Source of the DNA: Candidatus Omnitrophota bacterium
GTDB taxonomy: Bacteria > Ratteibacteria > UBA8468 > MWAK01
Reading direction: 5' to 3'
Assembly (NCBI GenBank): GCA_043797665.1
Contig: JAZDPL010000089.1
Span: 1 to 64,000 of the forward strand
DNA length: 64,000 nt
The notes beneath the pieces are model-generated. The model did no database searches. It had not been told where the DNA came from and saw only the letters and a list, made by a program, of their open reading frames with translations. Below, piece after piece: positions 1 through 64,000 of the stretch; the stretch's first letter is position 1; each line of letters opens with the position of its first letter. The position numbers were made by a program, and so were the translations under genes.

Positions 1-167
1 AACCCTTGAGGTTGAACATCTGAGAATATCCTTTTATAGGGTTGTGCCAAAAAAGAAAAGGAGTTTTCCATGTGATTAATTAATCGGTATTAAAAACCCT
101 GTCAAGAGGGGGAAATCCCTGTCCTCACCGACATAGATGAACGAAGTTCGGGCCTTGATTTTCCTCA

Positions 168-1151
168 CTATTTCCCTTTTCTCTTCCATTGTTCATCTCC
201 CCCTTCTTTTTTTACGGAATCCCGTTCAATTAAACTATTCTCTATAGCCACCACGACTTTTCCATTCTCCTCTCCCCTGACTATTCCTGCCATCTTCTCC
301 ACACTGATTTCTGCCATCTCCTCAAGGTGCTGGGAAATAGTGGTGTGGGGAGGCGAAAGATACTGGGAGATTCGTTTATTCTCATAGGAGACGACCGATA
401 TATCCGCGGGTATCTTTTTGTCCAGTAGATGCAGGGCATAGGTTACGGGAAGGACTGAGTCTTCACTGGCAATTATCAAAGCGGTAGGCTTTGTCTTCAC
501 AATCCTTGCCACCGCTTCAAAAATTGACTGTTTTTCCCTTGACTGTATCCTCTCTTCGTCAAACTCCAGATGGAACTCTTTGACGCTCTCCTGGTAACCT
601 TTAATCCTTTCTTTACTACCCCAACTGGTGAAATAGTCAAGAAATAACCCTATCCTGGCATGGCGGTGTTTTGCCAGATATTCCATCGCTAATTTCATGC
701 CTTGCTTATGGTCAGAATAGACCCCATGAAAATTCTCCAGGGGATAGTTAATGGTCAGAACAGGTACGCTGTTGACAGCGGTTTTTATCTTTTTTATGCT
801 TTCTGAATCATAAAGGATGGCAAGGGCTCCTTCTATGAAGTTCTGGTGAAGAAAGTCTATTTCGTGGATAGGGATAATTTCGAAGTTAAACCTCTCTTTG
901 ATAAGATACCTGGAAATGGTTGCAATCAAAAGAGTCTCATAATTTCCAAGATTTATTCTATCCAGACCCTCTACAATCATCGCGATATTATCCTTCCGGG
1001 CAGTAAACTTCGGAGAATATCCCAATCTCCGGGCAGCCCCCAGAACCTTCTGTCTGACTTTCTCTTTCACATAAGGTTTTTTGTTGAATACCCGGGAGAC
1101 AGTGGCGGTTGAAACGCCTACCTCGTTTGCAATTTCGTAAATCTTGCCCAT
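168..1151 (-). CDS. LacI-family transcriptional regulator
   Basis: N-terminal HTH (IYEIANEVGVSTATVSRVFN) plus sugar-binding domain (PPHTTI...LIERDS). Start moved to ATG 1151 because the longer ORF start lies inside the promoter. Confidence 0.92.
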   Translation of the reverse strand: MGKIYEIANEVGVSTATVSRVFNKKPYVKEKVRQKVLGAARRLGYSPKFTARKDNIAMIVEGLDRINLGNYETLLIATISRYLIKERFNFEIIPIHEIDFLHQNFIEGALAILYDSESIKKIKTAVNSVPVLTINYPLENFHGVYSDHKQGMKLAMEYLAKHRHARIGLFLDYFTSWGSKERIKGYQESVKEFHLEFDEERIQSREKQSIFEAVARIVKTKPTALIIASEDSVLPVTYALHLLDKKIPADISVVSYENKRISQYLSPPHTTISQHLEEMAEISVEKMAGIVRGEENGKVVVAIENSLIERDSVKKEGGDEQWKRKGK

Positions 1152-1171
1152 TGTAATTTTTACAATTTCTA

Positions 1172-1212
1172 TGTAACGTTTACAGAATACCATAAAAGAA
1201 ACTTGGTGTCAA
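1172..1212 (-). promoter_or_regulatory. sigma70-type promoter with LacI-type operator
   Basis: TTGACA(1212-1207)-17 bp-TATTCT(1189-1184) with TG extension, followed directly by near-palindrome TGTAAACGTTACA (1184-1172). Confidence 0.7.
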
Positions 1213-3401
1213 GTCAGGCGGAATTCGACAAAGATTATTTCCCCCTCTTTCACTATTGGAACAGTTATTTCTAAATGAAAACCTTTCTTCTTACAGGAAA
1301 GGGGTTGGCCGGTAAAGGTATAACAGCGGGATAACCCAGCCTTAGGTAAGGCCATCTTTATTTTGATATTACTCTCCGGTGAAATGTGCTGTACCTTATG
1401 GCTCCGTCCCAAATTCTGGGGATTTGCCAAAAAGGAACCGGGAAAACCCGGCATAAAAATCTGGTTGACCGCATAGTTAGTCAGGTGAATGGAGATGACA
1501 TCTCTCTTTGGGTGCTGTCTTACCCTTGCCGCAATCAGCGGCGAAGCCTCAATTTCTATACCCGCGTCTCTGGATGCGGCCCATTTGACCGCCTGTGAAA
1601 GGAGCAAACCGGCGGCGTTGTAACCGAACTCCCAGAATGCCCGGTCAAGCCCGGCCGAAAAGTAGACTACTTTACCGGTACCTTCTCGCGCAAAGATAAA
1701 TTCCTGGGCCCATTCTGCCGGCAGCCAACGGAAGAATTTCCCGGAGTTTGCCAGTTTTTGATTGTAGTTTCTCAGCCGTGCCAGAACCACCGACCTGTCC
1801 GATGGCTTTATATCCACCACCGCACCGGCAAAATTGTAGAGAGTCTTTGGTAACAGACCTTTCGTTATCGGATGGTCTGTTATTATCTCAAAGAGGTTAG
1901 ACGGTTCGGTTAGACTTACCGCATCGTACTTCACCGTAGCCATCTTTACTCCCCGGATGAAGAAGCCGTTAACCTCTGCTATGCCTAACAGGTCAGATAG
2001 GGCAGGTCTCTGACGGCCTTCACCGTTACCGGTGCAGAATGAGGTACGATAGGTCGCCACTACGCCGCCTCCGGCATCCGAAAACTCCTCTACCTTCTGG
2101 CTAACCTCATCAGTCATAAACTCAATATTGGGTAAGACCAATGCGGCGTATCTATTCAGGCAACCATCCAGAATATCCTCTTCGGTTATGATGTCAAAAG
2201 GAATATGGCTCTGTTCCAAACTCAGGTAAAACCCTTCAAAGTAAGCACGGCCAGACCGGTTGTCAAGGGGCATGCGCTGGTATTTGCACGCCAGAGAATG
2301 TAACAGGGCAACATACTTCAAGGGTTCCGAACCAACCAAAATATCATTCAACCCTGCCAGTCGAGTCATGAAATCACCTAACGGTTTCTCCAGGGTTCGG
2401 TCGTACCAGAAACCCTCCTGGTCGCATTCGAGGGGAAGACCACCGGTAGCCACTACATCGTATGCCCAGATGAGCGCACTGGATTCAGGGATAGCGGTAT
2501 GTACACTACCAGGGCCGTATGTTACCCAGCGCGCGTGGGAGACTGGTCTGCGTGATTCTGCTTTCACTAACTGACTTTCCATAGCCACAAAAGTTGGCGC
2601 TTCGCCGGAACATTCATGATATGACTCCAGAATAAAAGAGTCCACATACTTGGAACACCCCCGGATATTCTCCTGGGAATCGTAAGTCCCGATGAGTGTA
2701 CCGTGGCAGTCCTGGAAGAGTTTCACGTCCGGTGAAACCCTACCTATCAGTTCTTTGGCATCTCTGGAGAAATCGGTCGTGTAATCGTTTACAAACTGCC
2801 ACCAGTCCGGATCATTAAAATCCGCCGGAATAGGCCGGTTATACCGTTGCAGAAATTTTTCCTGGCAGTAACGACAATAGCAATATCCGGCTATCCGATA
2901 GACACCATCAAAATAGACGCCGGCTACCTTGTACCGACGCAGTACCTCATCAACCTCTCCGAGCAGAACCTCTCGAAACGGAGAGTTCAGACACAGGCCG
3001 TAGTTCTGTTCACCCTCACTGCCATCCGGAAAGGGATTATTCTCAAAATGGGAACTGTAATGTCGGCACAACCAATCCGGGTGTTGCCTCAAGTGGTACG
3101 TCTGACAATGTACTCCCATCCAGCAGGCGATCAGTCGAATCTGCTCCTTCTCGCACTCTTGGGCTAACTCACCAAAAAGGTCAGTCTGGCCGATGGTCTC
3201 TTCCAACGGAGCATACTTACTGGGATAGAGAAGCCAACCGTCCATCTCCACCCAGAAACCAAGCGTGTTGAAACCGTACTGCTTGGTAAGAGCAACTTCT
3301 TTCTTGGCGTAGTCAGGACCAAAATGGTCCCGGTTAAACTGGGTAAACCGCGCCCGCATTGAGGGAATCCAATTACTCTCTTTGCCTATTCCTTCTTTCA
3401 T
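1209..3401 (-). CDS. Putative glycoside hydrolase (GHL6/GH42-like TIM barrel plus trimerisation GATase-like domain)
   Basis: LYPSK, DLFGEL, LCLNSPFR, GVYFD, CYCRYC motifs; C-terminal IPFDII...YAALVLPN...GGGVVATY. Confidence 0.7.
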   Translation of the reverse strand: MKEGIGKESNWIPSMRARFTQFNRDHFGPDYAKKEVALTKQYGFNTLGFWVEMDGWLLYPSKYAPLEETIGQTDLFGELAQECEKEQIRLIACWMGVHCQTYHLRQHPDWLCRHYSSHFENNPFPDGSEGEQNYGLCLNSPFREVLLGEVDEVLRRYKVAGVYFDGVYRIAGYCYCRYCQEKFLQRYNRPIPADFNDPDWWQFVNDYTTDFSRDAKELIGRVSPDVKLFQDCHGTLIGTYDSQENIRGCSKYVDSFILESYHECSGEAPTFVAMESQLVKAESRRPVSHARWVTYGPGSVHTAIPESSALIWAYDVVATGGLPLECDQEGFWYDRTLEKPLGDFMTRLAGLNDILVGSEPLKYVALLHSLACKYQRMPLDNRSGRAYFEGFYLSLEQSHIPFDIITEEDILDGCLNRYAALVLPNIEFMTDEVSQKVEEFSDAGGGVVATYRTSFCTGNGEGRQRPALSDLLGIAEVNGFFIRGVKMATVKYDAVSLTEPSNLFEIITDHPITKGLLPKTLYNFAGAVVDIKPSDRSVVLARLRNYNQKLANSGKFFRWLPAEWAQEFIFAREGTGKVVYFSAGLDRAFWEFGYNAAGLLLSQAVKWAASRDAGIEIEASPLIAARVRQHPKRDVISIHLTNYAVNQIFMPGFPGSFLANPQNLGRSHKVQHISPESNIKIKMALPKAGLSRCYTFTGQPLSCKKKGFHLEITVPIVKEGEIIFVEFRLT

Positions 3402-3402
3402 A

Positions 3403-4296
3403 TTATTTTTTCTCCCATTGGTGAAAAAAGTCTGCCATAGTCATTATTTCGCAGCCGTCGCTTTGCAACAAACCGATTAATCGATCCAGTTGGGTAACGG
3501 TGTAGTCTCCGGTTCCCTTGTAGAGAAATTCCTTGAGATGAAATTCTCCCTCATCCAGTTTAAGCACCGGAGGAATCGTAACCAGTTCCCAGGGATGCAG
3601 AGCCATGCCAACTACCGGTACCTGAATATTTGACATAGGTCCCTGCAACATTCTGTCTATTCTGTGCTTTACCGCATCGGCTCCCTCCAGACGGAGGACC
3701 GAAAAAAGGTCTCTATCTCGCAATAAAGGGTCCTGGGAGTTGACAGTCAAATCAGCAAAAACAGGTATTTCCAGAACAGGGATATCGCCCTTTTTTGTCC
3801 AGTCAGACCTGGATGGATAATAGGGTTCCAGATTGTCCCCGAAAAAGTACATGGGATAGGAGGCGTCAACCTTATATCCCTGGTCCGCCAGAGTTAAAAG
3901 CAATTCGGAACTCGCCTGATATCGGGGTGCCCGGAACGAAATCGGTCTGTTTCCGCTCATCTCTTCCAGGACTTTGGTTGCTTTGGAGATTCTTCCTGGT
4001 ATTTCTTCCGGGAAAATGGGAAGGGCTCCCACCGCCTCAAAAACCCCTTTGCCAAAACTTTCGTGCTGGTACCCGTGGCAGCCTATTTCAAACCCTGATT
4101 CCGCCGCTTCCTTTACGGCTTCAGGAACTGCAAACGCGGCTAAGGCGGTGAAGAAAAAGGTCGCTCGCACATCGTATTTTTTGAAAAGACTTATTATGGT
4201 CGGAGTTGCTTCCCTGACTCCCCGGTGGGTATTGGTGTAACTTCCAACGTCGGATTCCATGTCAAAACCCCAAATTACAATCTTTCGCCTGGACAT
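3403..4296 (-). CDS. Polysaccharide deacetylase (CE4/NodB-like)
   Basis: FDME, ATFFFT, EIGCHGYQH, SFRAP, LHPWE motifs. Confidence 0.88.
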   Translation of the reverse strand: MSRRKIVIWGFDMESDVGSYTNTHRGVREATPTIISLFKKYDVRATFFFTALAAFAVPEAVKEAAESGFEIGCHGYQHESFGKGVFEAVGALPIFPEEIPGRISKATKVLEEMSGNRPISFRAPRYQASSELLLTLADQGYKVDASYPMYFFGDNLEPYYPSRSDWTKKGDIPVLEIPVFADLTVNSQDPLLRDRDLFSVLRLEGADAVKHRIDRMLQGPMSNIQVPVVGMALHPWELVTIPPVLKLDEGEFHLKEFLYKGTGDYTVTQLDRLIGLLQSDGCEIMTMADFFHQWEKK

Positions 4297-4313
4297 AAAT
4301 TACCTCCGTTTCT

Positions 4314-5510
4314 CTAAAGCATGCGGGGACATCTGGATAATGGGCGCTTGCCCTCTTTGGTTACAACGAAAACCTCTTCATAACGCAGCCCGGGAAATTC
4401 CGGGTGGCCGTAGGCGTGAATATCAATGGCGACAACCATATTCGGCTGAATGACACACTCAGATTCAGGACCAAAGAAAGGTTGTTCAAATTCTCTAAGA
4501 CCAATAGAGTGGGCGCCACCATAGAGCATGTACTGTCCGAATCCGTTTTCTTTCAGGTAATTGCGTGCGGCTAAATCCACATCTTTCCCTTTGACGCCGG
4601 GCCCAAGTTTTTCTATCGCTTTATCATAAGCACCGAGCATAATGTCGAAAACCTTCTTCTGCTCGGATGAAATCTTTCCTCCAACTACTACCATCCGCCC
4701 CAGTGCACCGGCATAACCCTGGTATAGAGGGCTCACGCTGGCCATAACTACTTCACCCTCCTGGAAAATTCGACCACTGGCTCGGCCAAGTACAGAACTG
4801 GCACGTTCTCCTGCCATAAGCATCGTTGACCAGCCAAAACCTTCCGCGCCGGCATCTTTCATGGCAAAATCTGCCGCCGCGGCGGCCTTATATTCCGGCT
4901 CACCGGCTTTTATGGCTTTACGGAGTGCCTCCATCCCGAGGTCGGCAATCTCAGCACTTTTCGTCAATAATTCAATTTCAATCTCACTTTTTATATGGCG
5001 CAGTTTTTCAAAATCAGCGGTTACATTAACTATCTCTTTACCCCGAAGGTCTTTTTCCATCCGGTGGTAAACGGAAACAGGCATCTCAGTATAGCCGACG
5101 ATTCCTACCCTTCTAAATTTGCCATGGGAAACCTCTTTGAAGATATCCTTCAATGTTTCAATCTTGGCACCGGGATATTCCTCCCCTTCAACCATGAATT
5201 CCGGAACATTTCTGATATCGGGGATAACCGACATCTCCCGCGCATAAGGCTGACCTTCCGGCCCTCCTGCCAAGAGCGGTCTGCCTGAACGTGACAGTAT
5301 TACTGCACCTGATTCCACTTGCGGCCAGTAATTGGAAAGGTATCTTCCATTCTCCCTGTAGTACTCGTTGAAATATACAACCAGGCCGTCCAATCCCTTC
5401 TTCTCCATAATCTCTTGTACTCTTTTCCTTCTTGCCTCATACTCTTTCTTTGGAATTTGTATCAGCATCCCTTCACCGCTCCTTTCTATTTGTGGGGACA
5501 ACACACCCAA
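4314..5510 (-). CDS. M24-family Xaa-Pro peptidase/creatinase-like hydrolase
   Basis: Creatinase N-domain, RHIKSEIEIE, HSIGLREFEQP, GLRYEE. Metal-ligand positions look partly substituted. The start may be ATG ~5468. Confidence 0.8.
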   Translation of the reverse strand: MGVLSPQIERSGEGMLIQIPKKEYEARRKRVQEIMEKKGLDGLVVYFNEYYRENGRYLSNYWPQVESGAVILSRSGRPLLAGGPEGQPYAREMSVIPDIRNVPEFMVEGEEYPGAKIETLKDIFKEVSHGKFRRVGIVGYTEMPVSVYHRMEKDLRGKEIVNVTADFEKLRHIKSEIEIELLTKSAEIADLGMEALRKAIKAGEPEYKAAAAADFAMKDAGAEGFGWSTMLMAGERASSVLGRASGRIFQEGEVVMASVSPLYQGYAGALGRMVVVGGKISSEQKKVFDIMLGAYDKAIEKLGPGVKGKDVDLAARNYLKENGFGQYMLYGGAHSIGLREFEQPFFGPESECVIQPNMVVAIDIHAYGHPEFPGLRYEEVFVVTKEGKRPLSRCPRML

Positions 5511-7773
5511 TTTGTTTTAACGTTTGCTTTAAATCAACCATTTTTTCCATGATTTCAATCGGGGTATAAAAATACCCGACGGAACCTTCGTAACCGATTC
5601 TGGAATCTTTTTTCATCAGTTCAAGCATAATCCGGATGTTTTTCTCCTCATCTTTCAGGACACGTATCAATGAATTTTTCGTACTATCATCAGGCTGCTC
5701 AATCAACCTGTCCCTGAGCACAATAAATTCAGAGTAATTCGCGACCGATAATAGGTGGAGTAAACCGGCTTTGCATATCCCATAGTCTTTGATATTTTCT
5801 TTTCTATGGTTATCACCTGATTTTATAAGGGTTTTTTTCAGATAATTCAGCCCCGAAGAAAAATATTCGGCGGTTTTTCTAAAACTTTTTATCAGTACTT
5901 TCACTTCCAGAGGACCGGAAATTTTTTCCACTTTTTCCGTTGGTATCAGTACCATTCCGGAACGCCAAGGCTCCGGTTTAAGGCGGAATTTCAAGCCTGG
6001 TCCGGAGTTGAGCGCGCTGTAGTAAAGTACTGATTGTACGGTTGGAAAATATTTCATTCCTTTTGAAAATGCCTTCCAGGCCGATAACGCATAGGAAGCA
6101 CCTTTACCGTAATACTTTTGTGCCAGATGAAGAGCCGGATTATTATCACATACCAGTCCCAGCATTTCCATGTTTCGACCCGGATACGCCCCAAAAATCC
6201 AACAACCCAGCAAGCCTTCCACCCCGTATTTACGCAATTGTTTAATCAGTTTTTCCACATTTTCAAGAACAGGCAAATAAGGCAGAGCATTCATCTCAAC
6301 CGTTGATACAACCGCACACTTGGCGATGACCTTCCTCTTTAGTTCTTTGCACGTATCCATTATTTCCACGGCATAGCCTGACGGTTTAGTATAAGCCAGC
6401 GTATATTCGTCAATGATGGCTTCCCGGCCAAAAAGTTTAAACCGCGTGCCTCTCTGCCAGTCAACCATTATTTCAACTTCCGGAGGGAGGTTTCTGATGG
6501 CTTTTTTTACTTTACTGATCGGCATAATATAATTCCAACTCCAGAGCCACTGGATAATAGTTGCTTTCGAAGGGGTGCTCTTTATCGCATCACTCACAAT
6601 ATGTGCCAGGTCAGAGAGTACAGCCTCCGGTCCTCTTTTCTGACAGCGAGGACACATTGTATCACCATCTTTTAGACCGAAAAATCCCCCATCGTTCATC
6701 GCAAGGCCCTCCGCGTGGAAATCATAGGTGGGAATGTGCGAATAGCAATTCGTTTCCAGTTCAGAGGCGGTAATAAGGATTATCCCCCCTAATTCAGGAA
6801 TCCGGGAAAAAATAAATCCCACACTTTCAAAAATCCAATCCCTGACCTGGGTTTCTGAGGTGCACATTCCATAATACCCTTCCTGAAAGGCGGCCATCCC
6901 TTTCGCACCGGGGTATCTTTTGAAAAATGATTCGGTGATGTACCGGGGCTCGTTGAGATACAGGTACAGGTTTATCCCGTATCGTAACGCTTTCTGCACC
7001 TGTTTACGGAGATTCCTGATACGGTCTGTATGATTACTGCCAAATTCCGTGAAAATCTTACTTGGCGCCAGGTCCCGGAGCAAAACCGGCATCCAGCCTG
7101 CGTTTACCCCGCGGTTTTGAAGCCGGCTTAAAATTCCCTCCGGATAAAAATCCTCGTCTGTTAAAAGGAAATCTCCGTGGGAAGCGGTGTAACTGTACAT
7201 CATACATATATTAAAAGGCGAGGTATTCTGATTGGCTAAATTAGAATTACGGGGGGGTTCTTTTTGGCTGAGTTCGTCTAAGAAACCGAAGGGCTTTTCC
7301 CAGATTTTGTAATCGGCAAGGTATTTTGTCGACACCACCTTAAATTTTTCAGTGGATTTACACCACAATTCTTCTTTTTTAAAATAGATTCTTTCCAGCC
7401 CTTCAGGTTGTCTCCCCAATTTTAAATCCAGCATATCCATAGTTTGCATCTTTTTTCGGAATTTCTGTTCCGACATCCCAAGGAGTCGTCTGATTTCTTT
7501 TTCGGACAGAATATCCCAGTTGACCCTCACAATGATAGGAAATGCTTTCTCCGGAGATAATGGTGTAGTTTCCGGAAGATTAAGCGATTGATAAATTTTC
7601 CTTATCAGGTCCTCTTCAACGCCAAAATATGCCGCGATTTTATTCCGTGCTATAAGTCCCCAGTTTCTCACGATGAATTTCTGCAGAGGGGAAAGACTGA
7701 ACCCTCCACTTAAATTCCTTTCACTGGTTTCTTTACTTTTCATATCAGGGTAGAACGGTCTTCTCTGCATCAA
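5473..7773 (-). CDS. Hypothetical protein with a GH-like TIM-barrel domain
   Basis: 766-aa ORF; GINLYLYLNEP and IPELGGIILITASE...CYSH...CPRC resemble uncharacterised glycoside-hydrolase-like proteins. Confidence 0.55.
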   Translation of the reverse strand: MMQRRPFYPDMKSKETSERNLSGGFSLSPLQKFIVRNWGLIARNKIAAYFGVEEDLIRKIYQSLNLPETTPLSPEKAFPIIVRVNWDILSEKEIRRLLGMSEQKFRKKMQTMDMLDLKLGRQPEGLERIYFKKEELWCKSTEKFKVVSTKYLADYKIWEKPFGFLDELSQKEPPRNSNLANQNTSPFNICMMYSYTASHGDFLLTDEDFYPEGILSRLQNRGVNAGWMPVLLRDLAPSKIFTEFGSNHTDRIRNLRKQVQKALRYGINLYLYLNEPRYITESFFKRYPGAKGMAAFQEGYYGMCTSETQVRDWIFESVGFIFSRIPELGGIILITASELETNCYSHIPTYDFHAEGLAMNDGGFFGLKDGDTMCPRCQKRGPEAVLSDLAHIVSDAIKSTPSKATIIQWLWSWNYIMPISKVKKAIRNLPPEVEIMVDWQRGTRFKLFGREAIIDEYTLAYTKPSGYAVEIMDTCKELKRKVIAKCAVVSTVEMNALPYLPVLENVEKLIKQLRKYGVEGLLGCWIFGAYPGRNMEMLGLVCDNNPALHLAQKYYGKGASYALSAWKAFSKGMKYFPTVQSVLYYSALNSGPGLKFRLKPEPWRSGMVLIPTEKVEKISGPLEVKVLIKSFRKTAEYFSSGLNYLKKTLIKSGDNHRKENIKDYGICKAGLLHLLSVANYSEFIVLRDRLIEQPDDSTKNSLIRVLKDEEKNIRIMLELMKKDSRIGYEGSVGYFYTPIEIMEKMVDLKQTLKQIGCVVPTNRKER

Positions 7774-8795
7774 AGTCTAATCGTCTCTCTTATTGCAGTT
7801 ACGATACGTTTTTCATTCGGCAGTACATAATCTTCTGATGCGGGAGCAAACGGTATTGGCGTATCCATAACCGCAACCCGTTTAATCGGAGCATCAAGAT
7901 AATCAAAAGCCTCTTCCGCAATGATAGAAGCAATTTCAGAAGTCACGCCACAGGTTAATGGGTCTTCGCTGACAATGACAGCTCTCCCGGTTTTCTTCAC
8001 TGAATTTATAATGGTTTCCTTATCTAACGGCACCAGTGTTCTGGGGTCAACCACCTCTATATCTATACCTTCTTTCTGAAGAGCCTCAGCGATAGCCAAT
8101 ACCCGATGGACCATAAATAATGTAGCGATAACAGTAATGTCCTTTCCTTTCTTTTTAATATCCGCCTGCCCTAAGGGAATAACATATTCTTCGTCAGGCG
8201 CCGGAGTCATTGTTGCCTCCATTTCTCCTGAAATTGTCCTGGCTTTCCCTCCGGGCGACCTGCTTCCATAAAGCCTTTTGTGCTCAAAGAACATCACGGG
8301 ATTGTTATCTCTTATGGCGGCCTTTAACAATCCCTTGGCATCATAAGGAGTAGAAGGCACTACCACTTTAAGGCCGGGCGTATGCATAAACCAGGCTTCC
8401 AGACTCTGCGAATGCTGGGCCCCGCGACCGGTTGCCCCTACCGGTGCCCTGATTACTATGGGAACACTTACCTGCCCGCCAAACATAACCCTCATCTTGG
8501 CTGCCTGGTTCACTATTTGGTCCATAGCACAGGTTAAAAAATCATTGAATTGAATTTCTACCACCGGCCTCATCCCGGTTATGGCTGCACCGACAGCCGC
8601 TCCTACGATTGCTTCTTCGGAAATGGGAGTATTCCTGACCCTTTCCCTACCAAATTCCTCAACCAACCCCTGGGTAATTTGATAAGCGCCCCCGAATTCA
8701 GCCACATCTTCTCCCAGTATAAACACTCTTTCGTCCCTCCTCATCTCTTCACGAAGAGCTTCACGTAGAGCCAGAGCCACACTGGTAATGGGCAT
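7770..8795 (-). CDS. TPP-dependent 2-oxoacid/acetoin dehydrogenase E1 beta subunit
   Basis: GEDV, NTPISE, QHSQSLEAW, EHK, DPRTLVPLD. Confidence 0.95.
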   Translation of the reverse strand: MPITSVALALREALREEMRRDERVFILGEDVAEFGGAYQITQGLVEEFGRERVRNTPISEEAIVGAAVGAAITGMRPVVEIQFNDFLTCAMDQIVNQAAKMRVMFGGQVSVPIVIRAPVGATGRGAQHSQSLEAWFMHTPGLKVVVPSTPYDAKGLLKAAIRDNNPVMFFEHKRLYGSRSPGGKARTISGEMEATMTPAPDEEYVIPLGQADIKKKGKDITVIATLFMVHRVLAIAEALQKEGIDIEVVDPRTLVPLDKETIINSVKKTGRAVIVSEDPLTCGVTSEIASIIAEEAFDYLDAPIKRVAVMDTPIPFAPASEDYVLPNEKRIVTAIRETIRL

Positions 8796-8814
8796 AACTT
8801 ATTGTTTCTCCTTT

Positions 8815-9804
8815 TTAGGCATAAATATATTTTAACGATGCATCAGGGGACGGGTCAGGGCTGTTTTTGGCAAACTTGACTGCCTCTTCCATGTCTGCTT
8901 CAACCTGCTCTTCCATAGATTTTACCTGTTCTTCACTAAGTATCTCCATCCCAATGAGTTTGGCTCTGAAACCAGGAATAGGGTCTTTAGACTGCCATTC
9001 TTTCACTTCCTCTTCCAACCTGTAGTGAGCCGGTTCAAATCGGGAGTGGCCTTTATATCGATAGGTTTTACATTCAATTAACGTTGGACCCTCTCCTTTT
9101 CTGGCTCGTGCTGCGGCAGTACGGGTAGAATTATAGACCGCCAGGACGTCCATTCCGTCCGCAATCATTCCGGGGATGCCGTAGGCTTTCGCACGTTCCG
9201 CGATGTCTTCCAGCAGCATTGTTTCTTTCACCGGCGTTGAGAAGCCGTAGAGGTTATTTTCGCAAACAAATATGACCGGCAGGTTCCAGGCAGCCGCCAT
9301 ATTTACTCCTTCATGAAATGCCCCCCGGTTAACGGCTCCATCACCAAAGAAACAGGCGGTTACCTGATTGGTACCCCGGATCTTAGCCGATAAACCGGCA
9401 CCGGTCGCAATAGGGATACCGGCACCAACAATACCGGTCGCACCTAAAATACCCACACTGAAATCAGCCAGGTGCATTGAGCCTCCCATACCTTTGCAAT
9501 AACCTGTTTTCTTTCCAAACATTTCCGCCATCATTCTGTCCAGGGAGGCTCCTTTGGCAATACAATGTCCGTGTCCTCGATGGGTACTGGTGATATAGTC
9601 GTCCTTTTCAAGGTTGGCGCACACACCCACGGCTACCGCTTCTTCTCCTATGTATTGGTGCATAGTTCCGGGAAGATTTTCGGTAAGGAATAAATAGTAG
9701 AGTTTTTCCTCAAAGCATCGTATCTCGTACATCTTTCGATACATCCACACCAGTTTTTCTTTTTCCGGAAGAATTGTTTTGTTAGTCATTCTTCTCAATG
9801 GCAA
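8815..9804 (-). CDS. TPP-dependent 2-oxoacid/acetoin dehydrogenase E1 alpha subunit
   Basis: THRGHGH, GGSMH, GDGA...ENN TPP motif, TYRYKGH. Confidence 0.95.
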   Translation of the reverse strand: MPLRRMTNKTILPEKEKLVWMYRKMYEIRCFEEKLYYLFLTENLPGTMHQYIGEEAVAVGVCANLEKDDYITSTHRGHGHCIAKGASLDRMMAEMFGKKTGYCKGMGGSMHLADFSVGILGATGIVGAGIPIATGAGLSAKIRGTNQVTACFFGDGAVNRGAFHEGVNMAAAWNLPVIFVCENNLYGFSTPVKETMLLEDIAERAKAYGIPGMIADGMDVLAVYNSTRTAAARARKGEGPTLIECKTYRYKGHSRFEPAHYRLEEEVKEWQSKDPIPGFRAKLIGMEILSEEQVKSMEEQVEADMEEAVKFAKNSPDPSPDASLKYIYA

Positions 9805-10453
9805 TAATCCTTACCGGAGATGAATCCAAGCCCTTAATGGGTAAAGGCAAAATAAATACCAAAAACCTCTTCTTTTTCAATCGGTCCAGGTTAGCCATTG
9901 ATTCAATCAGCGGAATTCCGTTTTCAAAAAGAGTCGTATGATTTGGTTGGTTGTCGGTACCTTTAATTTCCAATCCGGTGGCATCTATACCCAGGCAATT
10001 TATCTTCTTTTTAACCAACCATTTCACCGCAGGGTGGGTAAGATAGGGTCGTTTGTGGCTATGCTTGGTTCTGTAAAATTTGTCGCGGCCGGTCCGGATA
10101 AAGACGATATCGCCTCTTTTTATTCTTTTTTCGTATCTTTGCAGGTCGTTAATATCAATTGCTTCATCGTTCTTCTTTGAAGAGAAATCAAGCAGTACTC
10201 CTTCACCCACCAGTTTTTCTATCGGAAATACAGAGGCATCCTGCCCGTTTCTGAGATGGTGATAAGGAAATTCTATATGTGTTCCCACGTGACTTGACAT
10301 GGTTACATTCTGAAGGATATACCAGATATCTTTCCGCCGCTTGTACCCCGGTAGAACTTCATCAGTAAAACGGGTTTCAATCTTAAGTCCGTATTCCTCC
10401 TTGCCTGGATACAACCTGTGGCTCAGGTCAACTATTCGTCCAATCTTCATCAT
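9782..10453 (-). CDS. Cyclase-family (kynurenine formamidase-like) metal hydrolase
   Basis: DLSH, HVGTHIEFPYH, LGID, SSPVRIIA. Confidence 0.88.
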   Translation of the reverse strand: MMKIGRIVDLSHRLYPGKEEYGLKIETRFTDEVLPGYKRRKDIWYILQNVTMSSHVGTHIEFPYHHLRNGQDASVFPIEKLVGEGVLLDFSSKKNDEAIDINDLQRYEKRIKRGDIVFIRTGRDKFYRTKHSHKRPYLTHPAVKWLVKKKINCLGIDATGLEIKGTDNQPNHTTLFENGIPLIESMANLDRLKKKRFLVFILPLPIKGLDSSPVRIIAIEKND

Positions 10454-10475
10454 ACCAGAAGACTAAAATACAACA

Positions 10476-11522
10476 TTATTTAGGATAGGAGCCATACTTA
10501 AGAGTAGCTTCAATCATTGCCTGATAATTTTCTAAAGGTACGTAATTGGTAACCGTGTTGCTGGAACCTACACAGTACCCACCACCTGGTGCGATGTCCT
10601 TTATTCTCTGCCTGACCTCTTCTTCCACTTCTTCCGGTGTACCTCTGGTCAGGGTGTAACCCAAATCAATATTGCCGATAAGGCAGAGTCTGTCTCCTAC
10701 TTCCTTTTTTAGTTTTCCGATATCCATAGCCTTGGGTTCAATCGGATGAATGGCGTTGATTCCCGCATCTATGATGTCGCCCATTACCTGCCAGAGATTA
10801 CCGTCGGAGTGATAGAGCACCGGCAAACCACGGTCGTGACATATCTTTGCCATCTTTTTATACCACGGGAAAAGATATTTCCTTAAGATATCCGGCGATA
10901 TCATCAGTCCTTCGGTATAGGCGATGTCGTCACAAAACCACATGGCATCAATACCATCAAAATCCATGAGGTTTGTAAAAATTTCATATACTATCTCTCT
11001 GACCCGGTGAAACATTTTTTCTACTAATTCCGGGTTATCCGCCAAAGCCATGGAGAAAGACTCAAAACCCATTAGTTGCCAGACGTATTCCCACAACCCA
11101 CCTACACTGCATATCAGCCCCATTCCCTCAGGCAAATGTGATTTGGTTTCCTCAACCAATTTATAATTTGCATTAGTAGAATCAGGCCAGGGAAATTCTT
11201 CAAATTCCTTCAGGCAAGCGATAACACCCCTGTTCCCTTCTGCCCATTTTCTCTCAAATTTTCCCTCTCCCACCGCGGTCTGGGTATAACTGATATTCGT
11301 AGGTAAACTCTGCTCAAACATCTCTTTGGCTGGGAAAATACATATGTAATCATACCCAGCCGCCTTCCAAAATTCTACGTCGGTTTTTGTATCTCTAACC
11401 GGCTTTCCCAAAAATGCATCTTTCATCTCCCGGTCCATCAGTAACTCTGCCAGAGGGACCCGGTCCGGTTCCTGGCAAAATAACGTTCTCCGCAATCTCT
11501 CAAAATTCGGTTCCAGTTTCAT
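10476..11522 (-). CDS. Uroporphyrinogen decarboxylase-family (MtaA/CmuA-like) protein
   Basis: EPDRVP, CDDIAY, YHSDGN, GNID, GGGYCVGSSN. Confidence 0.85.
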   Translation of the reverse strand: MKLEPNFERLRRTLFCQEPDRVPLAELLMDREMKDAFLGKPVRDTKTDVEFWKAAGYDYICIFPAKEMFEQSLPTNISYTQTAVGEGKFERKWAEGNRGVIACLKEFEEFPWPDSTNANYKLVEETKSHLPEGMGLICSVGGLWEYVWQLMGFESFSMALADNPELVEKMFHRVREIVYEIFTNLMDFDGIDAMWFCDDIAYTEGLMISPDILRKYLFPWYKKMAKICHDRGLPVLYHSDGNLWQVMGDIIDAGINAIHPIEPKAMDIGKLKKEVGDRLCLIGNIDLGYTLTRGTPEEVEEEVRQRIKDIAPGGGYCVGSSNTVTNYVPLENYQAMIEATLKYGSYPK

Positions 11523-12119
11523 AATTTTCCTTACTTGCCGAAAAATATCGTAAAACAGCCATTCCCGCTCTTCTTCCCGCTTCTACACCCGCATCCGAAT
11601 CCTCAACTATTATGCAATTGACAGGAAGGACACCCAGTTTTTTGCAGCCTTCAGAAAAAGTTCCGGATCGGGTTTTCCCCGACTCACATCCTCGGCGGTA
11701 ACCAGTACATCATAGGGGATCCTGAATTTTTCAATCAGCGGCAGTATGCTTCCTTTGGAACTTCCCGAAGCAATGGCCACCTTTACGCCGGCGGCTTTAA
11801 GACTCGTAAGTAGCATATAGTTCGGTTTAATCAACGTAGCGAGACCAAGATAATCAGCGTACAACTCTTTCTTGCGGCGATACACAGCCTGTATATCCGG
11901 CGTCTTACCCGCCTTGCCGGAAAAATAGGCAATTTGTTCTGCGCCCGACATACCGGCCTGGCTGTAGAATTTGGTTTTATCTATAGGAACGCCTACCTCA
12001 GCGCAGGCTTTTTCATAACACTTGAAGTGCGCCTCCATCGTATCGACAAGTACTCCGTCAAAATCAAAGATATATGCCGTTACCGTTTCTTTATCTTGTA
12101 ACACCTGCCTTCTTACCAT
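11500..12119 (-). pseudogene. HAD-family phosphatase/beta-PGM-like gene split by a frameshift
   Basis: DFDGVLVDT and KPDP are in frame 0 (ORF ends at 11610). Motif IV (LGVLPVNCIIVEDSDAGVEAGRRAGM) continues in the -1 frame from an A6 run at 11638-11643 to TGA at 11500. Confidence 0.8.
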
Positions 12120-12142
12120 CTTTGGTTATAACGAAAACTTCT

Positions 12143-13201
12143 TCATAATGCATCCCTGGAAATTACTGAATCCGTGGAATTTCTTATAACAAGTTCTGAA
12201 GGAAAGATAATATGTCGTACCCTGGATTCGCCTTCCTGTCTAATCATGCTAATAAGGGTCTCGGCACCTATTCGTCCGATGGCCAATTTATCGACTCTTA
12301 CTGTAGTAAGCGGAGGGTCCGTATATTCCGCAAACGGTGAATCATCAAAACCGACGATAGATAAATCCCTGGGGATATTAACCCCTTTTTCTCTCGCCGC
12401 CTTGATTACACCTAACGCCATATCATCATTAGTGAATATAGCCGTTACATCTCCTTTCTCTAACAAAGACCTTGCAGCCAAATATCCATTCTTACTGTCA
12501 AATGCTTCTCCCCTGACTACATTATCTGAAATATATGGAATATCACTTGTTTCCAACGCGTTTTTATAGCCTTGTAGAATATCCATAGAAAAAGAATTCT
12601 CTTCCGGCCCGATTATAATACCTATTGACCTGTGTCCTAAGTCAATAAGATGTTTTACGGATATAAGCGCGCCTCCAATATCATCATTTTTTACACAGGT
12701 TATTTCTTTAAATTTTGGAGAAACATCTAACACAACGATATTTTTGGTAACCCCGGTTATAAATTTATAAATATTATTATCTATGTCTCCCAATAAGATG
12801 GCCGCGATGAATTCACCATCAATAAGCATCCTGGGCATATCGGGAAGTTGGTAAGGCATCGCATCCGTTACATGGGTAATGGATAACGAAAAATCATATT
12901 CACTTAAGATTTTCTCTATGCTGTAAATCATCCCGGAAAAATAACTGTGGGTTGCTGTTACATATTTACCAAGGCATAGAAGAACCGTAGTCTTTTTTCT
13001 GCTTATGTCATTTTGCTTGACAAGTAGACGGGCAACGGGATTAGGTACATAGTTTAAAGTCTCTATGGTCTGGATTACTTTTTTCCGGGTCTCTTCTCTT
13101 ACATACTTTCCGTTATTCATAACCCGACATACCGTAGCGACCGAAACCCCGGACCGCTCCGCTACATCATAAATAGAGGTGCGTTTTGGATTACTTTTCA
13201 T
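12143..13201 (-). CDS. LacI-family transcriptional regulator
   Basis: SIYDVAERSGVSVATVCRVMN; GFDD, PPLTTV, LVIRNS. Confidence 0.95.
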   Translation of the reverse strand: MKSNPKRTSIYDVAERSGVSVATVCRVMNNGKYVREETRKKVIQTIETLNYVPNPVARLLVKQNDISRKKTTVLLCLGKYVTATHSYFSGMIYSIEKILSEYDFSLSITHVTDAMPYQLPDMPRMLIDGEFIAAILLGDIDNNIYKFITGVTKNIVVLDVSPKFKEITCVKNDDIGGALISVKHLIDLGHRSIGIIIGPEENSFSMDILQGYKNALETSDIPYISDNVVRGEAFDSKNGYLAARSLLEKGDVTAIFTNDDMALGVIKAAREKGVNIPRDLSIVGFDDSPFAEYTDPPLTTVRVDKLAIGRIGAETLISMIRQEGESRVRHIIFPSELVIRNSTDSVISRDAL

Positions 13202-13219
13202 CTTATATTTATTTTGATA

Positions 13220-13277
13220 TGTAATCGTTTTCTGAAATCGGTATTATAAATTTACCATATCGTACTATCTTTGTCAA
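13220..13277 (-). promoter_or_regulatory. sigma70-type promoter with tandem LacI-type operators
   Basis: TTGACA(13277-13272)-17-TAAATT with TG extension; + strand TGTAATCGTTTTCT and TGAAATCGGTATTA at 13220-13246. A related TAATCGGTATTA lies at ~81-92. Confidence 0.6.
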
Positions 13278-13290
13278 GAGGTACGGGATT

Positions 13291-13397
13291 AGATTCTTCG
13301 CTCCCTACCTTGATGGTAGGGTACCCGCGCTCAGAATGACATAAGTTAGGGGCTCAGAATGACCGCCTGTTAGAAGTGCGATAAATCGCACCGCTAC
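13291..13397. repeat. Palindromic repeat cluster (AGATTCTTCGCT...GCTCAGAATGAC type with nested hairpin, plus GTAG-REP)
   Basis: AGATTCTTCGCT[24-bp insert]GCGCTCAGAATGACA, a second GCTCAGAATGAC, and GTGCGATAAATCGCACCGCTAC. Confidence 0.8.
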
Positions 13398-13398
13398 T

Positions 13399-15249
13399 TT
13401 ATTGGCGGTGGGAAGAGGTAACCATATCCCTAATCCTTCCGCAGATTTCGTGCTCCAGCAACTGTTCCAGGGAAACGGGAAGAACCAGCGACCAGTTCTG
13501 GTCGCTGACCGTTCCGGGTGTGTTGATTCGGTAGTGATACTGGTCTTCTTTAGTAAATGCAAGGCTAAAGCCTTGCCCTACATTAAAGAGCCCGGCCAGA
13601 TTAAGCCAGTCTAACATCAGATTGATGCAGAATATGGAGCGGGACCCTAAGACGAATTTTAAAGCGCCAGAGATGATCTCCAAATCTGCGCTTTCCCGCA
13701 TTGAAGATTCTAAATTAAGATATTCCCAGAAATTCTCTTTTTCCTGGGAGGTATTCCGGTACATCTCGATAAAATCCCAGAGGGAATCTTTGGGTTTGCC
13801 CAGAATGGAAACCAGCGTCTCAACGGAGTTGACCTCTTGAGACCAGCGTAACCGGCCGTGTCGGAAAAAGTTACAGTCGAAAAGACGGTTTTTTACCGCC
13901 GGATAGTCTATGCCCCGTTCAGAACACCTCCGCTGGAAAAAAGCCTCGTCTACAGTCCCGGCTTCGTTCTCCCACCAACCGACCCAGTTGGTAGTGTCAT
14001 GTGTTGAAAGCGTCGCAACCGAAACCAGCCGGTAATCGTCCGGTGCCCGAAACCCGTGAGTCCCATGCCAGTCTTTGGTCCAGCGCTGGATGTCAATACC
14101 GGGGATACCTAATCTCCGGAGCGTCTTCGGACAAGCGGAAGGGATTACGCCCAAATCCTCTCCGCAGAGTAACATTTTAGTGCTGTCCAACATAACCTCA
14201 AGTATCTTCCTGCCGTGTTCTTCCCATTCCCGTTCGTCGGGCGGGTCAAAGAATCCGTTGAGCCCTTCGTTCTCTAATGGCTCTCCACAGAAAATGCTCC
14301 AGATACGGAACAGCCCGACGATATGGTCGATGCGTACAATATCGTAAAAATGTTCCGCGTACCGGAGCCTCTCCTTCAGATAACGATAACCATCGGACGA
14401 AATTCTCTCCCAATTGTAGGTAGGTGTGCCGGGGTTACCCCACCTCTGTCCTTTGGCGCAGAACATATCCGGCGGCGCACCGGCCGCAAATTCTAATTTA
14501 AAAAATTCCGGATGCGCCCAGACGTCAGCGCTATCCCTGGCGACCAGAATAGGCAGGTCGCCTTTAATTAAAACACCCCTAGATTCGGCGTATTCCTTAA
14601 CCTCTTTAAACCGTTCACATAACAACCACTGCACCCAAACATGAAACTCTATTTCTTCTTTGTGGGCATCATAAAAGGCTTCCAGACTCAGAGGGTCCCT
14701 GTTTTTATAGGGTTCATCCCATTCATACCACGCTCTTCCGCGGTGTTCATCTTTGAGAACTTTAAACAGCCCAAATCCGTTAACCCAGTATGAATTTTCT
14801 TCCTTGAATTTTTCCAATCCCTCGAGGTCGTGACAGCCTTCGGTCCGATATATCTCGCGAAGAACTTCAGACTTGGCTGGCTTTATCCGGTAATCAACTC
14901 TATCTCTGCCTGCGGGAAAAAGCTCCCGGAGACGTCTGATTCCGGCCTGAACAGGATATTTTTCTGAACCGGGGATATTTTCTAATCTCAGGTAGGAAGG
15001 TTCCAGGGCAAAAGAACTTATCGTTTCGTAGGGACAGAAATGGCATGCCACCTCATTCATCGGCAGAATCTGAATTATGGAGTTGCCGGTCTTTTCACAC
15101 CAGTCTACCAGTATTTTCAGGTCATCCAGTTCTCCGATACCCAGGCTCTTTTTGGAATAGAGCGAAAACAAGGGAACCAGAACCCCGCTCCTTCTTTGAG
15201 TGCCGATTCGTAACCACTTCTCGCGGGAGGCGGTATCTAATAATTCCAT
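13399..15249 (-). CDS. malQ: 4-alpha-glucanotransferase (amylomaltase, GH77)
   Basis: RRSGVLVPLFSL, KGDLPI, GAPPD, GQRWG, RIDH, GEDLG, STHD, RINTPG. Confidence 0.93.
   Translation of the reverse strand: MELLDTASREKWLRIGTQRRSGVLVPLFSLYSKKSLGIGELDDLKILVDWCEKTGNSIIQILPMNEVACHFCPYETISSFALEPSYLRLENIPGSEKYPVQAGIRRLRELFPAGRDRVDYRIKPAKSEVLREIYRTEGCHDLEGLEKFKEENSYWVNGFGLFKVLKDEHRGRAWYEWDEPYKNRDPLSLEAFYDAHKEEIEFHVWVQWLLCERFKEVKEYAESRGVLIKGDLPILVARDSADVWAHPEFFKLEFAAGAPPDMFCAKGQRWGNPGTPTYNWERISSDGYRYLKERLRYAEHFYDIVRIDHIVGLFRIWSIFCGEPLENEGLNGFFDPPDEREWEEHGRKILEVMLDSTKMLLCGEDLGVIPSACPKTLRRLGIPGIDIQRWTKDWHGTHGFRAPDDYRLVSVATLSTHDTTNWVGWWENEAGTVDEAFFQRRCSERGIDYPAVKNRLFDCNFFRHGRLRWSQEVNSVETLVSILGKPKDSLWDFIEMYRNTSQEKENFWEYLNLESSMRESADLEIISGALKFVLGSRSIFCINLMLDWLNLAGLFNVGQGFSLAFTKEDQYHYRINTPGTVSDQNWSLVLPVSLEQLLEHEICGRIRDMVTSSHRQ
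13559..13581 (-). repeat. GTAG-type REP inserted in frame in malQ
   Basis: GTAGGGCAAGGCTTTAGCCTTGC hairpin, translated as VGQGFSLA. Confidence 0.7.
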
Positions 15250-15264
15250 CTAAGGCGAAGAAAT

Positions 15265-15395
15265 ACCCCGTCAGACCTTCGGTCTGCCACCCCTTTCACA
15301 AAAAGGGGAATGTAAGTAGGGGTCGGATTTATCCGACCCGCGGGCCTGCACGCCGAAGATTTAGCGAAGGCGGGCTTGATAAATCAAGCCCCTAC
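15265..15395. repeat. Intergenic repeat cluster: CCCCTTT-N-AAAGGGG hairpin element plus REP doublet with a 30-bp nested insert
   Basis: 15265-15309 double hairpin. 15316-15395 is the 50-bp doublet seen at 16951 with CCTGCACGCCGAAGATTTAGCGAAGGCGGG inserted. Confidence 0.85.
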
Positions 15396-15430
15396 ACAAT
15401 CTTTATGTAAATTTACTTGAATCGTTTATG

Positions 15431-16087
15431 TTAGGCGAAGGTGAATTGTTTCTTCTGAAAGAGGTTCAGGCAGGCATCAACCACTATCGGTTCATAAAGA
15501 AGGCCCTGGTTCTTTGATATCTCCTTCAATGCCTGGTCGACACCCAGGGCGGGCCGGTAGGGCCGGTGGGAAGACATCGCTTCCACCACATCCGCTACCG
15601 CCAGAATCTTTGCTTCCAGAAGTATCTGGCCATCAGAAAGCCCCTGGGGATAACCGGAACCATTACACCTCTCGTGATGCTGAAGGACAAACTGGGCAAT
15701 CGGCCAGGGAAACTTTATCACCCTGACGATGTCGTAACCCATCTGGGGGTGGCACTTAATGATATTGAATTCAGCCTCGTTCAGTTTTCCGGGTTTAGCC
15801 AGAATCTCTGCGGGTACGTATATCTTCCCGATATCATGGAGAATTCCAGCCACTCTGATGCTCTTGACCTGGTCCGCGGAAAATCCCATCTCTTCGGCAA
15901 TAGCACAGGCTAATTTTGCCACCCGCTGTTGATGTCCGGCGGTATAAGGATCTTTCTTCTCCGCCAAAAAAGAGAGGGCACAGACCACTCCATCCATTTC
16001 CACCATCGCCACCAGGCAGTCTTGATGACGCCGTTCAACATTCTCAACCGAATCCGGTTGTTTCCTCGTCTTTCTTTCTTCAGCCAT
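15431..16087 (-). CDS. Stand-alone HD-GYP c-di-GMP phosphodiesterase
   Basis: KDPYTAGHQQRV, LHDIGK, HHERCNGSGYP, HRPYR. Confidence 0.93.
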   Translation of the reverse strand: MAEERKTRKQPDSVENVERRHQDCLVAMVEMDGVVCALSFLAEKKDPYTAGHQQRVAKLACAIAEEMGFSADQVKSIRVAGILHDIGKIYVPAEILAKPGKLNEAEFNIIKCHPQMGYDIVRVIKFPWPIAQFVLQHHERCNGSGYPQGLSDGQILLEAKILAVADVVEAMSSHRPYRPALGVDQALKEISKNQGLLYEPIVVDACLNLFQKKQFTFA

Positions 16088-16127
16088 ATAAGGTTATTTT
16101 ACCATAAATGAAACGTAGGGGCGACAT

Positions 16128-16919
16128 TTATACGGGTCGGATAAATCCGACCTCTACTTTTGACATGGCGGCACCATAAGCGGTCACAAACTGAGGGTTC
16201 TCCGGAACCTTGAAAGAACACCCGGCAACCTTTTCCAACCCATCCTTTAAAGCCCGGCTCATGGCACCTCCACCGCAGAAGACCAGGGTCTTATTCAGAT
16301 TGAACTGCCGCAACATATTGAAAATCCGGCTTGATATCGCTACAAATAAACCGGCGGCGACGTCCTCCCTGGGAGTCGCACTGGCCAAAAGAGAAATAAC
16401 TTCGCTTTCCGCAAAGACACTGCAGGTGGAGTTAATGTCCACCGGTTTTTTTGACTTGAGCGCCAAGCAAGAAATGCCGTCAAGGTCAGTCCCCAAAACT
16501 GCCGCCATCATCTCTAAAAACCGGCCCGTACCCGCCGCACACTTATCGTTCATCATAAAATCAACCACCTCACCAGCCTTATCCACTTCAATAATTTTGG
16601 TATCCTGACCGCCCACGTCCAGAATCGTACACTCCTGTCCGCCGGCAAGAAGGCAGGCTCCTGCTGCCGCCGCGGAAATTTCGGTAATTACCTGGTCGGC
16701 TCTGTTAAACAGACGCCGGCCGTATCCGGTCGAAACTATCCTTCCGACATCGGAAACGCTGATACCGGAAAGAGTCAGCGCCTGTTCAAAAACCGTCTCC
16801 GCAGATTTTTGAACGTCTGGTCCGGTCTTAACCAGAGCCTTTCCCACTATGCTACCGGCATCCACTACCACACACTTGGTTGCTACCGAACCGATGTCAA
16901 TCCCTACTGATATTCCCAT
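16128..16919 (-). CDS. ASKHA-type acyl-CoA dehydratase activase (HgdC/BadG/DCCP-reductase-like)
   Basis: GIDIGS, TGYGR, DVGGQD, MNDKCAAGTGRFLE, CSVFAESE. The last residues (VEVGFIRPV) come from a REP at 16133-16157. Confidence 0.92.
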   Translation of the reverse strand: MGISVGIDIGSVATKCVVVDAGSIVGKALVKTGPDVQKSAETVFEQALTLSGISVSDVGRIVSTGYGRRLFNRADQVITEISAAAAGACLLAGGQECTILDVGGQDTKIIEVDKAGEVVDFMMNDKCAAGTGRFLEMMAAVLGTDLDGISCLALKSKKPVDINSTCSVFAESEVISLLASATPREDVAAGLFVAISSRIFNMLRQFNLNKTLVFCGGGAMSRALKDGLEKVAGCSFKVPENPQFVTAYGAAMSKVEVGFIRPV

Positions 16920-16927
16920 AATTTAAT

Positions 16928-17034
16928 ACAAACGCATTAAATTTTTTGATGTAGGGGTCGGATTTATCCGACCCGCGGGCTTGATAAATCAAGCCCCTAC
17001 AAGTATTGATGTAAATTTATTCTTATGCGTTTGT
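16928..17034. repeat. REP doublet (REPIN-like) with outer inverted flanks
   Basis: GTAGGGGTCGGATTTATCCGACCCGCGGGCTTGATAAATCAAGCCCCTAC (16951-17000) flanked by ACAAACGCAT...ATGCGTTTGT. Related copies at 15316, 44062, 50656 and 57825. Confidence 0.88.
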
Positions 17035-17035
17035 T

Positions 17036-18376
17036 TTAGCCCAGAATTTCGATAAAGGCTTCAATCCTGGTCTTCAACTGACCGATATCCTCCCGGCTCA
17101 AATCAGTCTTGATAAAAAGGACGGGGATACCCTCCTCTCTCAAAACCTGCCTGACGAAAGGCATCTGGATATCAAAGACCTGACAGAGCCGGAGGTTATG
17201 GTATATCACACCGTCAAGTCTGTATTCCCCGGTCAGGTCAATCATCCGATCCAGGAGTTTATCCAGACTCAAAAAACAGGGACAGATACTGGCGGATACG
17301 TACTTCAGAGCCAGGGCCCGGATAATTCCTTCGTCGGTCTCCTCGTCTATAACCACCGGGTCGTACATCCTTCCGTAAGCAGAACAGAGCGTATCCGCAC
17401 AAATCTCACTGCCGGTTTCGGAGACCAATTCAAGGAGTTTCAGGTTGGGAAACAGAATTGGCGAACCGCTCAACAAAATCTTTTTACCCCGGAACGCACT
17501 CTTCCCCTCTCCCCTCCCCGCCGCTTCCTGATAGACCTCGTTCGCTTTCTCTGCCCAGACAGCCGGGTCGGTAAAGAATGAAGCGTAAGCCATTACAAAG
17601 TAATCGATAGCATTGATGATGCCCGGATTCTTAACCCGAAAGTCATAAATCCGGCGAAAAGATTCCGTTCTCCGGTTGGTCAGCGTACAGGCGCGGAGCA
17701 GTTCCTTACGCGCCACCGGGACGTTAAACCTTTCCTTCAAAAAATCAAGCAGACGGGTGTATTTCTCCACCCACACCTCGGAGTTTTCCAGATAATCGGT
17801 ATTACGGGGCAGGTCTAAAAAATAAATTCCGGAAAAAGGAGTTAGGAGTTCCGCTAATTTGGTCTTGCCGTCACAGGTACCCGGAACAATCACCAAATCA
17901 AGGTTAGGGGTTGTCCCCTTAGAATAACAACCGCTGAAGAAAGAGCCGCAGCAGGATTTTATTACCGGACAGACCTCGGAGGTAATCACCTCTTCCCCTT
18001 TCCGGGACAAAAAATAGTCCGCACTGCACAACCGCACCGGGACGGCGTCAATCGCCAGGAGCAGTTCTTCCGGAACCAGGTTACAGAAATAACCGATTAT
18101 CGGCTTGTTATCCTTACGGACCGGAAGACCCGGCGTTTTCGGGATAAGGTCATAAAATGGGCCCGTTGACTTAAGTCCGGACTTAGCCCGCAACCTTTCC
18201 AATTCCGGTCCGTAACCCGGTAGACCGGCAGGCTGAGAAGATATCGCCCTTTTCAATACCTTTTGGTACTTTTCCTTGACAAACTTATCACTCATCTTTC
18301 TGGTCATTGTCATCCTGAGTGTAAACAAAGGATCTCGAGATTCTTCGCTACGCTCAGAATGACAGGGTCCCCTCAA
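17036..18376 (-). CDS. 2-hydroxyacyl-CoA dehydratase-family, probable double-cubane cluster reductase
   Basis: GYFCNLVPEEL, VCPVIKS, TCDGKTK, TLCS, ICPCF, LCQ, GQLKTRIEAF. The original start is probably ATG 18307; the first ~23 aa are mostly repeat-derived. Confidence 0.8.
   Translation of the reverse strand: MRGPCHSERSEESRDPLFTLRMTMTRKMSDKFVKEKYQKVLKRAISSQPAGLPGYGPELERLRAKSGLKSTGPFYDLIPKTPGLPVRKDNKPIIGYFCNLVPEELLLAIDAVPVRLCSADYFLSRKGEEVITSEVCPVIKSCCGSFFSGCYSKGTTPNLDLVIVPGTCDGKTKLAELLTPFSGIYFLDLPRNTDYLENSEVWVEKYTRLLDFLKERFNVPVARKELLRACTLTNRRTESFRRIYDFRVKNPGIINAIDYFVMAYASFFTDPAVWAEKANEVYQEAAGRGEGKSAFRGKKILLSGSPILFPNLKLLELVSETGSEICADTLCSAYGRMYDPVVIDEETDEGIIRALALKYVSASICPCFLSLDKLLDRMIDLTGEYRLDGVIYHNLRLCQVFDIQMPFVRQVLREEGIPVLFIKTDLSREDIGQLKTRIEAFIEILG
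18308..18364. repeat. GTCAT(T/C)CTGAG palindromic repeat (57 bp)
   Basis: TGTCATCCTGAG...GGATCTCGAGATTCTTCGCTACGCTCAGAATGACA; same family at 13291, 20913, 37790 and 49311. Confidence 0.85.
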
Positions 18377-19440
18377 AATTCGGATTTAATCAGCTCTTTT
18401 CCGAAGAAAGACATCGACAGGCACTCTTTCTGCGGGCAGACCTCAATACAGCGCAAACACATAATACATCCTTTCTGGTTAAAGATAGCATCTTTATCCG
18501 CCTCGTACATTTCTGTCAGTCCCATCGGACAGGCATCGGCACAGGCAGCACATTTGTTGCATCTTATCGCTTTCTTCCTGAGTTCCACTCCGGCTCCCCG
18601 ATTGAACCAGGAATTAATCAGACCAACCGGACAGAGGTGACACCAGACTCGTCTGCCCCAGTAGAACGCAGCAACAAAGACACCCAGAGTCAACCACGCT
18701 AAAATCGTGAACCCGGCGGAAATACCGGAAGAAAAATCCTTCCAGGAAGGTTTTATCAAACCAAAAACCGGGCAGATAAGCCGGGCCGGACAGGCCTGGC
18801 AGTAGGGCAGGAACCAGTAACACTGGAAACGGGTGAACCTGGGAATGCCGATAAAAGCGGAGACGGCAAGTGAAGATGTCAGAATTCCGTAAGCACCGCT
18901 GCGTAAGGAACGACGTACCTGCCTAGAGAATCTTTTTGCCGGGATGTTCATCCTTCGCCTGAGAGAGGTTAAAAAATCCCCTACCGTACCGATGGGACAG
19001 ACCCAACCGCACCACATCCGGCCCAGGAGAAAACAGAACGCCATAAAGAGAGCTATGTGCGGCAAAAGGTATTTAATCGGCGTCCGCCAGGAGAGGTTTT
19101 CGTTGAAGAAATGGAGAATGCAAGCCTTAAACATCCCGCCCCTGGGATTAAAACGGCAGATTAATCCGGGCGGAAAATTCTCTAAAACCGGAGTCTTGCC
19201 TGAGGGCCAGAGGATACTTCCCTGACTGAACTTCGTAGTGGACATACTTCCCTGGGGTGCTTTTAACCGGGGGAATAGGCTCACCTCTTTTCCGGACTGG
19301 ACCGCCTGGTCACCGGTAAGTTCGTGCCTGCCCCAGTACGTACCAGGCCGGGGTTTGAAGAGATATCCGCCGTAGACAATGAGTACCAGGCTGATTATCT
19401 GAACAATCCGCCTGGTTAAGGTTATATTACGCCTGTTCAT
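18373..19440 (-). CDS. Membrane 4Fe-4S binding protein (NapH/MauN/YccM-like)
   Basis: TM segments, GRMWCGWVCP, WCHLCP, two C-terminal CxxCxxCxxxCP. Confidence 0.88.
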   Translation of the reverse strand: MNRRNITLTRRIVQIISLVLIVYGGYLFKPRPGTYWGRHELTGDQAVQSGKEVSLFPRLKAPQGSMSTTKFSQGSILWPSGKTPVLENFPPGLICRFNPRGGMFKACILHFFNENLSWRTPIKYLLPHIALFMAFCFLLGRMWCGWVCPIGTVGDFLTSLRRRMNIPAKRFSRQVRRSLRSGAYGILTSSLAVSAFIGIPRFTRFQCYWFLPYCQACPARLICPVFGLIKPSWKDFSSGISAGFTILAWLTLGVFVAAFYWGRRVWCHLCPVGLINSWFNRGAGVELRKKAIRCNKCAACADACPMGLTEMYEADKDAIFNQKGCIMCLRCIEVCPQKECLSMSFFGKELIKSEF

Positions 19441-19997
19441 AAATATGTGCGCCGTGAGCGCACTACCATCAAAATCAGGATAAGAATTATCGGCAAGATG
19501 TACCAGTAGTACCGCACCCCGGGACTTCGGTCCACCCGAACGTTAATCTGACCTACGTTAACGTCAAGGTTTTCGGTACTTTTAGGGACACCGCCTACGG
19601 AAAAAGCGATTGAGGGCAAAACCGCTAATTGGGCGAGTTTCTTTCTTCTCCTGACGTCAGCCCCGTAAGAAATTACATATTCCCGTCTCTGGTTAGAGTT
19701 AGCGGAAAAGGTTAACTCGGCGCTGAGAACGGACCCGTCCGGCCAGCGTTGTAAAACGCCTGCTTTACAGGGAATCTCCTCAGAGGGAACTAACGACCTG
19801 ACCAGAAAATTCTCTTCCGATTGGACCGTACCCGGCGGAAAAGCGACGTTACCGGTGAGATAAAAATCTCCGGCAAAATCAGGGTATTGAAATCCTATCT
19901 TGAGGAGGCTAAGGAACAAAAAAGACCTGACCAAACCACCGGTCACTGTTGTAACCGGAACCATCCGCAGACCAGAAACTCTTCTCTTCATAACCAC
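19437..19997 (-). CDS. Hypothetical membrane-anchored protein
   Basis: N- and C-terminal hydrophobic segments, RWPDGSV motif; ATGA overlap with the next gene. Start uncertain. Confidence 0.6.
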   Translation of the reverse strand: MVMKRRVSGLRMVPVTTVTGGLVRSFLFLSLLKIGFQYPDFAGDFYLTGNVAFPPGTVQSEENFLVRSLVPSEEIPCKAGVLQRWPDGSVLSAELTFSANSNQRREYVISYGADVRRRKKLAQLAVLPSIAFSVGGVPKSTENLDVNVGQINVRVDRSPGVRYYWYILPIILILILMVVRSRRTYL

Positions 19998-21039
19998 TTG
20001 TCTTTGCCCGGTTAACCCGCAGATAATATTTTTCTTTTTGGGTGGGAACCGGCACGTTGAGGGCGGAAAAAGGAATGGCTACCTCTGCGGTCCAGGCTCC
20101 CTTATTTTTGGTTATCCGGTAGTTAGCAGAATAGGAAGACCAGGGAACAGCCTCTTTTTCGGAAAGAAACTTCCGGGCATAGGCATAACCAACCGGCGAA
20201 AAGGTGAAAGAGTAACAGGGATATCCCGAATCTTCGGTGGATAACAAAATCTCCAGCCGGTCGTCTTTGGTCAATCTGTCCGTTTGTTCATCCGCCGCAT
20301 AGAAACCTAAATATAAAGCCTTCCGGTCAAAGGTCAAGAGCCCGGTGGTCTGGTAAACTACCTGGCCGCCGGTAGCGGAAGAAAAGTTAGCCAGAACCGC
20401 ACCCGTCTTCCAGCAATCGTCGTTGACTAAGCCGTCAATCTTAGGCGGGTTTAAGGTCGGTTTCACCTCCAATATACCGCTTGGTACCGCCCGGATGCTT
20501 TTTTCTGTCTCTGCGGCGCCTAAGGTAAAACTCTTGAAGAGACGGCCCCCACCGACCAAACGGAAATCAACCGTATAGTTACCGGTCTTTGTCTCCGGCT
20601 TGGGAATCATAGTAACTTCAAAATACTTCCTCTGGTCTTTCGGCACCGGCATCTTATCCGGCACGACTACAAAATTAAACGCCGGGCTGTCAGCAAGCAG
20701 GCTTATCTCCGCAATTCCCCGGTCCATATTATTCTGCAAAAAGACCTTAAAGATTGCCTTATCTTTGACCGTAATGTTGGTAAGCTCCGGCTTGACAATC
20801 AGTTTATCTGCCTGCCGGAAGACGTTATCGCAAAGATGCCCGTAAGCCGCCGGACTAAACAAAAGAACAAAACCGACCAATTGAAAAAGAGATTTCCGAA
20901 AAAATCTTATTTTGTCATTCTGAGCGTAGCGAAGAATCTCGTATTTCGTTGAGAGATGAGACCCTTCACTCCGTTCAGGGTGACACCGAATAACTTTTTT
21001 AGAGGTCTGAAAAACAAATCTTGATATTCTGGCTCTCAC
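19909..21039 (-). CDS. Secreted protein with Ig-like and CBM9-like domains
   Basis: GTG start after AGGGGG; signal peptide ending AYG; PKIDGLVNDDCW and WTAEVAIPFSAL are CBM9-like. A 126-bp repeat is inserted in the signal peptide. Confidence 0.7.
   Translation of the reverse strand: MRARISRFVFQTSKKVIRCHPERSEGSHLSTKYEILRYAQNDKIRFFRKSLFQLVGFVLLFSPAAYGHLCDNVFRQADKLIVKPELTNITVKDKAIFKVFLQNNMDRGIAEISLLADSPAFNFVVVPDKMPVPKDQRKYFEVTMIPKPETKTGNYTVDFRLVGGGRLFKSFTLGAAETEKSIRAVPSGILEVKPTLNPPKIDGLVNDDCWKTGAVLANFSSATGGQVVYQTTGLLTFDRKALYLGFYAADEQTDRLTKDDRLEILLSTEDSGYPCYSFTFSPVGYAYARKFLSEKEAVPWSSYSANYRITKNKGAWTAEVAIPFSALNVPVPTQKEKYYLRVNRAKTSGYEEKSFWSADGSGYNSDRWFGQVFFVP
20889..21007. mobile_element. MITE-like element inserted in frame in a signal peptide
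   Basis: Core palindrome 20913-20985, imperfect terminal IRs, TGAAAAA duplicated at 20882 and 21008 (126 bp apart). Confidence 0.75.
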
Positions 21040-21063
21040 ACAATCCCCCTGAACCTTTATGAC

Positions 21064-21498
21064 TTACGCAGCAACTTCCTGTTCCTGGCGGAACCTTCCT
21101 CGCAACAACTCTTTGATCTTGGCTAACAACTCTTTGTTATCCGGAGACTTCATAATATAGGCATCCGCAGCCCAGGACATAAAGTTGTCCCGGTAATAGT
21201 CATAGGCGGTATAGAGAACCACCGGCATCCCCGGACGGAGAGAGGTCAACTTTCCCAGGATATCCATTCCGTCCATCTGGGGCATCTTGATATCCAGAAC
21301 GACTAAATCAAACCGGTTCTCCTTAACCTGTTTAAGAGCCTCCGGACCATTACTGGCAACGTTCACTGCGTAACCCTCAGCCTCCAATTGTTGCTGACAC
21401 GCTAACAGTGTTACCGCTTCATCCTCAACCACCAGAATTTTGTGTTTCAAATCATCCTCCTGTGGGAAATATAATTCTGAACTCGGTCCTTTCTTCAT
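21064..21498 (-). CDS. Single-domain response regulator (receiver)
   Basis: ILVVEDE, DLVVLDIKMPQMDG, YTA, KS. True start probably near 21450. Confidence 0.9.
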   Translation of the reverse strand: MKKGPSSELYFPQEDDLKHKILVVEDEAVTLLACQQQLEAEGYAVNVASNGPEALKQVKENRFDLVVLDIKMPQMDGMDILGKLTSLRPGMPVVLYTAYDYYRDNFMSWAADAYIMKSPDNKELLAKIKELLRGRFRQEQEVAA

Positions 21499-22570
21499 TC
21501 CTGAGTTCTATGGAACCGCCAATCTGTGCCACTAATTTATTCACTAATTGTAACCCTAAAGACGGTGTGGATTTAAAATCCAATCCTTCAGGAAAACCAA
21601 CCCCATTATCCCTGACCACCAGAATAAAACTCCTATCCTCCCGACAAAGATAGAGGTTAATCTCTCCGTCACTTTTCTCAGGAAAAGCATGCTTGAGTGC
21701 ATTGGAAATGAGTTCCTGGGTAATCAGACCGCACGGAATCGCGGTGTCAATACCCAGAAAGATACCTTTCGCCTCCACATTGACCTTAATCCTGGCCGGG
21801 CTAACCTGGCAGGAATCCATCAGTTCCACCGCCAATTCCTTAAGATATTCACCAAAGTCAACCTGAGCATAACTCTTTGACTGGTATAACTTTTCGTGAA
21901 TCAAAGCCATAGCCCTGATTCGATTCCGACTGTCATTAAGAATCGCCAGCGCCTCCTCGGTTTTGGTGTGAAGAGACTGAAGATAGAGCAAGCCCGAAAC
22001 GGTCTGGAGGTTATTCTTAACCCGGTGGTGAATTTCTTTCAAAAGAATCTCTTTCTCTGTCAGGGAATTTTTAACCTCATCTTCCATCCGCCTGCGTTCG
22101 GTTATATCCCGCTTAACTCCCCGATAACCTTTGAAATTCCTTTCAGCATCAAAGATAGGCATCCCGCTGTTTTCAAAAATGACCTCGTGGCCATCTTTGT
22201 GGATATTTTTGCTCTCAAAAAAGGTAAATGTCTCTCGTTTAGCCACAATTTGAGTAAAAATCAGGGAAACCCGTTCTGCTTCCTCCGAAGACATAAGGTC
22301 CGTTGGCGTCTTGCCGATTACTTCCACCGGTGTATATCCCAGAAAGTCGGTTATCCGGGAACTGACATAAATATAACGACCGTTCTCATCCACCTCCCAC
22401 ACCCAGTCGCTGGTCAGCTCTACAATGGTACGAAATCTCTCTTCATTCCCGCGGAGTGTCTCTTCTATACGTTTGCGCCCGGTTGCCAGCATCTTTAAAC
22501 CGCTGACCTGCTGCCGCAAGAACGTCAACTCCGCAGTCAACTCTTCCTTTGTCTTTTCTTTCTCTTTCAT
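21452..22570 (-). CDS. PAS-domain sensor histidine kinase (HisKA_2 type)
   Basis: PAS (SDWVWEVD...RDITER), EIHHRVKNNLQ, ELISNALKHAF, DNGVG, SLGL. Confidence 0.92.
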   Translation of the reverse strand: MKEKEKTKEELTAELTFLRQQVSGLKMLATGRKRIEETLRGNEERFRTIVELTSDWVWEVDENGRYIYVSSRITDFLGYTPVEVIGKTPTDLMSSEEAERVSLIFTQIVAKRETFTFFESKNIHKDGHEVIFENSGMPIFDAERNFKGYRGVKRDITERRRMEDEVKNSLTEKEILLKEIHHRVKNNLQTVSGLLYLQSLHTKTEEALAILNDSRNRIRAMALIHEKLYQSKSYAQVDFGEYLKELAVELMDSCQVSPARIKVNVEAKGIFLGIDTAIPCGLITQELISNALKHAFPEKSDGEINLYLCREDRSFILVVRDNGVGFPEGLDFKSTPSLGLQLVNKLVAQIGGSIELRNEERTEFRIIFPTGG

Positions 22571-22720
22571 CCGTTTTTATTTAAAAGTAAAGTTTTATAC
22601 TCGTATATTTTACCAAAAAATCCAGAAAACCGCAATTAAGGGGCTGTCGCATAAAGTTGCGTCGGTTAGCGAGGATAGAGTATAATTTTAACTTAAGGGG
22701 TTGCCCTTAACCTAACGCCT

Positions 22721-24775
22721 ATGGATTTTCTACTGGAAGTGGGGGTGGAAGACTTACCGGCCGGGTCCATCGGTTCGCTGCGGGAAGAACTATCCCTCAG
22801 GTTCAGCCGGTTTCTAACTGAATTCAGGATAACTGCGGAAAAAATAGAGACCTTTTCCACCGTTCGCCGGTTAGTGGTAACCGCAAAGGGACTGCCGGAA
22901 AAACAGCCGGATAAGTTAACCGAGGTGGCAGGGCCACCAGCAGTTGCGGTCTTTCAACCCGACGGAGGACTTACTTCCACCGGAGAAGGCTACTGCCGGG
23001 CGCACCGGATAGAACCGAAAGAGTTAAAGGTAAAAGAAGAGGGCAAGAAAAAAACCGTCTACTATCTAAAGAAAGAAGAAGGCAAATCTATCCGGGAATG
23101 TTTGCGCCGGATAATTCCTCTCCTTTTAAATTCCCTTCCTTTTTCCATCACGATGCGCTGGGGAGAAGGAAACCTTCCTTTTATCCGGCCGATAACCTCG
23201 CTCTTAGCTTTGTTAGACGATGCTCTCCTGCCCGTAGAATTTGCCGGGATTAAAGCCAAGCCCTTTACTTATGGCCACCCCACCCTGGCACCCAAAAAAG
23301 TTAGGATTGATTCCGTATCCGGCTACTTCCAGGCTCTCTCAAAAAACTATGTTCTCCTGGATTCGCACGTCCGCAGACAAAAACTGTTAGACGAAATAAC
23401 CCCGTTATTACCGGCGGGTGCGGATTTCTCAGAAGAGAAATTAGCGGAAATATCTCAAGCCTTAGAGTATCCGCAAAGCGCTTTGAGCCGATTGGACATA
23501 GCCGGACTCCCTTATCCTCCGGAAGTGGTGGCGCTAATCATTGAAAACCTGAAGTGTCTGCCGCTCTTCGACCCGGACAAAAGGCTCCTGCCGGAATTTG
23601 TCATCATCGCTGAGGGCCAGGTGACAAGGGAGGTTAAAGAAGGTTTTCACTGGGTAATAGAAAGCCGTCTAGAGGACGCAAAATTCTTCTGGCTGGAAGA
23701 TACCCGGATTACAATCCCGGAACGTCTGAAAACCCTTAACAAGGTCATCTTCCAGGCAGAGTTAGGTTCCCTGGCAGATTACAGTAATAAACTGACCCTG
23801 GTCGCAGACCAATTAGGCAAAAGGCTAAACTTAAATGAGGCGGAAATAGCGGATTTGACCTCAGCCAGCCAGGCAGCCAAGATTGACTTAACCACCAGTA
23901 TGGTCCGGGAATTTCCCGAAACCGGCGGAATTATTGGTGCCAATCTTCTACAACGGAGCGGTTATTCGGAAACAATAACCTCGGCGGTCAGAGAATACCT
24001 CTTACCCCGGTTCTCCGGGGACCGGATACCGGAAACCATCCTGGGGCAAATACTCTCTTTTTCCGACAAAGTCTTACATCTGGCCGGATTATTTGCAGTC
24101 GGCATTCAACCTTCCGGTTCGGCTGACCCTTATGGTTTGCGCCGGTTAGCGCAGACCGCGATAGAAGTAGCCTGGAAGGCAAACTTCCGTCTCTCCTTAG
24201 GTGAAATAACCTCCATGGCTCTCAGCGCCTGGGAAAAAGAGGATAGCGGTATTAAGAAATTGTTCTCTGCTTTCCTATACCAACGGATGGAGAACACTCT
24301 GGAAAGTCACGGATTCAGACCGGACATCGTTTCCGCAGGTTTAGCCGGCGAAGGCGATAATCTGACCGCCTATCCGGCCCGGGTGTCTGCCCTGGCTAAA
24401 TTTGCCAACAAGACAACCGGCACTGCTTCTATCACAACTTTTAGCCGGGTAACCAATATCGTCATTCAGGCAAAAACAAAAAATATCTCTTACGGAACGT
24501 TTCAGACAAACCTCCTTACGGAAGAAGCGGAAAAAGAACTCTTCACCGCGTGGGATTCCCGGAAGGCTGAATTAGAAAAGATTTTAGATAACGAAGACTA
24601 CGCAGCGGCTCTGGACAGACTTGGCGAGTTGGAGCCGTTTATAAACCGTTTCTTTGACAAGGTCCTGGTGATGGCACCGGACGAAACCCTGCGCAATAAC
24701 CGCTTAAGCCTGTTAGCGCAGATAGACCAGGCTCTGCGCCGCATCGGCAACCTGAACCGCATCCAGCTCGGGTAG
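22721..24775 (+). CDS. glyS: Glycine--tRNA ligase beta subunit
   Basis: FLLEVGVEDLP, MRWG...FIRP, RLEDAKFF, SADPYGLRR, FFDKVLVM...NRL. glyQ is not adjacent. Confidence 0.92.
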   Translation: MDFLLEVGVEDLPAGSIGSLREELSLRFSRFLTEFRITAEKIETFSTVRRLVVTAKGLPEKQPDKLTEVAGPPAVAVFQPDGGLTSTGEGYCRAHRIEPKELKVKEEGKKKTVYYLKKEEGKSIRECLRRIIPLLLNSLPFSITMRWGEGNLPFIRPITSLLALLDDALLPVEFAGIKAKPFTYGHPTLAPKKVRIDSVSGYFQALSKNYVLLDSHVRRQKLLDEITPLLPAGADFSEEKLAEISQALEYPQSALSRLDIAGLPYPPEVVALIIENLKCLPLFDPDKRLLPEFVIIAEGQVTREVKEGFHWVIESRLEDAKFFWLEDTRITIPERLKTLNKVIFQAELGSLADYSNKLTLVADQLGKRLNLNEAEIADLTSASQAAKIDLTTSMVREFPETGGIIGANLLQRSGYSETITSAVREYLLPRFSGDRIPETILGQILSFSDKVLHLAGLFAVGIQPSGSADPYGLRRLAQTAIEVAWKANFRLSLGEITSMALSAWEKEDSGIKKLFSAFLYQRMENTLESHGFRPDIVSAGLAGEGDNLTAYPARVSALAKFANKTTGTASITTFSRVTNIVIQAKTKNISYGTFQTNLLTEEAEKELFTAWDSRKAELEKILDNEDYAAALDRLGELEPFINRFFDKVLVMAPDETLRNNRLSLLAQIDQALRRIGNLNRIQLG

Positions 24776-24779
24776 GAAA

Positions 24780-25820
24780 ATGAGCCTAAAAAAGATTGAA
24801 AAAAGTAAAGGCCTTTTTGATAAAATCTCCGGTTTAATTGAACATGCAAGAAGAAAGGTTGCTACCACAATTAACGAAGAGATGGTTATACTTTATTGGA
24901 ACATTGGGAAAACTGTTAAAGAAGAAATAATAAAATCGGATAGAGCAGAATATGGAAAACAAACAATCCAATCACTGAGTGGAGAATTAATACAACGATA
25001 TGGAAAAGGCTTTTCTGAACAAAATTTGTGGCATATGGTTAAATTCTCTGAGACCTATCCGATACTCTCCGCAGTGCGGAGAGAATTCACAGGGTTATCT
25101 TGGACACACATCAAAACAATTGTTTATATTGACGATGAATTAAAGCGTCAATTTTATGTTATCCTATGCCAGAAAGAACACTGGAGCACCCGTACACTTC
25201 AGGGAAGAATAAACAGTATGCTTTATGAGAGAACTGCATTATCAAAACTCCCGGAGAAGACCATAGAAAATCAATTGAGAGAATTGAAAGAAAAAGACAA
25301 GATGACTCCGGAATTAGTTTTCAGAGACCCTTATGTATTGGATTTTTTGGAACTTAGCGATACCTATAGCGAAAAAGATTTAGAAAGAGCAATATTGAAC
25401 GCCTTAGAAAAATTTATCCTTGAATTAGGAAAAGATTTTTATTTTGTCACAAGACAGAAAAGAATTACCCTTGATAATATAGACTATTACATTGATTTGC
25501 TATTCTATCATAGAAAGTTGAGATGTTTTGTAGTTATAGAGTTAAAACTTGATAAATTTAGGGCAGAATATAAAGGTCAGATGGAACTCTATTTGAGATA
25601 TATAGAAAAATATGAAACGGGTGAAGATGAACATCCGCCGGTTGGAGTTATCCTTTGTACTGAAAAAGGTAAAGAGCAGATTGAATTATTGTTTTTACCA
25701 GAAGATAAAATAAAAGTTGCTGAATATTTAACCAAATTACCACCAAAAGAACTGTTTGTTGAAAAATTGCATAAAGCAATCCTAACAGCACAGATAAAAT
25801 TAGATGACGGCAAAAGGTAA
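24780..25820 (+). CDS. YhcG/DUF1016 PDDEXK nuclease-domain protein
   Basis: LYWNIG, LSWTH, FRDPYVLDFL, FILELG, IDLLFYH...IELK, GQM. Confidence 0.92.
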   Translation: MSLKKIEKSKGLFDKISGLIEHARRKVATTINEEMVILYWNIGKTVKEEIIKSDRAEYGKQTIQSLSGELIQRYGKGFSEQNLWHMVKFSETYPILSAVRREFTGLSWTHIKTIVYIDDELKRQFYVILCQKEHWSTRTLQGRINSMLYERTALSKLPEKTIENQLRELKEKDKMTPELVFRDPYVLDFLELSDTYSEKDLERAILNALEKFILELGKDFYFVTRQKRITLDNIDYYIDLLFYHRKLRCFVVIELKLDKFRAEYKGQMELYLRYIEKYETGEDEHPPVGVILCTEKGKEQIELLFLPEDKIKVAEYLTKLPPKELFVEKLHKAILTAQIKLDDGKR

Positions 25821-25857
25821 TATAAAATGCTAAAATTAAAATTTACTCCCTAAAAAC

Positions 25858-25941
25858 ATGAAAACACTTTGGACTAAAGAACAGGAAATCGACTTTTTCA
25901 TAAATTCAAGAAAAATCGCCAGCCGATGTTGCCTTATGTAA
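25858..25941 (+). pseudogene. Possible 5' remnant of a deleted gene
   Basis: Short ORF MKTLWTKEQEIDFFINSRKIA... that stops abruptly. Resembles, from memory only, N-termini of RM-associated proteins. Confidence 0.3.
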
Positions 25942-25953
25942 GAATAGATAAAT

Positions 25954-26145
25954 ATGAAAAACAAGAATTTTGAAGTTAAAATTTATTACACCGGTCTTTG
26001 CACACACCAAGTAAAAGCAAAAACTAAAGATGAGGCTATCAACAAAGCCAGGAAAATTCCAATTAACAAAAACGAAATATTCAGTAACCTGGAAAATTGG
26101 AAAGAAGCTGATAATGCAGAAGAGTTAAAGAAGAACGAGGAGTGA
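25954..26145 (+). CDS. Small DpnD/PcfM-like protein
   Basis: 63 aa, FEVKI...VKAKTKDEAINKAR pattern; GTGA overlap with the MTase. Confidence 0.55.
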   Translation: MKNKNFEVKIYYTGLCTHQVKAKTKDEAINKARKIPINKNEIFSNLENWKEADNAEELKKNEE

Positions 26146-28145
26146 GCGAAAAAATGAATTCCAAAGTTTTCTATAAACCCTTAGAAGAAAAACTCAGAAC
26201 CGATGAAATTCTTGATGCAGTCTTCAAAGATTCTTCAACAAAACAGGGGCTAAAAGAATTCCCTCAGGGTATCTTGAACAAAATCAACGCTTTTGAAAAA
26301 GAGCCTGGCAGGTATTACATTCGCTGTCTAAAAAGAGATAAGGATATTTTTATCTACGACCGAAATAAGAAAATTGGCAAGCCCGAAGAAATTATCCGCC
26401 AACTCTGGCTAATAAAACTGACCCAGGAATATAAGTATCCTTTGGATAGAATTGAAGTCGAAAAGTCAGTCCAATTTGGCCGAGAAGTTAGAGAAAAATC
26501 AGCCGATATTGTTGTGTACAAGGAAGACAAAATTACCCCATACATAATCTTTGAGGTCAAACAGCCAGACGCTAAAAAAGCAGAAGAACAGTTGAAATCT
26601 TATTTAAGCGCTGAAGGCGCAGAAGGCGGTGTCTGGTCTAACGGCATTTCAAAATTCGTTCTCTACCGGCCGTATCCAAAGGAATACATAACCACCCTTT
26701 CCAACATTCCCAATTTTAATCAAACATGGGATGACCTTTTTGAAAAAAAGAGAACCTATGATGAATTGGAAAGTAAGTTTGACCTATCTTTTATTATTGA
26801 AAGACTTGAAGAGATGGTTTTAGCACAATCAGGTGTAAATGTATTTGAAGAAGTCTTTAAATTAATCTATGCCAAGCTTTATGATGAGGACCAGGCAAAG
26901 AACAAAAGGCCTAAAAAAGAGGTATTTTTTAGACAATACAAAGAACCAAAAAAGACTTATGCAGTCGTTAACGAAGAACTTTTCAAAGGCGCTCTCAAGG
27001 AATGGCCAGATATTTTCAACCCTTCAGCCAAAATTGATTTGACTCCGGAGCAATTACAAATTTGTGTCCCTTTTTTAGAAGATAAGAAATTCTTCGGTTC
27101 GGGCAGAGAGGAATTAGATATTATAGACCGCGCCTTTGAGCATTTAATCGCGGAAGTTTCTAAGGGACAAAAAGGTCAGTACTTTACACCCCGCAATGTA
27201 ATTAAAATGTGCGTTAAGATGCTCAATCCTAAAGAACATGAACACATCATTGATCCGGCTTGTGGTTCCGGCGGATTTTTGCTCCATACAATGTATTGGA
27301 TATGGGATGAACATCTAAAGTCCGCTTCTTGGGAGGCAAAACAGAGATATGCTAATCGTTATTTGTATGGTATTGATTTTGACGATAATATGCGCCGGAT
27401 TTCTCAGGCATTGATGCTTATTGCCGGAGATGGAAGACATAATATCTTTAAACGTAATTCCTTGGATGCGCGTGATTGGATTGGTGAACAGGCAGAGGAA
27501 GCAAGAACAGCATTAAAATCATTATTGTTTAAACAAGATGAGGATAACCGTAAAACTTACCGCTATCTTAAATTCGATATTTTAATGACCAATCCACCTT
27601 TTGCCGGAGAAATCACCGACTCCGGGTTGTTGCGTCAATATGAATTTGCCAAAAAGAACGGTAAACTTAAGCAAAAGGTGGAAAGACACTTGCTTTTTAT
27701 AGAGCGTTCCTTAGATGCACTCCGTCCAGGCGGCAGAATGGCTATTGTTTTGCCACAAGGAGTTTTCAATAATACCAACATGGAGTGGCTAAGAGAGTGG
27801 TTCTTTGAAAAAGCGCGTATATTAGCTGTTGTTGGTTTAGAAGGCAACACTTTTAAACTTCCAACGCCTGCCAAAGGCACAGGTACAAAAACGACCGTCT
27901 TATTTTTACAAAAATGGGAAGAGAACCAACAATCCTTAGCAGATTATCCTATCTTTATGGCGGTTTCTAAAAAATCAGGTAAAGATAACTCAGGCGAGTA
28001 TATCTTTATAAATGACGCAGGACAAAGAGTTACATCTAAAAACGGTATTTTTGAAGCGCAAGAAAATCTGAGATTAGATGATGATTTAAATGAGATTGCG
28101 GAAGAGTTTGTAAAATTTGCAAAGAAAGAAAAGTTTGTTTTTTAG
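26142..28145 (+). CDS. Fused HsdR_N-type nuclease plus N6-adenine methyltransferase (type I-like/IIB-IIG RM subunit)
   Basis: KPEEIIRQ...ADIVV...FEVK (PD-ExK), GQYFTPR, DPACGSGG, NPPF. Confidence 0.92.
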   Translation: MSEKMNSKVFYKPLEEKLRTDEILDAVFKDSSTKQGLKEFPQGILNKINAFEKEPGRYYIRCLKRDKDIFIYDRNKKIGKPEEIIRQLWLIKLTQEYKYPLDRIEVEKSVQFGREVREKSADIVVYKEDKITPYIIFEVKQPDAKKAEEQLKSYLSAEGAEGGVWSNGISKFVLYRPYPKEYITTLSNIPNFNQTWDDLFEKKRTYDELESKFDLSFIIERLEEMVLAQSGVNVFEEVFKLIYAKLYDEDQAKNKRPKKEVFFRQYKEPKKTYAVVNEELFKGALKEWPDIFNPSAKIDLTPEQLQICVPFLEDKKFFGSGREELDIIDRAFEHLIAEVSKGQKGQYFTPRNVIKMCVKMLNPKEHEHIIDPACGSGGFLLHTMYWIWDEHLKSASWEAKQRYANRYLYGIDFDDNMRRISQALMLIAGDGRHNIFKRNSLDARDWIGEQAEEARTALKSLLFKQDEDNRKTYRYLKFDILMTNPPFAGEITDSGLLRQYEFAKKNGKLKQKVERHLLFIERSLDALRPGGRMAIVLPQGVFNNTNMEWLREWFFEKARILAVVGLEGNTFKLPTPAKGTGTKTTVLFLQKWEENQQSLADYPIFMAVSKKSGKDNSGEYIFINDAGQRVTSKNGIFEAQENLRLDDDLNEIAEEFVKFAKKEKFVF

Positions 28146-28153
28146 AAATAAAT

Positions 28154-28384
28154 ATGACAAGTTTTGGTATTTTTATTTCTGCAATAGGTTTATTTTGCGC
28201 TTTAACGGCAACTGTTTTGCTTTACTTTGGTTCACAGGGGGTCCCGTGGAAAAATCAAACTTGGGACGGAAATAGTAAAAATGAAAAAAAGCATTGTGAA
28301 TCAAGAAAGAATATGTCCAAAACGGGATTTATTCTCCTAGGAATTGGATTCTTGTTACAACTTATAGGTTTGTTTTTTGACTAA
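28154..28384 (+). CDS. Small two-helix membrane protein
   Basis: 76 aa with two hydrophobic segments; tightly packed between the M and S genes. Confidence 0.65.
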   Translation: MTSFGIFISAIGLFCALTATVLLYFGSQGVPWKNQTWDGNSKNEKKHCESRKNMSKTGFILLGIGFLLQLIGLFFD

Positions 28385-28389
28385 ATTTT

Positions 28390-29748
28390 ATGACCTGCTC
28401 AATTATTCAAAAATCCCAGCTTGAAGGCGCACATCGGTTAGATGCAGAATATTTTCAACCAAAATATCTAAAAATAGATCAGGAAATCCGCAATTCGAAT
28501 TATAAAACATGGGAAGAAATTGAGGGACGATTCATTACAGGGCCTTTCGGTTCAGAATTTAATGTTGATAATTATGTTTTAGATGGTAAGTTCAGATATG
28601 TACGGGGAAAAGATGTCAAAGAATTCTTTTTACTTGATGATGACAATGTCTACATTCCACAAAAAGATTTTGATAGATTACAAAAATGTTCTTTAGTAAA
28701 AGGTGATATTTTAATATCGGTTGTCGGAACACTTGGGAATGCAGTTGTTGTTGATAATTCTGTCCTCCCGGCCATATTTAGTTGTAAAAGCACGGTTTTT
28801 CGTAGCAAATCTATCGACCCTTACTATCTTATAGCCTACTTAAATTCCCACTACGGAAGAAATTTATTGATTAGAAATGTGAGAGGTGCGGTTCAGACTG
28901 GACTTAATATCGGCGACCTTAAATTTCTACCTATCATTATTCCATCTATAAACAAACAAAAAGCCATAGCCTCAATTGTTGTAGCGGCAAAAAAGATAAG
29001 CGATGATTCAAAATTTCTCTATTCCCAAGCCGAAGATTTACTTTTAGAGGAATTAGGACTTAAAGATTTTAAGCCAGAAGAAGATTTATCCTGTGTAGTA
29101 AATCTTTCCGATGCTAAATCCGTTCACCGTATGGATGCCGAATTTTTTCAGCCGAAGTACGAAAGAATAATTCAGAAAATCAATAAACACAAGGTAACAT
29201 TACTCGGTGATTTAGCTATTATGAAAAAAGGGATTGAACCAGGAAGTGACGAATATCTGAATGAAGGCAAGTTATTTATTCGTGTTAGTAGTATTTCAAT
29301 GCAAGGTATAATTGATAGAGATCAAAAATACTTAAGCAACGAATTATATCAAACATTTAGAACCAATTTTGAGCCAAAAGTAGGAGAAATTTTACTTACC
29401 AAAGATGCCACTCCAGGTATTGCTTACGTCATAAAAGAATCTGTTGAAGGAATTATTTCAAGCGGTATTATGCGTTTGAAACTTAAAGAAGATATTGGCA
29501 CAGAATACTTGGCTCTTTGTATTAATTCTATTGTGGGCAGAATGCAAATGGAACGAGATGCAGGAGGCTCAATTATTATCCACTGGAAGCCAGAACAAAT
29601 CAAAAACCTGCAAATTCCTATCCTACCGAAATTTACTCAACAAAAAATCGCAGATTTAGTTCGTAAATCCCACGAAGCCCGCAAAAAAGCAAAAGAACTA
29701 TTAGACGAAGCCAAGCAAAAAGTAGAAAGGATTATTTCTGGAGAATAA
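28390..29748 (+). CDS. RM specificity subunit (HsdS-like, two TRDs)
   Basis: Duplicated HR(L/M)DAE(Y/F)FQPKY; GPFGS, GAVQ...L, QIPILP...QQKIA. Confidence 0.9.
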   Translation: MTCSIIQKSQLEGAHRLDAEYFQPKYLKIDQEIRNSNYKTWEEIEGRFITGPFGSEFNVDNYVLDGKFRYVRGKDVKEFFLLDDDNVYIPQKDFDRLQKCSLVKGDILISVVGTLGNAVVVDNSVLPAIFSCKSTVFRSKSIDPYYLIAYLNSHYGRNLLIRNVRGAVQTGLNIGDLKFLPIIIPSINKQKAIASIVVAAKKISDDSKFLYSQAEDLLLEELGLKDFKPEEDLSCVVNLSDAKSVHRMDAEFFQPKYERIIQKINKHKVTLLGDLAIMKKGIEPGSDEYLNEGKLFIRVSSISMQGIIDRDQKYLSNELYQTFRTNFEPKVGEILLTKDATPGIAYVIKESVEGIISSGIMRLKLKEDIGTEYLALCINSIVGRMQMERDAGGSIIIHWKPEQIKNLQIPILPKFTQQKIADLVRKSHEARKKAKELLDEAKQKVERIISGE

Positions 29749-31919
29749 TGGCCCTGATAAATACTGAAAGTACATTTTTTCAAGGTAAACGCCCTTGGTC
29801 TAAAATAAAAGACTCGGTATTAAAAGATTATTTGCCACCCTATCTTAATAAAGTTGCTCAGCTTAAACAGCAAATAATCTTGGTGGATGCTTTTGCCGGA
29901 CCGGGAATTTTTGAAAATGAAACAGGAGCGGAGAGATTAGGTTCTCCTTTAATAATTTTAAATGCTGCGGAAAAACACGTCCCTGGTAAATATTTTGCAA
30001 TTTTTGTAAATTCTAATAAAGTCTACCATGCTAAATTAGAAAATGTGATAAGTAAATTAATTTCACGAAAATCGGCACAGATTTTATATGGTACGGCTCA
30101 AGAACTTTTAACAGAATTGAATAAAATTCCAACTAACCAGACACTTTTTGTTTATTTAGATCCATTCGGTCTTAAGAATCTTGATTTTAAATTAATCGAA
30201 CCATTCTTAAAAAGAAATGTTCTCTATAGTAGCACCGAGATACTTATTAATATGAGTATGCCCACCCTACACCGATTAGCGACACGAAACTTGCAACAGA
30301 ACGGCAACCAAACATCAAAATCTATAAAATTAAATGAGACACTTACAAAAGTATTGGGTGGCGATTATTGGAAAGAAATTATGTGGAGTGAATCTCTGAA
30401 TGCCGAAGATAAAGAAATAAAAGTAGTGGAAAAATATAGAGAGTTGCTGAAGAAATATTTATCTTATACAGGTTCATGTCCAGTCAGAGAAAAACAGGGA
30501 AATAGAATAAAATATTTTATCACCTTTTGCTCCCGGCATCCCGATGCCATGCTTCTAATGAATGATTTTATGTGTAAATCCTATTTTAAATACATGCATG
30601 AAAGGGATTATGTTGCCACTCTTTTTAAAAATATGGATTGGAAAAAAATGAGAAATTTATCTTCCCTTAAAAAAATCATCCTTGAAGAAATAAATTCTAA
30701 ATCCAAACAAACTCGCATAGAATTATGGGGTAAGATAATGCAAAATAATTTCATGAAATACCACTCTTCCGAATATAAAGAAGCGGTAAAACAGATTGTT
30801 GACGAGGGGAAAATAAAATACGAAAACCCAAAGAATACCGGAAGACTTAACGATGACTGTATACTTTTTTTGAACAATAAAAGTTACGATTTAAACGATA
30901 GTAATGGACTTTTGGTAGGAGAAAAAGCCATTGAATATTTGCAGATACAAAATAGGATTGTTAACAAAATAAAGATTCAGTTTGATAATTATAAAACTTT
31001 GGATGGTGGAATAAAATATTTAGTTAAACAGGTTAATGATGGTTCAATAATTACACGTTTTGACAAAACCCCCTTACCCCAGGTAGCAACGGATGTTATT
31101 TGTCCTCATTTCGTGGAACTGAAATGGGCATACGGCTGCCCTTTTGATTGTTCCTGGTGCTATTTGAAGGGGACTTTTAGATTCAGGCCCGAAGGCATTA
31201 AGCCGGTGGTTAAAGATTTCGGAAAAGTAAAGTCGCACGTAGAAGCATTTTTAAATGAGGTCAAAGAACCAGAGATTTTGAATACGGGCGAACTTGCGGA
31301 TTCACTGATGATGGAAAATGGAGCCGGTGCCTTTTCAAAAACCATAATTCCTTTATTTGAATCCCAGGATAAACATAAGGTTTTATTTGTTACTAAATCA
31401 AGTAATATAAAAAACCTCCTGGAAATAAATCCCCACAGGCAAGTAATAGTAAGTTTCACCTTAAATGCATTGGCGGTTTCAGGATTATGGGAGAAGAAGG
31501 CGCCGAAGGTTTTGGACAGAATTAAAGCGGCAGGAGAATTAAGTAAAGCAGGCTACGAAGTCAGGATAAGGATTGACCCAATGGTGCCAATTGAAAACTG
31601 GCCGGGTCTTTACCATGACCTTATAGACAAAATATTTTTAGCATTTAAGCCGGAACGGATAACCCTGGGTTCTTTACGTGGCTTACAGAGTACCATAAAC
31701 GGCACGAAAGATACCTCCTGGGTTCACTACTTAAAAGAAACTTCTAATTGGGGCAAGAAAATAGATTTTACTACCCGGATGAAGATGTATTCTGAGATAA
31801 CCTCTTATTTGAAGAAGGAACATAGATACGGTAAAATAGCTCTTTGCAAAGAAACCAAAGCGATGTGGCAGAAGTTAGGGATGGACTACGAGGATATAAA
31901 GTGTAATTGTGTCTGGTAG
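29748..31919 (+). CDS. Fusion of TcmP (three-Cys-motif partner) MTase-like/wHTH domains with a spore-photoproduct-lyase-like radical SAM domain
   Basis: N-term WSKIK...Y, VDAFAGPG, YLDPFG, EILIN; C-term GCPFDCSWCYL (CxxxCxxC), TGELADSL, TKS, RIDP, terminal CNC. TAATG coupling to hsdS. Confidence 0.82.
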   Translation: MALINTESTFFQGKRPWSKIKDSVLKDYLPPYLNKVAQLKQQIILVDAFAGPGIFENETGAERLGSPLIILNAAEKHVPGKYFAIFVNSNKVYHAKLENVISKLISRKSAQILYGTAQELLTELNKIPTNQTLFVYLDPFGLKNLDFKLIEPFLKRNVLYSSTEILINMSMPTLHRLATRNLQQNGNQTSKSIKLNETLTKVLGGDYWKEIMWSESLNAEDKEIKVVEKYRELLKKYLSYTGSCPVREKQGNRIKYFITFCSRHPDAMLLMNDFMCKSYFKYMHERDYVATLFKNMDWKKMRNLSSLKKIILEEINSKSKQTRIELWGKIMQNNFMKYHSSEYKEAVKQIVDEGKIKYENPKNTGRLNDDCILFLNNKSYDLNDSNGLLVGEKAIEYLQIQNRIVNKIKIQFDNYKTLDGGIKYLVKQVNDGSIITRFDKTPLPQVATDVICPHFVELKWAYGCPFDCSWCYLKGTFRFRPEGIKPVVKDFGKVKSHVEAFLNEVKEPEILNTGELADSLMMENGAGAFSKTIIPLFESQDKHKVLFVTKSSNIKNLLEINPHRQVIVSFTLNALAVSGLWEKKAPKVLDRIKAAGELSKAGYEVRIRIDPMVPIENWPGLYHDLIDKIFLAFKPERITLGSLRGLQSTINGTKDTSWVHYLKETSNWGKKIDFTTRMKMYSEITSYLKKEHRYGKIALCKETKAMWQKLGMDYEDIKCNCVW

Positions 31920-31928
31920 CCCTTTAAT

Positions 31929-31958
31929 GGATTCCCGCTTAAAGCATGCGGGAATGAC
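31929..31958 (+). repeat. ATTCCC-N-GGGAAT palindrome (dRS3-like), possible terminator
   Basis: GGATTCCCGCTTAAAGCATGCGGGAATGAC at the right edge of the AT-rich island. Confidence 0.65.
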
Positions 31959-31970
31959 AGAATAGATGCA

Positions 31971-33203
31971 ATGAATAACATAAAAAAGGTGGACCCGAAG
32001 GTCGCTTACTGGATTAAGAAAGAAGAAGAAAGACTCTCTTCCACTCTGGAGTTAATCGCTTCCGAAAATCTGGTGAGCAAGGCGGTTCTGGAAGCAACCG
32101 GCTCGGTTTTGACCAACAAGTACGCGGAAGGTTACCCGGGCCGGCGTTATTACGGGGGCTGCCGGTTTGTGGACGAGGTGGAAAAATTGGCGATAGACAG
32201 AGCCAAAAAACTTTTTGGCGTAGCATACGCTAACGTTCAACCCCATTCCGGAACTCAGGCTAATATGGCGGTCCTCCTGTCGGTCCTGAAGGTTGGCGAC
32301 CCGATTATGGGTATGAGTTTGGATGCGGGCGGACATTTGAGCCACGGCGCTCCCGCCAACTTCTCCGGCTGCCTCTTCGCCAACCATCCTTACACGGTGG
32401 ACCGGAAGACGGAACTTTTAGACTATAACCGCATCGCTCTCCTGGCGGAAAAAGTAAAACCAAAGATGATTATCTGCGGCGCCAGCGCCTATCCCCGGAT
32501 AATAGATTTCGCGGAATTCCGCAGGATTGCCGATAACGTAGGCGCCTACCTTCTGGCCGATATCGCCCATATCGCGGGCCTGGTGGTCGCCGGTCTCCAC
32601 CCTACTCCGGTCGGCCAGGCCCAGTTCATCACCACCACCACGCACAAAACCCTGCGCGGACCGAGAGGCGGTCTGATTCTGGCGGACAAAGAACACGGCC
32701 ATATTCTGGACCGGATGATATTCCCGGGCATTCAGGGCGGCCCGTTGATGCATATCATCGCAGCCAAGGCGGTGGCTTTTCAGGAGGCGCTGAAACCGGA
32801 GTTTAAAAAATATCAAAACCAGATTATCAAGAACAGCAAGGCCCTGGCTAAAAATCTCCGGGAGAAAAAGTTCCGTCTGGTTACCGGCGGCACGGACAAC
32901 CACCTGGTTCTCATTGACCTGACCGACAAAAATATCACCGGTGCGGAAGCGGAAAAATTCTTAGAGGATGTGGGCATCTCCGCCAACAAAAATATGATTC
33001 CTTTTGACCCGCTTGATGCCAAGAAGACCAGCGGTCTCAGAATCGGTACGCCCGCAGCAACCACCCGGGGGATGAAAGAACCGGAGATGGCTCTGATTGC
33101 CGAACTGATTGCGGAAACGCTTCAACACCGGTCAAATTCAGTCTGCCTGAAAAAGATTAACGGTAGAGTAAAAAGACTCTGCCTTCGTTTTCCAATTAAA
33201 TAA
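31971..33203 (+). CDS. glyA: Serine hydroxymethyltransferase
   Basis: [35 protein letters not shown]. Confidence 0.98.
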
Positions 33204-33223
33204 GAACGGAAGGGGAGAAGAAA

Positions 33224-34471
33224 ATGAAACTGCCGGAAATAGAAAAACGTCTGCTTGATACTCTCGGCAAATTCCAGATTATAGATTGTCATGAGCACCT
33301 GCCTCCGGAGAAGGTACGAATGAAAACAGAGGTGGATTTTTTCACTCTCTTTTCCCAGTATACCCATTGGGACCTACTGAGAGCAGGTATGAGTGAAGAG
33401 GACTACCAATCTCTCTTTAATCGAAAAACCTCTCTTGATATCCGGTGGGAAAAGTTTGCACCTTACTGGAAAAAGATTCGCTGGACATCTTATTCCCGGG
33501 CCGTGCTAATTACGGTGAAAAAGTTTTTTGGCGCCGGTGAAATTAACGAAAAAACATACTCCAAAATCTCGGATGCCATCAAAAAAACAAATAAGCCTGG
33601 CCTCTATGCTAAAATCTTACGGAATGCCTGTAATATTAAGACCTGCCTCACCCAGTGCGGAACGACCGAAACAGGAACCGACTTACTCACGCCGGTTATG
33701 CCTATGCAGTTTGAACTGGAAAACCGGAAAGCACTCAGCCATCCGTTTTTCGAAAAAAATGGCGGCATAAAGAGCCTTAATGATTATCTGGACGCAGTTG
33801 GCCGGTACGTTCTAAAAGTCAAGTCGGAAGGAGCGGTGGGACTTAAGATGGTCTCCCTTCCGTATGGTGAGCCAAACCAATCAGAAGCGCTACGCCTCTT
33901 TAAAAAAATTAAATCAGGTAAGACCCTTCCTTCATCTCAGTTTCCGAATTTCCTAAAAAGGAACTCTCTTCGCGACTATATCACTGATTGGACTATCAGA
34001 CTGGCTGGAGAACAGAACCTGGTTATAGCGGTCCACACCGGCTACTGGGGAGACTTTCGTAATGTAGACCCACTCCATATGATTCCCTTGCTTCAACGTC
34101 ATCCTAACGTCCGTTTTGACATTTATCACGCAGGATATCCCTGGGTAAGAGAAACCCTGATGTTAGGTAAAGGGTTTTCCAACGTCTGGCTGAACTTCTG
34201 CTGGACTCACATCATCTCCCAACGGTTTGCCATGGCGGCTCTGGACGAAGCGCTTGACCTTGTTCCCATCAACAAGATTCTGGCTTTCGGCGGCGATTAC
34301 GGGACACCGGTAGAAAAGGTTTATGGTCACCTCCAGATGGCACGCGAAGACATCGCTAAAATTCTGGCAAAACGAATTAATGAAAACCAGATGAAAGAAG
34401 CAGAGGCTCTGAAAATAGCCCATCAATGGTTCTGGGAAAATCCCAAAGAGTTGTACCATTTGAAAGTATAG
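33224..34471 (+). CDS. Amidohydrolase-family (uronate-isomerase-like) protein
   Basis: IDCHEH, VHTG, IYHAGYP, FGGDY. Confidence 0.8.
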   Translation: MKLPEIEKRLLDTLGKFQIIDCHEHLPPEKVRMKTEVDFFTLFSQYTHWDLLRAGMSEEDYQSLFNRKTSLDIRWEKFAPYWKKIRWTSYSRAVLITVKKFFGAGEINEKTYSKISDAIKKTNKPGLYAKILRNACNIKTCLTQCGTTETGTDLLTPVMPMQFELENRKALSHPFFEKNGGIKSLNDYLDAVGRYVLKVKSEGAVGLKMVSLPYGEPNQSEALRLFKKIKSGKTLPSSQFPNFLKRNSLRDYITDWTIRLAGEQNLVIAVHTGYWGDFRNVDPLHMIPLLQRHPNVRFDIYHAGYPWVRETLMLGKGFSNVWLNFCWTHIISQRFAMAALDEALDLVPINKILAFGGDYGTPVEKVYGHLQMAREDIAKILAKRINENQMKEAEALKIAHQWFWENPKELYHLKV

Positions 34472-34495
34472 CAATCCCTATTTTTTCTCCCCCCT

Positions 34496-37400
34496 GTGAC
34501 CCTGACACAAGTTTTCAAGCGACTGGCAAAGACAAAAACCTTTCAGGAAACCCTTTCTTTAATTGCCAAATCAGAAAAAACCGTTTATCTCTCAGGGTTG
34601 GCTGGCTCCTCCCGCAGCCTGTTTACCGCCGCCCTGTTTTCAAAATTACGTACGTTCCCAAAAACCCTACTCATAACACCCAACGTAGAGAGCGCCAGCC
34701 GGGCTTACGGTGACCTGCAAACGTTTCTGCCTTCTAAAAATGTCGCCTACTTTCCTTTCAGTGAGGTACTTCCTGACGAAGGACTTACCCCCCAATCTGA
34801 CATTGGGGTCCCCGCGCCGCCTGAGGGATTGCCGAACAATAAAGTTGACCATTTGCCAGAGGCGATTTTGGAACGAGACAAGGAGCGAAGAAGATTGCGT
34901 ACCCCCTGTGGTACGGAAGCAATGAGCGACGCAGTCGCAGCCCAAAAGCGACCTGGCCCTTCGGGGAGTCCCATCTTTAGGTCATTGCGTCGTTGCTCCT
35001 CGGCTATGTGCCACAGTGGGCACAGAGCCTTCGTCGCGCCTTGCACTGACCTCAAATCCGGAACTCCAAATAGTCAACTTTATTGTTCGGCAATCCCTGA
35101 GGTTGAAAGCCAGCGCCTTGAGGTACTTAATCAGATGTCGGCTAACGAAAAGGAACCCCTTCTGGTCGTGGCGCCAATTCAGGCAGTAATCCCGCCGTTA
35201 CCCACTCCGAAAGTCCTCAAGGAACATACTATCAGCCTCAAACTCAGACAGCCCTTAGACCGCAGCCGTTTCATTGAGAAGATGGTGGCTTGTGGTTATC
35301 AGAGGGCGGAATTAGTCACGGAAGCCGGCCAGTTTGCAATCCGGGGCGGTATTATCGACCTTTTTCCGACCACCCGGGAACGACCCCTCCGGATTGAACT
35401 CTCCGGCAACAAAATTATCTCCTTGCGGTACTTTAATCCGGAGACCCAGTTGAGTTACGAACCAACCGGTTCGGTCACCATCCTTCCCGTAACCGAAAAA
35501 GGACTGATGCCTCCGGAAAATGCCGGTTTCTTTCTGGAATATTTTCCGCCGGGAACCCTGCTGGTATTGTGGGAATTGCCGAATATCCTTACGGAAGAGA
35601 AAACTTTCTTCAGAAAGACGAACTTTCCTATTATCAGCCTCTCCTCTAATCCCCCTTCTTCCCCCTTTACAAAAGGGGGATTTGAGGGGGATTTAAAAGG
35701 AGAATCGTTCCACACGGAAAGCGTAACCCGGTTCAGTCTGAAAGGACCGGTTACCTTGCCGGATATCTGGCAGAAAGAACCCCTCCTCATCTTCTGCCGG
35801 AACGAAAGCCAATCCAAAAGGTTAAAAGAAGTTCTGGCGGAGCGCCGGTTAAGACTGCATCCGGAAAGCGTTGTTGACATCGGCTATCTTGCCGAAGGTT
35901 TTTCCTTTCCCGCAATCGGATTAACCTGCCTCTCCGACTCGGAAATCTTCGGCCGATACCGCTCCTTCCGGCCCGGGCTGAAACCCTTCTTCCAATCCCC
36001 GGCGATTCATACCACGGAAGAGATTAAACCCGGCAACTACGTCGTACATCTCAACGAAGGCATCGGAAAATTTCTGGGTATCAGCCATCTCAAGGTAGAC
36101 GAAAAGAAGGAAGAAGTGCTGAAGATTGAGTATGCAGAAGGTATGCTGCTTTACGTGCCGGTCAACCAGATTAATCTGGTCCATCGCTACGCGGGTGCGG
36201 AAAAACCTCCTGTACTCTCCCGGTTAGGCGGTCGTACCTGGCTCAAAACCCGGGAACGGGTAAAGGAAGGGATACGGGATTTAGCCAGCGACCTGCTGAG
36301 AATCTATCAGTACCGAAAAGAGAAGAAAGGGTTAGCCTACCCTCCGGATTCCGCCTGGCAGACCGAATTTGAAGGTGAATTTATTTACGAAGAGACACCG
36401 GACCAGTTAACCGTGACCAAAGAAGTAAAAGAAGACCTTCAATCCCCTAAACCGATGGACCGGCTCATCTGCGGGGACGTCGGTTACGGAAAGACCGAAG
36501 TGGCGATGCGGGCCGCCTTTAAAGTGGTAGAGACCGGGAAACAGGTGTCTCTCCTGTGCCCGACCACGATTCTCGCCGAACAGCACCTGCGGACCTTCCG
36601 CGAACGATTTGCCGACTTTCCGGTCCGGATTGAGAACTTATCCCGGTTCCGCAGTCAGGAAGAACAGAAAGCAATCGTTATTGACCTGGCGGAAGGCAAG
36701 ATTGAAATCATTATCGGCACCCACCGGCTTTTCAGTAAGGATATCCGGTTCAAAGACTTAGGTTTGTGGATTGTTGACGAGGAACAGCGCTTTGGCGTCA
36801 CCCATAAAGAACGTTTACGGGCGCGCTGGCCGGAGATTGACATCCTAACCCTTTCCGCCACGCCGATTCCCCGGACGATGCAGTTATCCCTCTCTGGCAT
36901 CCGGGACCTTTCCGTAATTGAAACACCTCCGGCCGGAAGGCAGGCAATCCTGACCTTCCTCTCGCCTTACCGGGAAGACCTGATTGTGAAGTCCTGCCAG
37001 CGCGAATTAGAACGTTCCGGACAGGTCTTCTTCGTCCACAACCGGATAGAAAACATTGACCGCATCGCCGACCGTTTAAGGAATCTCATACCGGAGGCAG
37101 AAATTGCGACTGCCCACGGTCAGATGGAAGAAAAGGACCTGGCCGGAGTAATGGACCGGTTTTTAGACCAGAAAATAGACATCCTGGTATCCACCTCCAT
37201 CGTGGAATCCGGTCTGGACATTCCCACCGCCAACACTATCATCATCAACAACAGCCAGAACTTCGGTTTAGCAGACCTTTACCAGTTACGGGGCCGGGTC
37301 GGCCGGTACAAAAGCCAGGCGTATTGTTATCTCCTCTATAACCCGGCGGAAGTACTCACCGAGGAGGCGCGTAAAAGGCTTACCGCAATGGAAGAATTCA

Positions 37401-37765
37401 GCCGGTTGGGCAGCGGCTTGCGTCTGGCTTTAGCAGACCTGGAGATACGCGGGGCGGGAAACATTCTGGGCAGGGAACAACACGGCTTCATTGAAGCGGT
37501 TGGTTTCTATCTCTATAGCCAGTTATTCCGGGAGGCGGTGGCAGAACTGACCGGTCAAAAGGTAAAAAGTGAAGTCAATATTTCCAAGATAAAAGGCGTC
37601 CTTCCGGAAGAGTATATCCCGTCAGAGATGGTACGCCTCTCCTTGTACCGCCGCATCTTTGGCCTTTCCGAAGATGCCGAAAAAATGGCGCGGGAGATGG
37701 CAGACCGTTTCGGTCCGGTACCGGAAGAGACCCGCAAATTCCTCCGTTCCTTTACGCCAGGCTGA
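34496..37765 (+). CDS. mfd: Transcription-repair coupling factor with three in-frame repeat insertions
   Basis: RGGIIDLF, CarD/TRCF domain, GDVGYGKTE, DEEQRFG, SATPIPR, QLRGRVGR. Confidence 0.96.
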   Translation: MTLTQVFKRLAKTKTFQETLSLIAKSEKTVYLSGLAGSSRSLFTAALFSKLRTFPKTLLITPNVESASRAYGDLQTFLPSKNVAYFPFSEVLPDEGLTPQSDIGVPAPPEGLPNNKVDHLPEAILERDKERRRLRTPCGTEAMSDAVAAQKRPGPSGSPIFRSLRRCSSAMCHSGHRAFVAPCTDLKSGTPNSQLYCSAIPEVESQRLEVLNQMSANEKEPLLVVAPIQAVIPPLPTPKVLKEHTISLKLRQPLDRSRFIEKMVACGYQRAELVTEAGQFAIRGGIIDLFPTTRERPLRIELSGNKIISLRYFNPETQLSYEPTGSVTILPVTEKGLMPPENAGFFLEYFPPGTLLVLWELPNILTEEKTFFRKTNFPIISLSSNPPSSPFTKGGFEGDLKGESFHTESVTRFSLKGPVTLPDIWQKEPLLIFCRNESQSKRLKEVLAERRLRLHPESVVDIGYLAEGFSFPAIGLTCLSDSEIFGRYRSFRPGLKPFFQSPAIHTTEEIKPGNYVVHLNEGIGKFLGISHLKVDEKKEEVLKIEYAEGMLLYVPVNQINLVHRYAGAEKPPVLSRLGGRTWLKTRERVKEGIRDLASDLLRIYQYRKEKKGLAYPPDSAWQTEFEGEFIYEETPDQLTVTKEVKEDLQSPKPMDRLICGDVGYGKTEVAMRAAFKVVETGKQVSLLCPTTILAEQHLRTFRERFADFPVRIENLSRFRSQEEQKAIVIDLAEGKIEIIIGTHRLFSKDIRFKDLGLWIVDEEQRFGVTHKERLRARWPEIDILTLSATPIPRTMQLSLSGIRDLSVIETPPAGRQAILTFLSPYREDLIVKSCQRELERSGQVFFVHNRIENIDRIADRLRNLIPEAEIATAHGQMEEKDLAGVMDRFLDQKIDILVSTSIVESGLDIPTANTIIINNSQNFGLADLYQLRGRVGRYKSQAYCYLLYNPAEVLTEEARKRLTAMEEFSRLGSGLRLALADLEIRGAGNILGREQHGFIEAVGFYLYSQLFREAVAELTGQKVKSEVNISKIKGVLPEEYIPSEMVRLSLYRRIFGLSEDAEKMAREMADRFGPVPEETRKFLRSFTPG
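34825..35097. mobile_element. 273-bp MITE with 31-bp TIRs and TGA target duplication, in frame in mfd
   Basis: GGGATTGCCGAACAATAAAGTTGAC(C/T)ATTTG at both ends (1 mismatch); TGA at 34822-24 and 35098-100; 273+3 = 92 codons with no stop. Confidence 0.92.
35648..35693. repeat. CCCCCTTT-AAAGGGGG palindrome in frame in mfd
   Basis: AATCCCCCTTCTTCCCCCTTTACAAAAGGGGGATTTGAGGGGGATT, read as NPPSSPFTKGGFEGD. Confidence 0.75.
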
Positions 37766-37789
37766 AATTTTTGGTATAATAAGTTTGTG

Positions 37790-37880
37790 TGTCATTCTGA
37801 GCGTAGCGAAGAATCTCATCCTTAGATCCTTCACTACCCTTTCCCATCCGAGGGAAAGGGAACCCGCGTTCAGGATGACA
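37790..37880. repeat. GTCATTCTGAG palindromic repeat with nested hairpin, in the tRNA leader
   Basis: Lies between TGGTATAAT (37772-80) and the tRNA; 29-bp insert at 37837-37865. Confidence 0.85.
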
Positions 37881-37893
37881 TCTATACGTTCCT

Positions 37894-37965
37894 GGGGCAG
37901 TAGTTTAGTGGGAAAACACTGGAATCGCACTCCAGAGACCGAGGGTTCAAATCCCTTCTGCTCCA
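37894..37965 (+). tRNA. tRNA-Ala(CGC)
   Basis: Acceptor GGGGCAG/CTGCTCC with G3:U70, discriminator A; D stem GTTT/AAAC; anticodon arm CTGGA-ATCGCAC-TCCAG; T arm GAGGG-TTCAAAT-CCCTT. CCA not encoded. Confidence 0.93.
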
Positions 37966-37979
37966 CTTCCCTATTTTTA

Positions 37980-39707
37980 CTATTCTCTGAGGAATTGCTT
38001 GTTGAATGTTTTTTCGGTAATTTCAATCACGGTGGGACGGCCGTGCGGACAGGTAAAAGGGTCCCGGCAGTTCACCAGTTCGTTACGCAGATATTCCGCC
38101 TCTTCTTTATTAGAAGCATCACCCGCCATAACTGACTGACGGCAGGCACGCCGTACCAGGGAATCGTTACTGCAATTGGCAAGGTTCTCGCCGGAAAGAA
38201 GGTTGCGTATTGCCGGCTCCACGCTGGTAATCACCTGGGGATGGGAATGGACGCCGATATGCTCCTTGTCCCACAAGGTACTGGCAAACCCGATATCACC
38301 CAACCTCTCCTTCCCCTCCTCCCAACTTACCATTTCGGCCGGGGAAAGGTTGATTACGGACGGCACGAGCAGATGCTGCACCCTGACGGTACCGGTCTCA
38401 ATCTCCAATTTCAGCTTTTCATAGGTAATCCGTTCGTGCGCCGAATGCTGGTCAATAATCAGGAGGGAATTATCGGTCTCAAAGAAGAGGTATTTGTTCC
38501 GGAAGACTCCAAGATACCGGCTGTTTATCAGTTTAGACTTCAGGCTGCCGGCGCCGGAGTCCTCCCTGATTCCTTCTCCTTTCGGGAAATCTTCCTGACC
38601 CGGAAGAGATGCCTGGGTAAGGGGTATTTCAGACCCGGGCACCGGATAAGATACGGAACCGGAGGGTGACGTCTTTACGTCCGGGAATATAACCTCCCTG
38701 ACCTGTTTTGCCTGCCCCATAGATACCAGGACTTCCTGACAGAGAAAATGAAGTCTGGAGGCAAGGAGGTTTTCGTCTTTTATCTTAACCTCGCGCTTGG
38801 CAGGGTGAATGTTGACGTCCACCGCTTCCGGAGGTACGGTGATATCCAGGATAAAGAAGGGGTACGATTCCGGAGGCAGGATGCTCCGGTACATTTTATT
38901 GATGACAAAACTGACGTTGTCGTGCTGGACCGGCCTGCGGTTGACAAAGACGAACTGTAAATCCCTCCTTGGTCTCTGAATGTTGATGTCGCCCAGAATC
39001 AAATGCAGGGAAACCTGACGGTCCGGGAACTCCTTTCCGGTCTCCAACAAAGATTCCCGGGGCAGGTTCAAAACCCGGCTGACCCGGTTTATCCGGTTCT
39101 CTTCCGGTAAGAGTTCCAGTACATTTTTTGATTCGTGCCAGAGGATGAACTGATATTCCGGATAGATAATCGTGTAAGGGATAAAAATATTGAGAATCTG
39201 CTTGAATTCGGTAGCGTCGGCCTTTAAAAATTTCCGCCGCGCCGGTGTATTGAAGAAGATCTCCTGAACTTCAATCTCCGTACCTACCGGCATACTAACG
39301 GTCCGGAGGCTTATCCTTTCGCCACCCCGCAGGTGCATCTCCAGACCGGTATCGGAGCCTTTCGTCCGGCTCCGTAACGTAACGTCGGATACCGCCGCAA
39401 TACTGTAGAGCGCCTCTCCCCGGAATCCCAAGGATTTGACGGTGTAAAGGTCTTCGGCCCGGGATATCTTGCTGGTGGCGTGGCGCAAAAAGATTTTCTC
39501 CAGGTCGTCCGGCTCAATGCCGTCACCGGAATCCTTTACCTGAATGAAGGTCTTGCCGGACTTCTTGACCTTAACCTCCAACGTCTTAGCCCCGGCATCA
39601 AGACTGTTCTCAACCAGTTCTTTGACGACTGACGCGGGCCGTTCCACAACCTCGCCGGCGGCAATCTTGCCGGCTACCTCAGGCGGCAGCAGATTTACTT
39701 TTCCCAT
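37980..39707 (-). CDS. mutL: DNA mismatch repair endonuclease MutL
   Basis: IAAGEVVERP, GFRGEAL, DVNIHPAK, DQHSAHERITYE, CPHGRP. Confidence 0.97.
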   Translation of the reverse strand: MGKVNLLPPEVAGKIAAGEVVERPASVVKELVENSLDAGAKTLEVKVKKSGKTFIQVKDSGDGIEPDDLEKIFLRHATSKISRAEDLYTVKSLGFRGEALYSIAAVSDVTLRSRTKGSDTGLEMHLRGGERISLRTVSMPVGTEIEVQEIFFNTPARRKFLKADATEFKQILNIFIPYTIIYPEYQFILWHESKNVLELLPEENRINRVSRVLNLPRESLLETGKEFPDRQVSLHLILGDINIQRPRRDLQFVFVNRRPVQHDNVSFVINKMYRSILPPESYPFFILDITVPPEAVDVNIHPAKREVKIKDENLLASRLHFLCQEVLVSMGQAKQVREVIFPDVKTSPSGSVSYPVPGSEIPLTQASLPGQEDFPKGEGIREDSGAGSLKSKLINSRYLGVFRNKYLFFETDNSLLIIDQHSAHERITYEKLKLEIETGTVRVQHLLVPSVINLSPAEMVSWEEGKERLGDIGFASTLWDKEHIGVHSHPQVITSVEPAIRNLLSGENLANCSNDSLVRRACRQSVMAGDASNKEEAEYLRNELVNCRDPFTCPHGRPTVIEITEKTFNKQFLRE

Positions 39708-42294
39708 TCTTAGGGGTCCCTTTAATCTTTTCTTTCCATTCGGCTATCTTGTTCAATGCGGTCAGGGGAGTAAGGGAATTCAGGTCAAGGTTCGCCATCT
39801 CTTCCTCAATCTCTTTCAGGCTCTTTATCCCCTCCACCACCGGGTCTTCCGGAAATTCCCGCTCCAGAAAAAGAGGTAACTGAGTTCCGGTGGAGGTACG
39901 GCTGCGCATCTTCTGTTCCAGGTCATTCTGCATTTCTAATTTCCTCAATATCTGCTGGGAGCGCTTGATTACTTCTTTCGGAATACCGGCTAATTTTGCC
40001 ACGTAGATTCCGTAACTATCGTCCGTGCCCCCGGGGATAATCCTGTGGAGGAAAACGATCTCTTTTCCCCACTCTTTCACCTCAACGTTATAGTTCTTCA
40101 CGCCCGGATACTCCTCAGCCAGTACGGTGAGTTCGTGAAAGTGGGTGGCAAAGAGGGTTTTGACCCGGTGCTTTTGCAAATACTCAGCCACCGCCCAGGC
40201 AAGGCTCAGTCCGTCGTAGGTGCTGGTACCCCGGCCAATCTCATCCAGAACCACTAAACTCCTCTCGGAAAGGTTATTGAGAATTCCCGCGGTCTCGCTC
40301 ATCTCCACCATAAAGGTGCTCTGCCCCCGGCTGATTTCATCGTGAGCCCCAATCCGGGTGAATATCTTGTCCACCATTCCGATAGAAGCGGACGAAGCCG
40401 GAATATAACTGCCCATCTGCGCCAGAATTACCAGAATGGCAACCTGCCGGATATAGGTGGACTTGCCGGACATATTGGGACCGGTGATGACCAGAAGGTG
40501 GTTCTCCTGGCAGTCCAGGAGCGCATCGTTGGGAACAAAGGGCTCAAGAGAAACTTTTTCCACCACCGGGTGCCTGCCATCCCTGATAATGAGTTCTTTG
40601 CCTTCGGTTATCTCCGGTAAAACGTAACCGGGCTGTAAAGCAATCCGGCTCAGGGAATAAATAACGTCCATTTCTGCAATTCTGGTACTCAAGGTATGCA
40701 ATGGGACAGAATTGTCCAGCACCATCTTCTGAAGAACCCGTAAAATCTCCGCCTCAATCCGGATGATATCCTCCTGAGCGGTGAGCATCTTCTCTTCAAA
40801 CTCCTTAAGCGCCGGGGTGATAAACCGTTCCCCGTTCACCAGGGTCTGCTTCCGGATATAGTCGGCAGGAACAAGATGGAGGTTCGGCTTGCTCACCTCT
40901 ATGTAGTAACCGAAGACCCGGTTATAACCGACCTTCAGGGAATTGATGCCGGTCCGTTTTATCTCTTCTGCCTGAAGTTTCTTCAGCCCCTGCCGGCCAT
41001 GCTCCTGAATGTCCCTGAGATAATCCAATTCTTTGTGGTAACCGGTCCGGATAGACTTGCCTTCAGCGTTGGCCAAGGGCATCTCCGGATTGATTGACTC
41101 CTCCAGAACCGTCCGCAGAGCCGGTATATCCTCCAGGAGGAAAAACCGGTTCTTTTGTACCAGAGGCGTAAGAACCTTTTCAATCTCCGGCACACGGACC
41201 AGCACGTTACGCAGGGCAAGCAGGTCTTTGGCAACAGCGTAACCGCAACTGATGCGGGAAAGATTCTTTTCCATGTCCGGCATATTACGCAAAAGCCGCA
41301 CCAGACCTTCCTGAACTTCAGGGCTTTCACGTAATAGGGAAACCGCCTGCTGGCGTTTCTGAATCGCTTTCTTCTCTTTCAGGGGATGATAAGACCACGC
41401 TCTTAACTTCCGCTTACCCAACGGCGTCAGGGTATGGTCAATGGTCCTGACCAAAACCTCTAATTCCAGCCCGTAACAGGCGGCCGGCGAGATGAAGAGA
41501 TAGTCACTATCGGTATAAACGGACAGCCGGTCCACGTGGAGCATCGGCTGGCGGTTCATCTCTTTTAAATACTCCAAAAGTGCACCCGCACCTGCAACCG
41601 CCAAGGGAATGTCATTAATGCCGAATCCGCCCAAACCCTGGGTGTGAAAATGTTCGCAGAGTGACTTTTCCGCCATCTCCGGATTAAAAACCCAATCCAT
41701 GTAGGGAGTCAGGGTGAAACCTTTCCCTTTCAAAAGAGGCTGATCAAGAATTTCTTTTACGCTGTCTTCCTCTCCCACCGGGAAAATAATTTCTGAAACG
41801 GATAGTTTGGCAATCACTTCCATCGCTTTCTCTATTTCCGGATATTGATTGACGTGGATGGTTCCGATAGCCGGGTCAACAAACGCCAGGCCGACTCCGT
41901 TTTTATCCCTGGACAGAGCAAGAAGATAACGGGATTCAAAACTGTTTTCGTCAATAAAGGTGCCGGAGGTTACGATGCGGACAATGCCGCGCTTGACCAG
42001 ACCCTTAGCCTGCGCCGGGTCTTCCACCTGTTCGCAGATGGCGACCTTGAATCCGGCTTTGATGAGTTTGGTGATATAGTTATCCGCCGCGTGGTAGGGT
42101 ACGCCGCACATCGGCACCTTCCCGCTTTTAACGGAACGGCGTGCGGTAAGGACCAAATCCAGTATCTGGGAGGCTTTCTTGGCGTCCTCATAAAACATTT
42201 CATAAAAATCACCCAGACGGAAGAAGAGAATACAATCCGGATAACTGGCTTTAACCTCGTGATACTGCTTCTGCATCGGGGTCAGGTTTTCCAT
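39679..42294 (-). CDS. mutS: DNA mismatch repair protein MutS
   Basis: GDFYEMF, GRHPVVE, TGPNMSGKST, STFMVE, DEIGRG. Confidence 0.98.
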   Translation of the reverse strand: MENLTPMQKQYHEVKASYPDCILFFRLGDFYEMFYEDAKKASQILDLVLTARRSVKSGKVPMCGVPYHAADNYITKLIKAGFKVAICEQVEDPAQAKGLVKRGIVRIVTSGTFIDENSFESRYLLALSRDKNGVGLAFVDPAIGTIHVNQYPEIEKAMEVIAKLSVSEIIFPVGEEDSVKEILDQPLLKGKGFTLTPYMDWVFNPEMAEKSLCEHFHTQGLGGFGINDIPLAVAGAGALLEYLKEMNRQPMLHVDRLSVYTDSDYLFISPAACYGLELEVLVRTIDHTLTPLGKRKLRAWSYHPLKEKKAIQKRQQAVSLLRESPEVQEGLVRLLRNMPDMEKNLSRISCGYAVAKDLLALRNVLVRVPEIEKVLTPLVQKNRFFLLEDIPALRTVLEESINPEMPLANAEGKSIRTGYHKELDYLRDIQEHGRQGLKKLQAEEIKRTGINSLKVGYNRVFGYYIEVSKPNLHLVPADYIRKQTLVNGERFITPALKEFEEKMLTAQEDIIRIEAEILRVLQKMVLDNSVPLHTLSTRIAEMDVIYSLSRIALQPGYVLPEITEGKELIIRDGRHPVVEKVSLEPFVPNDALLDCQENHLLVITGPNMSGKSTYIRQVAILVILAQMGSYIPASSASIGMVDKIFTRIGAHDEISRGQSTFMVEMSETAGILNNLSERSLVVLDEIGRGTSTYDGLSLAWAVAEYLQKHRVKTLFATHFHELTVLAEEYPGVKNYNVEVKEWGKEIVFLHRIIPGGTDDSYGIYVAKLAGIPKEVIKRSQQILRKLEMQNDLEQKMRSRTSTGTQLPLFLEREFPEDPVVEGIKSLKEIEEEMANLDLNSLTPLTALNKIAEWKEKIKGTPKNGKSKSAAA

Positions 42295-42312
42295 ATTAAT
42301 CTTTGGATTTAT

Positions 42313-44202
42313 TCAGAGGCGGCAGCGCCGGACCAGCCCGCGGTAAAAACGGTTCCACTCTCTAAAGCCGAACAGATAAAAACAGAGAGCCAACGCCTCA
42401 ACCCCAAACCAGGAGACGTTATGGGTGGCTTTAGCCAGGAGCCTTCCGGAAAGACCAAGGACCAGACCGGCAGAACTGAACAGAGTAAGGAGCCTCATTA
42501 TCTGGCTGTTATACTCATTCCAGACATCAGAAGCGGAAGGAATCGCCGGGTCATTCTCCATCTCCCGGAAGATATACTGCATCCAGACCGGATTGCTGAA
42601 GCGTTCCAGCCCGGACAGGATAAGCTGGCTCATTATACCATAAAACAGGTAAAAGAGCGGGAAGGCCAAAATTGGCATATCCGGAGAGTATGTGGCGCTG
42701 TACCCGATGGCGTATAAAGATATCAGCAAAAGTAATTCGGTCCGCCGGAATGGCAACAAAGCACGCTGGCAGACGTTAAGCAAAGTGTGAAGTTCGGTAC
42801 GCTGGGGAGCCCGTTCCGCCCGTTTCAAAACATCACTCAGCACCTTGTAAGCACCCGCCATGGTATTCCACTCCAGAAGTCCCGGAAAAGTATTCTTTAT
42901 AAAGTCCATCAGGGGTTGCCTTTCACTTTCCCGCAGCAGTCCTGCTTCCTTCAGCCGCTCAGCCTGAGCGGTAAAAACCCTCACTATTTCCTCCCGGTCA
43001 AGAGGCTGAAGGTTATTTACCAGGGGAGCCAGAGATTGTACCGCCGGTTCGTCCAGACCTAAATCATGATTCAAAAGATTGAGAATCTCCGCCTGTTTCC
43101 CTTCTTTTACCATCTGATAAACTTTAGGTTTCACCAGGCGGTACCGCTCCATCTTTTCCGGAAGGTATTCGGTACTGCGAAAGAGGTTGGTATAGGCACG
43201 TTCAAAGTTGCGCCAGCCGCGAACCGCTTTCGCCTCGTACACGGCCCGGAATTCTTCGGAGTCACGCAGCCTCTGGAGCCGGGAACCGGGCAGATTTTTG
43301 GTCATCCGCAACGAACGCCTCATATTCACGATTTCTGCCGGTACGCGTAAAAAGACCAGGGCGCCGGCGGCTAAGATATACCAGGTATTCCCTTTCAGCC
43401 TTTCCGCCACCCGGACAAAAACACTGGCGAGAACGGTAGCGCTCCCCAAATTGTAAAAAATCACCAGATGAATTACGTGTCTTATTTCGGGTATCAAACC
43501 TTCTTCCGAATAGAAAGCACGCAGGTTCGGGCTTTTAAAACCATAAATTGCCTGCCGAAAGAAGTTCTTGGGATTGGGGCGGGTGGGTTTAATCTCCGTT
43601 TCGGTATAGGTTCTTAAAAGGCTCTCCAACTTAAATTTGCCCGACTTAATCAAAAGGCGGTTCCGGAAAGAAAAAAAATACTGGCGCCGTAACGCACAGA
43701 AGTAGGGCTTACTCTCATCATTATCCTTAAGCCAGGCGTAAAAACGGCCCCGGAAGGAACGCAGATTGAACTGTCCGGTGTATCCTTCGGACACTAACGT
43801 TCCCTGGCCGGTCTGCCACCAGGAGAACTTAATTATCTCTCTCCAGGAAATATCCTCAACGGAATAAGCCCTCTTCGCTAAAAAATGGCGTAAGAACTCC
43901 GTCACAAGGTTGAAATTGGTGTAGATAAATAACCTTCGGGGGGTAGACAGAAACTTCTGTATCTGGTCAACCAGAACGATATGACCTTTCAGCCGGCGGC
44001 TGAAGTAGACGGTGTAGGTACGACCTTCGGCGTCAGAAAAGAGATTCCGCCGAGATAAAAAGTAGGGGCTTGATTTATCAAGCCCGCGGGTCGGATGAAT
44101 CCGACCCCTACATGAAAGACTTAATGCATTTGGATTGAGGAGAGTGGTTCCTAAAAACTGAGCCACCCTTTCCGCTGATTGCCGTGCTTCGTTGGGATTC
44201 AT
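42313..44202 (-). CDS. Hypothetical membrane protein
   Basis: 629-aa ORF with several TM segments, ATGA-coupled to the upstream gene; REP doublet in frame near the N-terminus. Confidence 0.7.
   Translation of the reverse strand: MNPNEARQSAERVAQFLGTTLLNPNALSLSCRGRIHPTRGLDKSSPYFLSRRNLFSDAEGRTYTVYFSRRLKGHIVLVDQIQKFLSTPRRLFIYTNFNLVTEFLRHFLAKRAYSVEDISWREIIKFSWWQTGQGTLVSEGYTGQFNLRSFRGRFYAWLKDNDESKPYFCALRRQYFFSFRNRLLIKSGKFKLESLLRTYTETEIKPTRPNPKNFFRQAIYGFKSPNLRAFYSEEGLIPEIRHVIHLVIFYNLGSATVLASVFVRVAERLKGNTWYILAAGALVFLRVPAEIVNMRRSLRMTKNLPGSRLQRLRDSEEFRAVYEAKAVRGWRNFERAYTNLFRSTEYLPEKMERYRLVKPKVYQMVKEGKQAEILNLLNHDLGLDEPAVQSLAPLVNNLQPLDREEIVRVFTAQAERLKEAGLLRESERQPLMDFIKNTFPGLLEWNTMAGAYKVLSDVLKRAERAPQRTELHTLLNVCQRALLPFRRTELLLLISLYAIGYSATYSPDMPILAFPLFYLFYGIMSQLILSGLERFSNPVWMQYIFREMENDPAIPSASDVWNEYNSQIMRLLTLFSSAGLVLGLSGRLLAKATHNVSWFGVEALALCFYLFGFREWNRFYRGLVRRCRL
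44062..44111. repeat. REP doublet in frame
   Basis: Near-identical inverted copy of 16951-17000; read as CRGRIHPTRGLDKSSPY. The flank to ~44135 also resembles the 16928 flank. Confidence 0.88.
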
Positions 44203-45539
44203 CTTTCTCTTTTTGGGGGAGAGGCGGGGTACTCACGAAGGGCGGGTTCCCTTTCCCTTGAGGGAAAGGGGTCGGGGTGAGGAGTGGCGGGACGGGAAAC
44301 AAGTTTCTGGACCAGAAAAAGCGATACGCTTCGTTTGGTTGCCTGCTCTACGGTAAAGAGGAAGTTCTGATAACGGAACTGTTCACCCTCATGAGGAATC
44401 CGGCCTAAATGTTTCAGGACAACCCCGGCTACCGTTTCTGCCCTTCCGTCTTCCTCTAAATTTAAACCTAAAATCTCGTTAGCCTTTTCAATCTCCATCT
44501 TCCCTTTAATGCGGTAGGTGTTTTCATCCACTTTATGATAATCGGCATCACCTACTTCGTGCTCGTCGGCGATTTCGCCCACAATCTCTTCCAGGAGGTC
44601 CTCAATAGTAACCAGACCGGCGGTCCCGCCATACTCATCCATCACAATCGCCACGTGAAGTTTTCTGCGCCGGAACTCTTTCAGGAGTTCGGAAACTTTC
44701 ATTAATTCCGGCACTAAAAATACCGGCCGCATTATCTGACGTACCAGCAGGTCCTTTTCGCCTTCGGCAATTTTAGCCAGAATCTGTCTGGAATCTACGA
44801 TGCCCATAATATCATCCATACTCTCCCGGTAAACCGGAAGACGGGAATGTCCCTCTTTAACCATCAAAATCAGGGTGTCAAAAACAGAGGCGTCTTCGGT
44901 AACCCCGACAATATTTATCCTTGGTTTCATTACATTGGAAACGACCGTCTCCCGGAACTCCATCACGCTGCTGAGCATCTCCCGTTCGTCTTTCGCCAGG
45001 GCTCCTTCCTCCTCGCCAATTTCTATCAACGTTCTGATTTCTTCGTTGCTGATATGGCTGGTCTGAGGTGGGAGGTGACCGCCAAAAAGGCGAATCACAC
45101 CGTCGGAAATAGCGACAAAAAGTTTTACCAGCGGATTTAAAAGGTAGGAAAAAGAAAGGAGCGGCCAGATAAAGACCAAGGCTGCCTTTTCGTAGTGATG
45201 CCGGGCTAAGGTCTTGGGAACAATCTCCGCAAAGACCAGAATCAGAAGAACCATCAGTCCGGTGGCAATACCCGCGCCCTTGTCGCCCCAGGCTTTAATC
45301 GCCAGATAGGCGGCTAAGATGGAAGCGGAAACCTCGGAGATGGTACTGCCGACGAGAAAAGTGGTCAGAAACCGGTTCGGGTATTTCAACCAGAGGTTAA
45401 GGACTTCCGCTCGGCGGCCTTCGGATTCTATTAACGCCTTGACTTTGAGTTTGCTTAAGGAAGTAAGTGCGGTCTCAGTTGCGGAAAAGAAGGCCGACAG
45501 CCCAAAGAGGAGAATCAACCCCAGGAATGAGATTACCAT
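44199..45539 (-). CDS. CNNM/CBS/CorC (TlyC/hemolysin-family) metal transport protein
   Basis: [43 protein letters not shown]-terminal tail is repeat-derived (44200-44290). Confidence 0.93.
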
Positions 45540-45645
45540 CAGTTACTATTATTATACTCCAAGGAAGGCATCCTTGTAAAGATTACCGTTGCAAAACAAT
45601 ATTTTTCTTACGGTAAAAGGTTTCCCCTTAAGGGTACGCTGTCTT

Positions 45646-45942
45646 TTACGGATGAGGAGTAATCGTCACAACTACGATCTCGCCTTTCTCTTGCCCGTAA
45701 TAGAAAAAAATCCTATGCGCGGCAGGAGTATCTTGTTCGGCATAAGATTCGAAAACTTTTTCTCCATCAGGACCTTTAAACGAAGAAAATTCGTGCGTCT
45801 GCAGGCCGGGATGGCGCGGATTCTCCTGTAGAAACTTAAGCGATTTGGACACCGTTTTAAAACGCTTCTCAAGGTGATGGTCATCCTTGAGTTCTTTGAG
45901 GTTGGCTTTAGCGGTTGGCGTAAAACTCAAGAAGAATCTCAT
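45646..45942 (-). CDS. RelE-like toxin
   Basis: 98 aa; L..NPRHPGL.THE, RIFFYY, terminal ITPHP; ATGA-coupled to the AbrB-like gene. Confidence 0.7.
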   Translation of the reverse strand: MRFFLSFTPTAKANLKELKDDHHLEKRFKTVSKSLKFLQENPRHPGLQTHEFSSFKGPDGEKVFESYAEQDTPAAHRIFFYYGQEKGEIVVVTITPHP

Positions 45943-46250
45943 AGTCTATCCAAAAAAGATTCCAGGTCATCTACACGCTCGGTTTTCCCTTCCCGTGCTT
46001 CTTTAAGCCCCTTGCGGACCCTTCCGACAACTTCAGGATTATTATATACCCATGCTTCACTGCTGGGGATAGATACAGTCGGCCTTAACAAGATATCTCC
46101 GTTTTTGCCGACAAAAATCCGGTACGCCTCTACGCTCATCCGCTTGCCCATTAGTTTTTTCAACCTACCACCTAACGTAATCCGGTTTTTAGAATCCAGC
46201 ACTTTTGTATGATACGGAAAAAACTCCTCATGTATCTCGAGTGTTTTCAT
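45939..46250 (-). CDS. AbrB/MraZ-fold antitoxin-like protein
   Basis: LDSKNRITLG...GDILLRP; C-terminal acidic helix (GLKEAREGK...DDLESFL). Confidence 0.7.
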   Translation of the reverse strand: MKTLEIHEEFFPYHTKVLDSKNRITLGGRLKKLMGKRMSVEAYRIFVGKNGDILLRPTVSIPSSEAWVYNNPEVVGRVRKGLKEAREGKTERVDDLESFLDRL

Positions 46251-46273
46251 GTTTTTTTCTCCTTTCCAGTTAA

Positions 46274-46317
46274 AGCATACACTATTGTGGGAATATTGTC
46301 AAGTGGGAAAGTGGGAA
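46274..46317 (-). promoter_or_regulatory. TA promoter with three GTGGGAA direct repeats
   Basis: TTGACA(46302-46297)-17-TATGCT(46279-46274); GTGGGAA at 46287, 46303 and 46311. Confidence 0.65.
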
Positions 46318-46392
46318 ATTTATTGTTACCCTGAGATTTATGGTAAAATTGAAATACGGAAATTTGTGCATCTCTTACAGGGAGGTTTACCA

Positions 46393-47472
46393 ATGACTAT
46401 CGGGATTCCGAAAGAGGTCAAGGTAGAGGAGTACCGGGTGGGAATTCTGCCTGATACGGTTTCGCTCCTTGCCCAAAAGGGGCATCAGGTACTGGTGGGA
46501 AAATCCGCCGGGTTGGGCGCCGGAATCAGGGATGAGGATTACGAGCGCGCCGGTGCGGAAATTGTATCAGAAGCAAGCCGGATTTACCGGAGAAGCGAAT
46601 TGGTGGTAAAGGTTAAAGAACCGCAGCCCGCCGAATACCAACTTCTTCACGAAGGACAGATTGTCTTTACTTTCTTCCACTTCGCCGCAAATTTAGAGAT
46701 GACCAAGGTTCTTCTGGAAAAAAAGGTAGACTGTATCGCTTACGAACTGGTAGAAAAGAATGGTTGTTTGCCCATCCTTACACCGATGAGCGAAATTGCC
46801 GGACGTCTGGCTCCCCAGCAAACCGCCAAATACTTAGAAAAGGAGTACGGCGGTAAAGGGGTCTTATTGAGCGGTGCTACCGGTGTAAAACCGGGCAAGG
46901 TGGTAATAATCGGCGGCGGTGTGGTCGGTTTTAATGCCGCAACGATTTCTGCCGGATTAGGTGCACAGGTGGTAATTCTGGAAATAAACGAAAAAAAGAT
47001 AAAATACTTGAAGAAAAATTTACCTGCGAATTGCAAGGTGGTCCCCTCCAGCCGTGAAAATATCAAAAAAGAAACAAAAGATGCGGATGCGGTCATCGGA
47101 GCGGTCTTAATTTCCGGCGCACGGTCGCCGATTCTTTTAAAACGGGAAGACCTGAAAGAAATGGAACCCGGCACGGTGCTGATTGACGTGGCAATTGATC
47201 AGGGAGGCTGTTTTGAAACCAGCCGGCCAACCACGCACCGGAACCCGGTATATTTACTGGATGGCATTGTCCATTACTGTGTGGCAAATATGCCCGGCGG
47301 CGTTCCCAGAACGTCTACCTATGCCCTTTCTTATGCTACGGCACCTTATGTCTTACTCTTAGCAGAAAAAGGGAACCGAACGACTGAGCAAAATCCAGAT
47401 TTGAAGAAGGGTCTGGCTATTCACAACGGGAAAATAGTTGCCAAATCTCTATCCGAAATTCTTAGCTCATAG
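46393..47472 (+). CDS. ald: Alanine dehydrogenase
   Basis: IGIPKE...EYRV, KVKEP, MSEIAG, GGGVVG, DQGG, YCVANMPG; GGAGG precedes ATG 46393. Confidence 0.96.
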   Translation: MTIGIPKEVKVEEYRVGILPDTVSLLAQKGHQVLVGKSAGLGAGIRDEDYERAGAEIVSEASRIYRRSELVVKVKEPQPAEYQLLHEGQIVFTFFHFAANLEMTKVLLEKKVDCIAYELVEKNGCLPILTPMSEIAGRLAPQQTAKYLEKEYGGKGVLLSGATGVKPGKVVIIGGGVVGFNAATISAGLGAQVVILEINEKKIKYLKKNLPANCKVVPSSRENIKKETKDADAVIGAVLISGARSPILLKREDLKEMEPGTVLIDVAIDQGGCFETSRPTTHRNPVYLLDGIVHYCVANMPGGVPRTSTYALSYATAPYVLLLAEKGNRTTEQNPDLKKGLAIHNGKIVAKSLSEILSS

Positions 47473-47489
47473 TCAAAAGAAATTTTATT

Positions 47490-49199
47490 ATGATTAGAAT
47501 CGGGTTGGCCCAGATTAACGCTACCGTCGGAGACATCCCCGGAAACGAGGCAAAGATTCTCCGGTACATCTCTGAAGCGCAGAGGGCGGGCGTGGATATC
47601 GTTGCCTTTCCGGAGATGGCTTTAACCGGTTACCCTCCGGAAGACCTGCTCTTTAAATCCGGTTTTATTGAAGCCAACCTGAACGCCCTGGCCCGAATCG
47701 CAAAGAAAACCAGAGATATCGTTGCGGTAACAGGTTTTATCGACCGGAAGGACGACCTTTATAATTCCGCGGCGGTCATCGCCGGCGGTAAGGTACGGGC
47801 AATCTACCACAAACGCTTTCTACCCAACTACAGCGTCTTTGACGAAGAGAGGTACTTTAAGGCGGGACAGGGAAACCTTATCTGTAAGTCCGGCAGCCTT
47901 ACCTTTGGAATCAATATCTGCGAGGATATCTGGCATCCGGCCGGACCGATGGCGGAACAGGTATCTGCGGGAAGCCAGTTAATAATCAATATCTCTGCCT
48001 CACCCTACCAGTACGGCAAGGTCAAATACAAGGAAAGGATGCTGGCCGGCAGGACCGCAGACTATGCGGTCTTTCTCGCCTACGTTAACCTGGTGGGCGG
48101 TCAGGACGAACTGGTCTTTGACGGTCAGAGTGTGGTCTTTGACCCGGAAGGCAAGCTTATCGCCCGGGCAAAATCTTTCTCAGAAGATTTACTCATCGTT
48201 GATATTGAACCGGACCGGCTCTTAAAACGCAGGGTCCGGGAACCCAGGCTCCGGAAAGGGATGCCCTCACGGAATGCTGTTCCGGTTATCGCTCTTCCGG
48301 AAAAAAGAACAAAATCTCATTTTCCTAAACCTAAACCCGGGATAGAAAAACACCTGCCGAAAGCAGCGGAAGTCTACCGGGCGCTCCTTACCGGAACCAA
48401 AGATTACGTTGAGAAGAACGGTTTCAAAAAGGTAATCATCGGACTTTCCGGCGGTATTGACTCAGCGCTTACCGCCACGATTGCGGTTGACTGCTTAGGA
48501 AAAGAACGGGTGGTCGGCCTCTTTATGCCCGGCCGGTATTCTGCGGAAATCAGTGGAAACGATTCCAGGCAACTGGCTAAGAACTTAGGGATTGGGGTTC
48601 ACGTCATACCTATTGAAGAAGTCTTCGAGTCATACCTGAAGACGCTAAAAAAACCGTTTGCGAACGCCAAACCGGACATAACCGAGGAGAATCTACAGGC
48701 GCGTATCCGGGGTAACTTCATCATGGCTTTCTCAAACAAATACGGCTATTTAGTCCTGACCACCGGCAACAAGAGCGAAATCGCCACCGGATACTGTACG
48801 CTGTACGGAGATATGGCGGGAGGCTTTGCGGTTATTAAGGACATTCCCAAAACGCTGGTCTACAGTCTGGCGGAATACCGCAACAAAATCTCGCCGGTCA
48901 TCCCCAACCGTATCCTCACCCGGCCGCCTACCGCAGAATTACGACCGGACCAGAAGGACAGCGATACCCTTCCGGAATATCCGGTCTTAGACCCGATTCT
49001 CAAAGCCTACGTTGAGGAAAACCTCTCACCGGGAGAGATTATTAAAAAAGGTCATCCGGAGAATTTGGTGCGGAAGGTCATCCGGATGGTTGACCGGAAC
49101 GAATACAAACGCAGACAGGCTCCGCCGGGCATCAGAATTACCGGCCGGGCTTTCGGAAAGGACTGGCGCCTGCCCATCACCAACGCCTTCCGTCAGTAA
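47490..49199 (+). CDS. nadE: Glutamine-dependent NAD+ synthetase
   Basis: Nitrilase domain (FPE, GYPPED, ICEDIW) plus SGGIDS, ENLQARIRG, TGNKSE. Confidence 0.97.
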   Translation: MIRIGLAQINATVGDIPGNEAKILRYISEAQRAGVDIVAFPEMALTGYPPEDLLFKSGFIEANLNALARIAKKTRDIVAVTGFIDRKDDLYNSAAVIAGGKVRAIYHKRFLPNYSVFDEERYFKAGQGNLICKSGSLTFGINICEDIWHPAGPMAEQVSAGSQLIINISASPYQYGKVKYKERMLAGRTADYAVFLAYVNLVGGQDELVFDGQSVVFDPEGKLIARAKSFSEDLLIVDIEPDRLLKRRVREPRLRKGMPSRNAVPVIALPEKRTKSHFPKPKPGIEKHLPKAAEVYRALLTGTKDYVEKNGFKKVIIGLSGGIDSALTATIAVDCLGKERVVGLFMPGRYSAEISGNDSRQLAKNLGIGVHVIPIEEVFESYLKTLKKPFANAKPDITEENLQARIRGNFIMAFSNKYGYLVLTTGNKSEIATGYCTLYGDMAGGFAVIKDIPKTLVYSLAEYRNKISPVIPNRILTRPPTAELRPDQKDSDTLPEYPVLDPILKAYVEENLSPGEIIKKGHPENLVRKVIRMVDRNEYKRRQAPPGIRITGRAFGKDWRLPITNAFRQ

Positions 49200-49233
49200 A
49201 CTCCTCGGTTATTTAGCCTCGAGAAACCTTTCC

Positions 49234-49413
49234 CGAGCACGGGTTCCCTTTCCATCGGATTGGAAAGGGGTTTGCGATGCGGCAATCCGACGTGCTGAAT
49301 CGTATTGTCATGTCATCCTGAGTGTAACAAGGGTACCCTTACCGTTGAATCGGTAAGGGAGGATCTAAGGGATAGATTCTTCCCCTTCGCTTCGCTCAAG
49401 GGTCAGAATGACA
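49234..49413. repeat. Repeat cluster between convergent nadE and hisD
   Basis: GAGC...GCGATGCGGCAATC element and GTCATCCTGAG...CAGAATGACA element, each with a nested hairpin (49241-69, 49331-59). Confidence 0.8.
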
Positions 49414-49433
49414 TAATATGTCGGATTTTTATT

Positions 49434-50639
49434 CTACCTCAGGCGGGTGAGAATGCTGGATTTATGTTCCGGCAAGCCTTCCAAATCCGCTAACGCCGAG
49501 ATGTCCTCCGCCCACTCTTTCAAACCAGACTTATTCCACTTCAGCCGGGCAAAAGAACGTAAGAAAGTCAAGGCGGAAAGACCGGAAAACGAGGCCGCGG
49601 TCCCGCTGGTAGGCAGGATATGGCTGGGACCCGCCAAATAATCACCAAGCGCTACCGGCGTGTATCCGCCGATGAAGATGGCGCCTGCGCTCTTAATCTT
49701 TCCGGCAAATTTTTCTGCTTTATCCGCCATCACCACCAGATGTTCCGGCGCAATCATCTCAATCAAGCTGAGAGCCTTTTCCCTTTCCGCATAGATGGCA
49801 AATCCTTCTACTCCGGCGCCGGCAATCTTTTCCAGAAGCCGCCGGTCCGTTGTAACCAGAACAGCCAGACCGCTGCGGTGCTCAGCCTGACTGGCTAACT
49901 CTGCCTTAACAAAAGCCGGCTCTGCGGTTTTATCCGCAAAGACCACCACCTCGCTGGGACCAGCCGGACAGTCCAAATCAACGATGCCGTAAAGGAGCCT
50001 TTTGGCTGCCGAGACATATTCATTGCCCGGACCGACAATCTTGGCAACCTTAGGAATCCCGCCGGCGCCAAAAGCTAACGCTGCGATCGCCTGGGCGCCT
50101 CCGATTTTATATATTTCCGTAACCCCCAGAAAGGCAGCGGTTGCCACCACCGCTCTATTGGCTTGACCATCCTTACCCGGTGGAGTAGCAATAACGATTC
50201 TCTTTACGCCGGCGACCTGGGCCGGAACCACCGCCATCAGAACCGTGGAGACCAGAGGCGCGGTACCGGCCGGTATATAAACTCCAACCGGTTCAACCGG
50301 CACGTAGAGCCGTTCCATCTTACCGGACCGCTCGACAATACTAAATCCCTTCGGAACCTCCTTCTCCGCAAACCTTCTGATACGTCCGGCAGACCTTTCC
50401 AACCGCTGCCGCCATTCCCGGCTAAGAAACGCCTTCTTCGCCCCGGCAATCTCCCGGCGGGAAACCCGGAAGTCAGCAATCTCAACACCATCGTAGGTTC
50501 TGGTCAGTTCCCGTAAAGCAGCCTCACCATCTTTCTTAACCCGGCTGATAATCTCCGCTACCAAACCTTCCACTCGGGGAAAGAGCTCACGGCGTACCGC
50601 CAGAATTATTAACAGTTCTTTCGAACTCACCACTCGCAT
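49434..50639 (-). CDS. hisD: Histidinol dehydrogenase
   Basis: GVYIPAG, GGAQAIAAL, AGPSE, QAEH, APEHL, GDY.AGPSH.LPT. Start placed at ATG 50639 because the upstream ATG is in a REP. Confidence 0.93.
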   Translation of the reverse strand: MRVVSSKELLIILAVRRELFPRVEGLVAEIISRVKKDGEAALRELTRTYDGVEIADFRVSRREIAGAKKAFLSREWRQRLERSAGRIRRFAEKEVPKGFSIVERSGKMERLYVPVEPVGVYIPAGTAPLVSTVLMAVVPAQVAGVKRIVIATPPGKDGQANRAVVATAAFLGVTEIYKIGGAQAIAALAFGAGGIPKVAKIVGPGNEYVSAAKRLLYGIVDLDCPAGPSEVVVFADKTAEPAFVKAELASQAEHRSGLAVLVTTDRRLLEKIAGAGVEGFAIYAEREKALSLIEMIAPEHLVVMADKAEKFAGKIKSAGAIFIGGYTPVALGDYLAGPSHILPTSGTAASFSGLSALTFLRSFARLKWNKSGLKEWAEDISALADLEGLPEHKSSILTRLR

Positions 50640-50655
50640 TGTAATATCCTTTTTT

Positions 50656-50712
50656 GTAGGGGTTCGATTCATCGAACCCGATTCTTTCGGGTCGCATAAA
50701 TGCGACCCCTAC
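50656..50712. repeat. REP doublet
   Basis: GTAGGGGTTCGATTCATCGAACCC...GGGTCGCATAAATGCGACCCCTAC; supplies the TAG stop of the upstream gene. Confidence 0.85.
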
Positions 50713-51782
50713 GCCTCTCGGCAGGCGGTGACGAATGCCTCAATATTTTCTATCGGAACCTCTGGTTCCAGAACATGGGTGGGTGCCAGAATAAGTGCAC
50801 CGTCGTAACCCAAGTCTCTTTTACGCTCCCTCACTACCTTTTTCACCTCTTCCGGAGAACCGAACGGCATCGTAGACTGGGTACCGATGGTACCTTCAAA
50901 AACCAGCAGATTGCCATATCGTTTCTTTACCTCCAGCAAGTTAAGGCATTCCGGCTGGAGCGGGTTCAGGATAGTAACGCCAATCTCAACCAGTTCCGGA
51001 ATGATATCCCGGACGTTACCGTCGCTGTGGTACCAGATCTGGATATCCGGTTTTATCTGACGGGCTGCAGTATAGACCTTAGCCCAGCGTTTTTTCATAA
51101 TCTGGCGCCAGACCCCTGGTGAAAACATCAGACCCCGCTGGTTGGCAACGTCATCACCGGTAATAAGGACATCAACGCCGGCTCTGGCGGCAGCGGTTGC
51201 TATCTTCAAATTACGTTCTGTCAGCCGGTCCAGAATATATTCGCACCATTCCGGTCTTTCCACGGTATCCATCAAAAACTCTTCGTAGCCTCTGATCTGC
51301 CAGGCGCTTTCGTACATATGTCCGACCCAGCAGGAAGACACTTTTCCCTGCCGGTGTACTTCGGTAACCTTCTCCTTCATTCCGGTCTCATCAAATCCCC
51401 GGGCAACCGGAAAAGGAAACTTCTCTAATTCCAGAAAAGTCTTTGCGTTCCGCAGAGGGCTGATATATCCGGTAAAGTGATAGAACTTCGCCGGAATTTC
51501 CAGGACACCTAATTCGTTAATAAAAAAACCTTCCGGCTTTTCCACACCTTCAAAATAGGCTGAAAAGTCCGGTTTCGAAACCTCCGGTTCCTTCGGCTGA
51601 ATTACAGCCGGCGCATACATCCCGAAGTATTCCGCGATACCCGCCTCAGGCTTAAGGTGATATCTCTCCCGAATCCGGCGTTCCAGGTCCGGGGTAAAAC
51701 TGGCGCAAAAGAGGAAATCCTGGTGCGGTTCGTGCTTCACGGTCGCCCGAAAAATCTCCAGATGTGTCATCGCCATTTCCAC
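50709..51782 (-). CDS. Uroporphyrinogen decarboxylase-family protein
   Basis: GDDVANQ, YHSDGN, LNPLQPE, GTIGTQ, LAPTH. Confidence 0.85.
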   Translation of the reverse strand: MEMAMTHLEIFRATVKHEPHQDFLFCASFTPDLERRIRERYHLKPEAGIAEYFGMYAPAVIQPKEPEVSKPDFSAYFEGVEKPEGFFINELGVLEIPAKFYHFTGYISPLRNAKTFLELEKFPFPVARGFDETGMKEKVTEVHRQGKVSSCWVGHMYESAWQIRGYEEFLMDTVERPEWCEYILDRLTERNLKIATAAARAGVDVLITGDDVANQRGLMFSPGVWRQIMKKRWAKVYTAARQIKPDIQIWYHSDGNVRDIIPELVEIGVTILNPLQPECLNLLEVKKRYGNLLVFEGTIGTQSTMPFGSPEEVKKVVRERKRDLGYDGALILAPTHVLEPEVPIENIEAFVTACREA

Positions 51783-51821
51783 ACTCCTCCCCGAATAAGT
51801 ATATCACACCCCAAATGTAAG

Positions 51822-52043
51822 TTAAATCTTAATCTCAATAATTTTTTGGCGGTTCCTTTCGCCTTTGACTATGCGAATATCCTTCTTTTTCAACCCAAAA
51901 TATTCCGATAAAACCTCAACTGCCGCCTTATTTGCCTTGCCATCCATTGCCGGCGCGGTCACATACACCTTGAGCCGGTTCTCTTCCGTTATCACCTTAT
52001 CCTTGTGCGCGTTAGGAATGACCTTTATCTCTACCCGTCTCAT
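51822..52043 (-). CDS. DUF167/YggU-family protein
   Basis: KVIPNA, APAMDGKAN, IVKGE..R.K. Confidence 0.88.
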   Translation of the reverse strand: MRRVEIKVIPNAHKDKVITEENRLKVYVTAPAMDGKANKAAVEVLSEYFGLKKKDIRIVKGERNRQKIIEIKI

Positions 52044-52166
52044 TAGAAACTATTTATTTTATCATTAAACCTCAATTTTTGAAAATAGAAAACTACTGAT
52101 TTTAGTTTTTCTTTAGTAGGTTGACCTTAAAACGCAGGAAGAAGTACAATTTGTAAGGCAGAAAGA

Positions 52167-53942
52167 ATGAAGAAGATTAAACCGTCTAAAAGGCAAAAGA
52201 AAATATCAGAAAAATCCCTCCTTACGCAAAATATTCCCAGGAAAAAATACCTGAAAACCCTCATTTTAATAGTCGTTGTTGGAATTGCTGTCTACATCAA
52301 TACCTTTGGCAATGAATTTGTTTGGGATGATAAATTTCTCATAACTGGAAATCCCCATATTAAAATCTGGCATAGTATCAGCGATATTTTTAAAATGGAA
52401 CTCTTTCACGGTAAAGGACCACAGGGTAATTTCTACCGACCTTTGCAGACATTGTCCTATATGGTTGATTATTCCTTATGGCAGATCAAACCTTTGGGAT
52501 ACCATATTACCAATCTCTGCGGGCACATTTTAAACGCTTTGCTTATCTTTTTTATCGTCAATGTGATATCAAAAAGCAGGCCGGTCTCTTTAATCACCAG
52601 CCTCTTATTTATCGTTCACCCCATTCATACACAGGCTGTTACCTATATCGCAGGAAGGGCAGACCTGCTGGCAGCTTTCTTTTTTCTGTTATCCTTTCTT
52701 TTCTTTATCCGATATACGGATTATCCCGGCAAGAAGAGAATCGGCATTTATCTCGGTTCTCTTCTTGCTTTTATCCTTGCCCTCTTATCCAAGGAGACAA
52801 CCCTTATTTTGCCCCTGCTCTTAATCCTCTGGTATCTTTCTTTCCGGCAGGAATGCGCATATCCTGTATCACGTGTCGCATATCAGATATCGCCTTTTTT
52901 CCTTATTGCTGTGGTCTATATTGCCTTAAGAATTTTTGTTCTGAATTTTAGTGGGAGATCAATTCTGACCAGTTCTACTAATCTCTATCTGAGACTTCTC
53001 ACGATGAGTAAGGTTACTATTGCCTATCTTGGGCTGCTCTTTTTACCCCTAAACCTGCATATGGAGCGAACCATACCTTTCGCCACCTCTTTCTTTAATT
53101 TACCGGTCTTAATCTCCATGATCCTCTTAATATCCATTTGGATAATCACGGCTAAATTCTATAAACATTCCCGGGTCATCTTCTTTGCCTCTTTCTGGTT
53201 CTTCTTAACCCTGCTTCCAGTATCAAATATTATCCCCTTAAATGCTGTGATGGCAGAACACTGGTTATATATTCCTTCCATCGGTTTCTTTTTCCTTTTG
53301 GCGCTGGGGATAGTCAAGATGACTCAACTAAAAATACCCGCATTTTCACCGGACATCTTAAGGAGAGTAACAACCTCATCCTTTGTGTTGATACTTCTCT
53401 TTTATTCCGGCCTTACCATCCGACGCAATACTGATTGGAAGGATGAGTTGACTTTCTATCAAAAGACATTAAGGAGCGCGCCTGGCAGTGCCAGAGTGCA
53501 CAATAATCTGGGAATGGTTTACGTCAAAAAAGGCTTATACGACGAGGCGATAAGAGAATATCAAGCGGCCTTAAGGATCGATCCGAATCACAGCAGAACT
53601 CATTATAACCTGGGAAATCTTTATGATGAAAAAGGCTTATACGATGAGGCGGTAAAAGAGTATCGGGAGGCTTTAAGAATAGACCCTGACAATAGCGGAA
53701 CCCATAATAACCTGGGGGTTGTCTATGACAAGAAAGGCTTATTCAACGAGGCGGTAAAAGAGTATCAGGAGGCTTTACGGATGGACCCGAACAGCAAAGA
53801 ATCTCATTATAATCTGGGGGCTATTTGTGATGAAAAAGGCTTGTACGATGAGGCGGTAAAAGAGTATCAAGCGGTCTTAAGAATAGACCCTAACTACCGC
53901 GATACTCGCAAGAAACTGGAAAGTGTTTATCAAAAAAGGTAG
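52167..53942 (+). CDS. TMTC-like GT-C glycosyltransferase with C-terminal TPRs
   Basis: FVWDD, YRPL, HP.HT.AV.YI.GR, SKE, AEHWLYIPS, four 34-aa TPRs. Confidence 0.88.
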   Translation: MKKIKPSKRQKKISEKSLLTQNIPRKKYLKTLILIVVVGIAVYINTFGNEFVWDDKFLITGNPHIKIWHSISDIFKMELFHGKGPQGNFYRPLQTLSYMVDYSLWQIKPLGYHITNLCGHILNALLIFFIVNVISKSRPVSLITSLLFIVHPIHTQAVTYIAGRADLLAAFFFLLSFLFFIRYTDYPGKKRIGIYLGSLLAFILALLSKETTLILPLLLILWYLSFRQECAYPVSRVAYQISPFFLIAVVYIALRIFVLNFSGRSILTSSTNLYLRLLTMSKVTIAYLGLLFLPLNLHMERTIPFATSFFNLPVLISMILLISIWIITAKFYKHSRVIFFASFWFFLTLLPVSNIIPLNAVMAEHWLYIPSIGFFFLLALGIVKMTQLKIPAFSPDILRRVTTSSFVLILLFYSGLTIRRNTDWKDELTFYQKTLRSAPGSARVHNNLGMVYVKKGLYDEAIREYQAALRIDPNHSRTHYNLGNLYDEKGLYDEAVKEYREALRIDPDNSGTHNNLGVVYDKKGLFNEAVKEYQEALRMDPNSKESHYNLGAICDEKGLYDEAVKEYQAVLRIDPNYRDTRKKLESVYQKR

Positions 53943-54120
53943 GTGGGCATCCTTTCCCTGACATCGCTACGGCGGCAATGCTCCGCCTCGTGGACAACGT
54001 TAGAACAATGCGTTCCGGACTATTCTCTCCTCGTAGACACGGGGTTTCGTGAAGCGGAGGAGAGGATGGGGAAGCGGAAGGTTCCGAACTGTTCTTCTCG
54101 TTAACACAGCGTGCATTTTG

Positions 54121-56556
54121 TCATGGGACGCTATTCCTGATTTGCAGTATTTCACCCCTGACGGTTTCGATTTTCAGCAGTGGATCCTTGAATTGTTTCT
54201 CGCCGTGGACGCTGCTTTGGATCACGAACCCGGTCCATGGGAGGATCGCTCGCAGCGGATAACCCGCCTCGCTGATGATTTCAATCCATTGGGTCTCGCC
54301 GCGCTCAAACAGGGCACTGACGAGGAATGAACCGACTGCCCGCAGAGACTGGAATTCGGCTCGTTTGTTGCGCGGCCAGTTGGGGAAGAATCGCAACGTT
54401 CCGCTGTAACTCTGAAACAGGCACTCGTTGATGACAACGGGCAGCGCGAAATTCTCGAACCATATCCCCATCCCCGTTCTGGAGTAAAAATCGAAGGGAG
54501 TGGTGTCGTCGTAACGTCCGTGCACCTGGAGTACCTTATCGGTGCACGTTCCGTTGGGGATGAGGCAGTATTCAATCTGCCGTTTGAACCGCTCGAGATC
54601 GAGCAGGCCGAGCCGTGCGCCCTGAAGATTGAGAAAAACGAGTTCGTTGCCGCCCTCGTTGCGGTGGTTGCGGTAGGAATTCACCGCGATTTCAAACTCT
54701 TCGCGCGGCGAGTGCAATCCGTGGTCTTCTCCGGGAAAGACCGTCATCAAGCTGTTAGGCGTGTTGTATACGATATCCGGATTCTCTCCCGGGACTGAGA
54801 CGAAAACCACACCGCACCCTGATTCCGCCGTTGGATAGTCCGGGAAATAATCAAGCACTTCCTGCACGTCACGAATCAGTGCCGCCTCTGTTTTCTCTCT
54901 TCCCAAAATCTCGCATGCCTTCAGGAAGGCTTTGAAGACGAATTTCGTCAGGGTCAGGTCAACCAGGCAGTCGAAATTGTTCTTGAACCCCGGACGTAAT
55001 CCGTACAGTTCGGGATCTACGGTCGGGAACACGTGATATTTGTCATCGTTCCACTGCGGTCCGTGTGCCTCAGGTCGCTGCATGTAGTCAACGAGGAACA
55101 GCACTGCATCCCGGATGGGTTCGAAAGCACGGCGCTCAAGGAATGACCTGTCCTGGGTGTAGAGATAATGCCACCACAGGCTCTGCACCGTCCACGGTGT
55201 TTCGCAGATTTCCCAACCCCACGTCGGCACCGGATACGGGTTGGTGGTCATTTCGACGGGAAAGAATGAATGCATCCCGTAGGCGCCGCGTAGGCCATAA
55301 TACTCCCGTGCCCACTTTCGCTCGAGCGGCAGAACGCGCTCCACCATGTCAACATACGGCAGGTGCTTGTCCGGATGGTTGCCGGAGAACGTCGCCCAGA
55401 ACGGCTGCTGGGCATTGTAGTTCATGTGATAATCGCCGTGCCATGCGGTACCGATGTCGCGGTAGCTCCAGTTGGCGAATAATCCCGGACAGGTGATTCC
55501 TTCCCTGACAGAACAGTTCAGAAAGTAGAAATTCCAGTACCAGGTGCGTTCCAGAAGATGGTCCTCGAGCGCGACCCCCGACCGGTTCCAGTATTCGCGC
55601 CATGTCTCTCGGCTCGCGTTGGATGCCTCCTCGAATGCGCTTTGCCTCGGATCCGGCAGGTTGCCGACATGCGTGGAGATTCCCGAAGCCTGACCTTCAT
55701 CGAGTTGTACACAGGCAACGAATTCCGCTGCAGGACCGATGCTCCGTTCCAGGATCCCGGCCGTTTCCGGAATCCCCGTCCAGGTGGCCGTCCTCATTCG
55801 CGATTCGAGAGGACCGTTCAGGGACACGGTGAGTCGGAATGCGCGATCCTTTGGATGTCCGTGCTTATCATGCGCATGCGGTTCCTGAAACGGGAGTACC
55901 TGCCGGAAGGAGAGCATCGCCCCGGGCATCGGATCGGGCACTGTGAACGCGGGCAGATCAGGCGGCGTGGAAGGATCGGGAATCATCCGCACCCGGTCGA
56001 ACGGGCTCTGTGCGGGTTTGCCGCCCTCATTCACCGTGCGCAGCCAGAGACGGTCCGCCTCCATTTCGACGAATACCTGTAGCATGACCGGTCTTCCCCC
56101 GACGAGCAATCGCACGTCGCACCGTCCGGTGGAGATATCGAGCGAGTAACCGAGTGCTTCCACGCTGCGGCGGTCGAAACCCAAAAGGAACGACCCGCAC
56201 GGGAAGGGACGTGGGTAAGACTTGCGATAACTCCCGCTCATTTCGTTGAAATACTGTGCGCACCATGCATCCTCGTTGAGATCCCGGTACGTTGATGGAA
56301 CCGCCTTCACCCGCTCGAACACCTGTTGAAACGTGCCGATTTTTTCCTTGTGATCTTCGGCGATACGAATGTCCCAGACATTGTTGTGGCCGAAGTGAAC
56401 AACAATCGCATCGGGACGCACGCACACGATCGCACCCAGGCCCCCGTTACCGAGCACGGCACCTTCAAAGAAATCCACCGCAGGAGTCGTGCGAACGATC
56501 GGGTGCAGTGCCGCGTGTCCAACTGGGTCGAATGTTGAAAATGTATTTTTGTCCAT
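54121..56556 (-). CDS. GH95-like glycoside hydrolase (alpha-fucosidase-like)
   Basis: LGNG, W.GDYHMNYN.Q, (alpha/alpha)6 C-terminus (NECLFQS...FPNWP...F.SLRA.G.F.VSA). Visibly more GC-rich than its flanks; start placed at ATG 56556. Confidence 0.78.
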   Translation of the reverse strand: MDKNTFSTFDPVGHAALHPIVRTTPAVDFFEGAVLGNGGLGAIVCVRPDAIVVHFGHNNVWDIRIAEDHKEKIGTFQQVFERVKAVPSTYRDLNEDAWCAQYFNEMSGSYRKSYPRPFPCGSFLLGFDRRSVEALGYSLDISTGRCDVRLLVGGRPVMLQVFVEMEADRLWLRTVNEGGKPAQSPFDRVRMIPDPSTPPDLPAFTVPDPMPGAMLSFRQVLPFQEPHAHDKHGHPKDRAFRLTVSLNGPLESRMRTATWTGIPETAGILERSIGPAAEFVACVQLDEGQASGISTHVGNLPDPRQSAFEEASNASRETWREYWNRSGVALEDHLLERTWYWNFYFLNCSVREGITCPGLFANWSYRDIGTAWHGDYHMNYNAQQPFWATFSGNHPDKHLPYVDMVERVLPLERKWAREYYGLRGAYGMHSFFPVEMTTNPYPVPTWGWEICETPWTVQSLWWHYLYTQDRSFLERRAFEPIRDAVLFLVDYMQRPEAHGPQWNDDKYHVFPTVDPELYGLRPGFKNNFDCLVDLTLTKFVFKAFLKACEILGREKTEAALIRDVQEVLDYFPDYPTAESGCGVVFVSVPGENPDIVYNTPNSLMTVFPGEDHGLHSPREEFEIAVNSYRNHRNEGGNELVFLNLQGARLGLLDLERFKRQIEYCLIPNGTCTDKVLQVHGRYDDTTPFDFYSRTGMGIWFENFALPVVINECLFQSYSGTLRFFPNWPRNKRAEFQSLRAVGSFLVSALFERGETQWIEIISEAGYPLRAILPWTGFVIQSSVHGEKQFKDPLLKIETVRGEILQIRNSVP

Positions 56557-56810
56557 CACAAAAAAACATTTTAGTCCTGATAGCCTGCCTTGTTTATTAT
56601 ATTCTACTCCGCTGTTGTATCTATTTGTCAATAGACAAATCTGGCACAAGATTCTAACCCCTACCCCACCATCCAGTCGCAATTAGTAGTTTTGACTTCT
56701 TTTGTCCGGAGGGATACAATTTAGACGCAAAGTTCTTTGAGAAGGCGAAGAATCTTTACGCAGCCTTTTTTTAAAAAATAGGATTAGCCTATTTAACCAG
56801 AGAGGTTTAA

Positions 56811-57170
56811 ATGAAAAAATTGTTAATAATTATTTTACTGCTAACTTTAATTTCTTTTTCTTCGGGATGTGGTGTGGCTTTGTTGGTTGGAGCTGGTGGA
56901 TATGCCGAATCTCAAAGCCGCAAGGGAACTAAAGCAAAAGCCAAATATACTAAATTGTATAATAAATATAAGTTAAGGATGGAACAGATAAACCTGAACC
57001 GGGAAAAGGCAGGTTTGCAACCTAAGCCAATAATGAACTTTGAAGAATGGCTTAACCTGCAACCATTAAGTCCTGCAGAAGCGAATCTATTTGAAAAAAC
57101 AGGGGTGCAAACACCAAAAGAAATAAAGGAACAAGAGAAAACAAGAACTGACACTTATATGCAGAAGTAG
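56811..57170 (+). CDS. Hypothetical lipoprotein
   Basis: MKK + hydrophobic stretch + SSGC lipobox; GAGG RBS; TTGACT-17-TACAAT at 56692-56720. Confidence 0.8.
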   Translation: MKKLLIIILLLTLISFSSGCGVALLVGAGGYAESQSRKGTKAKAKYTKLYNKYKLRMEQINLNREKAGLQPKPIMNFEEWLNLQPLSPAEANLFEKTGVQTPKEIKEQEKTRTDTYMQK

Positions 57171-57433
57171 GAAAAATCCTCGTGGACAATGTTAGAACTA
57201 TCCTTCAACGGTCAAATGCATATATTCACATACCCGATTTAGCGCCACGAGCTTAGTTTGTCTTAATTATAGAAGTTTACCCTACCCTGCCACTCACTAT
57301 ATCTCTATTTTGATGGCTCACCTTCCCCACTATCCAGTCGCAATTAGTTTTGGCGTTAGGATGTTGACCCTGGAACGCAGGAAGAAGTACAATCTGGAAG
57401 GAAAACATTTAACGGAAACGACCACCCGGACCA

Positions 57434-59464
57434 ATGTCAAACCGCAACATAGAATCAGGTAAATTTGTCTCAAAAAGTCCTCGGCCGTATCGGCCCTCAA
57501 CCCTTGTTGCCGTAATCGCCATCTGCCTTTTAGGTATTCTCATCTACTCCAATACCTTCCACGCCTCGTTCCATTTTGATGATGAACAAAATATTCTTAC
57601 CAATGCTGCCATCCGTAACCTCTGGAACCTGAAAGCCATCTGGGATTTCGCTCCCACCCGCTTCTTCACCTACCTTTCCTTATCGGTCAACTACCATCTT
57701 CATCAGTTATCTACCCCCGGCTACCACATATTCAACCTGGCGGTCCATCTGGGCTCGGCTATCTTAGTCTACTGGTTTATCCTGCTAATTTTCTCCACCC
57801 CTTATTTCAGATCCTTCCCGCGTTGCGGGCTTGATAAATCAAGCCTCTACACCCCAAATGTAGGGGTTCAATTTATTGAACCCGAAGGTAGGGTGAGAAA
57901 CCTCCTGGCGTTATTTAGCGGTCTGCTCTTTGTCTGCCACCCGGTCCAGATCCAGGCGGTAACCTACATCATCCAGCGTACCGCTTCTTTGGCTACCTTC
58001 TTTTACCTGCTTTCCGTCTGTCTCTATCTAAGAGCAAGATTAAACCAGGCACAAAAACCGGATTCCCCCTGCTGGTTAAGGTTCTATGCCGGTTCAATCC
58101 TATCTGCGGTTGCCGCCCTCTTTACCAAAGAGATGGCCGTTACCCTGCCGTTTATGCTTTTGCTTTGCGAGGTTTCTTTCTTTCGGGATAATCTCAAGAA
58201 CACCGCTAAACGGCTCGCGCCGTTTTTTCTTATCCTGCTAATAGTTTTGATAAACATCAAGGTAACCGGGTGGTCGGCTAAATTTTCAGAGGCAAGGCTC
58301 TTACAGGAACCCCAGTCCGGCCTAACCGCCATCACCCCGGCCCAGTATCTTTTCACCCAGTTCAGGGTGATTGTGACCTACATCAGGCTTTTGCTGGTAC
58401 CGGTAAATCAAAACCTGGACTACGACTATCCAATCAGCCAAACGCTATGGCAAGTGCCCACCGTAACCAGTCTTATCTTTCTTTTGTTGCTCCTGACAGC
58501 CGGCTTTCTCCTGTTCCGGAAGTACCGGTTGATATCTTTTAGTATCTTCTGGTTCTTTCTGACCATCGCCCCGGAATCCAGTATTTTTCCTATCAGGGAT
58601 GTTATCTACGAACACCGGCTCTACCTGCCTTTGGTCGGTTACAGCCTATTTTTGCCGGTTGCCGCCTATGTCTTGTTTGGAAACAGAAAATTAAAACTAA
58701 TGATAATCATTCTCCTGTCCATAATCGCCTGCTATTCGGTGATGACCTATAGCCGCAACCGTGTCTGGAAAGACGAGCTAACCCTGTGGAGCGATGTGAT
58801 GCGCAAGTTTCCGAATAAGACACGGCCGGCTTATAACTTGGGAGTGACTTATGCCGCTCTGGGCCGCTACCAGGAAGCAATTGATGCTTACAAGCAGGCA
58901 ATCCGTATTAAACCGGATTATGCAGAGGCGCACTACAACCTGGGAGTGGCTTATTTCAAACTGGGCCGCTGCCAGGAAGCAATTGATGCTTACAAGCAGG
59001 CAATCCGCCTCAAGCCGGATGATGCCCCTGAGTACAACAACCTGGGAAATGTTTACGCCAGAGTGGATCGCTACCCGGAAGCGATTGACGCTTACAAGCA
59101 GGCAATTCGTATCAAGCCTGATTTCGCAGAGACGCGCTACAACCTGGGAAATGTTTACGACAGAGTGGGTCGCTACCCGGAAGCGATTGACGCTTACAAG
59201 CAGGCAATCCGCCTCAAGCCGGATGATGCCCCTACGTACAACAACCTGGGAAATGTTTACGCCAGAGTGGGTCGCTACCCGGAAACGATTGACGCCTACA
59301 AACAGGCTATCTGTATCAAACCGGATCTGGCAGAGGCGCACTTCAACCTGGGAGTGACTTATTTGAAGCTTGGTGATAAGGGTTCTGCCTTGGAAGAGTA
59401 TACGATTCTCAAAGACCTGAACGGCGATTTAGCCAACAAATTGTTTAATACAATTTACAAATAA
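57434..59464 (+). CDS. TMTC-like GT-C glycosyltransferase with near-identical TPRs
   Basis: FHFDD, HP.Q..AV.YI.QR, TKE, EHRLYLP, about six TPRs; REP pair in frame at 57825-57884. Confidence 0.88.
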   Translation: MSNRNIESGKFVSKSPRPYRPSTLVAVIAICLLGILIYSNTFHASFHFDDEQNILTNAAIRNLWNLKAIWDFAPTRFFTYLSLSVNYHLHQLSTPGYHIFNLAVHLGSAILVYWFILLIFSTPYFRSFPRCGLDKSSLYTPNVGVQFIEPEGRVRNLLALFSGLLFVCHPVQIQAVTYIIQRTASLATFFYLLSVCLYLRARLNQAQKPDSPCWLRFYAGSILSAVAALFTKEMAVTLPFMLLLCEVSFFRDNLKNTAKRLAPFFLILLIVLINIKVTGWSAKFSEARLLQEPQSGLTAITPAQYLFTQFRVIVTYIRLLLVPVNQNLDYDYPISQTLWQVPTVTSLIFLLLLLTAGFLLFRKYRLISFSIFWFFLTIAPESSIFPIRDVIYEHRLYLPLVGYSLFLPVAAYVLFGNRKLKLMIIILLSIIACYSVMTYSRNRVWKDELTLWSDVMRKFPNKTRPAYNLGVTYAALGRYQEAIDAYKQAIRIKPDYAEAHYNLGVAYFKLGRCQEAIDAYKQAIRLKPDDAPEYNNLGNVYARVDRYPEAIDAYKQAIRIKPDFAETRYNLGNVYDRVGRYPEAIDAYKQAIRLKPDDAPTYNNLGNVYARVGRYPETIDAYKQAICIKPDLAEAHFNLGVTYLKLGDKGSALEEYTILKDLNGDLANKLFNTIYK

Positions 59465-59672
59465 GTGACTTTCCCGTTGACTGGTTTTCGTTTTTATTTT
59501 CAAGCCATATTCTGACAGGTGATTATCTATCCAGTCTCCTCTGCCAACATAAGAAACCTTTTTCGGCAAACAAACCATCATACGGGTGCAATTAGTCTTG
59601 GCCGCAACGTCGATTCCTGAAAACTATATTGTTTAAAGCACAAAGCGATTTTTGGGGGTTAATTTGAGTATA

Positions 59673-60647
59673 TTATTGCTGAAGCAAAGAGCCAATCTGG
59701 CTAAAATACCTGAAATAAAACGAAATGACGATATATCCGACGTAAACCGCAATCAGCAGATAGACAATCACCGGCAACATTGCAACGAGCCGTTCGGTCC
59801 CAGTTTCAACCTCATGTTCCATGTAATTGATCACCCGTGTAAGAGTCTCGTCCATTTTCCCGCTCATTTCCCCGATGCGCAACATCTCAAGGAGCATCGA
59901 CGGGAAATAAGGATTGAGCGCAAATACTTCTGATATATTCCCGGATTCTTCCAGCCGCGGAACCATCTTGAGCGTTTCGCGTTCTATAACCGAATTCCCC
60001 ATCGTCTGAGCCGCTATTTGAACCGCTCTTATTATTCCGATTCCGGCAACATATAAACAGACAAATGCCCGGAGAAAACGGAGTAACACAACCCTTTTCA
60101 CCAGCGGTCCTACAACAGGCAAATTGATAATAATGCCGTCTAACCAAGAACCAAAAGCAGAAAGAGAGCACAACTTTTTCGGCAAAACCCCGAAAACAAA
60201 AATAGCAGCATAGAGAATAGCCAGAGCAGGTAATGTCGTGCCAAGGAAAGCTCCCAACCCTCTGGAAATAAGGTTTGGTACTGCCGGAATGATAATTGCC
60301 GCATGGAGAAGCATCGCCGGATATAACAGACCGCTTATAAGTTTGGCCCTTGCACGGTGAAGAAAATCGAAGTAATCTGCCAGTTTCTCAAGAACATCCG
60401 GGAGTGTCCCCGAGGCCTCTCCGGCACGCATAATTGCCACCTCAAAAGGACTGAAAATACGGGGAGAAAAGTGCAAGAGGGCTTCGGTAAGCGACTTTCC
60501 TGAAGATATCCGGTCACAGAGAGTCAGAGTAACAGCAGCATCAAAACCCGTAGTCCTGATGGTTCCCAGAGCGTTCAAAATAGGCATCCCTGCCTTCAAC
60601 ATTACGCCCAACTGCCGGTAAAAAAGCGCTTTCGTCTGATATCTCAT
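59673..60647 (-). CDS. Type II secretion/type IV pilus platform protein (GspF/PilC family)
   Basis: F.RQL..ML.AG.PI, AGEASGTL...L..LADY, IGE.SG.MD..L. Confidence 0.9.
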   Translation of the reverse strand: MRYQTKALFYRQLGVMLKAGMPILNALGTIRTTGFDAAVTLTLCDRISSGKSLTEALLHFSPRIFSPFEVAIMRAGEASGTLPDVLEKLADYFDFLHRARAKLISGLLYPAMLLHAAIIIPAVPNLISRGLGAFLGTTLPALAILYAAIFVFGVLPKKLCSLSAFGSWLDGIIINLPVVGPLVKRVVLLRFLRAFVCLYVAGIGIIRAVQIAAQTMGNSVIERETLKMVPRLEESGNISEVFALNPYFPSMLLEMLRIGEMSGKMDETLTRVINYMEHEVETGTERLVAMLPVIVYLLIAVYVGYIVISFYFRYFSQIGSLLQQ

Positions 60648-60808
60648 ACCACTCCCTGCCCCCGAAGTTGCTATCAGCCAAATAAAGCAATTACTGACGA
60701 GTCTTCAGCAATAATCCTCTTGTATTATACCACCATCCTGTCGCAATTAGTCTTCTTCCCACAATCCCATTGACAGTTGTAACTAAAAAAGGTACAATTG
60801 TACCTAAA

Positions 60809-61420
60809 ATGGGTACAAGAAACAAGGAAACGAGTTTATCTGCTGTTTTGTTCGGTAAAACCCGTCGGGCAGTTCTTTCCTTACTCTACGGTCACGCCGA
60901 CCAGGCATTTTATCTGCGCGAGATTATCCGTAATGCCGGCGTTGGTCCGGGTGCTACCCAGCAGGAAGTAAAACAACTTTCCGAAGTCGGGATTATTAAG
61001 CGCACGGTTAGGGGACGCCAGGTTTATTACCAGGCAGATTCTGATTGTCCGATTTTCAATGAACTCAAAAATCTTGTAACTAAGACTGTCGGGATGGCGG
61101 ATATTTTAAGAAATTTCTTAACGCCACTTGCAGACCGTATTATAGCGGCGTTTATCTACGGTTCCGTTGTTCGCGGAGAAGACCGCAACGGGAGCGACGT
61201 GGATATATTGGTGGTGGGAGATATCGCTTTTACGGAAGTCTCCTCGGCTCTTTCCGGTGCCCAAAAGATACTTTCCAGGGAGGTCAACCCCAGCGTATAT
61301 CCCATCGCGGAATTTCGCACAAAATTGGCGAACGGACATCATTTCCTCAAATCTGTTATAGGCCAGGATAAGATTTTCCTGGTTGGAGACGAAGATGAGC
61401 TTAAGAGATTGGTTAAGTAA
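60809..61420 (+). CDS. wHTH-nucleotidyltransferase (MNT) antitoxin
   Basis: LFGKTRRAVL...YLREI HTH; YGS.VRG...SDVD. TTGACA-17-TACAAT at 60770-98 and TGTACC...GGTACA inverted repeat over the start. Confidence 0.88.
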   Translation: MGTRNKETSLSAVLFGKTRRAVLSLLYGHADQAFYLREIIRNAGVGPGATQQEVKQLSEVGIIKRTVRGRQVYYQADSDCPIFNELKNLVTKTVGMADILRNFLTPLADRIIAAFIYGSVVRGEDRNGSDVDILVVGDIAFTEVSSALSGAQKILSREVNPSVYPIAEFRTKLANGHHFLKSVIGQDKIFLVGDEDELKRLVK

Positions 61421-61599
61421 CGGATGGCTGATTGAGCACAAATTTTATTGACCAATTCGATTCTTTCCGTAAGAAAAGGAATATCGGCGGTTATGAACGG
61501 GCTGGTTTAGTATCTGATCAGGAAGCAACCGAGATGCTATCTCAGGGGTGGCTCCCATCACCGGAATCAGTGGCTCCTTTGACCGGAATACGCAGATAA
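61395..61599 (+). pseudogene. Internally deleted HEPN-like partner gene
   Basis: MSLRDWLSNGWLIEHK joined out of frame to IDQFDSFRKKRNIGGYERAGLVSDQEATEM (RNxxxY HEPN-like motif). Confidence 0.72.
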
Positions 61600-61649
61600 A
61601 TAGCCCGAATTTGAGTTACAGACTTGGTTTTCCCCCATTTTTTAGTGTT

Positions 61650-63004
61650 GAGGGAGAGTTGGACGCGTTCGAACTGGAACCTGGCTTAAATACCCCTTTT
61701 TTGTTATTCCCCCTACCCCACCATCTAGCCGTAATTGATTTTGACTTATCCCGATTGAAGAGCAAATCTAATGATGAGCAACAATTATGGAAACAATTAG
61801 TTGACAATTAATGCTTCGTTCATATAGAATATAACTATGGAAATTTCATATTCTCCCAAATTTGAACGGTCAGCACGGTTGATCCAACATTTGACCCAAG
61901 CTTCAAGTCTGTGTGCATGGATTCAGGAACAAGCTATAGATGTTTCCTGGATTGCGCCTACCCAGCGAGATGCTCTCGTACGATTAGCGCATTATTCTAC
62001 ACGTATTGAAGGGAATCCTCTGACCCTCCCTGAAGTAGAAGCACTCGCCATGGGTAAGGATTTGGCTGTTGAGGAGCATGCTAAACGAGAAGTGTTGAAT
62101 TATTTTGCTGCACTCCGGTGGATCTGGACAAAAAGTCCAACTTATACAATTGAAGAAAAAGAACTTCTTAATCTCCACAGACTCTTAACACAAGGGTTAC
62201 TTCCTTTATCAGAATCCGGGACTTATAAGACAAAACCCAATGCTGTCTTCAAGGATAGTCGTATAATCTACAAACCCCCGCCTCCGGAAGCATCTCCGAT
62301 TCTTACCTGCAGCTTATTAAAATGGCTTAATTCCAACGAAGCAAGAGACGAACATACCGTTATCGTGGCTGCTATAGCCCACCATCGCCTTGTGTCAATT
62401 CACCCATTTCTGGATGGAAATGGCAGAGTCGCAAGAGCCTTAGAATCCTGGCTTCTTTATCATCGAGGTTTTGATACTTATCATATCTTCGCTCTCGATG
62501 AGTTTTTCGAAATTGATCGCGAACGATACTACAACGAGATTCAGAAGGTACGGAGGCAAGAAGAAAATCTCACCTCGTGGTTGGAATACTTGGGCGAAGG
62601 AATTGTAGAAACTCTTAGAAAGACCCAACGCCGTATTCAATCTATACGTACCAAAATGCCAATCACAAAATTTACCTTGAACCATCAACAAGAAAGAATT
62701 ATGCGTATCCTTGGTGAAGTGCCAAAGATTAGCGGAGGTGAACTGGCAAGATCATTGGGTATATCCCGAAGCCATCTCAGTAAAGTGTTGAGCCCCCTTG
62801 TTAAAACCGGATTAGTCATAAAGGAAGGATCTACCAAGGCAGCGATATACCGACTTACCTAAAATTAAGCCAGCCGTCTTAGATTTCCGCGTTCCCTCGG
62901 TCAGGAGGGAGAGTTGGACGCGTTCGAACTGGAACTTGGCTTAAATACCCCTTTTTCTTGTTATCCCCCTACCCCACTCCCATGCTGTCGCAATTAATTT
63001 TGAC
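61650..63004 (+). repeat. ~100-bp direct repeats flanking the Fic gene
   Basis: GAGGGAGAGTTGGACGCGTTCGAACTGGAAC(C/T)TGGCTTAAATACCCCTTTTT... at 61650-61745 and 62905-63004. Confidence 0.92.
61837..62862 (+). CDS. Fic-domain protein with C-terminal HTH
   Basis: STRIEGN, HPFLDGNGRVAR, C-terminal wHTH. Confidence 0.93.
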   Translation: MEISYSPKFERSARLIQHLTQASSLCAWIQEQAIDVSWIAPTQRDALVRLAHYSTRIEGNPLTLPEVEALAMGKDLAVEEHAKREVLNYFAALRWIWTKSPTYTIEEKELLNLHRLLTQGLLPLSESGTYKTKPNAVFKDSRIIYKPPPPEASPILTCSLLKWLNSNEARDEHTVIVAAIAHHRLVSIHPFLDGNGRVARALESWLLYHRGFDTYHIFALDEFFEIDRERYYNEIQKVRRQEENLTSWLEYLGEGIVETLRKTQRRIQSIRTKMPITKFTLNHQQERIMRILGEVPKISGGELARSLGISRSHLSKVLSPLVKTGLVIKEGSTKAAIYRLT

Positions 63005-63094
63005 CAGGGGAGGAAAAACGTAGTATACTTTATGGTGGTTAGGCTGGAACCGGCTAAAATTTAACTTTTTGAAGCTAATGTGTTACGAGGAAGC

Positions 63095-63734
63095 ATGAAA
63101 GCTTGTCTGACATTTGTGAGCATGGTTGTTCTTTGCCTTCTATGCACCGGGTCCGTTGTCAACGGAGAAGGAACTTTTAATCCTGGTACAGAGCCCGATG
63201 GTTTCCGCAACATGACTTGGGGAACTGATATATCTGCCTTCGACGGACTTGAGCTTCTGCGAGATGATCCTGAAAAAGAATATGTGTATGTCCTGAAGGA
63301 ATATCAAGGGGTTAAAATATACAAGAGAAATGGAGATGAATATATGATAGGCGATAATATACAGTTGGCACTTACAGGTAATACTTCAGCAGCCCGAGGG
63401 TGGAGCAAGGTCCCAGAAGCACCGATTGAATGGTATTTCAAAAATGACAAGTTCTGTGGTGTTCACCTGATTACCGGCAACTACGCTTCTGGAGGTCAAT
63501 CTCTCGCAGGGTTCTTGGGAGGAAAAGGGAACAGTAATAGTTTCAGCGACCCCTGAAAATGCCGAAGTAAATATTGATGGGATTTTTATAGGTAATGTGC
63601 CCTGCAAGCTCTCGTTGAGTGACGGAATTCACATCATTGAAATAAAATCTGCTGGCTACAAAAACTATAGAAAGGAACTACGTGTTATAGGAGAGTCTGA
63701 AGTCACGATAAAGACTGCGTTGGAGAAAGAGTAG
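63095..63734 (+). pseudogene. Secreted protein with an out-of-frame PEGA domain (frameshifted or chimeric)
   Basis: Signal peptide and PDGFRNMTWG in the ORF ending at 63556; the +1 frame gives GTVIVSATPENAEVNIDGIFIGNVP...GIHIIEIKSAGYKNY to TAG 63734. Confidence 0.65.
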
Positions 63735-64000
63735 ATCCAAAGGCGAATCGAATCGCTGGAGAAGGGGTTTGTTTCCAAACGAATTGAGTCCTAGGGCAAT
63801 CGTGGAGGAGCAGCGGGTTCTTTTAAGTTATTTATTTCCGAACATCACCGTGAACGATAATAAAATCAAGCCAAATTACACTTTAGCATTCGAATTTTTG
63901 GCAAAATGGATACCCAAACTCAATAGAACTTTCGAACTTGCTGAAACCCGCATAGATAAAGGCGAAAACGGAGATTCCCCCCAGTTTGTCCTCCATTGCT

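Follow-up and report, generated by a model that had tools for sequence, protein, structure and literature searches.

The glyS-glyA islet and its gene content

The window, the whole stretch of 64,000 nucleotides analysed here from a Candidatus Omnitrophota bacterium (GCA_043797665.1 JAZDPL010000089.1:1-64000), contains a 7.2 kb islet (24776..31970) inserted between glyS (22721-24775) and glyA (31971-33203), with a GC content of 0.29-0.41 inside versus 0.46-0.54 outside. The two flanking genes are adjacent in six genomes of the same family (G003-G008), which display the empty site, and lie 14 bp apart in one of them (G007, locus L090). The islet comprises, all on the plus strand, (i) a YhcG/DUF1016 PD-(D/E)xK nuclease as its first gene (24780..25820; YhcG_C, 168.6 bits; DUF1016_N, 150.9 bits; PADLOC PDC-S02, 424 bits); (ii) a 63-residue ORF (25954..26145) whose translation matches no Pfam family and which overlaps the start of the following gene and may not itself be a gene; (iii) a bifunctional nuclease and N6-adenine DNA methyltransferase, M (26142..28145); (iv) an HsdS-type specificity subunit of 452 residues, S (28390..29748); and (v), as the last cistron, an ORF encoding a fusion of a TcmP domain, a probable winged helix-turn-helix (wHTH) and a radical SAM domain (29748..31919). 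This ORF starts with ATG and encodes 723 residues without an internal stop, as the sequence-only reading had described it, and translation agrees. The hsdS TAA (29746-29748) and the fusion ATG (29748-29750) share one nucleotide in TAATG, so the overlap claimed by that reading holds and the translational coupling is real. The radical SAM half is encoded in 3 of 61 related genomes and in none of eight within the same family, and the fusion gene is horizontally mobile and accessory.

Downstream of the fusion stop, a REP-like hairpin repeat (31923..31984, plus strand) represents a native spacer element outside the islet's own content; matches of ~35 nt (91-100% identity) recur on numerous contigs of this genome (G000) and of related ones, among them a match in the glyS-glyA spacer of G003. 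A terminator role for this hairpin was dropped, since it is a genome-wide repeat of 8 pairs with a folding z-score of only -1.2. A scan of the islet was uninformative, with 28 promoter-like sites versus 23.2 expected and 3 terminator-like sites versus 6.0 expected. A tie to the downstream mfd, mutL and mutS genes was rejected because they display native GC and lie outside the insertion.

The upstream unit displays its own nuclease. In M, the nuclease domain (HSDR_N_2, ~26382-26711, 79.8 bits) precedes the methylase domain (N6_Mtase, ~27117-28100, 122.4 bits), both recognized by Pfam, with PADLOC assigning MTase_I PDLC03034 at 544.6 bits; 5 homologues all retain D122, E138-x-K140 and N484-P-P-F487, and the PD-ExK motif is intact. 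In S, Methylase_S matches in two stretches (71.4 bits) and PADLOC Specificity_I reaches 177 bits. The interpretation of this unit as a type I system deprived of its R subunit was not borne out, given the intact PD-ExK motif of M. Unlike in type I restriction-modification (RM), no ResIII or HsdR ORF occurs between glyS and glyA. Because M has its own nuclease motif, the fusion enzyme was rejected as a stand-in for a missing HsdR, all the more so because an M 82% identical to that of the window stands with its S, and without the fusion enzyme, in another genome (G016). The arrangement of an N-terminal PD-ExK nuclease joined to an N6A methylase, with a separate S, resembles type IIB/IIG-like RM and the MAD2/MAD5 components of MADS, the latter being the best NCBIfam names for M and S. 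Identification of the islet as MADS was nevertheless rejected: the scores fall far under the cut-offs (MAD2-like, 289.9 versus 720 bits; MAD5-like, 161.8 versus 400 bits), and the other MAD genes are absent, with no other MAD model matched among the 10 proteins scanned.

Architecture of the fusion enzyme

Profile searches and structure prediction agree with the arrangement first read from the sequence, a TcmP region followed by a wHTH and a CxxxCxxC radical SAM domain of the spore photoproduct lyase (SPL) type, and reading of the translation locates all four short motifs (DAFAGPG, LDPFG, TGELADS and CxxxCxxC) where that reading had placed them. To judge from sequence comparison, the agreement of motifs and domains is well beyond chance. 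The predicted structure has a pTM of 0.53, so that the placement of the domains relative to each other is of low confidence.

The TcmP domain (residues 16-276; 29793..30575) displays an RlmJ-like class I SAM-binding fold, as indicated by TIGR04474, Foldseek and PADLOC. TIGR04474 (cut-off 53) scores 117.3 bits, and 120 bits in the whole-genome search. DAFAGPG corresponds to residues 47-53, with DAFAG resembling motif I, and LDPFG to residues 137-141, with DPFG resembling motif IV. In an alignment of 34 homologues, K21, D47-x-F49-x-G51 and D138-P139-x-G141 are invariant, and the motif IV-like form is conserved as D138-P-[F/E]-G141. The best Foldseek match of residues ~1-290 is RlmJ (6qe5_B; E 9.6e-7; TM(target) 0.53; also 2oo3), the 23S rRNA m6A2030 methyltransferase of the DUF519 family, which shares the SAM-binding motif I-like DxFxGxG. 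The two proteins differ in that they are only ~10% identical and in that the present enzyme displays DPFG, a wHTH and a fused radical SAM domain, and probably acts on DNA. The catalytic motif IV of RlmJ/DUF519 we take to be DPPY; because DPFG carries neither the second proline nor the aromatic residue, TcmP may not methylate.

Following TcmP, the probable wHTH (residues 297-362; 30636..30833) is modelled as helical with a pLDDT of 86-93; PF22560 scores 18.8 bits here, below its cut-off of 27, but passes in homologues (29 bits in P0124). A disordered, variable linker (residues 378-406; 30879..30965), with pLDDT <50 and gapped, variable columns in alignment A1, leads to the SPL-fold radical SAM domain (residues 408-723; 30969..31916), defined by PDB profile search, Foldseek and invariant columns of the same alignment.

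The relationship of this domain to SPL (SplB; PDB code 4FHC; TIGR04070, PF20903) comprises the fold, the cluster motif, the aligned aromatic residues and the precedent of acting on DNA. SPL is the sole match of the radical SAM half in the PDB profile search (E 4.9e-13), and Foldseek aligns the domain to 4fhc with E 8.7e-10 and TM(target) 0.60. The predicted [4Fe-4S]/SAM motif C464-x3-C468-x2-C471 (31137..31160), whose three cysteines are invariant among the 34 homologues, aligns with SPL CMGHCHYC. Likewise, SPL C-H-Y96-C-Y98 aligns with C-S-W470-C-Y472, in which W470 and Y472 are invariant; Y98 is the radical relay tyrosine of SPL according to the title of PDB entry 4k9r and to reference 44 as listed in PMC8989533. 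PF20903 matches residues 460-631 and clears its cut-off (58.4 versus 27 bits), but the match spans just positions 83-252 of the 338 in the profile; the SPL equivalogs TIGR04070 and TIGR03886 fail (76 bits versus 400 and 45.8 versus 437.55, respectively). Further differences from SPL include four additional invariant cysteines (C452, C700, C719 and C721 in alignment A1), the TcmP fusion and the non-sporulating hosts. The absence of the SplB hydrogen-donor cysteine, already suspected from the sequence, is confirmed: HMMER, aligning the domain with the chains C140A and C140S, puts the position of C140 of the Geobacillus enzyme within TGELADS (residues 513-519), on A517, at least 90% conserved among homologues, or on E515.

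The family name TcmP reflects pairing with a DUF5131/Gp37-Gp68 'three-Cys-motif' protein. Such pairs, to which the PADLOC phage-defence candidates PDC-M30 and PDC-M41 correspond, resemble the fusion in the TcmP partner, in a companion from the radical SAM superfamily and in their mobility; in contrast, the enzyme of the window carries a ~310-residue SPL-fold domain with the canonical CxxxCxxC motif in place of DUF5131, and both predicted activities reside in one chain with the wHTH between them. Consistent with this difference, the fusion displays no match to PF07505 (DUF5131), and none to PDC-M30B or PDC-M41B at E≤10. The A components of both candidates are matched only by the N-terminal half scanned in isolation (PDC-M30A, 50.5 bits; PDC-M41A, 42.5 bits); no PADLOC model matches the radical SAM half, even at E≤10, or the whole 723-residue protein, so that a whole-protein scan misses the fusion. 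RadicalSAM.org places DUF5131 (sub-cluster 5-2) next to SPL (sub-cluster 5-3) within Megacluster-5 (PMC9477430). The PDC candidates were drawn from genes located inside BREX, DISARM or type I RM systems, as outlined in the preprint of Payne et al. (bioRxiv 10.1101/2024.01.29.577857), whose main text does not name PDC-M30 or PDC-M41. Literature searches returned no functional study of TcmP, DUF5131 or the fusion.

Recurrence, partner exchange and genomic neighbourhoods

Among 7,999 candidates scored, 527 proteins match at E≤1e-3, and relatives are encoded in 126 stretches of species-representative genomes; among the 119 other proteins listed, 105 align over at least 96% of the query, with identities of 40-71%. 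The gene-order census retained 80 loci, comprising (i) 29 with TcmP and radical SAM fused, (ii) 26 with split genes ordered TcmP to radical SAM, (iii) 3 with the reverse order, (iv) 15 with a radical SAM gene without TcmP, and (v) 7 undecidable at a contig edge. The split TcmP partners score 165-219 bits on TIGR04474, and the link between TcmP and radical SAM is robust, holding whatever the gene order. An origin of the fusion by stop-loss or assembly error, a weakness foreseen in the sequence-only reading, is ruled out by the 29 fused loci and the near-full-length homologues. These homologues occur in non-sporulating, uncultured lineages, and the family is near-absent from phage records: 50,697 of them yield 3 distant matches, and IMG/VR contributes 4 loci.

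Across phyla, identity in the radical SAM half stays at 60-77%, whereas in the TcmP half it falls to ~25%. Locus L031 has lost the TcmP body through an in-frame deletion but keeps an intact radical SAM domain, rendering TcmP dispensable in at least one lineage. In the radical SAM family, a partner scan of 29 long representatives discloses fusions to (i) an HsdS/MAD5-like domain (P0121, locus L039); (ii) ParB_N with or without HTH_ParB, ~10 N-terminal and 2 C-terminal; and (iii) HTH_20 (P0133), sigma-70 region 4 (P0148) and DUF488 (P0208). The attachment of the same half to HsdS, ParB or HTH modules points to DNA as the likely substrate, as does the fact that its sole relative of solved structure, SPL, acts on DNA. 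A co-fold of the window's HsdS (452 residues) with residues 408-723, using alignment A1, returned a score of 0.00, which gives no verdict and is counted neither way.

In the neighbour census of 63 loci, a DNA methylase lies within three ORFs in 16, and in 13 the gene immediately upstream, in the same orientation, encodes a gamma-type N6A methylase (N6_Mtase/Eco57I-type), both being raw counts. Other neighbours include SLFN_AlbA_2, ResIII, Cas3, GmrSD, HEPN/NTase and HicA. Searches of the 80 loci by tblastn with M and S of the window found close relatives in L021, L031 and L039 only, and Pfam scans were needed for more distant methylases. At ~26 of the 63 loci the neighbours are housekeeping genes only, so that association with defence islands is far from universal. 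The proposed coupling to RM is therefore recurrent, as the upstream methylases and the HsdS-radical SAM fusion attest, but not obligatory, in view of the housekeeping-flanked loci and of the M-S pair that stands alone in G016. In the same way, of the 'candidate new defence module' suggested earlier, the link to RM and defence recurs, whereas its novelty is only partial, given the PDC-M30A and PDC-M41A matches and the fact that NCBI already labels such fusions TcmP.

Proposed function and competing explanations

Only two radical SAM enzymes were known to act on DNA according to PMC8989533: SPL, in repair, and phage M6 gp53, an SPL-like enzyme that isomerises a thymidine hypermodification within DNA. 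Editing of a base modification in polymer DNA by gp53 (PMC8989533) offers a precedent, by description only; gp53 is phage-encoded and belongs to a pathway comprising 5-hmdU, a kinase and aGPT-Pplase, none of whose genes occur here. On this background, we tentatively favour the interpretation of the fusion as a self-contained SAM enzyme with two activities, horizontally mobile and directed at DNA, serving as a modification or defence module, which probably adds or edits a chemical mark on DNA. The RlmJ-like TcmP domain and the wHTH would bind DNA, and TcmP would flip out or present the target base and may methylate it, by analogy with amino-methyltransferases. The SPL-fold domain is predicted from sequence and fold to cleave SAM reductively at a [4Fe-4S] cluster held by C464, C468 and C471, and the resulting 5'-deoxyadenosyl radical would take a hydrogen from the DNA base. 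Because the hydrogen-donor cysteine of SPL is missing, the substrate radical would be resolved otherwise than in SPL, so that a base modification may be installed or rearranged rather than a lesion simply reversed. The mark would serve self/non-self discrimination or protection, with the enzyme of the window probably working beside the M-S unit, possibly at the same sites.

A broader formulation, possible but doubtful, considers the whole family as a new sequence-targeted radical SAM class that modifies or restricts DNA, in which a constant SPL-fold module, aimed by swappable targeting modules (TcmP, HsdS, ParB, HTH), would write a novel base mark, or a lesion on unmarked DNA, for self/non-self discrimination, here at the sites of the co-translated S. 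A mobile family of this kind in cells would indicate DNA chemistry yet to be explored and perhaps an epigenetic or immune mark of a new kind, and would also explain the long-puzzling TcmP/'three-Cys-motif' cassettes and the candidates PDC-M30 and PDC-M41. The single-chain form represents a handy entry for testing, comprising one gene and clear mutants of the cluster and SAM motifs, with the RM partner optional.

Unlikely, though the best placed of the alternatives to DNA modification, is a restriction-like or abortive effector, in which the radical SAM domain would damage unmarked DNA through hydrogen abstraction, by strand break or cross-link, and TcmP would provide a protective methyl mark or sensing, forming a selfish unit like a fused type IIG RM. 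The HsdS-radical SAM fusion fits this scheme, as does the conservation of the radical SAM half relative to TcmP, as expected where the effector is fixed and the specificity or sensor part diversifies. Lone insertions between housekeeping genes (yidC/mnmE, recA/recX, mnmA/asmA, pyrD/pyrF) also resemble those of RM units, and radical SAM loci without TcmP often display an RM-type neighbour (L004, L013, L021, L025, L031, L038, L048 and L069). However, M already carries an intact nuclease motif, and the radical SAM domain persists in L031 without the TcmP body, which should be lethal if TcmP served as antidote, barring protection by M. To our knowledge, no radical SAM enzyme acts as a restriction nuclease.

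Less likely again is DNA repair, in which an SPL-family lyase would reverse a non-UV pyrimidine lesion in anaerobes, with TcmP and the wHTH recognizing the lesion. SPL is the only solved relative, the relay tyrosine is conserved as Y472, and four loci lie in a recA-recX-alaS region (L014, L074, L079, L080); nevertheless, the lack of a cysteine at the C140 position and the failure of the 400-bit equivalog cut-off argue against it, as do the patchy low-GC insertion, the recurrence beside methylases and defence genes, and the fusions to sequence-specific modules such as HsdS and ParB, ill-suited to lesion repair.

RNA modification, in which the RlmJ-like and radical SAM halves would act on rRNA or tRNA, with RM genes nearby by coincidence, is the most improbable, retaining some plausibility because the N-terminal half finds its best fold match in RlmJ, an RNA methylase, because several flanks are tRNA-related (mnmA, mnmE, TrmO, a MiaB-like gene, alaS and, here, glyS) and because TIGR04474 gives a sub-cut-off signal in the E. 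coli control genome, but opposed by the ParB, HsdS and HTH fusions of the radical SAM half, by the wHTH, by a patchy, mobile distribution unlike that of core RNA-modification genes, and by the nature of the tRNA-gene flanks, which stem from a small number of independent lineages and are the sort of conserved genes that typically anchor insertion hotspots.

Domain organization of the fused protein

The forward-strand ORF at 29748..31919 encodes 723 residues from an ATG start with zero internal stops and comprises, as read from the ORF list and the translation, the motifs DAFAGPG (residues 47-53), LDPFG (residues 137-141), C464-x3-C468-x2-C471 (nt 31137-31160) and TGELADS (residues 513-519). The S ORF ends at 29748 and the junction reads GAATAATGGCC, with one base common to the TAA of S (29746-29748) and the ATG of the fusion (29748-29750). 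Both the stop-free frame with its motifs and its overlap with the hsdS stop, as claimed in the sequence-only reading, are thus reproduced.

The N-terminal half matches TcmP TIGR04474 over residues 16-276 (NCBIfam; 117.3 bits against a cut-off of 53), and the C-terminal half, a radical SAM domain with the fold of spore photoproduct lyase (SPL), matches SPL TIGR04070 over residues 460-633 with 76 bits, under the cut-off of 400, and the Pfam SPL family PF20903 with 58.4 bits against a cut-off of 27, over profile positions 83-252 of 338 only. A GMT-like wHTH, residues 297-362, falls below the Pfam threshold. The AlphaFold2 model, built with 34 homologues (mean pLDDT 83.8, pTM 0.53), displays two well-folded halves and a disordered linker, residues 378-406. 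Foldseek comparison with the PDB relates the C-terminal half to SPL (4fhc; E 8.7e-10, TM(target) 0.60) and the N-terminal half to the 23S rRNA m6A methylase RlmJ (6qe5_B; E 9.6e-7, TM(target) 0.53) and to the DUF519 entry 2oo3.

When all PDB sequences are searched with a profile, SPL is the sole match (E 4.9e-13); the alignments pair C464-PFD-C468-S-W470-C471-Y472 with SPL CMGHCHYCY, and the Tyr aligned with SPL Y98 is retained. The site mutated in the SPL C140A and C140S chains is occupied by A517, or by E515 under alternative gapping; the H-donor Cys of SPL, whose loss had been suspected from the DNA, is therefore absent from the aligned position in these PDB profile alignments. Across the alignment of 34 full-length homologues (41-71% identity to the query), conservation is very strong in the radical SAM half, where the cluster Cys are invariant. 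So are C452, C700, C719 and C721, and these four additional Cys suggest a second cluster or a Zn site. The TcmP half, which diverges into three sub-groups, keeps K21, D47-x-F49-x-G51, G65-S66, D138-P139-x-G141, E164 and R176.

The islet between glyS and glyA

The region ~24780-31950 displays a GC content of 0.29-0.41, compared with 0.46-0.54 on either side, and is flanked by glyS and glyA; since these genes are adjacent in six same-family genomes (G003-G008; 14 bp apart in G007), the 7.2-kb stretch is an insertion. It comprises (i) a YhcG/DUF1016 nuclease corresponding to the PADLOC phage-defence candidate PDC-S02, (ii) a 63-aa ORF, (iii) M, (iv) the HsdS-type S and (v) the fusion. M contains HSDR_N_2 and N6_Mtase domains (Pfam) and retains D122, E138-x-K140 and NPPF, invariant across five homologues, which suggests that M and S together form a complete type IIB/IIG-style unit of nuclease and methylase; the fusion gene is predicted to be co-translated with the S of this self-sufficient RM unit. 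A type I system lacking R was rejected because M carries its own conserved nuclease motif, and so was MADS: the MAD2-like and MAD5-like scores lie far under their cut-offs, and the NCBIfam scan of the islet found no further MAD gene.

In another genome (L087, G016:C4, 6581-9926), a related pair, with M 82% and S 53% identical to those of the window, is flanked by glnS and an RNase T gene, and within 8 kb of it there is neither a TcmP nor a radical SAM gene; as it stands alone there, the nuclease-methylase and S unit is itself a mobile two-gene system. A different 147-aa ORF is located 5' of this pair. The radical SAM half occurs in three of 61 related genomes and in none of the eight other same-family genomes, and the window's own genome encodes one TcmP.

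Two features border the islet. A ~35-nt hairpin element (TTCCCGC...GCGGGAA; window 31923-31984) lies 3' of the fusion stop codon. Copies with 91-100% identity occur on many contigs in the window's genome and in related genomes, among them one in the glyS-glyA spacer of G003, and the element resembles a REP-like repeat, dispersed genome-wide and native to the site of insertion. Just downstream, mfd (+), mutL (-) and mutS (-) occupy 34496-42294 at native GC content, a DNA-repair neighbourhood not related to the insertion.

Recurrence, architecture and neighbourhoods

A search of 5.8 billion proteins scored 7,999 candidates and recovered 527 at E ≤ 1e-3; among the matches listed, 105 of the 119 besides the query cover at least 96% of it, and the source names of the listed relatives are 'TcmP' or 'spore photoproduct lyase'. 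Across 185,579 species, each represented by one genome, a relative is encoded in 126 of 135 candidate stretches. The 80 loci kept from this search, 79 of them titled MAG or uncultured bacterium (L065 has neither label), derive from Zixibacteria, Sumerlaeota, WOR-3, Thermodesulfobacteriota, Nitrospirota, Chloroflexota, Clostridia, Planctomycetota and Ignavibacteria, with one archaeon among the genomes. The radical SAM half alone retrieves 1,565, 793 and 151 of 1.84 billion cluster representatives at E ≤ 1e-3, 1e-10 and 1e-30, respectively.

Local HMMs made from the alignment of full-length homologues sort the 80 loci into (i) fused TcmP-radical SAM (29), (ii) adjacent genes with TcmP first (26), (iii) adjacent genes with radical SAM first (3), (iv) radical SAM with TcmP not detectable (15), and (v) radical SAM at a 5' contig edge, where the architecture is undecidable (7). 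The three split partners scanned with NCBIfam are clear TcmPs (L006, 165 bits; L060, 193; L039, 219). The near-full-length relatives and the fused loci together counter the concern that the fusion is a one-off or an artefact. At L031, the order is RadC, M (82% identical to the window's M), S and a 345-aa ORF (10001-11038) in which ~27 TcmP N-terminal residues run straight into an intact radical SAM domain; this ORF derives from the fusion by an in-frame deletion.

Two loci display additional radical SAM genes. Directly 3' of the full-length fusion gene of L001, two consecutive ORFs (4450-5276) resemble the two halves of the 'radical SAM mobile pair protein B' / Rv2578c family (TIGR04470, NF038135), apparently a second, split SplB-type radical SAM gene. 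At L070 (6169-9840), the radical SAM-then-TcmP pair has upstream of it an HATPase_c_3 protein, an ORF of 315 aa and another radical SAM protein, distinct from that of the pair; this may be a larger variant system.

Pfam scans of the cassette's neighbours, at most three ORFs to either side, covered 326 ORFs at 63 loci; the neighbour counts, read off the Pfam tables, are descriptive, carry no background rate and come from loci many of which are interrelated. On this count, 16 of the 63 loci have a DNA methylase neighbour, at 13 of them (L004, L005, L031, L032, L035, L039, L041, L045, L049, L060, L063, L068 and L073) an N6_Mtase/Eco57I-type enzyme directly upstream on the same strand, in the form of M+S, an M-S fusion, a type IIG enzyme with TaqI_C, a type ISP-like enzyme or proteins of 1,078-1,388 aa. 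Further neighbours include SLFN_AlbA_2, ResIII, Cas3/Cas5/Csd1, an Mrr-STAND protein, GmrSD, TIR, AbiEii, HEPN/NTase, HicA, PIN and RadC, and ~26 of the 63 loci have housekeeping neighbours only. Phage records yield three distant family matches in 50,697, and IMG/VR four loci.

Insertion sites among housekeeping genes recur at yidC|mnmE (L002, L023), mnmA|asmA (L006, L008), the recA-recX-alaS region (L014, L074, L079, L080) and DUF1844|padR-acrAB (L046, L047, L059), and pyrD|pyrF is occupied at L020. The Chloroflexota site is mtnA|mtnP, with an IF-2B-family gene upstream in 10 loci and PNP_UDP_1 downstream in seven. In Chloroflexota MAGs, the cassette, sometimes accompanied by a type IIG methylase, has mtnA (IF-2B family) on one side and a PNP_UDP_1 gene of the MTA/5'-deoxyadenosine phosphorylase type on the other at L035, L045, L053-L056, L061, L064, L067 and L073 (also L049 and L063). 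The products of mtnA and of such phosphorylase-type genes can salvage radical SAM by-products, and the setting may reflect either a one-lineage hotspot or a functional link.

Fusion partners, proposed activity and known relatives

A scan of 29 long representatives of the radical SAM family discloses as partners TcmP (3/29), ParB_N with or without HTH_ParB at the N-terminus (~10/29), a C-terminal ParB (2/29), and HTH_20, sigma-70 region 4, DUF488 and an HsdS/MAD5-like specificity subunit (one each); four carry an intein or LAGLIDADG insert. The specificity-subunit fusion, P0121, shares its architecture with the ORF at 8543-10951 of L039. Fusions to ParB_N/HTH_ParB at either end, in many relatives, and intein or LAGLIDADG insertions, in several, are seen among P0127, P0128, P0134-P0136, P0145, P0154, P0186, P0201 and P0241, and P0131, P0159, P0190 and P0141. 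By their domain matches, all identified partners are predicted DNA-binding or DNA-site-specifying modules, which is the main argument for DNA as the substrate.

The explanation with the best support, tentative and somewhat short of probable, is that the fusion is a DNA-directed enzyme, autonomous and mobile. Its TcmP and wHTH half would recognize DNA and present a base, perhaps methylating it, and the SPL-fold half would perform 5'-deoxyadenosyl-radical chemistry on the presented base. Because the SPL H-donor Cys is missing, the reaction would end in modification rather than lesion reversal. The L039 HsdS-radical SAM fusion and the L031 deletion form suggest that the RM specificity apparatus can aim the radical module in this lineage. 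Among the rival readings, a restriction-like or abortive effector is unlikely, a repair lyase still less likely and an RNA-modifying enzyme improbable. The sequence-only reading, which proposed a single-chain enzyme that modifies nucleic acid or processes modified bases, working with the RM system as a candidate new defence module, stands in what it observed (ORF, motifs, overlap), and its interpretation is borne out in part. With both predicted activities on one gene beside a defined RM partner, the fusion is a good experimental target.

The classical partner of TcmP is DUF5131. Compared with the catalogued TcmP cassette, the present form is a single-chain fusion, and its partner is an SPL-type domain instead of DUF5131; the novelty is these two features, the TcmP cassette itself being already catalogued. 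RadicalSAM.org assigns MJ0683-like, DUF5131 and SPL proteins to sub-clusters 5-1, 5-2 and 5-3 within a single megacluster (PMC9477430), so that the SPL-like domain of the fusion is a relative of DUF5131. Literature searches on TcmP, DUF5131 and the TcmP-radical SAM fusion turned up no functional work on any of them. Scanned alone, the TcmP half (residues 1-291) matches PADLOC PDC-M30A (50.5 bits, E 3.8e-14) and PDC-M41A (42.5 bits, E 1.6e-11), and neither the radical SAM half (at E ≤ 10) nor the whole protein has a PADLOC match; defence-finder-style scans would therefore miss the fusion. The PDC candidates are untested and were taken from genes within BREX, DISARM or type I RM systems (bioRxiv 10.1101/2024.01.29.577857). 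In Sinorhizobium, a TcmP gene neighbours the Hna defence gene (PMC12445080). The SPL-like radical SAM enzyme gp53 of phage M6 isomerizes a glycinyl-thymidine within DNA and is described by its authors as the first radical SAM enzyme to install a DNA modification (PMC8989533).

Follow-up and report, generated by a model that had tools for sequence, protein, structure and literature searches.

The accessory genes of this region are joined by a short polar repeat, hereafter the box, which on balance is probably a conserved exchange joint of genomic islands, inherited from the ends of integrative elements and acting as a linker of the kind seen in PeSL, CUP and NIME repeats. The array under study is the left part of an island of ~30 kb that extends from hisD to tRNA-Asn and is flanked by chromosomal core genes. 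In the window (the whole 64,000-nucleotide stretch of DNA that was analysed), the following features were identified:

49434..50672 (-), hisD, core gene and left island border (Pfam Histidinol_dh)
52106..52158 (+), promoter module from the family seen after box copy 2, box-less (repeat D8; no box score in the gap)
53980..54012 (+), attachment-site scar of family A, a tRNA-Asn-type core plus the start of a recombinase tail
54121..56559 (-), GH95-family glycoside hydrolase (Pfam; GC 0.59)
56634..56650 (+), remnant of a putative integrase arm-type repeat, so labelled from neighbouring tRNA halves and integrases
56661..56688 (+), box copy 1 (43.0 bits)
56692..56720 (+), sigma-70-type promoter TTGACT-17-TACAAT
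56811..57170 (+), putative lipoprotein of 119 aa, no Pfam family, paralogue in another island (C52)
57178..57321 (+), family A module, a recombinase-tail scar plus spacer
57322..57349 (+), box copy 2 (40.2 bits)
57364..57393 (+), promoter TTGACC-18-TACAAT, belonging to the commonest downstream module
57434..59464 (+), membrane protein with TPR repeats (by Pfam), presumably TMTC-like
59539..59558 (+), C module, upstream partner of most sister-genus box copies
59570..59597 (+), box copy 3 (8.2 bits), degenerate and not followed by a promoter
59673..60647 (-), T2SSF/PilC-family gene (Pfam)
60654..60724 (+), truncated recombinase-tail scar of family G
60725..60752 (+), box copy 4 (32.3 bits)
60770..60798 (+), promoter TTGACA-17-TACAAT, retained in box-less G001 homologues
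60809..61420 (+), HTH plus nucleotidyltransferase gene (Pfam)
from 61395, putative partner gene of the nucleotidyltransferase, only a 16-codon stub
61650..61712 (+), family D scar, core like the antisense tRNA-Leu(CAA) end by eye
61713..61740 (+), box copy 5 (34.2 bits)
61801-61830, predicted promoter for box copy 5, 60 bp further on
61837..62862 (+), Fic-domain gene with C-terminal HTH (Pfam)
62905..62971 (+), family D scar, second copy
62972..62999 (+), box copy 6 (25.0 bits)
63000..63029 (+), promoter TTGACC-18-TATACT
63080..63734 (+), secreted-protein gene, broken, with its PEGA domain in another frame

The original prediction described six co-oriented copies of a ~35-bp motif that was absent from the first 56 kb, and the best score in those 56 kb was indeed only 6.7. 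Five of the six copies scored 25-43 bits with a refined matrix, while the degenerate one at 59570 owes its support mainly to a conserved module that precedes it. The promoters proposed after copies 1 and 6 were confirmed and three further ones were found. Pfam upheld the gene labels GH95, T2SSF/PilC, Fic, TPR protein and nucleotidyltransferase, but the predicted HEPN gene is a stub and the PEGA gene is frame-shifted. The reported difference in cargo composition was also seen, with a GC content that falls to about 0.44 over the last genes. The conserved part of the motif proved to be 28 bp rather than ~35 bp and is asymmetric, with the consensus TTACCCCACCATCCAGTCGCAATTAGTT; since information falls off past position 28, the terminal TTGAC is a promoter -35 box that lies outside the repeat. 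Two conserved arms enclose a more variable 6-bp centre. The imperfect 18-bp dyad claimed for the motif proved weak, as at least 12 of its 18 positions were self-complementary in only 12 of the 89 copies pooled from five genomes, and the box folded no better than shuffled sequences in 8/8 strands (z-scores -0.18 to 0.67). No consensus fold was obtained among 14 extended copies, and the fold tests, which covered the box and the C module, found no folding of either, so that a hairpin or structured-RNA reading of the box was rejected. An origin from a tRNA or another known RNA was likewise rejected for want of a match, and the only Rfam match in the window was one tRNA.

A genome-wide search returned 54 matches of at least 18 bits, compared to 0 with 8 column-shuffled matrices; one match in a coding region (C30) was discarded, leaving 53 credible copies spread over 18 of 93 contigs. 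Among 65 genomes of the phylum, the box was found beyond this genome in only 4 relatives, all of the same family, in which copy number ranges from 0 to 38 when counted by one pattern. Identity to the consensus is 0.83-0.89 in each of the five genomes, despite core genes of the other genus being only ~70% identical. Pairs of copies share a median exact match of 10 bp, with at least 20 bp in 3% of pairs. In 8 of the 10 multi-copy contigs, all copies have a single orientation. In the genome collection, 19-mer exact stretches gave 16 matches, 9 in family relatives and 7 single matches in unrelated taxa, the latter taken as chance. The exact box was not found in viral contigs, nor any match to it in phage records and plasmid records; its sequence was not found in the literature, and the available part of a 2026 Omnitrophota preprint has nothing on integrons, genomic islands or intergenic repeats. 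Roles in chromosome maintenance were tried and rejected: the Chi/KOPS-type octamer is not over-represented outside the repeat (z 0.8 and -1.5; order-3 model, boxes masked), replication-linked polarity is unsupported, with a mixed relation of orientation to GC skew, and a loose dif-like pattern gave 10 matches, none tied to the box.

The box is closely linked to promoters and to points at which DNA changes partners. A sigma-70 promoter lies within 25 bp downstream of 61 of the 89 pooled copies compared to 2.3 in shuffles, at a spacing to the -35 element of 0 to 25 bp with peaks at 0 and 13-14. The flanks fall into 10 upstream and 11 downstream families, and these are nearly unlinked across the box: of 201 pairs that agree in upstream family, 27 agree in downstream family as well (14 expected if independent), and 21 of the 27 represent one combination, C module-box-promoter b. 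Where pairs share long downstream DNA, the shared part begins within 8 bp of the left edge of the box in 89 of 106 pairs; where they share long upstream DNA, it ends within 8 bp of the right edge in 48 of 61, these pairs not being independent events. Recent cases include a UPF0047 cassette (95-97% identity) whose start coincides with the box in three different settings, a shared cassette that likewise starts there when C56:11326 is compared with G001, and a rearrangement in which one upstream gene, together with its box, is followed by tRNA-Thr in G000 but by carA in G001. Box copies also abut core DNA directly, after uvrA, before hisF and before carA. One box-to-box unit of 240 bp occurs at three loci, but the far ends of cassettes often stop short of a second box, which argues that box-to-box circles are not the rule. 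The crossover itself appears variable: the switch lies at the right edge in one recent pair and left of position 10 in another, minor-allele mapping gave no fixed crossover point, and minor alleles track neither flank significantly, save that positions 10-15 follow the upstream family (P 0.028, 1 of 14 tests). Contigs of other strains (two DNA runs, 7% of words) contained no joint at the box; one such contig carries a 98.6% copy of the Fic-domain gene.

The island itself was built by repeated integration at a tRNA gene. It contains 12 tRNA-Asn-type scars and 2 of the D type in C61:53.9-78.6 kb, the 12 sharing frame and strand with the antisense tRNA-Asn, and the family A module at 57178..57321 is 89-94% identical to four copies at C61:67.3-78.7 kb. 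The scars are of the serine-recombinase type and consist of C-terminal recombinase tails. A complete serine recombinase of G001 ends in a tail like theirs, and alignment with that recombinase was obtained for a database protein carrying tail A (E 4.8e-6). Alignment of the tail-bearing protein P0005 to the C75 recombinase was non-significant (E 1.4) and four tail-bearing database proteins had no Pfam match, so that the label rests on the G001 tail likeness and the E 4.8e-6 alignment. Neither the scar pattern nor relatives of the G001 recombinase were found in viral contigs, and an intact integrase was absent from the island (array ORFs checked). The same locus holds different cargo in relatives G001, G005 and G006, and the hisD orthologue borders different cargo sets in G001, G003 and G006. 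Five of the six window copies are immediately preceded by a scar, and a recognisable scar lies within 330 bp upstream of only 16 of the 53 copies, with patterns built from scars already seen. The proposed gene capture by tandem integration thus stands in part: the region grew by tandem integration, at the tRNA-Asn attachment core and not at the box. The gain, loss and shuffling of cargo in relatives, with breakpoints at the box, were borne out.

These data are consistent with the following course of events. Elements with serine or tyrosine integrases inserted repeatedly at tRNA genes, here tRNA-Asn, leaving the junction scars. One element family may have carried the C module and the box in the interval from its attachment arm to the first cargo promoter; this arrangement dominates in the sister genus and is likely the ancestral form. 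In this genus the box then spread to the more than 50 places it now occupies and became the shared site where left flanks (scars, gene ends) acquire new right flanks (promoter plus gene). The outcome is that self-expressing genes have moved from island to island and the chromosome has been rearranged. Because the promoter follows the box, each swap would yield an expressed gene. Exchange was presumably guided by homology within the box and resolved at variable points, rather than by a fixed-point integrase encoded beside the array. Ordinary RecA exchange needs about 25 bp, and a median exact match of 10 bp is short for it, which weighs against this reading unless a helper takes part; a search for ERF as such a helper found none in G000. 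The helper would probably be a protein that binds or cuts the double-stranded box and thereby also keeps it conserved.

If the box were instead the site of a dedicated site-specific recombinase or nicking enzyme, with its gene on a visiting element, a phage or an unassembled contig, the enzyme would cut out and insert cassettes with their promoters, as an integron-like capture system without hairpins. The arms around a variable centre, the strict co-orientation in clusters, the sharp breakpoints, an exact identity too low for plain homologous recombination, a genome that is 86% complete and the dRS3 precedent (PMC1797815, in the part available) all speak for such an enzyme, yet we regard it as unlikely. 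The box has neither a conserved dyad nor a fixed crossover, and no recombinase is linked to it: none was found among the 26 array ORFs, as originally noted, or among the 90 of 217 island ORFs scanned, so that the prediction of a site-specific recombination site found no support for the box itself. The six tyrosine recombinases of the genome resemble XerC/D or are linked to tRNAs, and none reaches the TIGR02249 cut-off for IntI (best 155 against 265 bits), which together with the lack of a hairpin agrees with the original view that this is not an integron attC. The box bears what we take to be a resemblance to a relaxase nick site; MOBP relaxase (PF03432) was found in 0 of 9 family genomes, with a control matching 2 of 14, and a Replic_Relax search gave zero matches even in its controls and so carries no weight. 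Cas1 was not found in G000. Two IS110 elements and one reverse transcriptase, presumably DGR-like by its neighbourhood, lie away from boxes and were rejected as drivers; moreover, G005 and G006 have the box with no IS110 match. The absence of an exact box from viral contigs also weighs against this reading. In its particular form, a recombinase supplied in trans by visiting integrative elements, recognising the polar, non-hairpin 28-bp box and inserting promoter-bearing cassettes at any copy, this idea is equally doubtful; if true, all tRNA islands would form one distributed integron-like exchange network in which core DNA is rearranged too.

Slightly less probable again is that the box is a mere cis-element of integrative-element ends, such as an operator, origin or packaging mark, that every copy came in with an element of its own, and that the mosaic arose by deletions and integration at the tRNA core rather than by exchange at the box. 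Left flanks do switch at the tRNA-Asn core itself (53986 compared to 75665), scars adjoin most window copies, the C module-box-promoter b combination is over-represented, and tycheposon islands are built this way in the available account (10.1101/2020.12.28.424599). However, this reading does not explain why three unrelated left flanks precede one and the same cassette, each time with the box at its start, nor the junctions with core DNA or the near-independence of the flanks, and the box is absent from the ends of two intact-looking serine-recombinase elements and of primase-integrase elements. A host transcription-factor site that defines a regulon, with incidental shuffling, is improbable. 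Conservation of a double-stranded sequence without structure, the promoters directly downstream and the copies upstream of some core promoters (tRNAs, carA, pstS) would suit it, but the -35 spacing varies, several copies precede no gene and copy number differs widely inside one family. The box does occur genome-wide, as such a site would, but orthologous genes do not retain it upstream and it is therefore not a regulon site: orthologues of pyruvate kinase (G006), rsgA (G003, G006) and the nucleotidyltransferase (G001) lack it, as do 7/7 uvrA and 7/7 gyrB junctions in relatives.

Read as an exchange joint, the box is a chromosomal case with measurable breakpoints and near-complete uncoupling of flanks. 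In the available part of their report, Arbiol et al. stated that evidence of PeSL-type plasticity was at that time lacking for cellular organisms, and they did not settle whether it depends on a dedicated protein (PMC2839356). With such breakpoints and flanks, and with copies whose divergence makes RecA exchange difficult, this question becomes testable with one short site. The box also suggests how small-genome bacteria without integrons keep gaining expressed genes, and a dedicated recombinase, if one exists, would represent a new gene-capture mechanism and possibly a tool.

Among known systems, the PeSLs of T4-type phages, in the parts of the reports available (PMC2839356, PMC4122927), are similar in being short, conserved, promoter-linked repeats of hypervariable regions; as here, accessory genes are gained, lost and replaced at the repeats, a sigma-70 promoter accompanies the repeat unit, and no dedicated recombinase is identified. 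In contrast to PeSLs, the box resides in a cellular chromosome, with no match in viral contigs or phage records, is tied to tRNA attachment scars, and has its conserved part upstream of the promoter with no stem-loop, where PeSLs have a stem-loop terminator. Excised mini-circles are a PeSL feature; the box system is known from sequence. The CUP (conserved upstream repeat) of IncN plasmids, as far as its descriptions extend (PMC5371602, PMC3490853), is likewise a co-oriented, promoter-bearing repeat at operon 5' ends, and recombination between repeats deletes or rearranges genes; CUP belongs to a plasmid leading region and has the cognate regulator ArdK, whereas the box lies in chromosomal islands in more than 50 copies and its cargo is not an establishment regulon. 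Neisserial NIME and dRS3/RS arrays, from the accessible text (PMC1797815), also place a short repeat between many module families in shuffled order, with modules of 50-250 bp and with dRS3 proposed as a recombination focus and as recombinase sites, and serving as the target of a phage enzyme. However, dRS3 is an inverted repeat, in contrast to the asymmetric, polar box; box copies are separated by whole genes with their promoters, and no phage enzyme was found here. Tycheposon-type tRNA-anchored islands, in the available account (10.1101/2020.12.28.424599), share stacked junction scars, degenerate integrases and cargo that changes at a conserved tRNA locus, but in the present island the scars consist of recombinase C-terminal tails and not of partial tRNAs, and the box would provide a second shared joint besides the attachment site, which that account does not mention for tycheposons. 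Integrons, finally, resemble this system in their tandem, co-oriented sites between unrelated accessory genes; they differ in that here there is no IntI and no attC hairpin, arrays occur at many loci, and the cassettes carry their own promoters (61/89), whereas integron cassettes are mostly promoterless.

The six copies of the repeat reported between unrelated genes at 56661-62999 of the window (+ strand) were all present in the same orientation. In the genome under study (G000; 2.69 Mb, 93 contigs, 86% complete), of which the window is C61:1-64000, an iterated matrix yielded 54 matches of at least 18 bits compared to 0 in 8 column-shuffled matrices, and discarding one coding-region match left 53 copies on 18 contigs. 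Five window copies scored 25-43 bits and the copy at 59570 just 8.2, while the first 56 kb, from which the original prediction had found the repeat to be absent, gave a top score of 6.7. The conserved part (the box) is 28 bp in length; its two arms are well kept, and the 6 bp at its centre vary more. Across 89 distinct copies pooled from G000, parts of one relative of the same genus (G001) and three of a sister genus (G003, G005 and G006), and metagenome contigs, the dyad claimed for its right part proved weak, with 12 of 18 positions reached in 12 copies. No folding of the box was detected, and it matched neither Rfam families nor tRNAs.

A single pattern searched against 65 genomes of the phylum gave 38 matches in G000, 16 in G001 (70% complete), and 4, 2 and 2 in three members of the other genus; two further genomes had one weak match each, at control level, and the remaining 58 had none. 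The box was not found in viral contigs, phage records or plasmid records. It was present on four metagenome contigs, three of which, possibly from related samples, repeat G001 arrangements, arguing against an assembly artefact. Identity to the consensus is 0.83-0.89 in each of five genomes, compared to ~70% identity for the core genes of the other genus, and so the box is under constraint. No published paper containing the sequence was found, nor any passage on it in the portion of the main text seen of a recent Omnitrophota preprint.

The flanks of the box fell into 10 upstream and 11 downstream families. Among 201 pairs sharing an upstream family, 27 also shared a downstream family, compared to 14 expected under independence (residual linkage, P 0.026), and with stricter flank clustering 1 of 49 pairs was linked. 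The sole combination staying linked (21 of the 27 pairs) was a conserved upstream segment (C module), the box and one downstream promoter family (promoter b); this single module also precedes the majority of copies in the other genus, and we infer that this combination is the ancestral form. Homology started no more than 8 bp from the left edge in 89 of 106 pairs sharing at least 50 bp downstream, and ended no more than 8 bp from the right edge in 48 of 61 pairs sharing at least 50 bp upstream, although these pairs are non-independent and five exceptions are neighbouring copies overlapping themselves. Between G000 and G001 (core identity 85-94%), a UPF0047 cassette (95-97% identical) is preceded by three unrelated flanks and each time begins at the box; the copy at C56:11326 and one G001 copy have common DNA from the box onward; contig C24 departs from its G001 orthologue at the right edge; and beyond one gene and its box lies tRNA-Thr in G000 but carA in G001. 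A gene-free 240-bp unit, box to box, occurs at three loci. Cassette far ends often stop short of the next box and left flanks switch at the tRNA-Asn core too, which weakens a neat cassette model. An insertion sequence at the right edge of one box (end of C90 / C44:24663), with a 12-bp duplication, splits the assembly, so that C90 and C44 belong to a single hisF-carA island. At C33:39216 (locus L215), the sequence after gyrB is island DNA in G000 and other DNA in G001, whereas six relatives from other genera have gyrA there.

Beyond the window, the array extends as far as the copy at C61:80648, which precedes pyruvate kinase and lies 20 bp from the tRNA-Asn 3' end; hisD is the left border of this island. 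Twelve spacers start with a core like the antisense tRNA-Asn end and, read in its frame, give short peptides (e.g., WLRLVDNVRT, LLRWQDSFRT); family D spacers add two more. These peptides resemble the C-terminal tail of a complete G001 serine recombinase. The family A tail is matched by 25 database proteins, one of which aligns to that recombinase (E 4.8e-6) and another of which has no significant alignment to a serine recombinase. We read the tail-bearing spacers as junction scars of serial integration, similar to that described for tycheposon islands (10.1101/2020.12.28.424599). The same interval in G001, G005 and G006 holds different cargo, with scars and boxes present. A scar or arm repeat lies at most 330 bp upstream in 16 of the 53 copies compared to 0.13% of random places, using patterns made post hoc from scars already seen. 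Beside hisD, a DUF167 gene (window 51795-52044) is 97% identical in G001 compared to 88-93% for neighbouring core genes. The island rsgA (L102 / G003:C11:45708-46825) is 88% identical to a copy in the genus whose core is ~70% identical, pointing to recent transfer that did not involve the box. A REP-like hairpin pair follows hisD (window 50655-50712), a single REP-like copy lies within a TPR membrane gene (window 57859-57885), and C47 carries a RAYT-like gene. In both G000 (window 61395-61442) and G001 (L111:5149), the partner gene of a nucleotidyltransferase is truncated after the same 16 codons, although the nucleotidyltransferase upstream is just 75% identical between the two.

On balance, we lean towards reading the box as a genuine exchange joint, specific to this family, in islands anchored at tRNA genes. 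No fixed crossover point was found within it: minor alleles track neither side, bar 1 of 14 tests (P 0.028), and one single crossover case points to the left part and another to the right edge. This favours an exchange that would be guided by homology. Exact matches between copies have a median of 10 bp and reach at least 20 bp in just 3% of 1378 pairs; this is short for RecA alone, suggesting that a helper protein may assist exchange between copies. A dedicated recombinase acting on the box in trans is unlikely. Nor did a helper emerge: the six tyrosine recombinases of G000 are XerC/D-like or tRNA-linked and all below the integron cut-off, no box lies near its two serine recombinases, and no recombinase was found among 26 ORFs of the array or among the 90 island ORFs scanned (of 217). 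MOBP relaxase, Cas1 and ERF were looked for and not found, IS110 and reverse transcriptase were unlinked to the box, and a Chi or KOPS role was tested and not supported. Other elements seen in G000 were:

L205 (C75:24001-40712): serine-recombinase element at tRNA-Gln, on a contig with no box; genes labelled by eye as ThiF-like, a small E2/ubiquitin-like set and a DUF87/HerA-like ATPase.
L188:9136-13442 (C52:76-80.4 kb) and C65:1448-5265: satellite-like elements with a primase and a tyrosine integrase reading into the tRNA 5' half; arm repeats of both recur as scars in several islands.
L185 (C50:8320-10040): reverse transcriptase and small upstream gene, presumably arranged like a diversity-generating retroelement.
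C16:19076 and C82:17705: near-identical 28-bp sequences fitting a loose dif-like pattern.

That the box is a passenger of element ends seems quite unlikely. A sigma-70-type promoter begins 0-25 bp downstream in 61 of the 89 pooled copies, compared to 2.3 in shuffles and 5 in a reverse-strand upstream control, with offsets peaking at 0 and 13-14, and a promoter stands 0 to 60 bp behind all five strong window copies. A regulon site is nevertheless highly improbable, because orthologues in relatives retain the promoter or gene while the box is absent; a conserved regulon site was rejected on this basis.

Compared with known systems, the box fails all three integron features tested. It works like the PeSL linkers of T4-type phages (PMC2839356; PMC4122927), which have a stem-loop and a phage host that the box lacks; like the CUP repeats of IncN plasmids (PMC5371602, PMC3490853), which unlike the box are on a plasmid; and like dRS3 mosaic arrays (PMC1797815), in which, in contrast to the box, the repeat is inverted.
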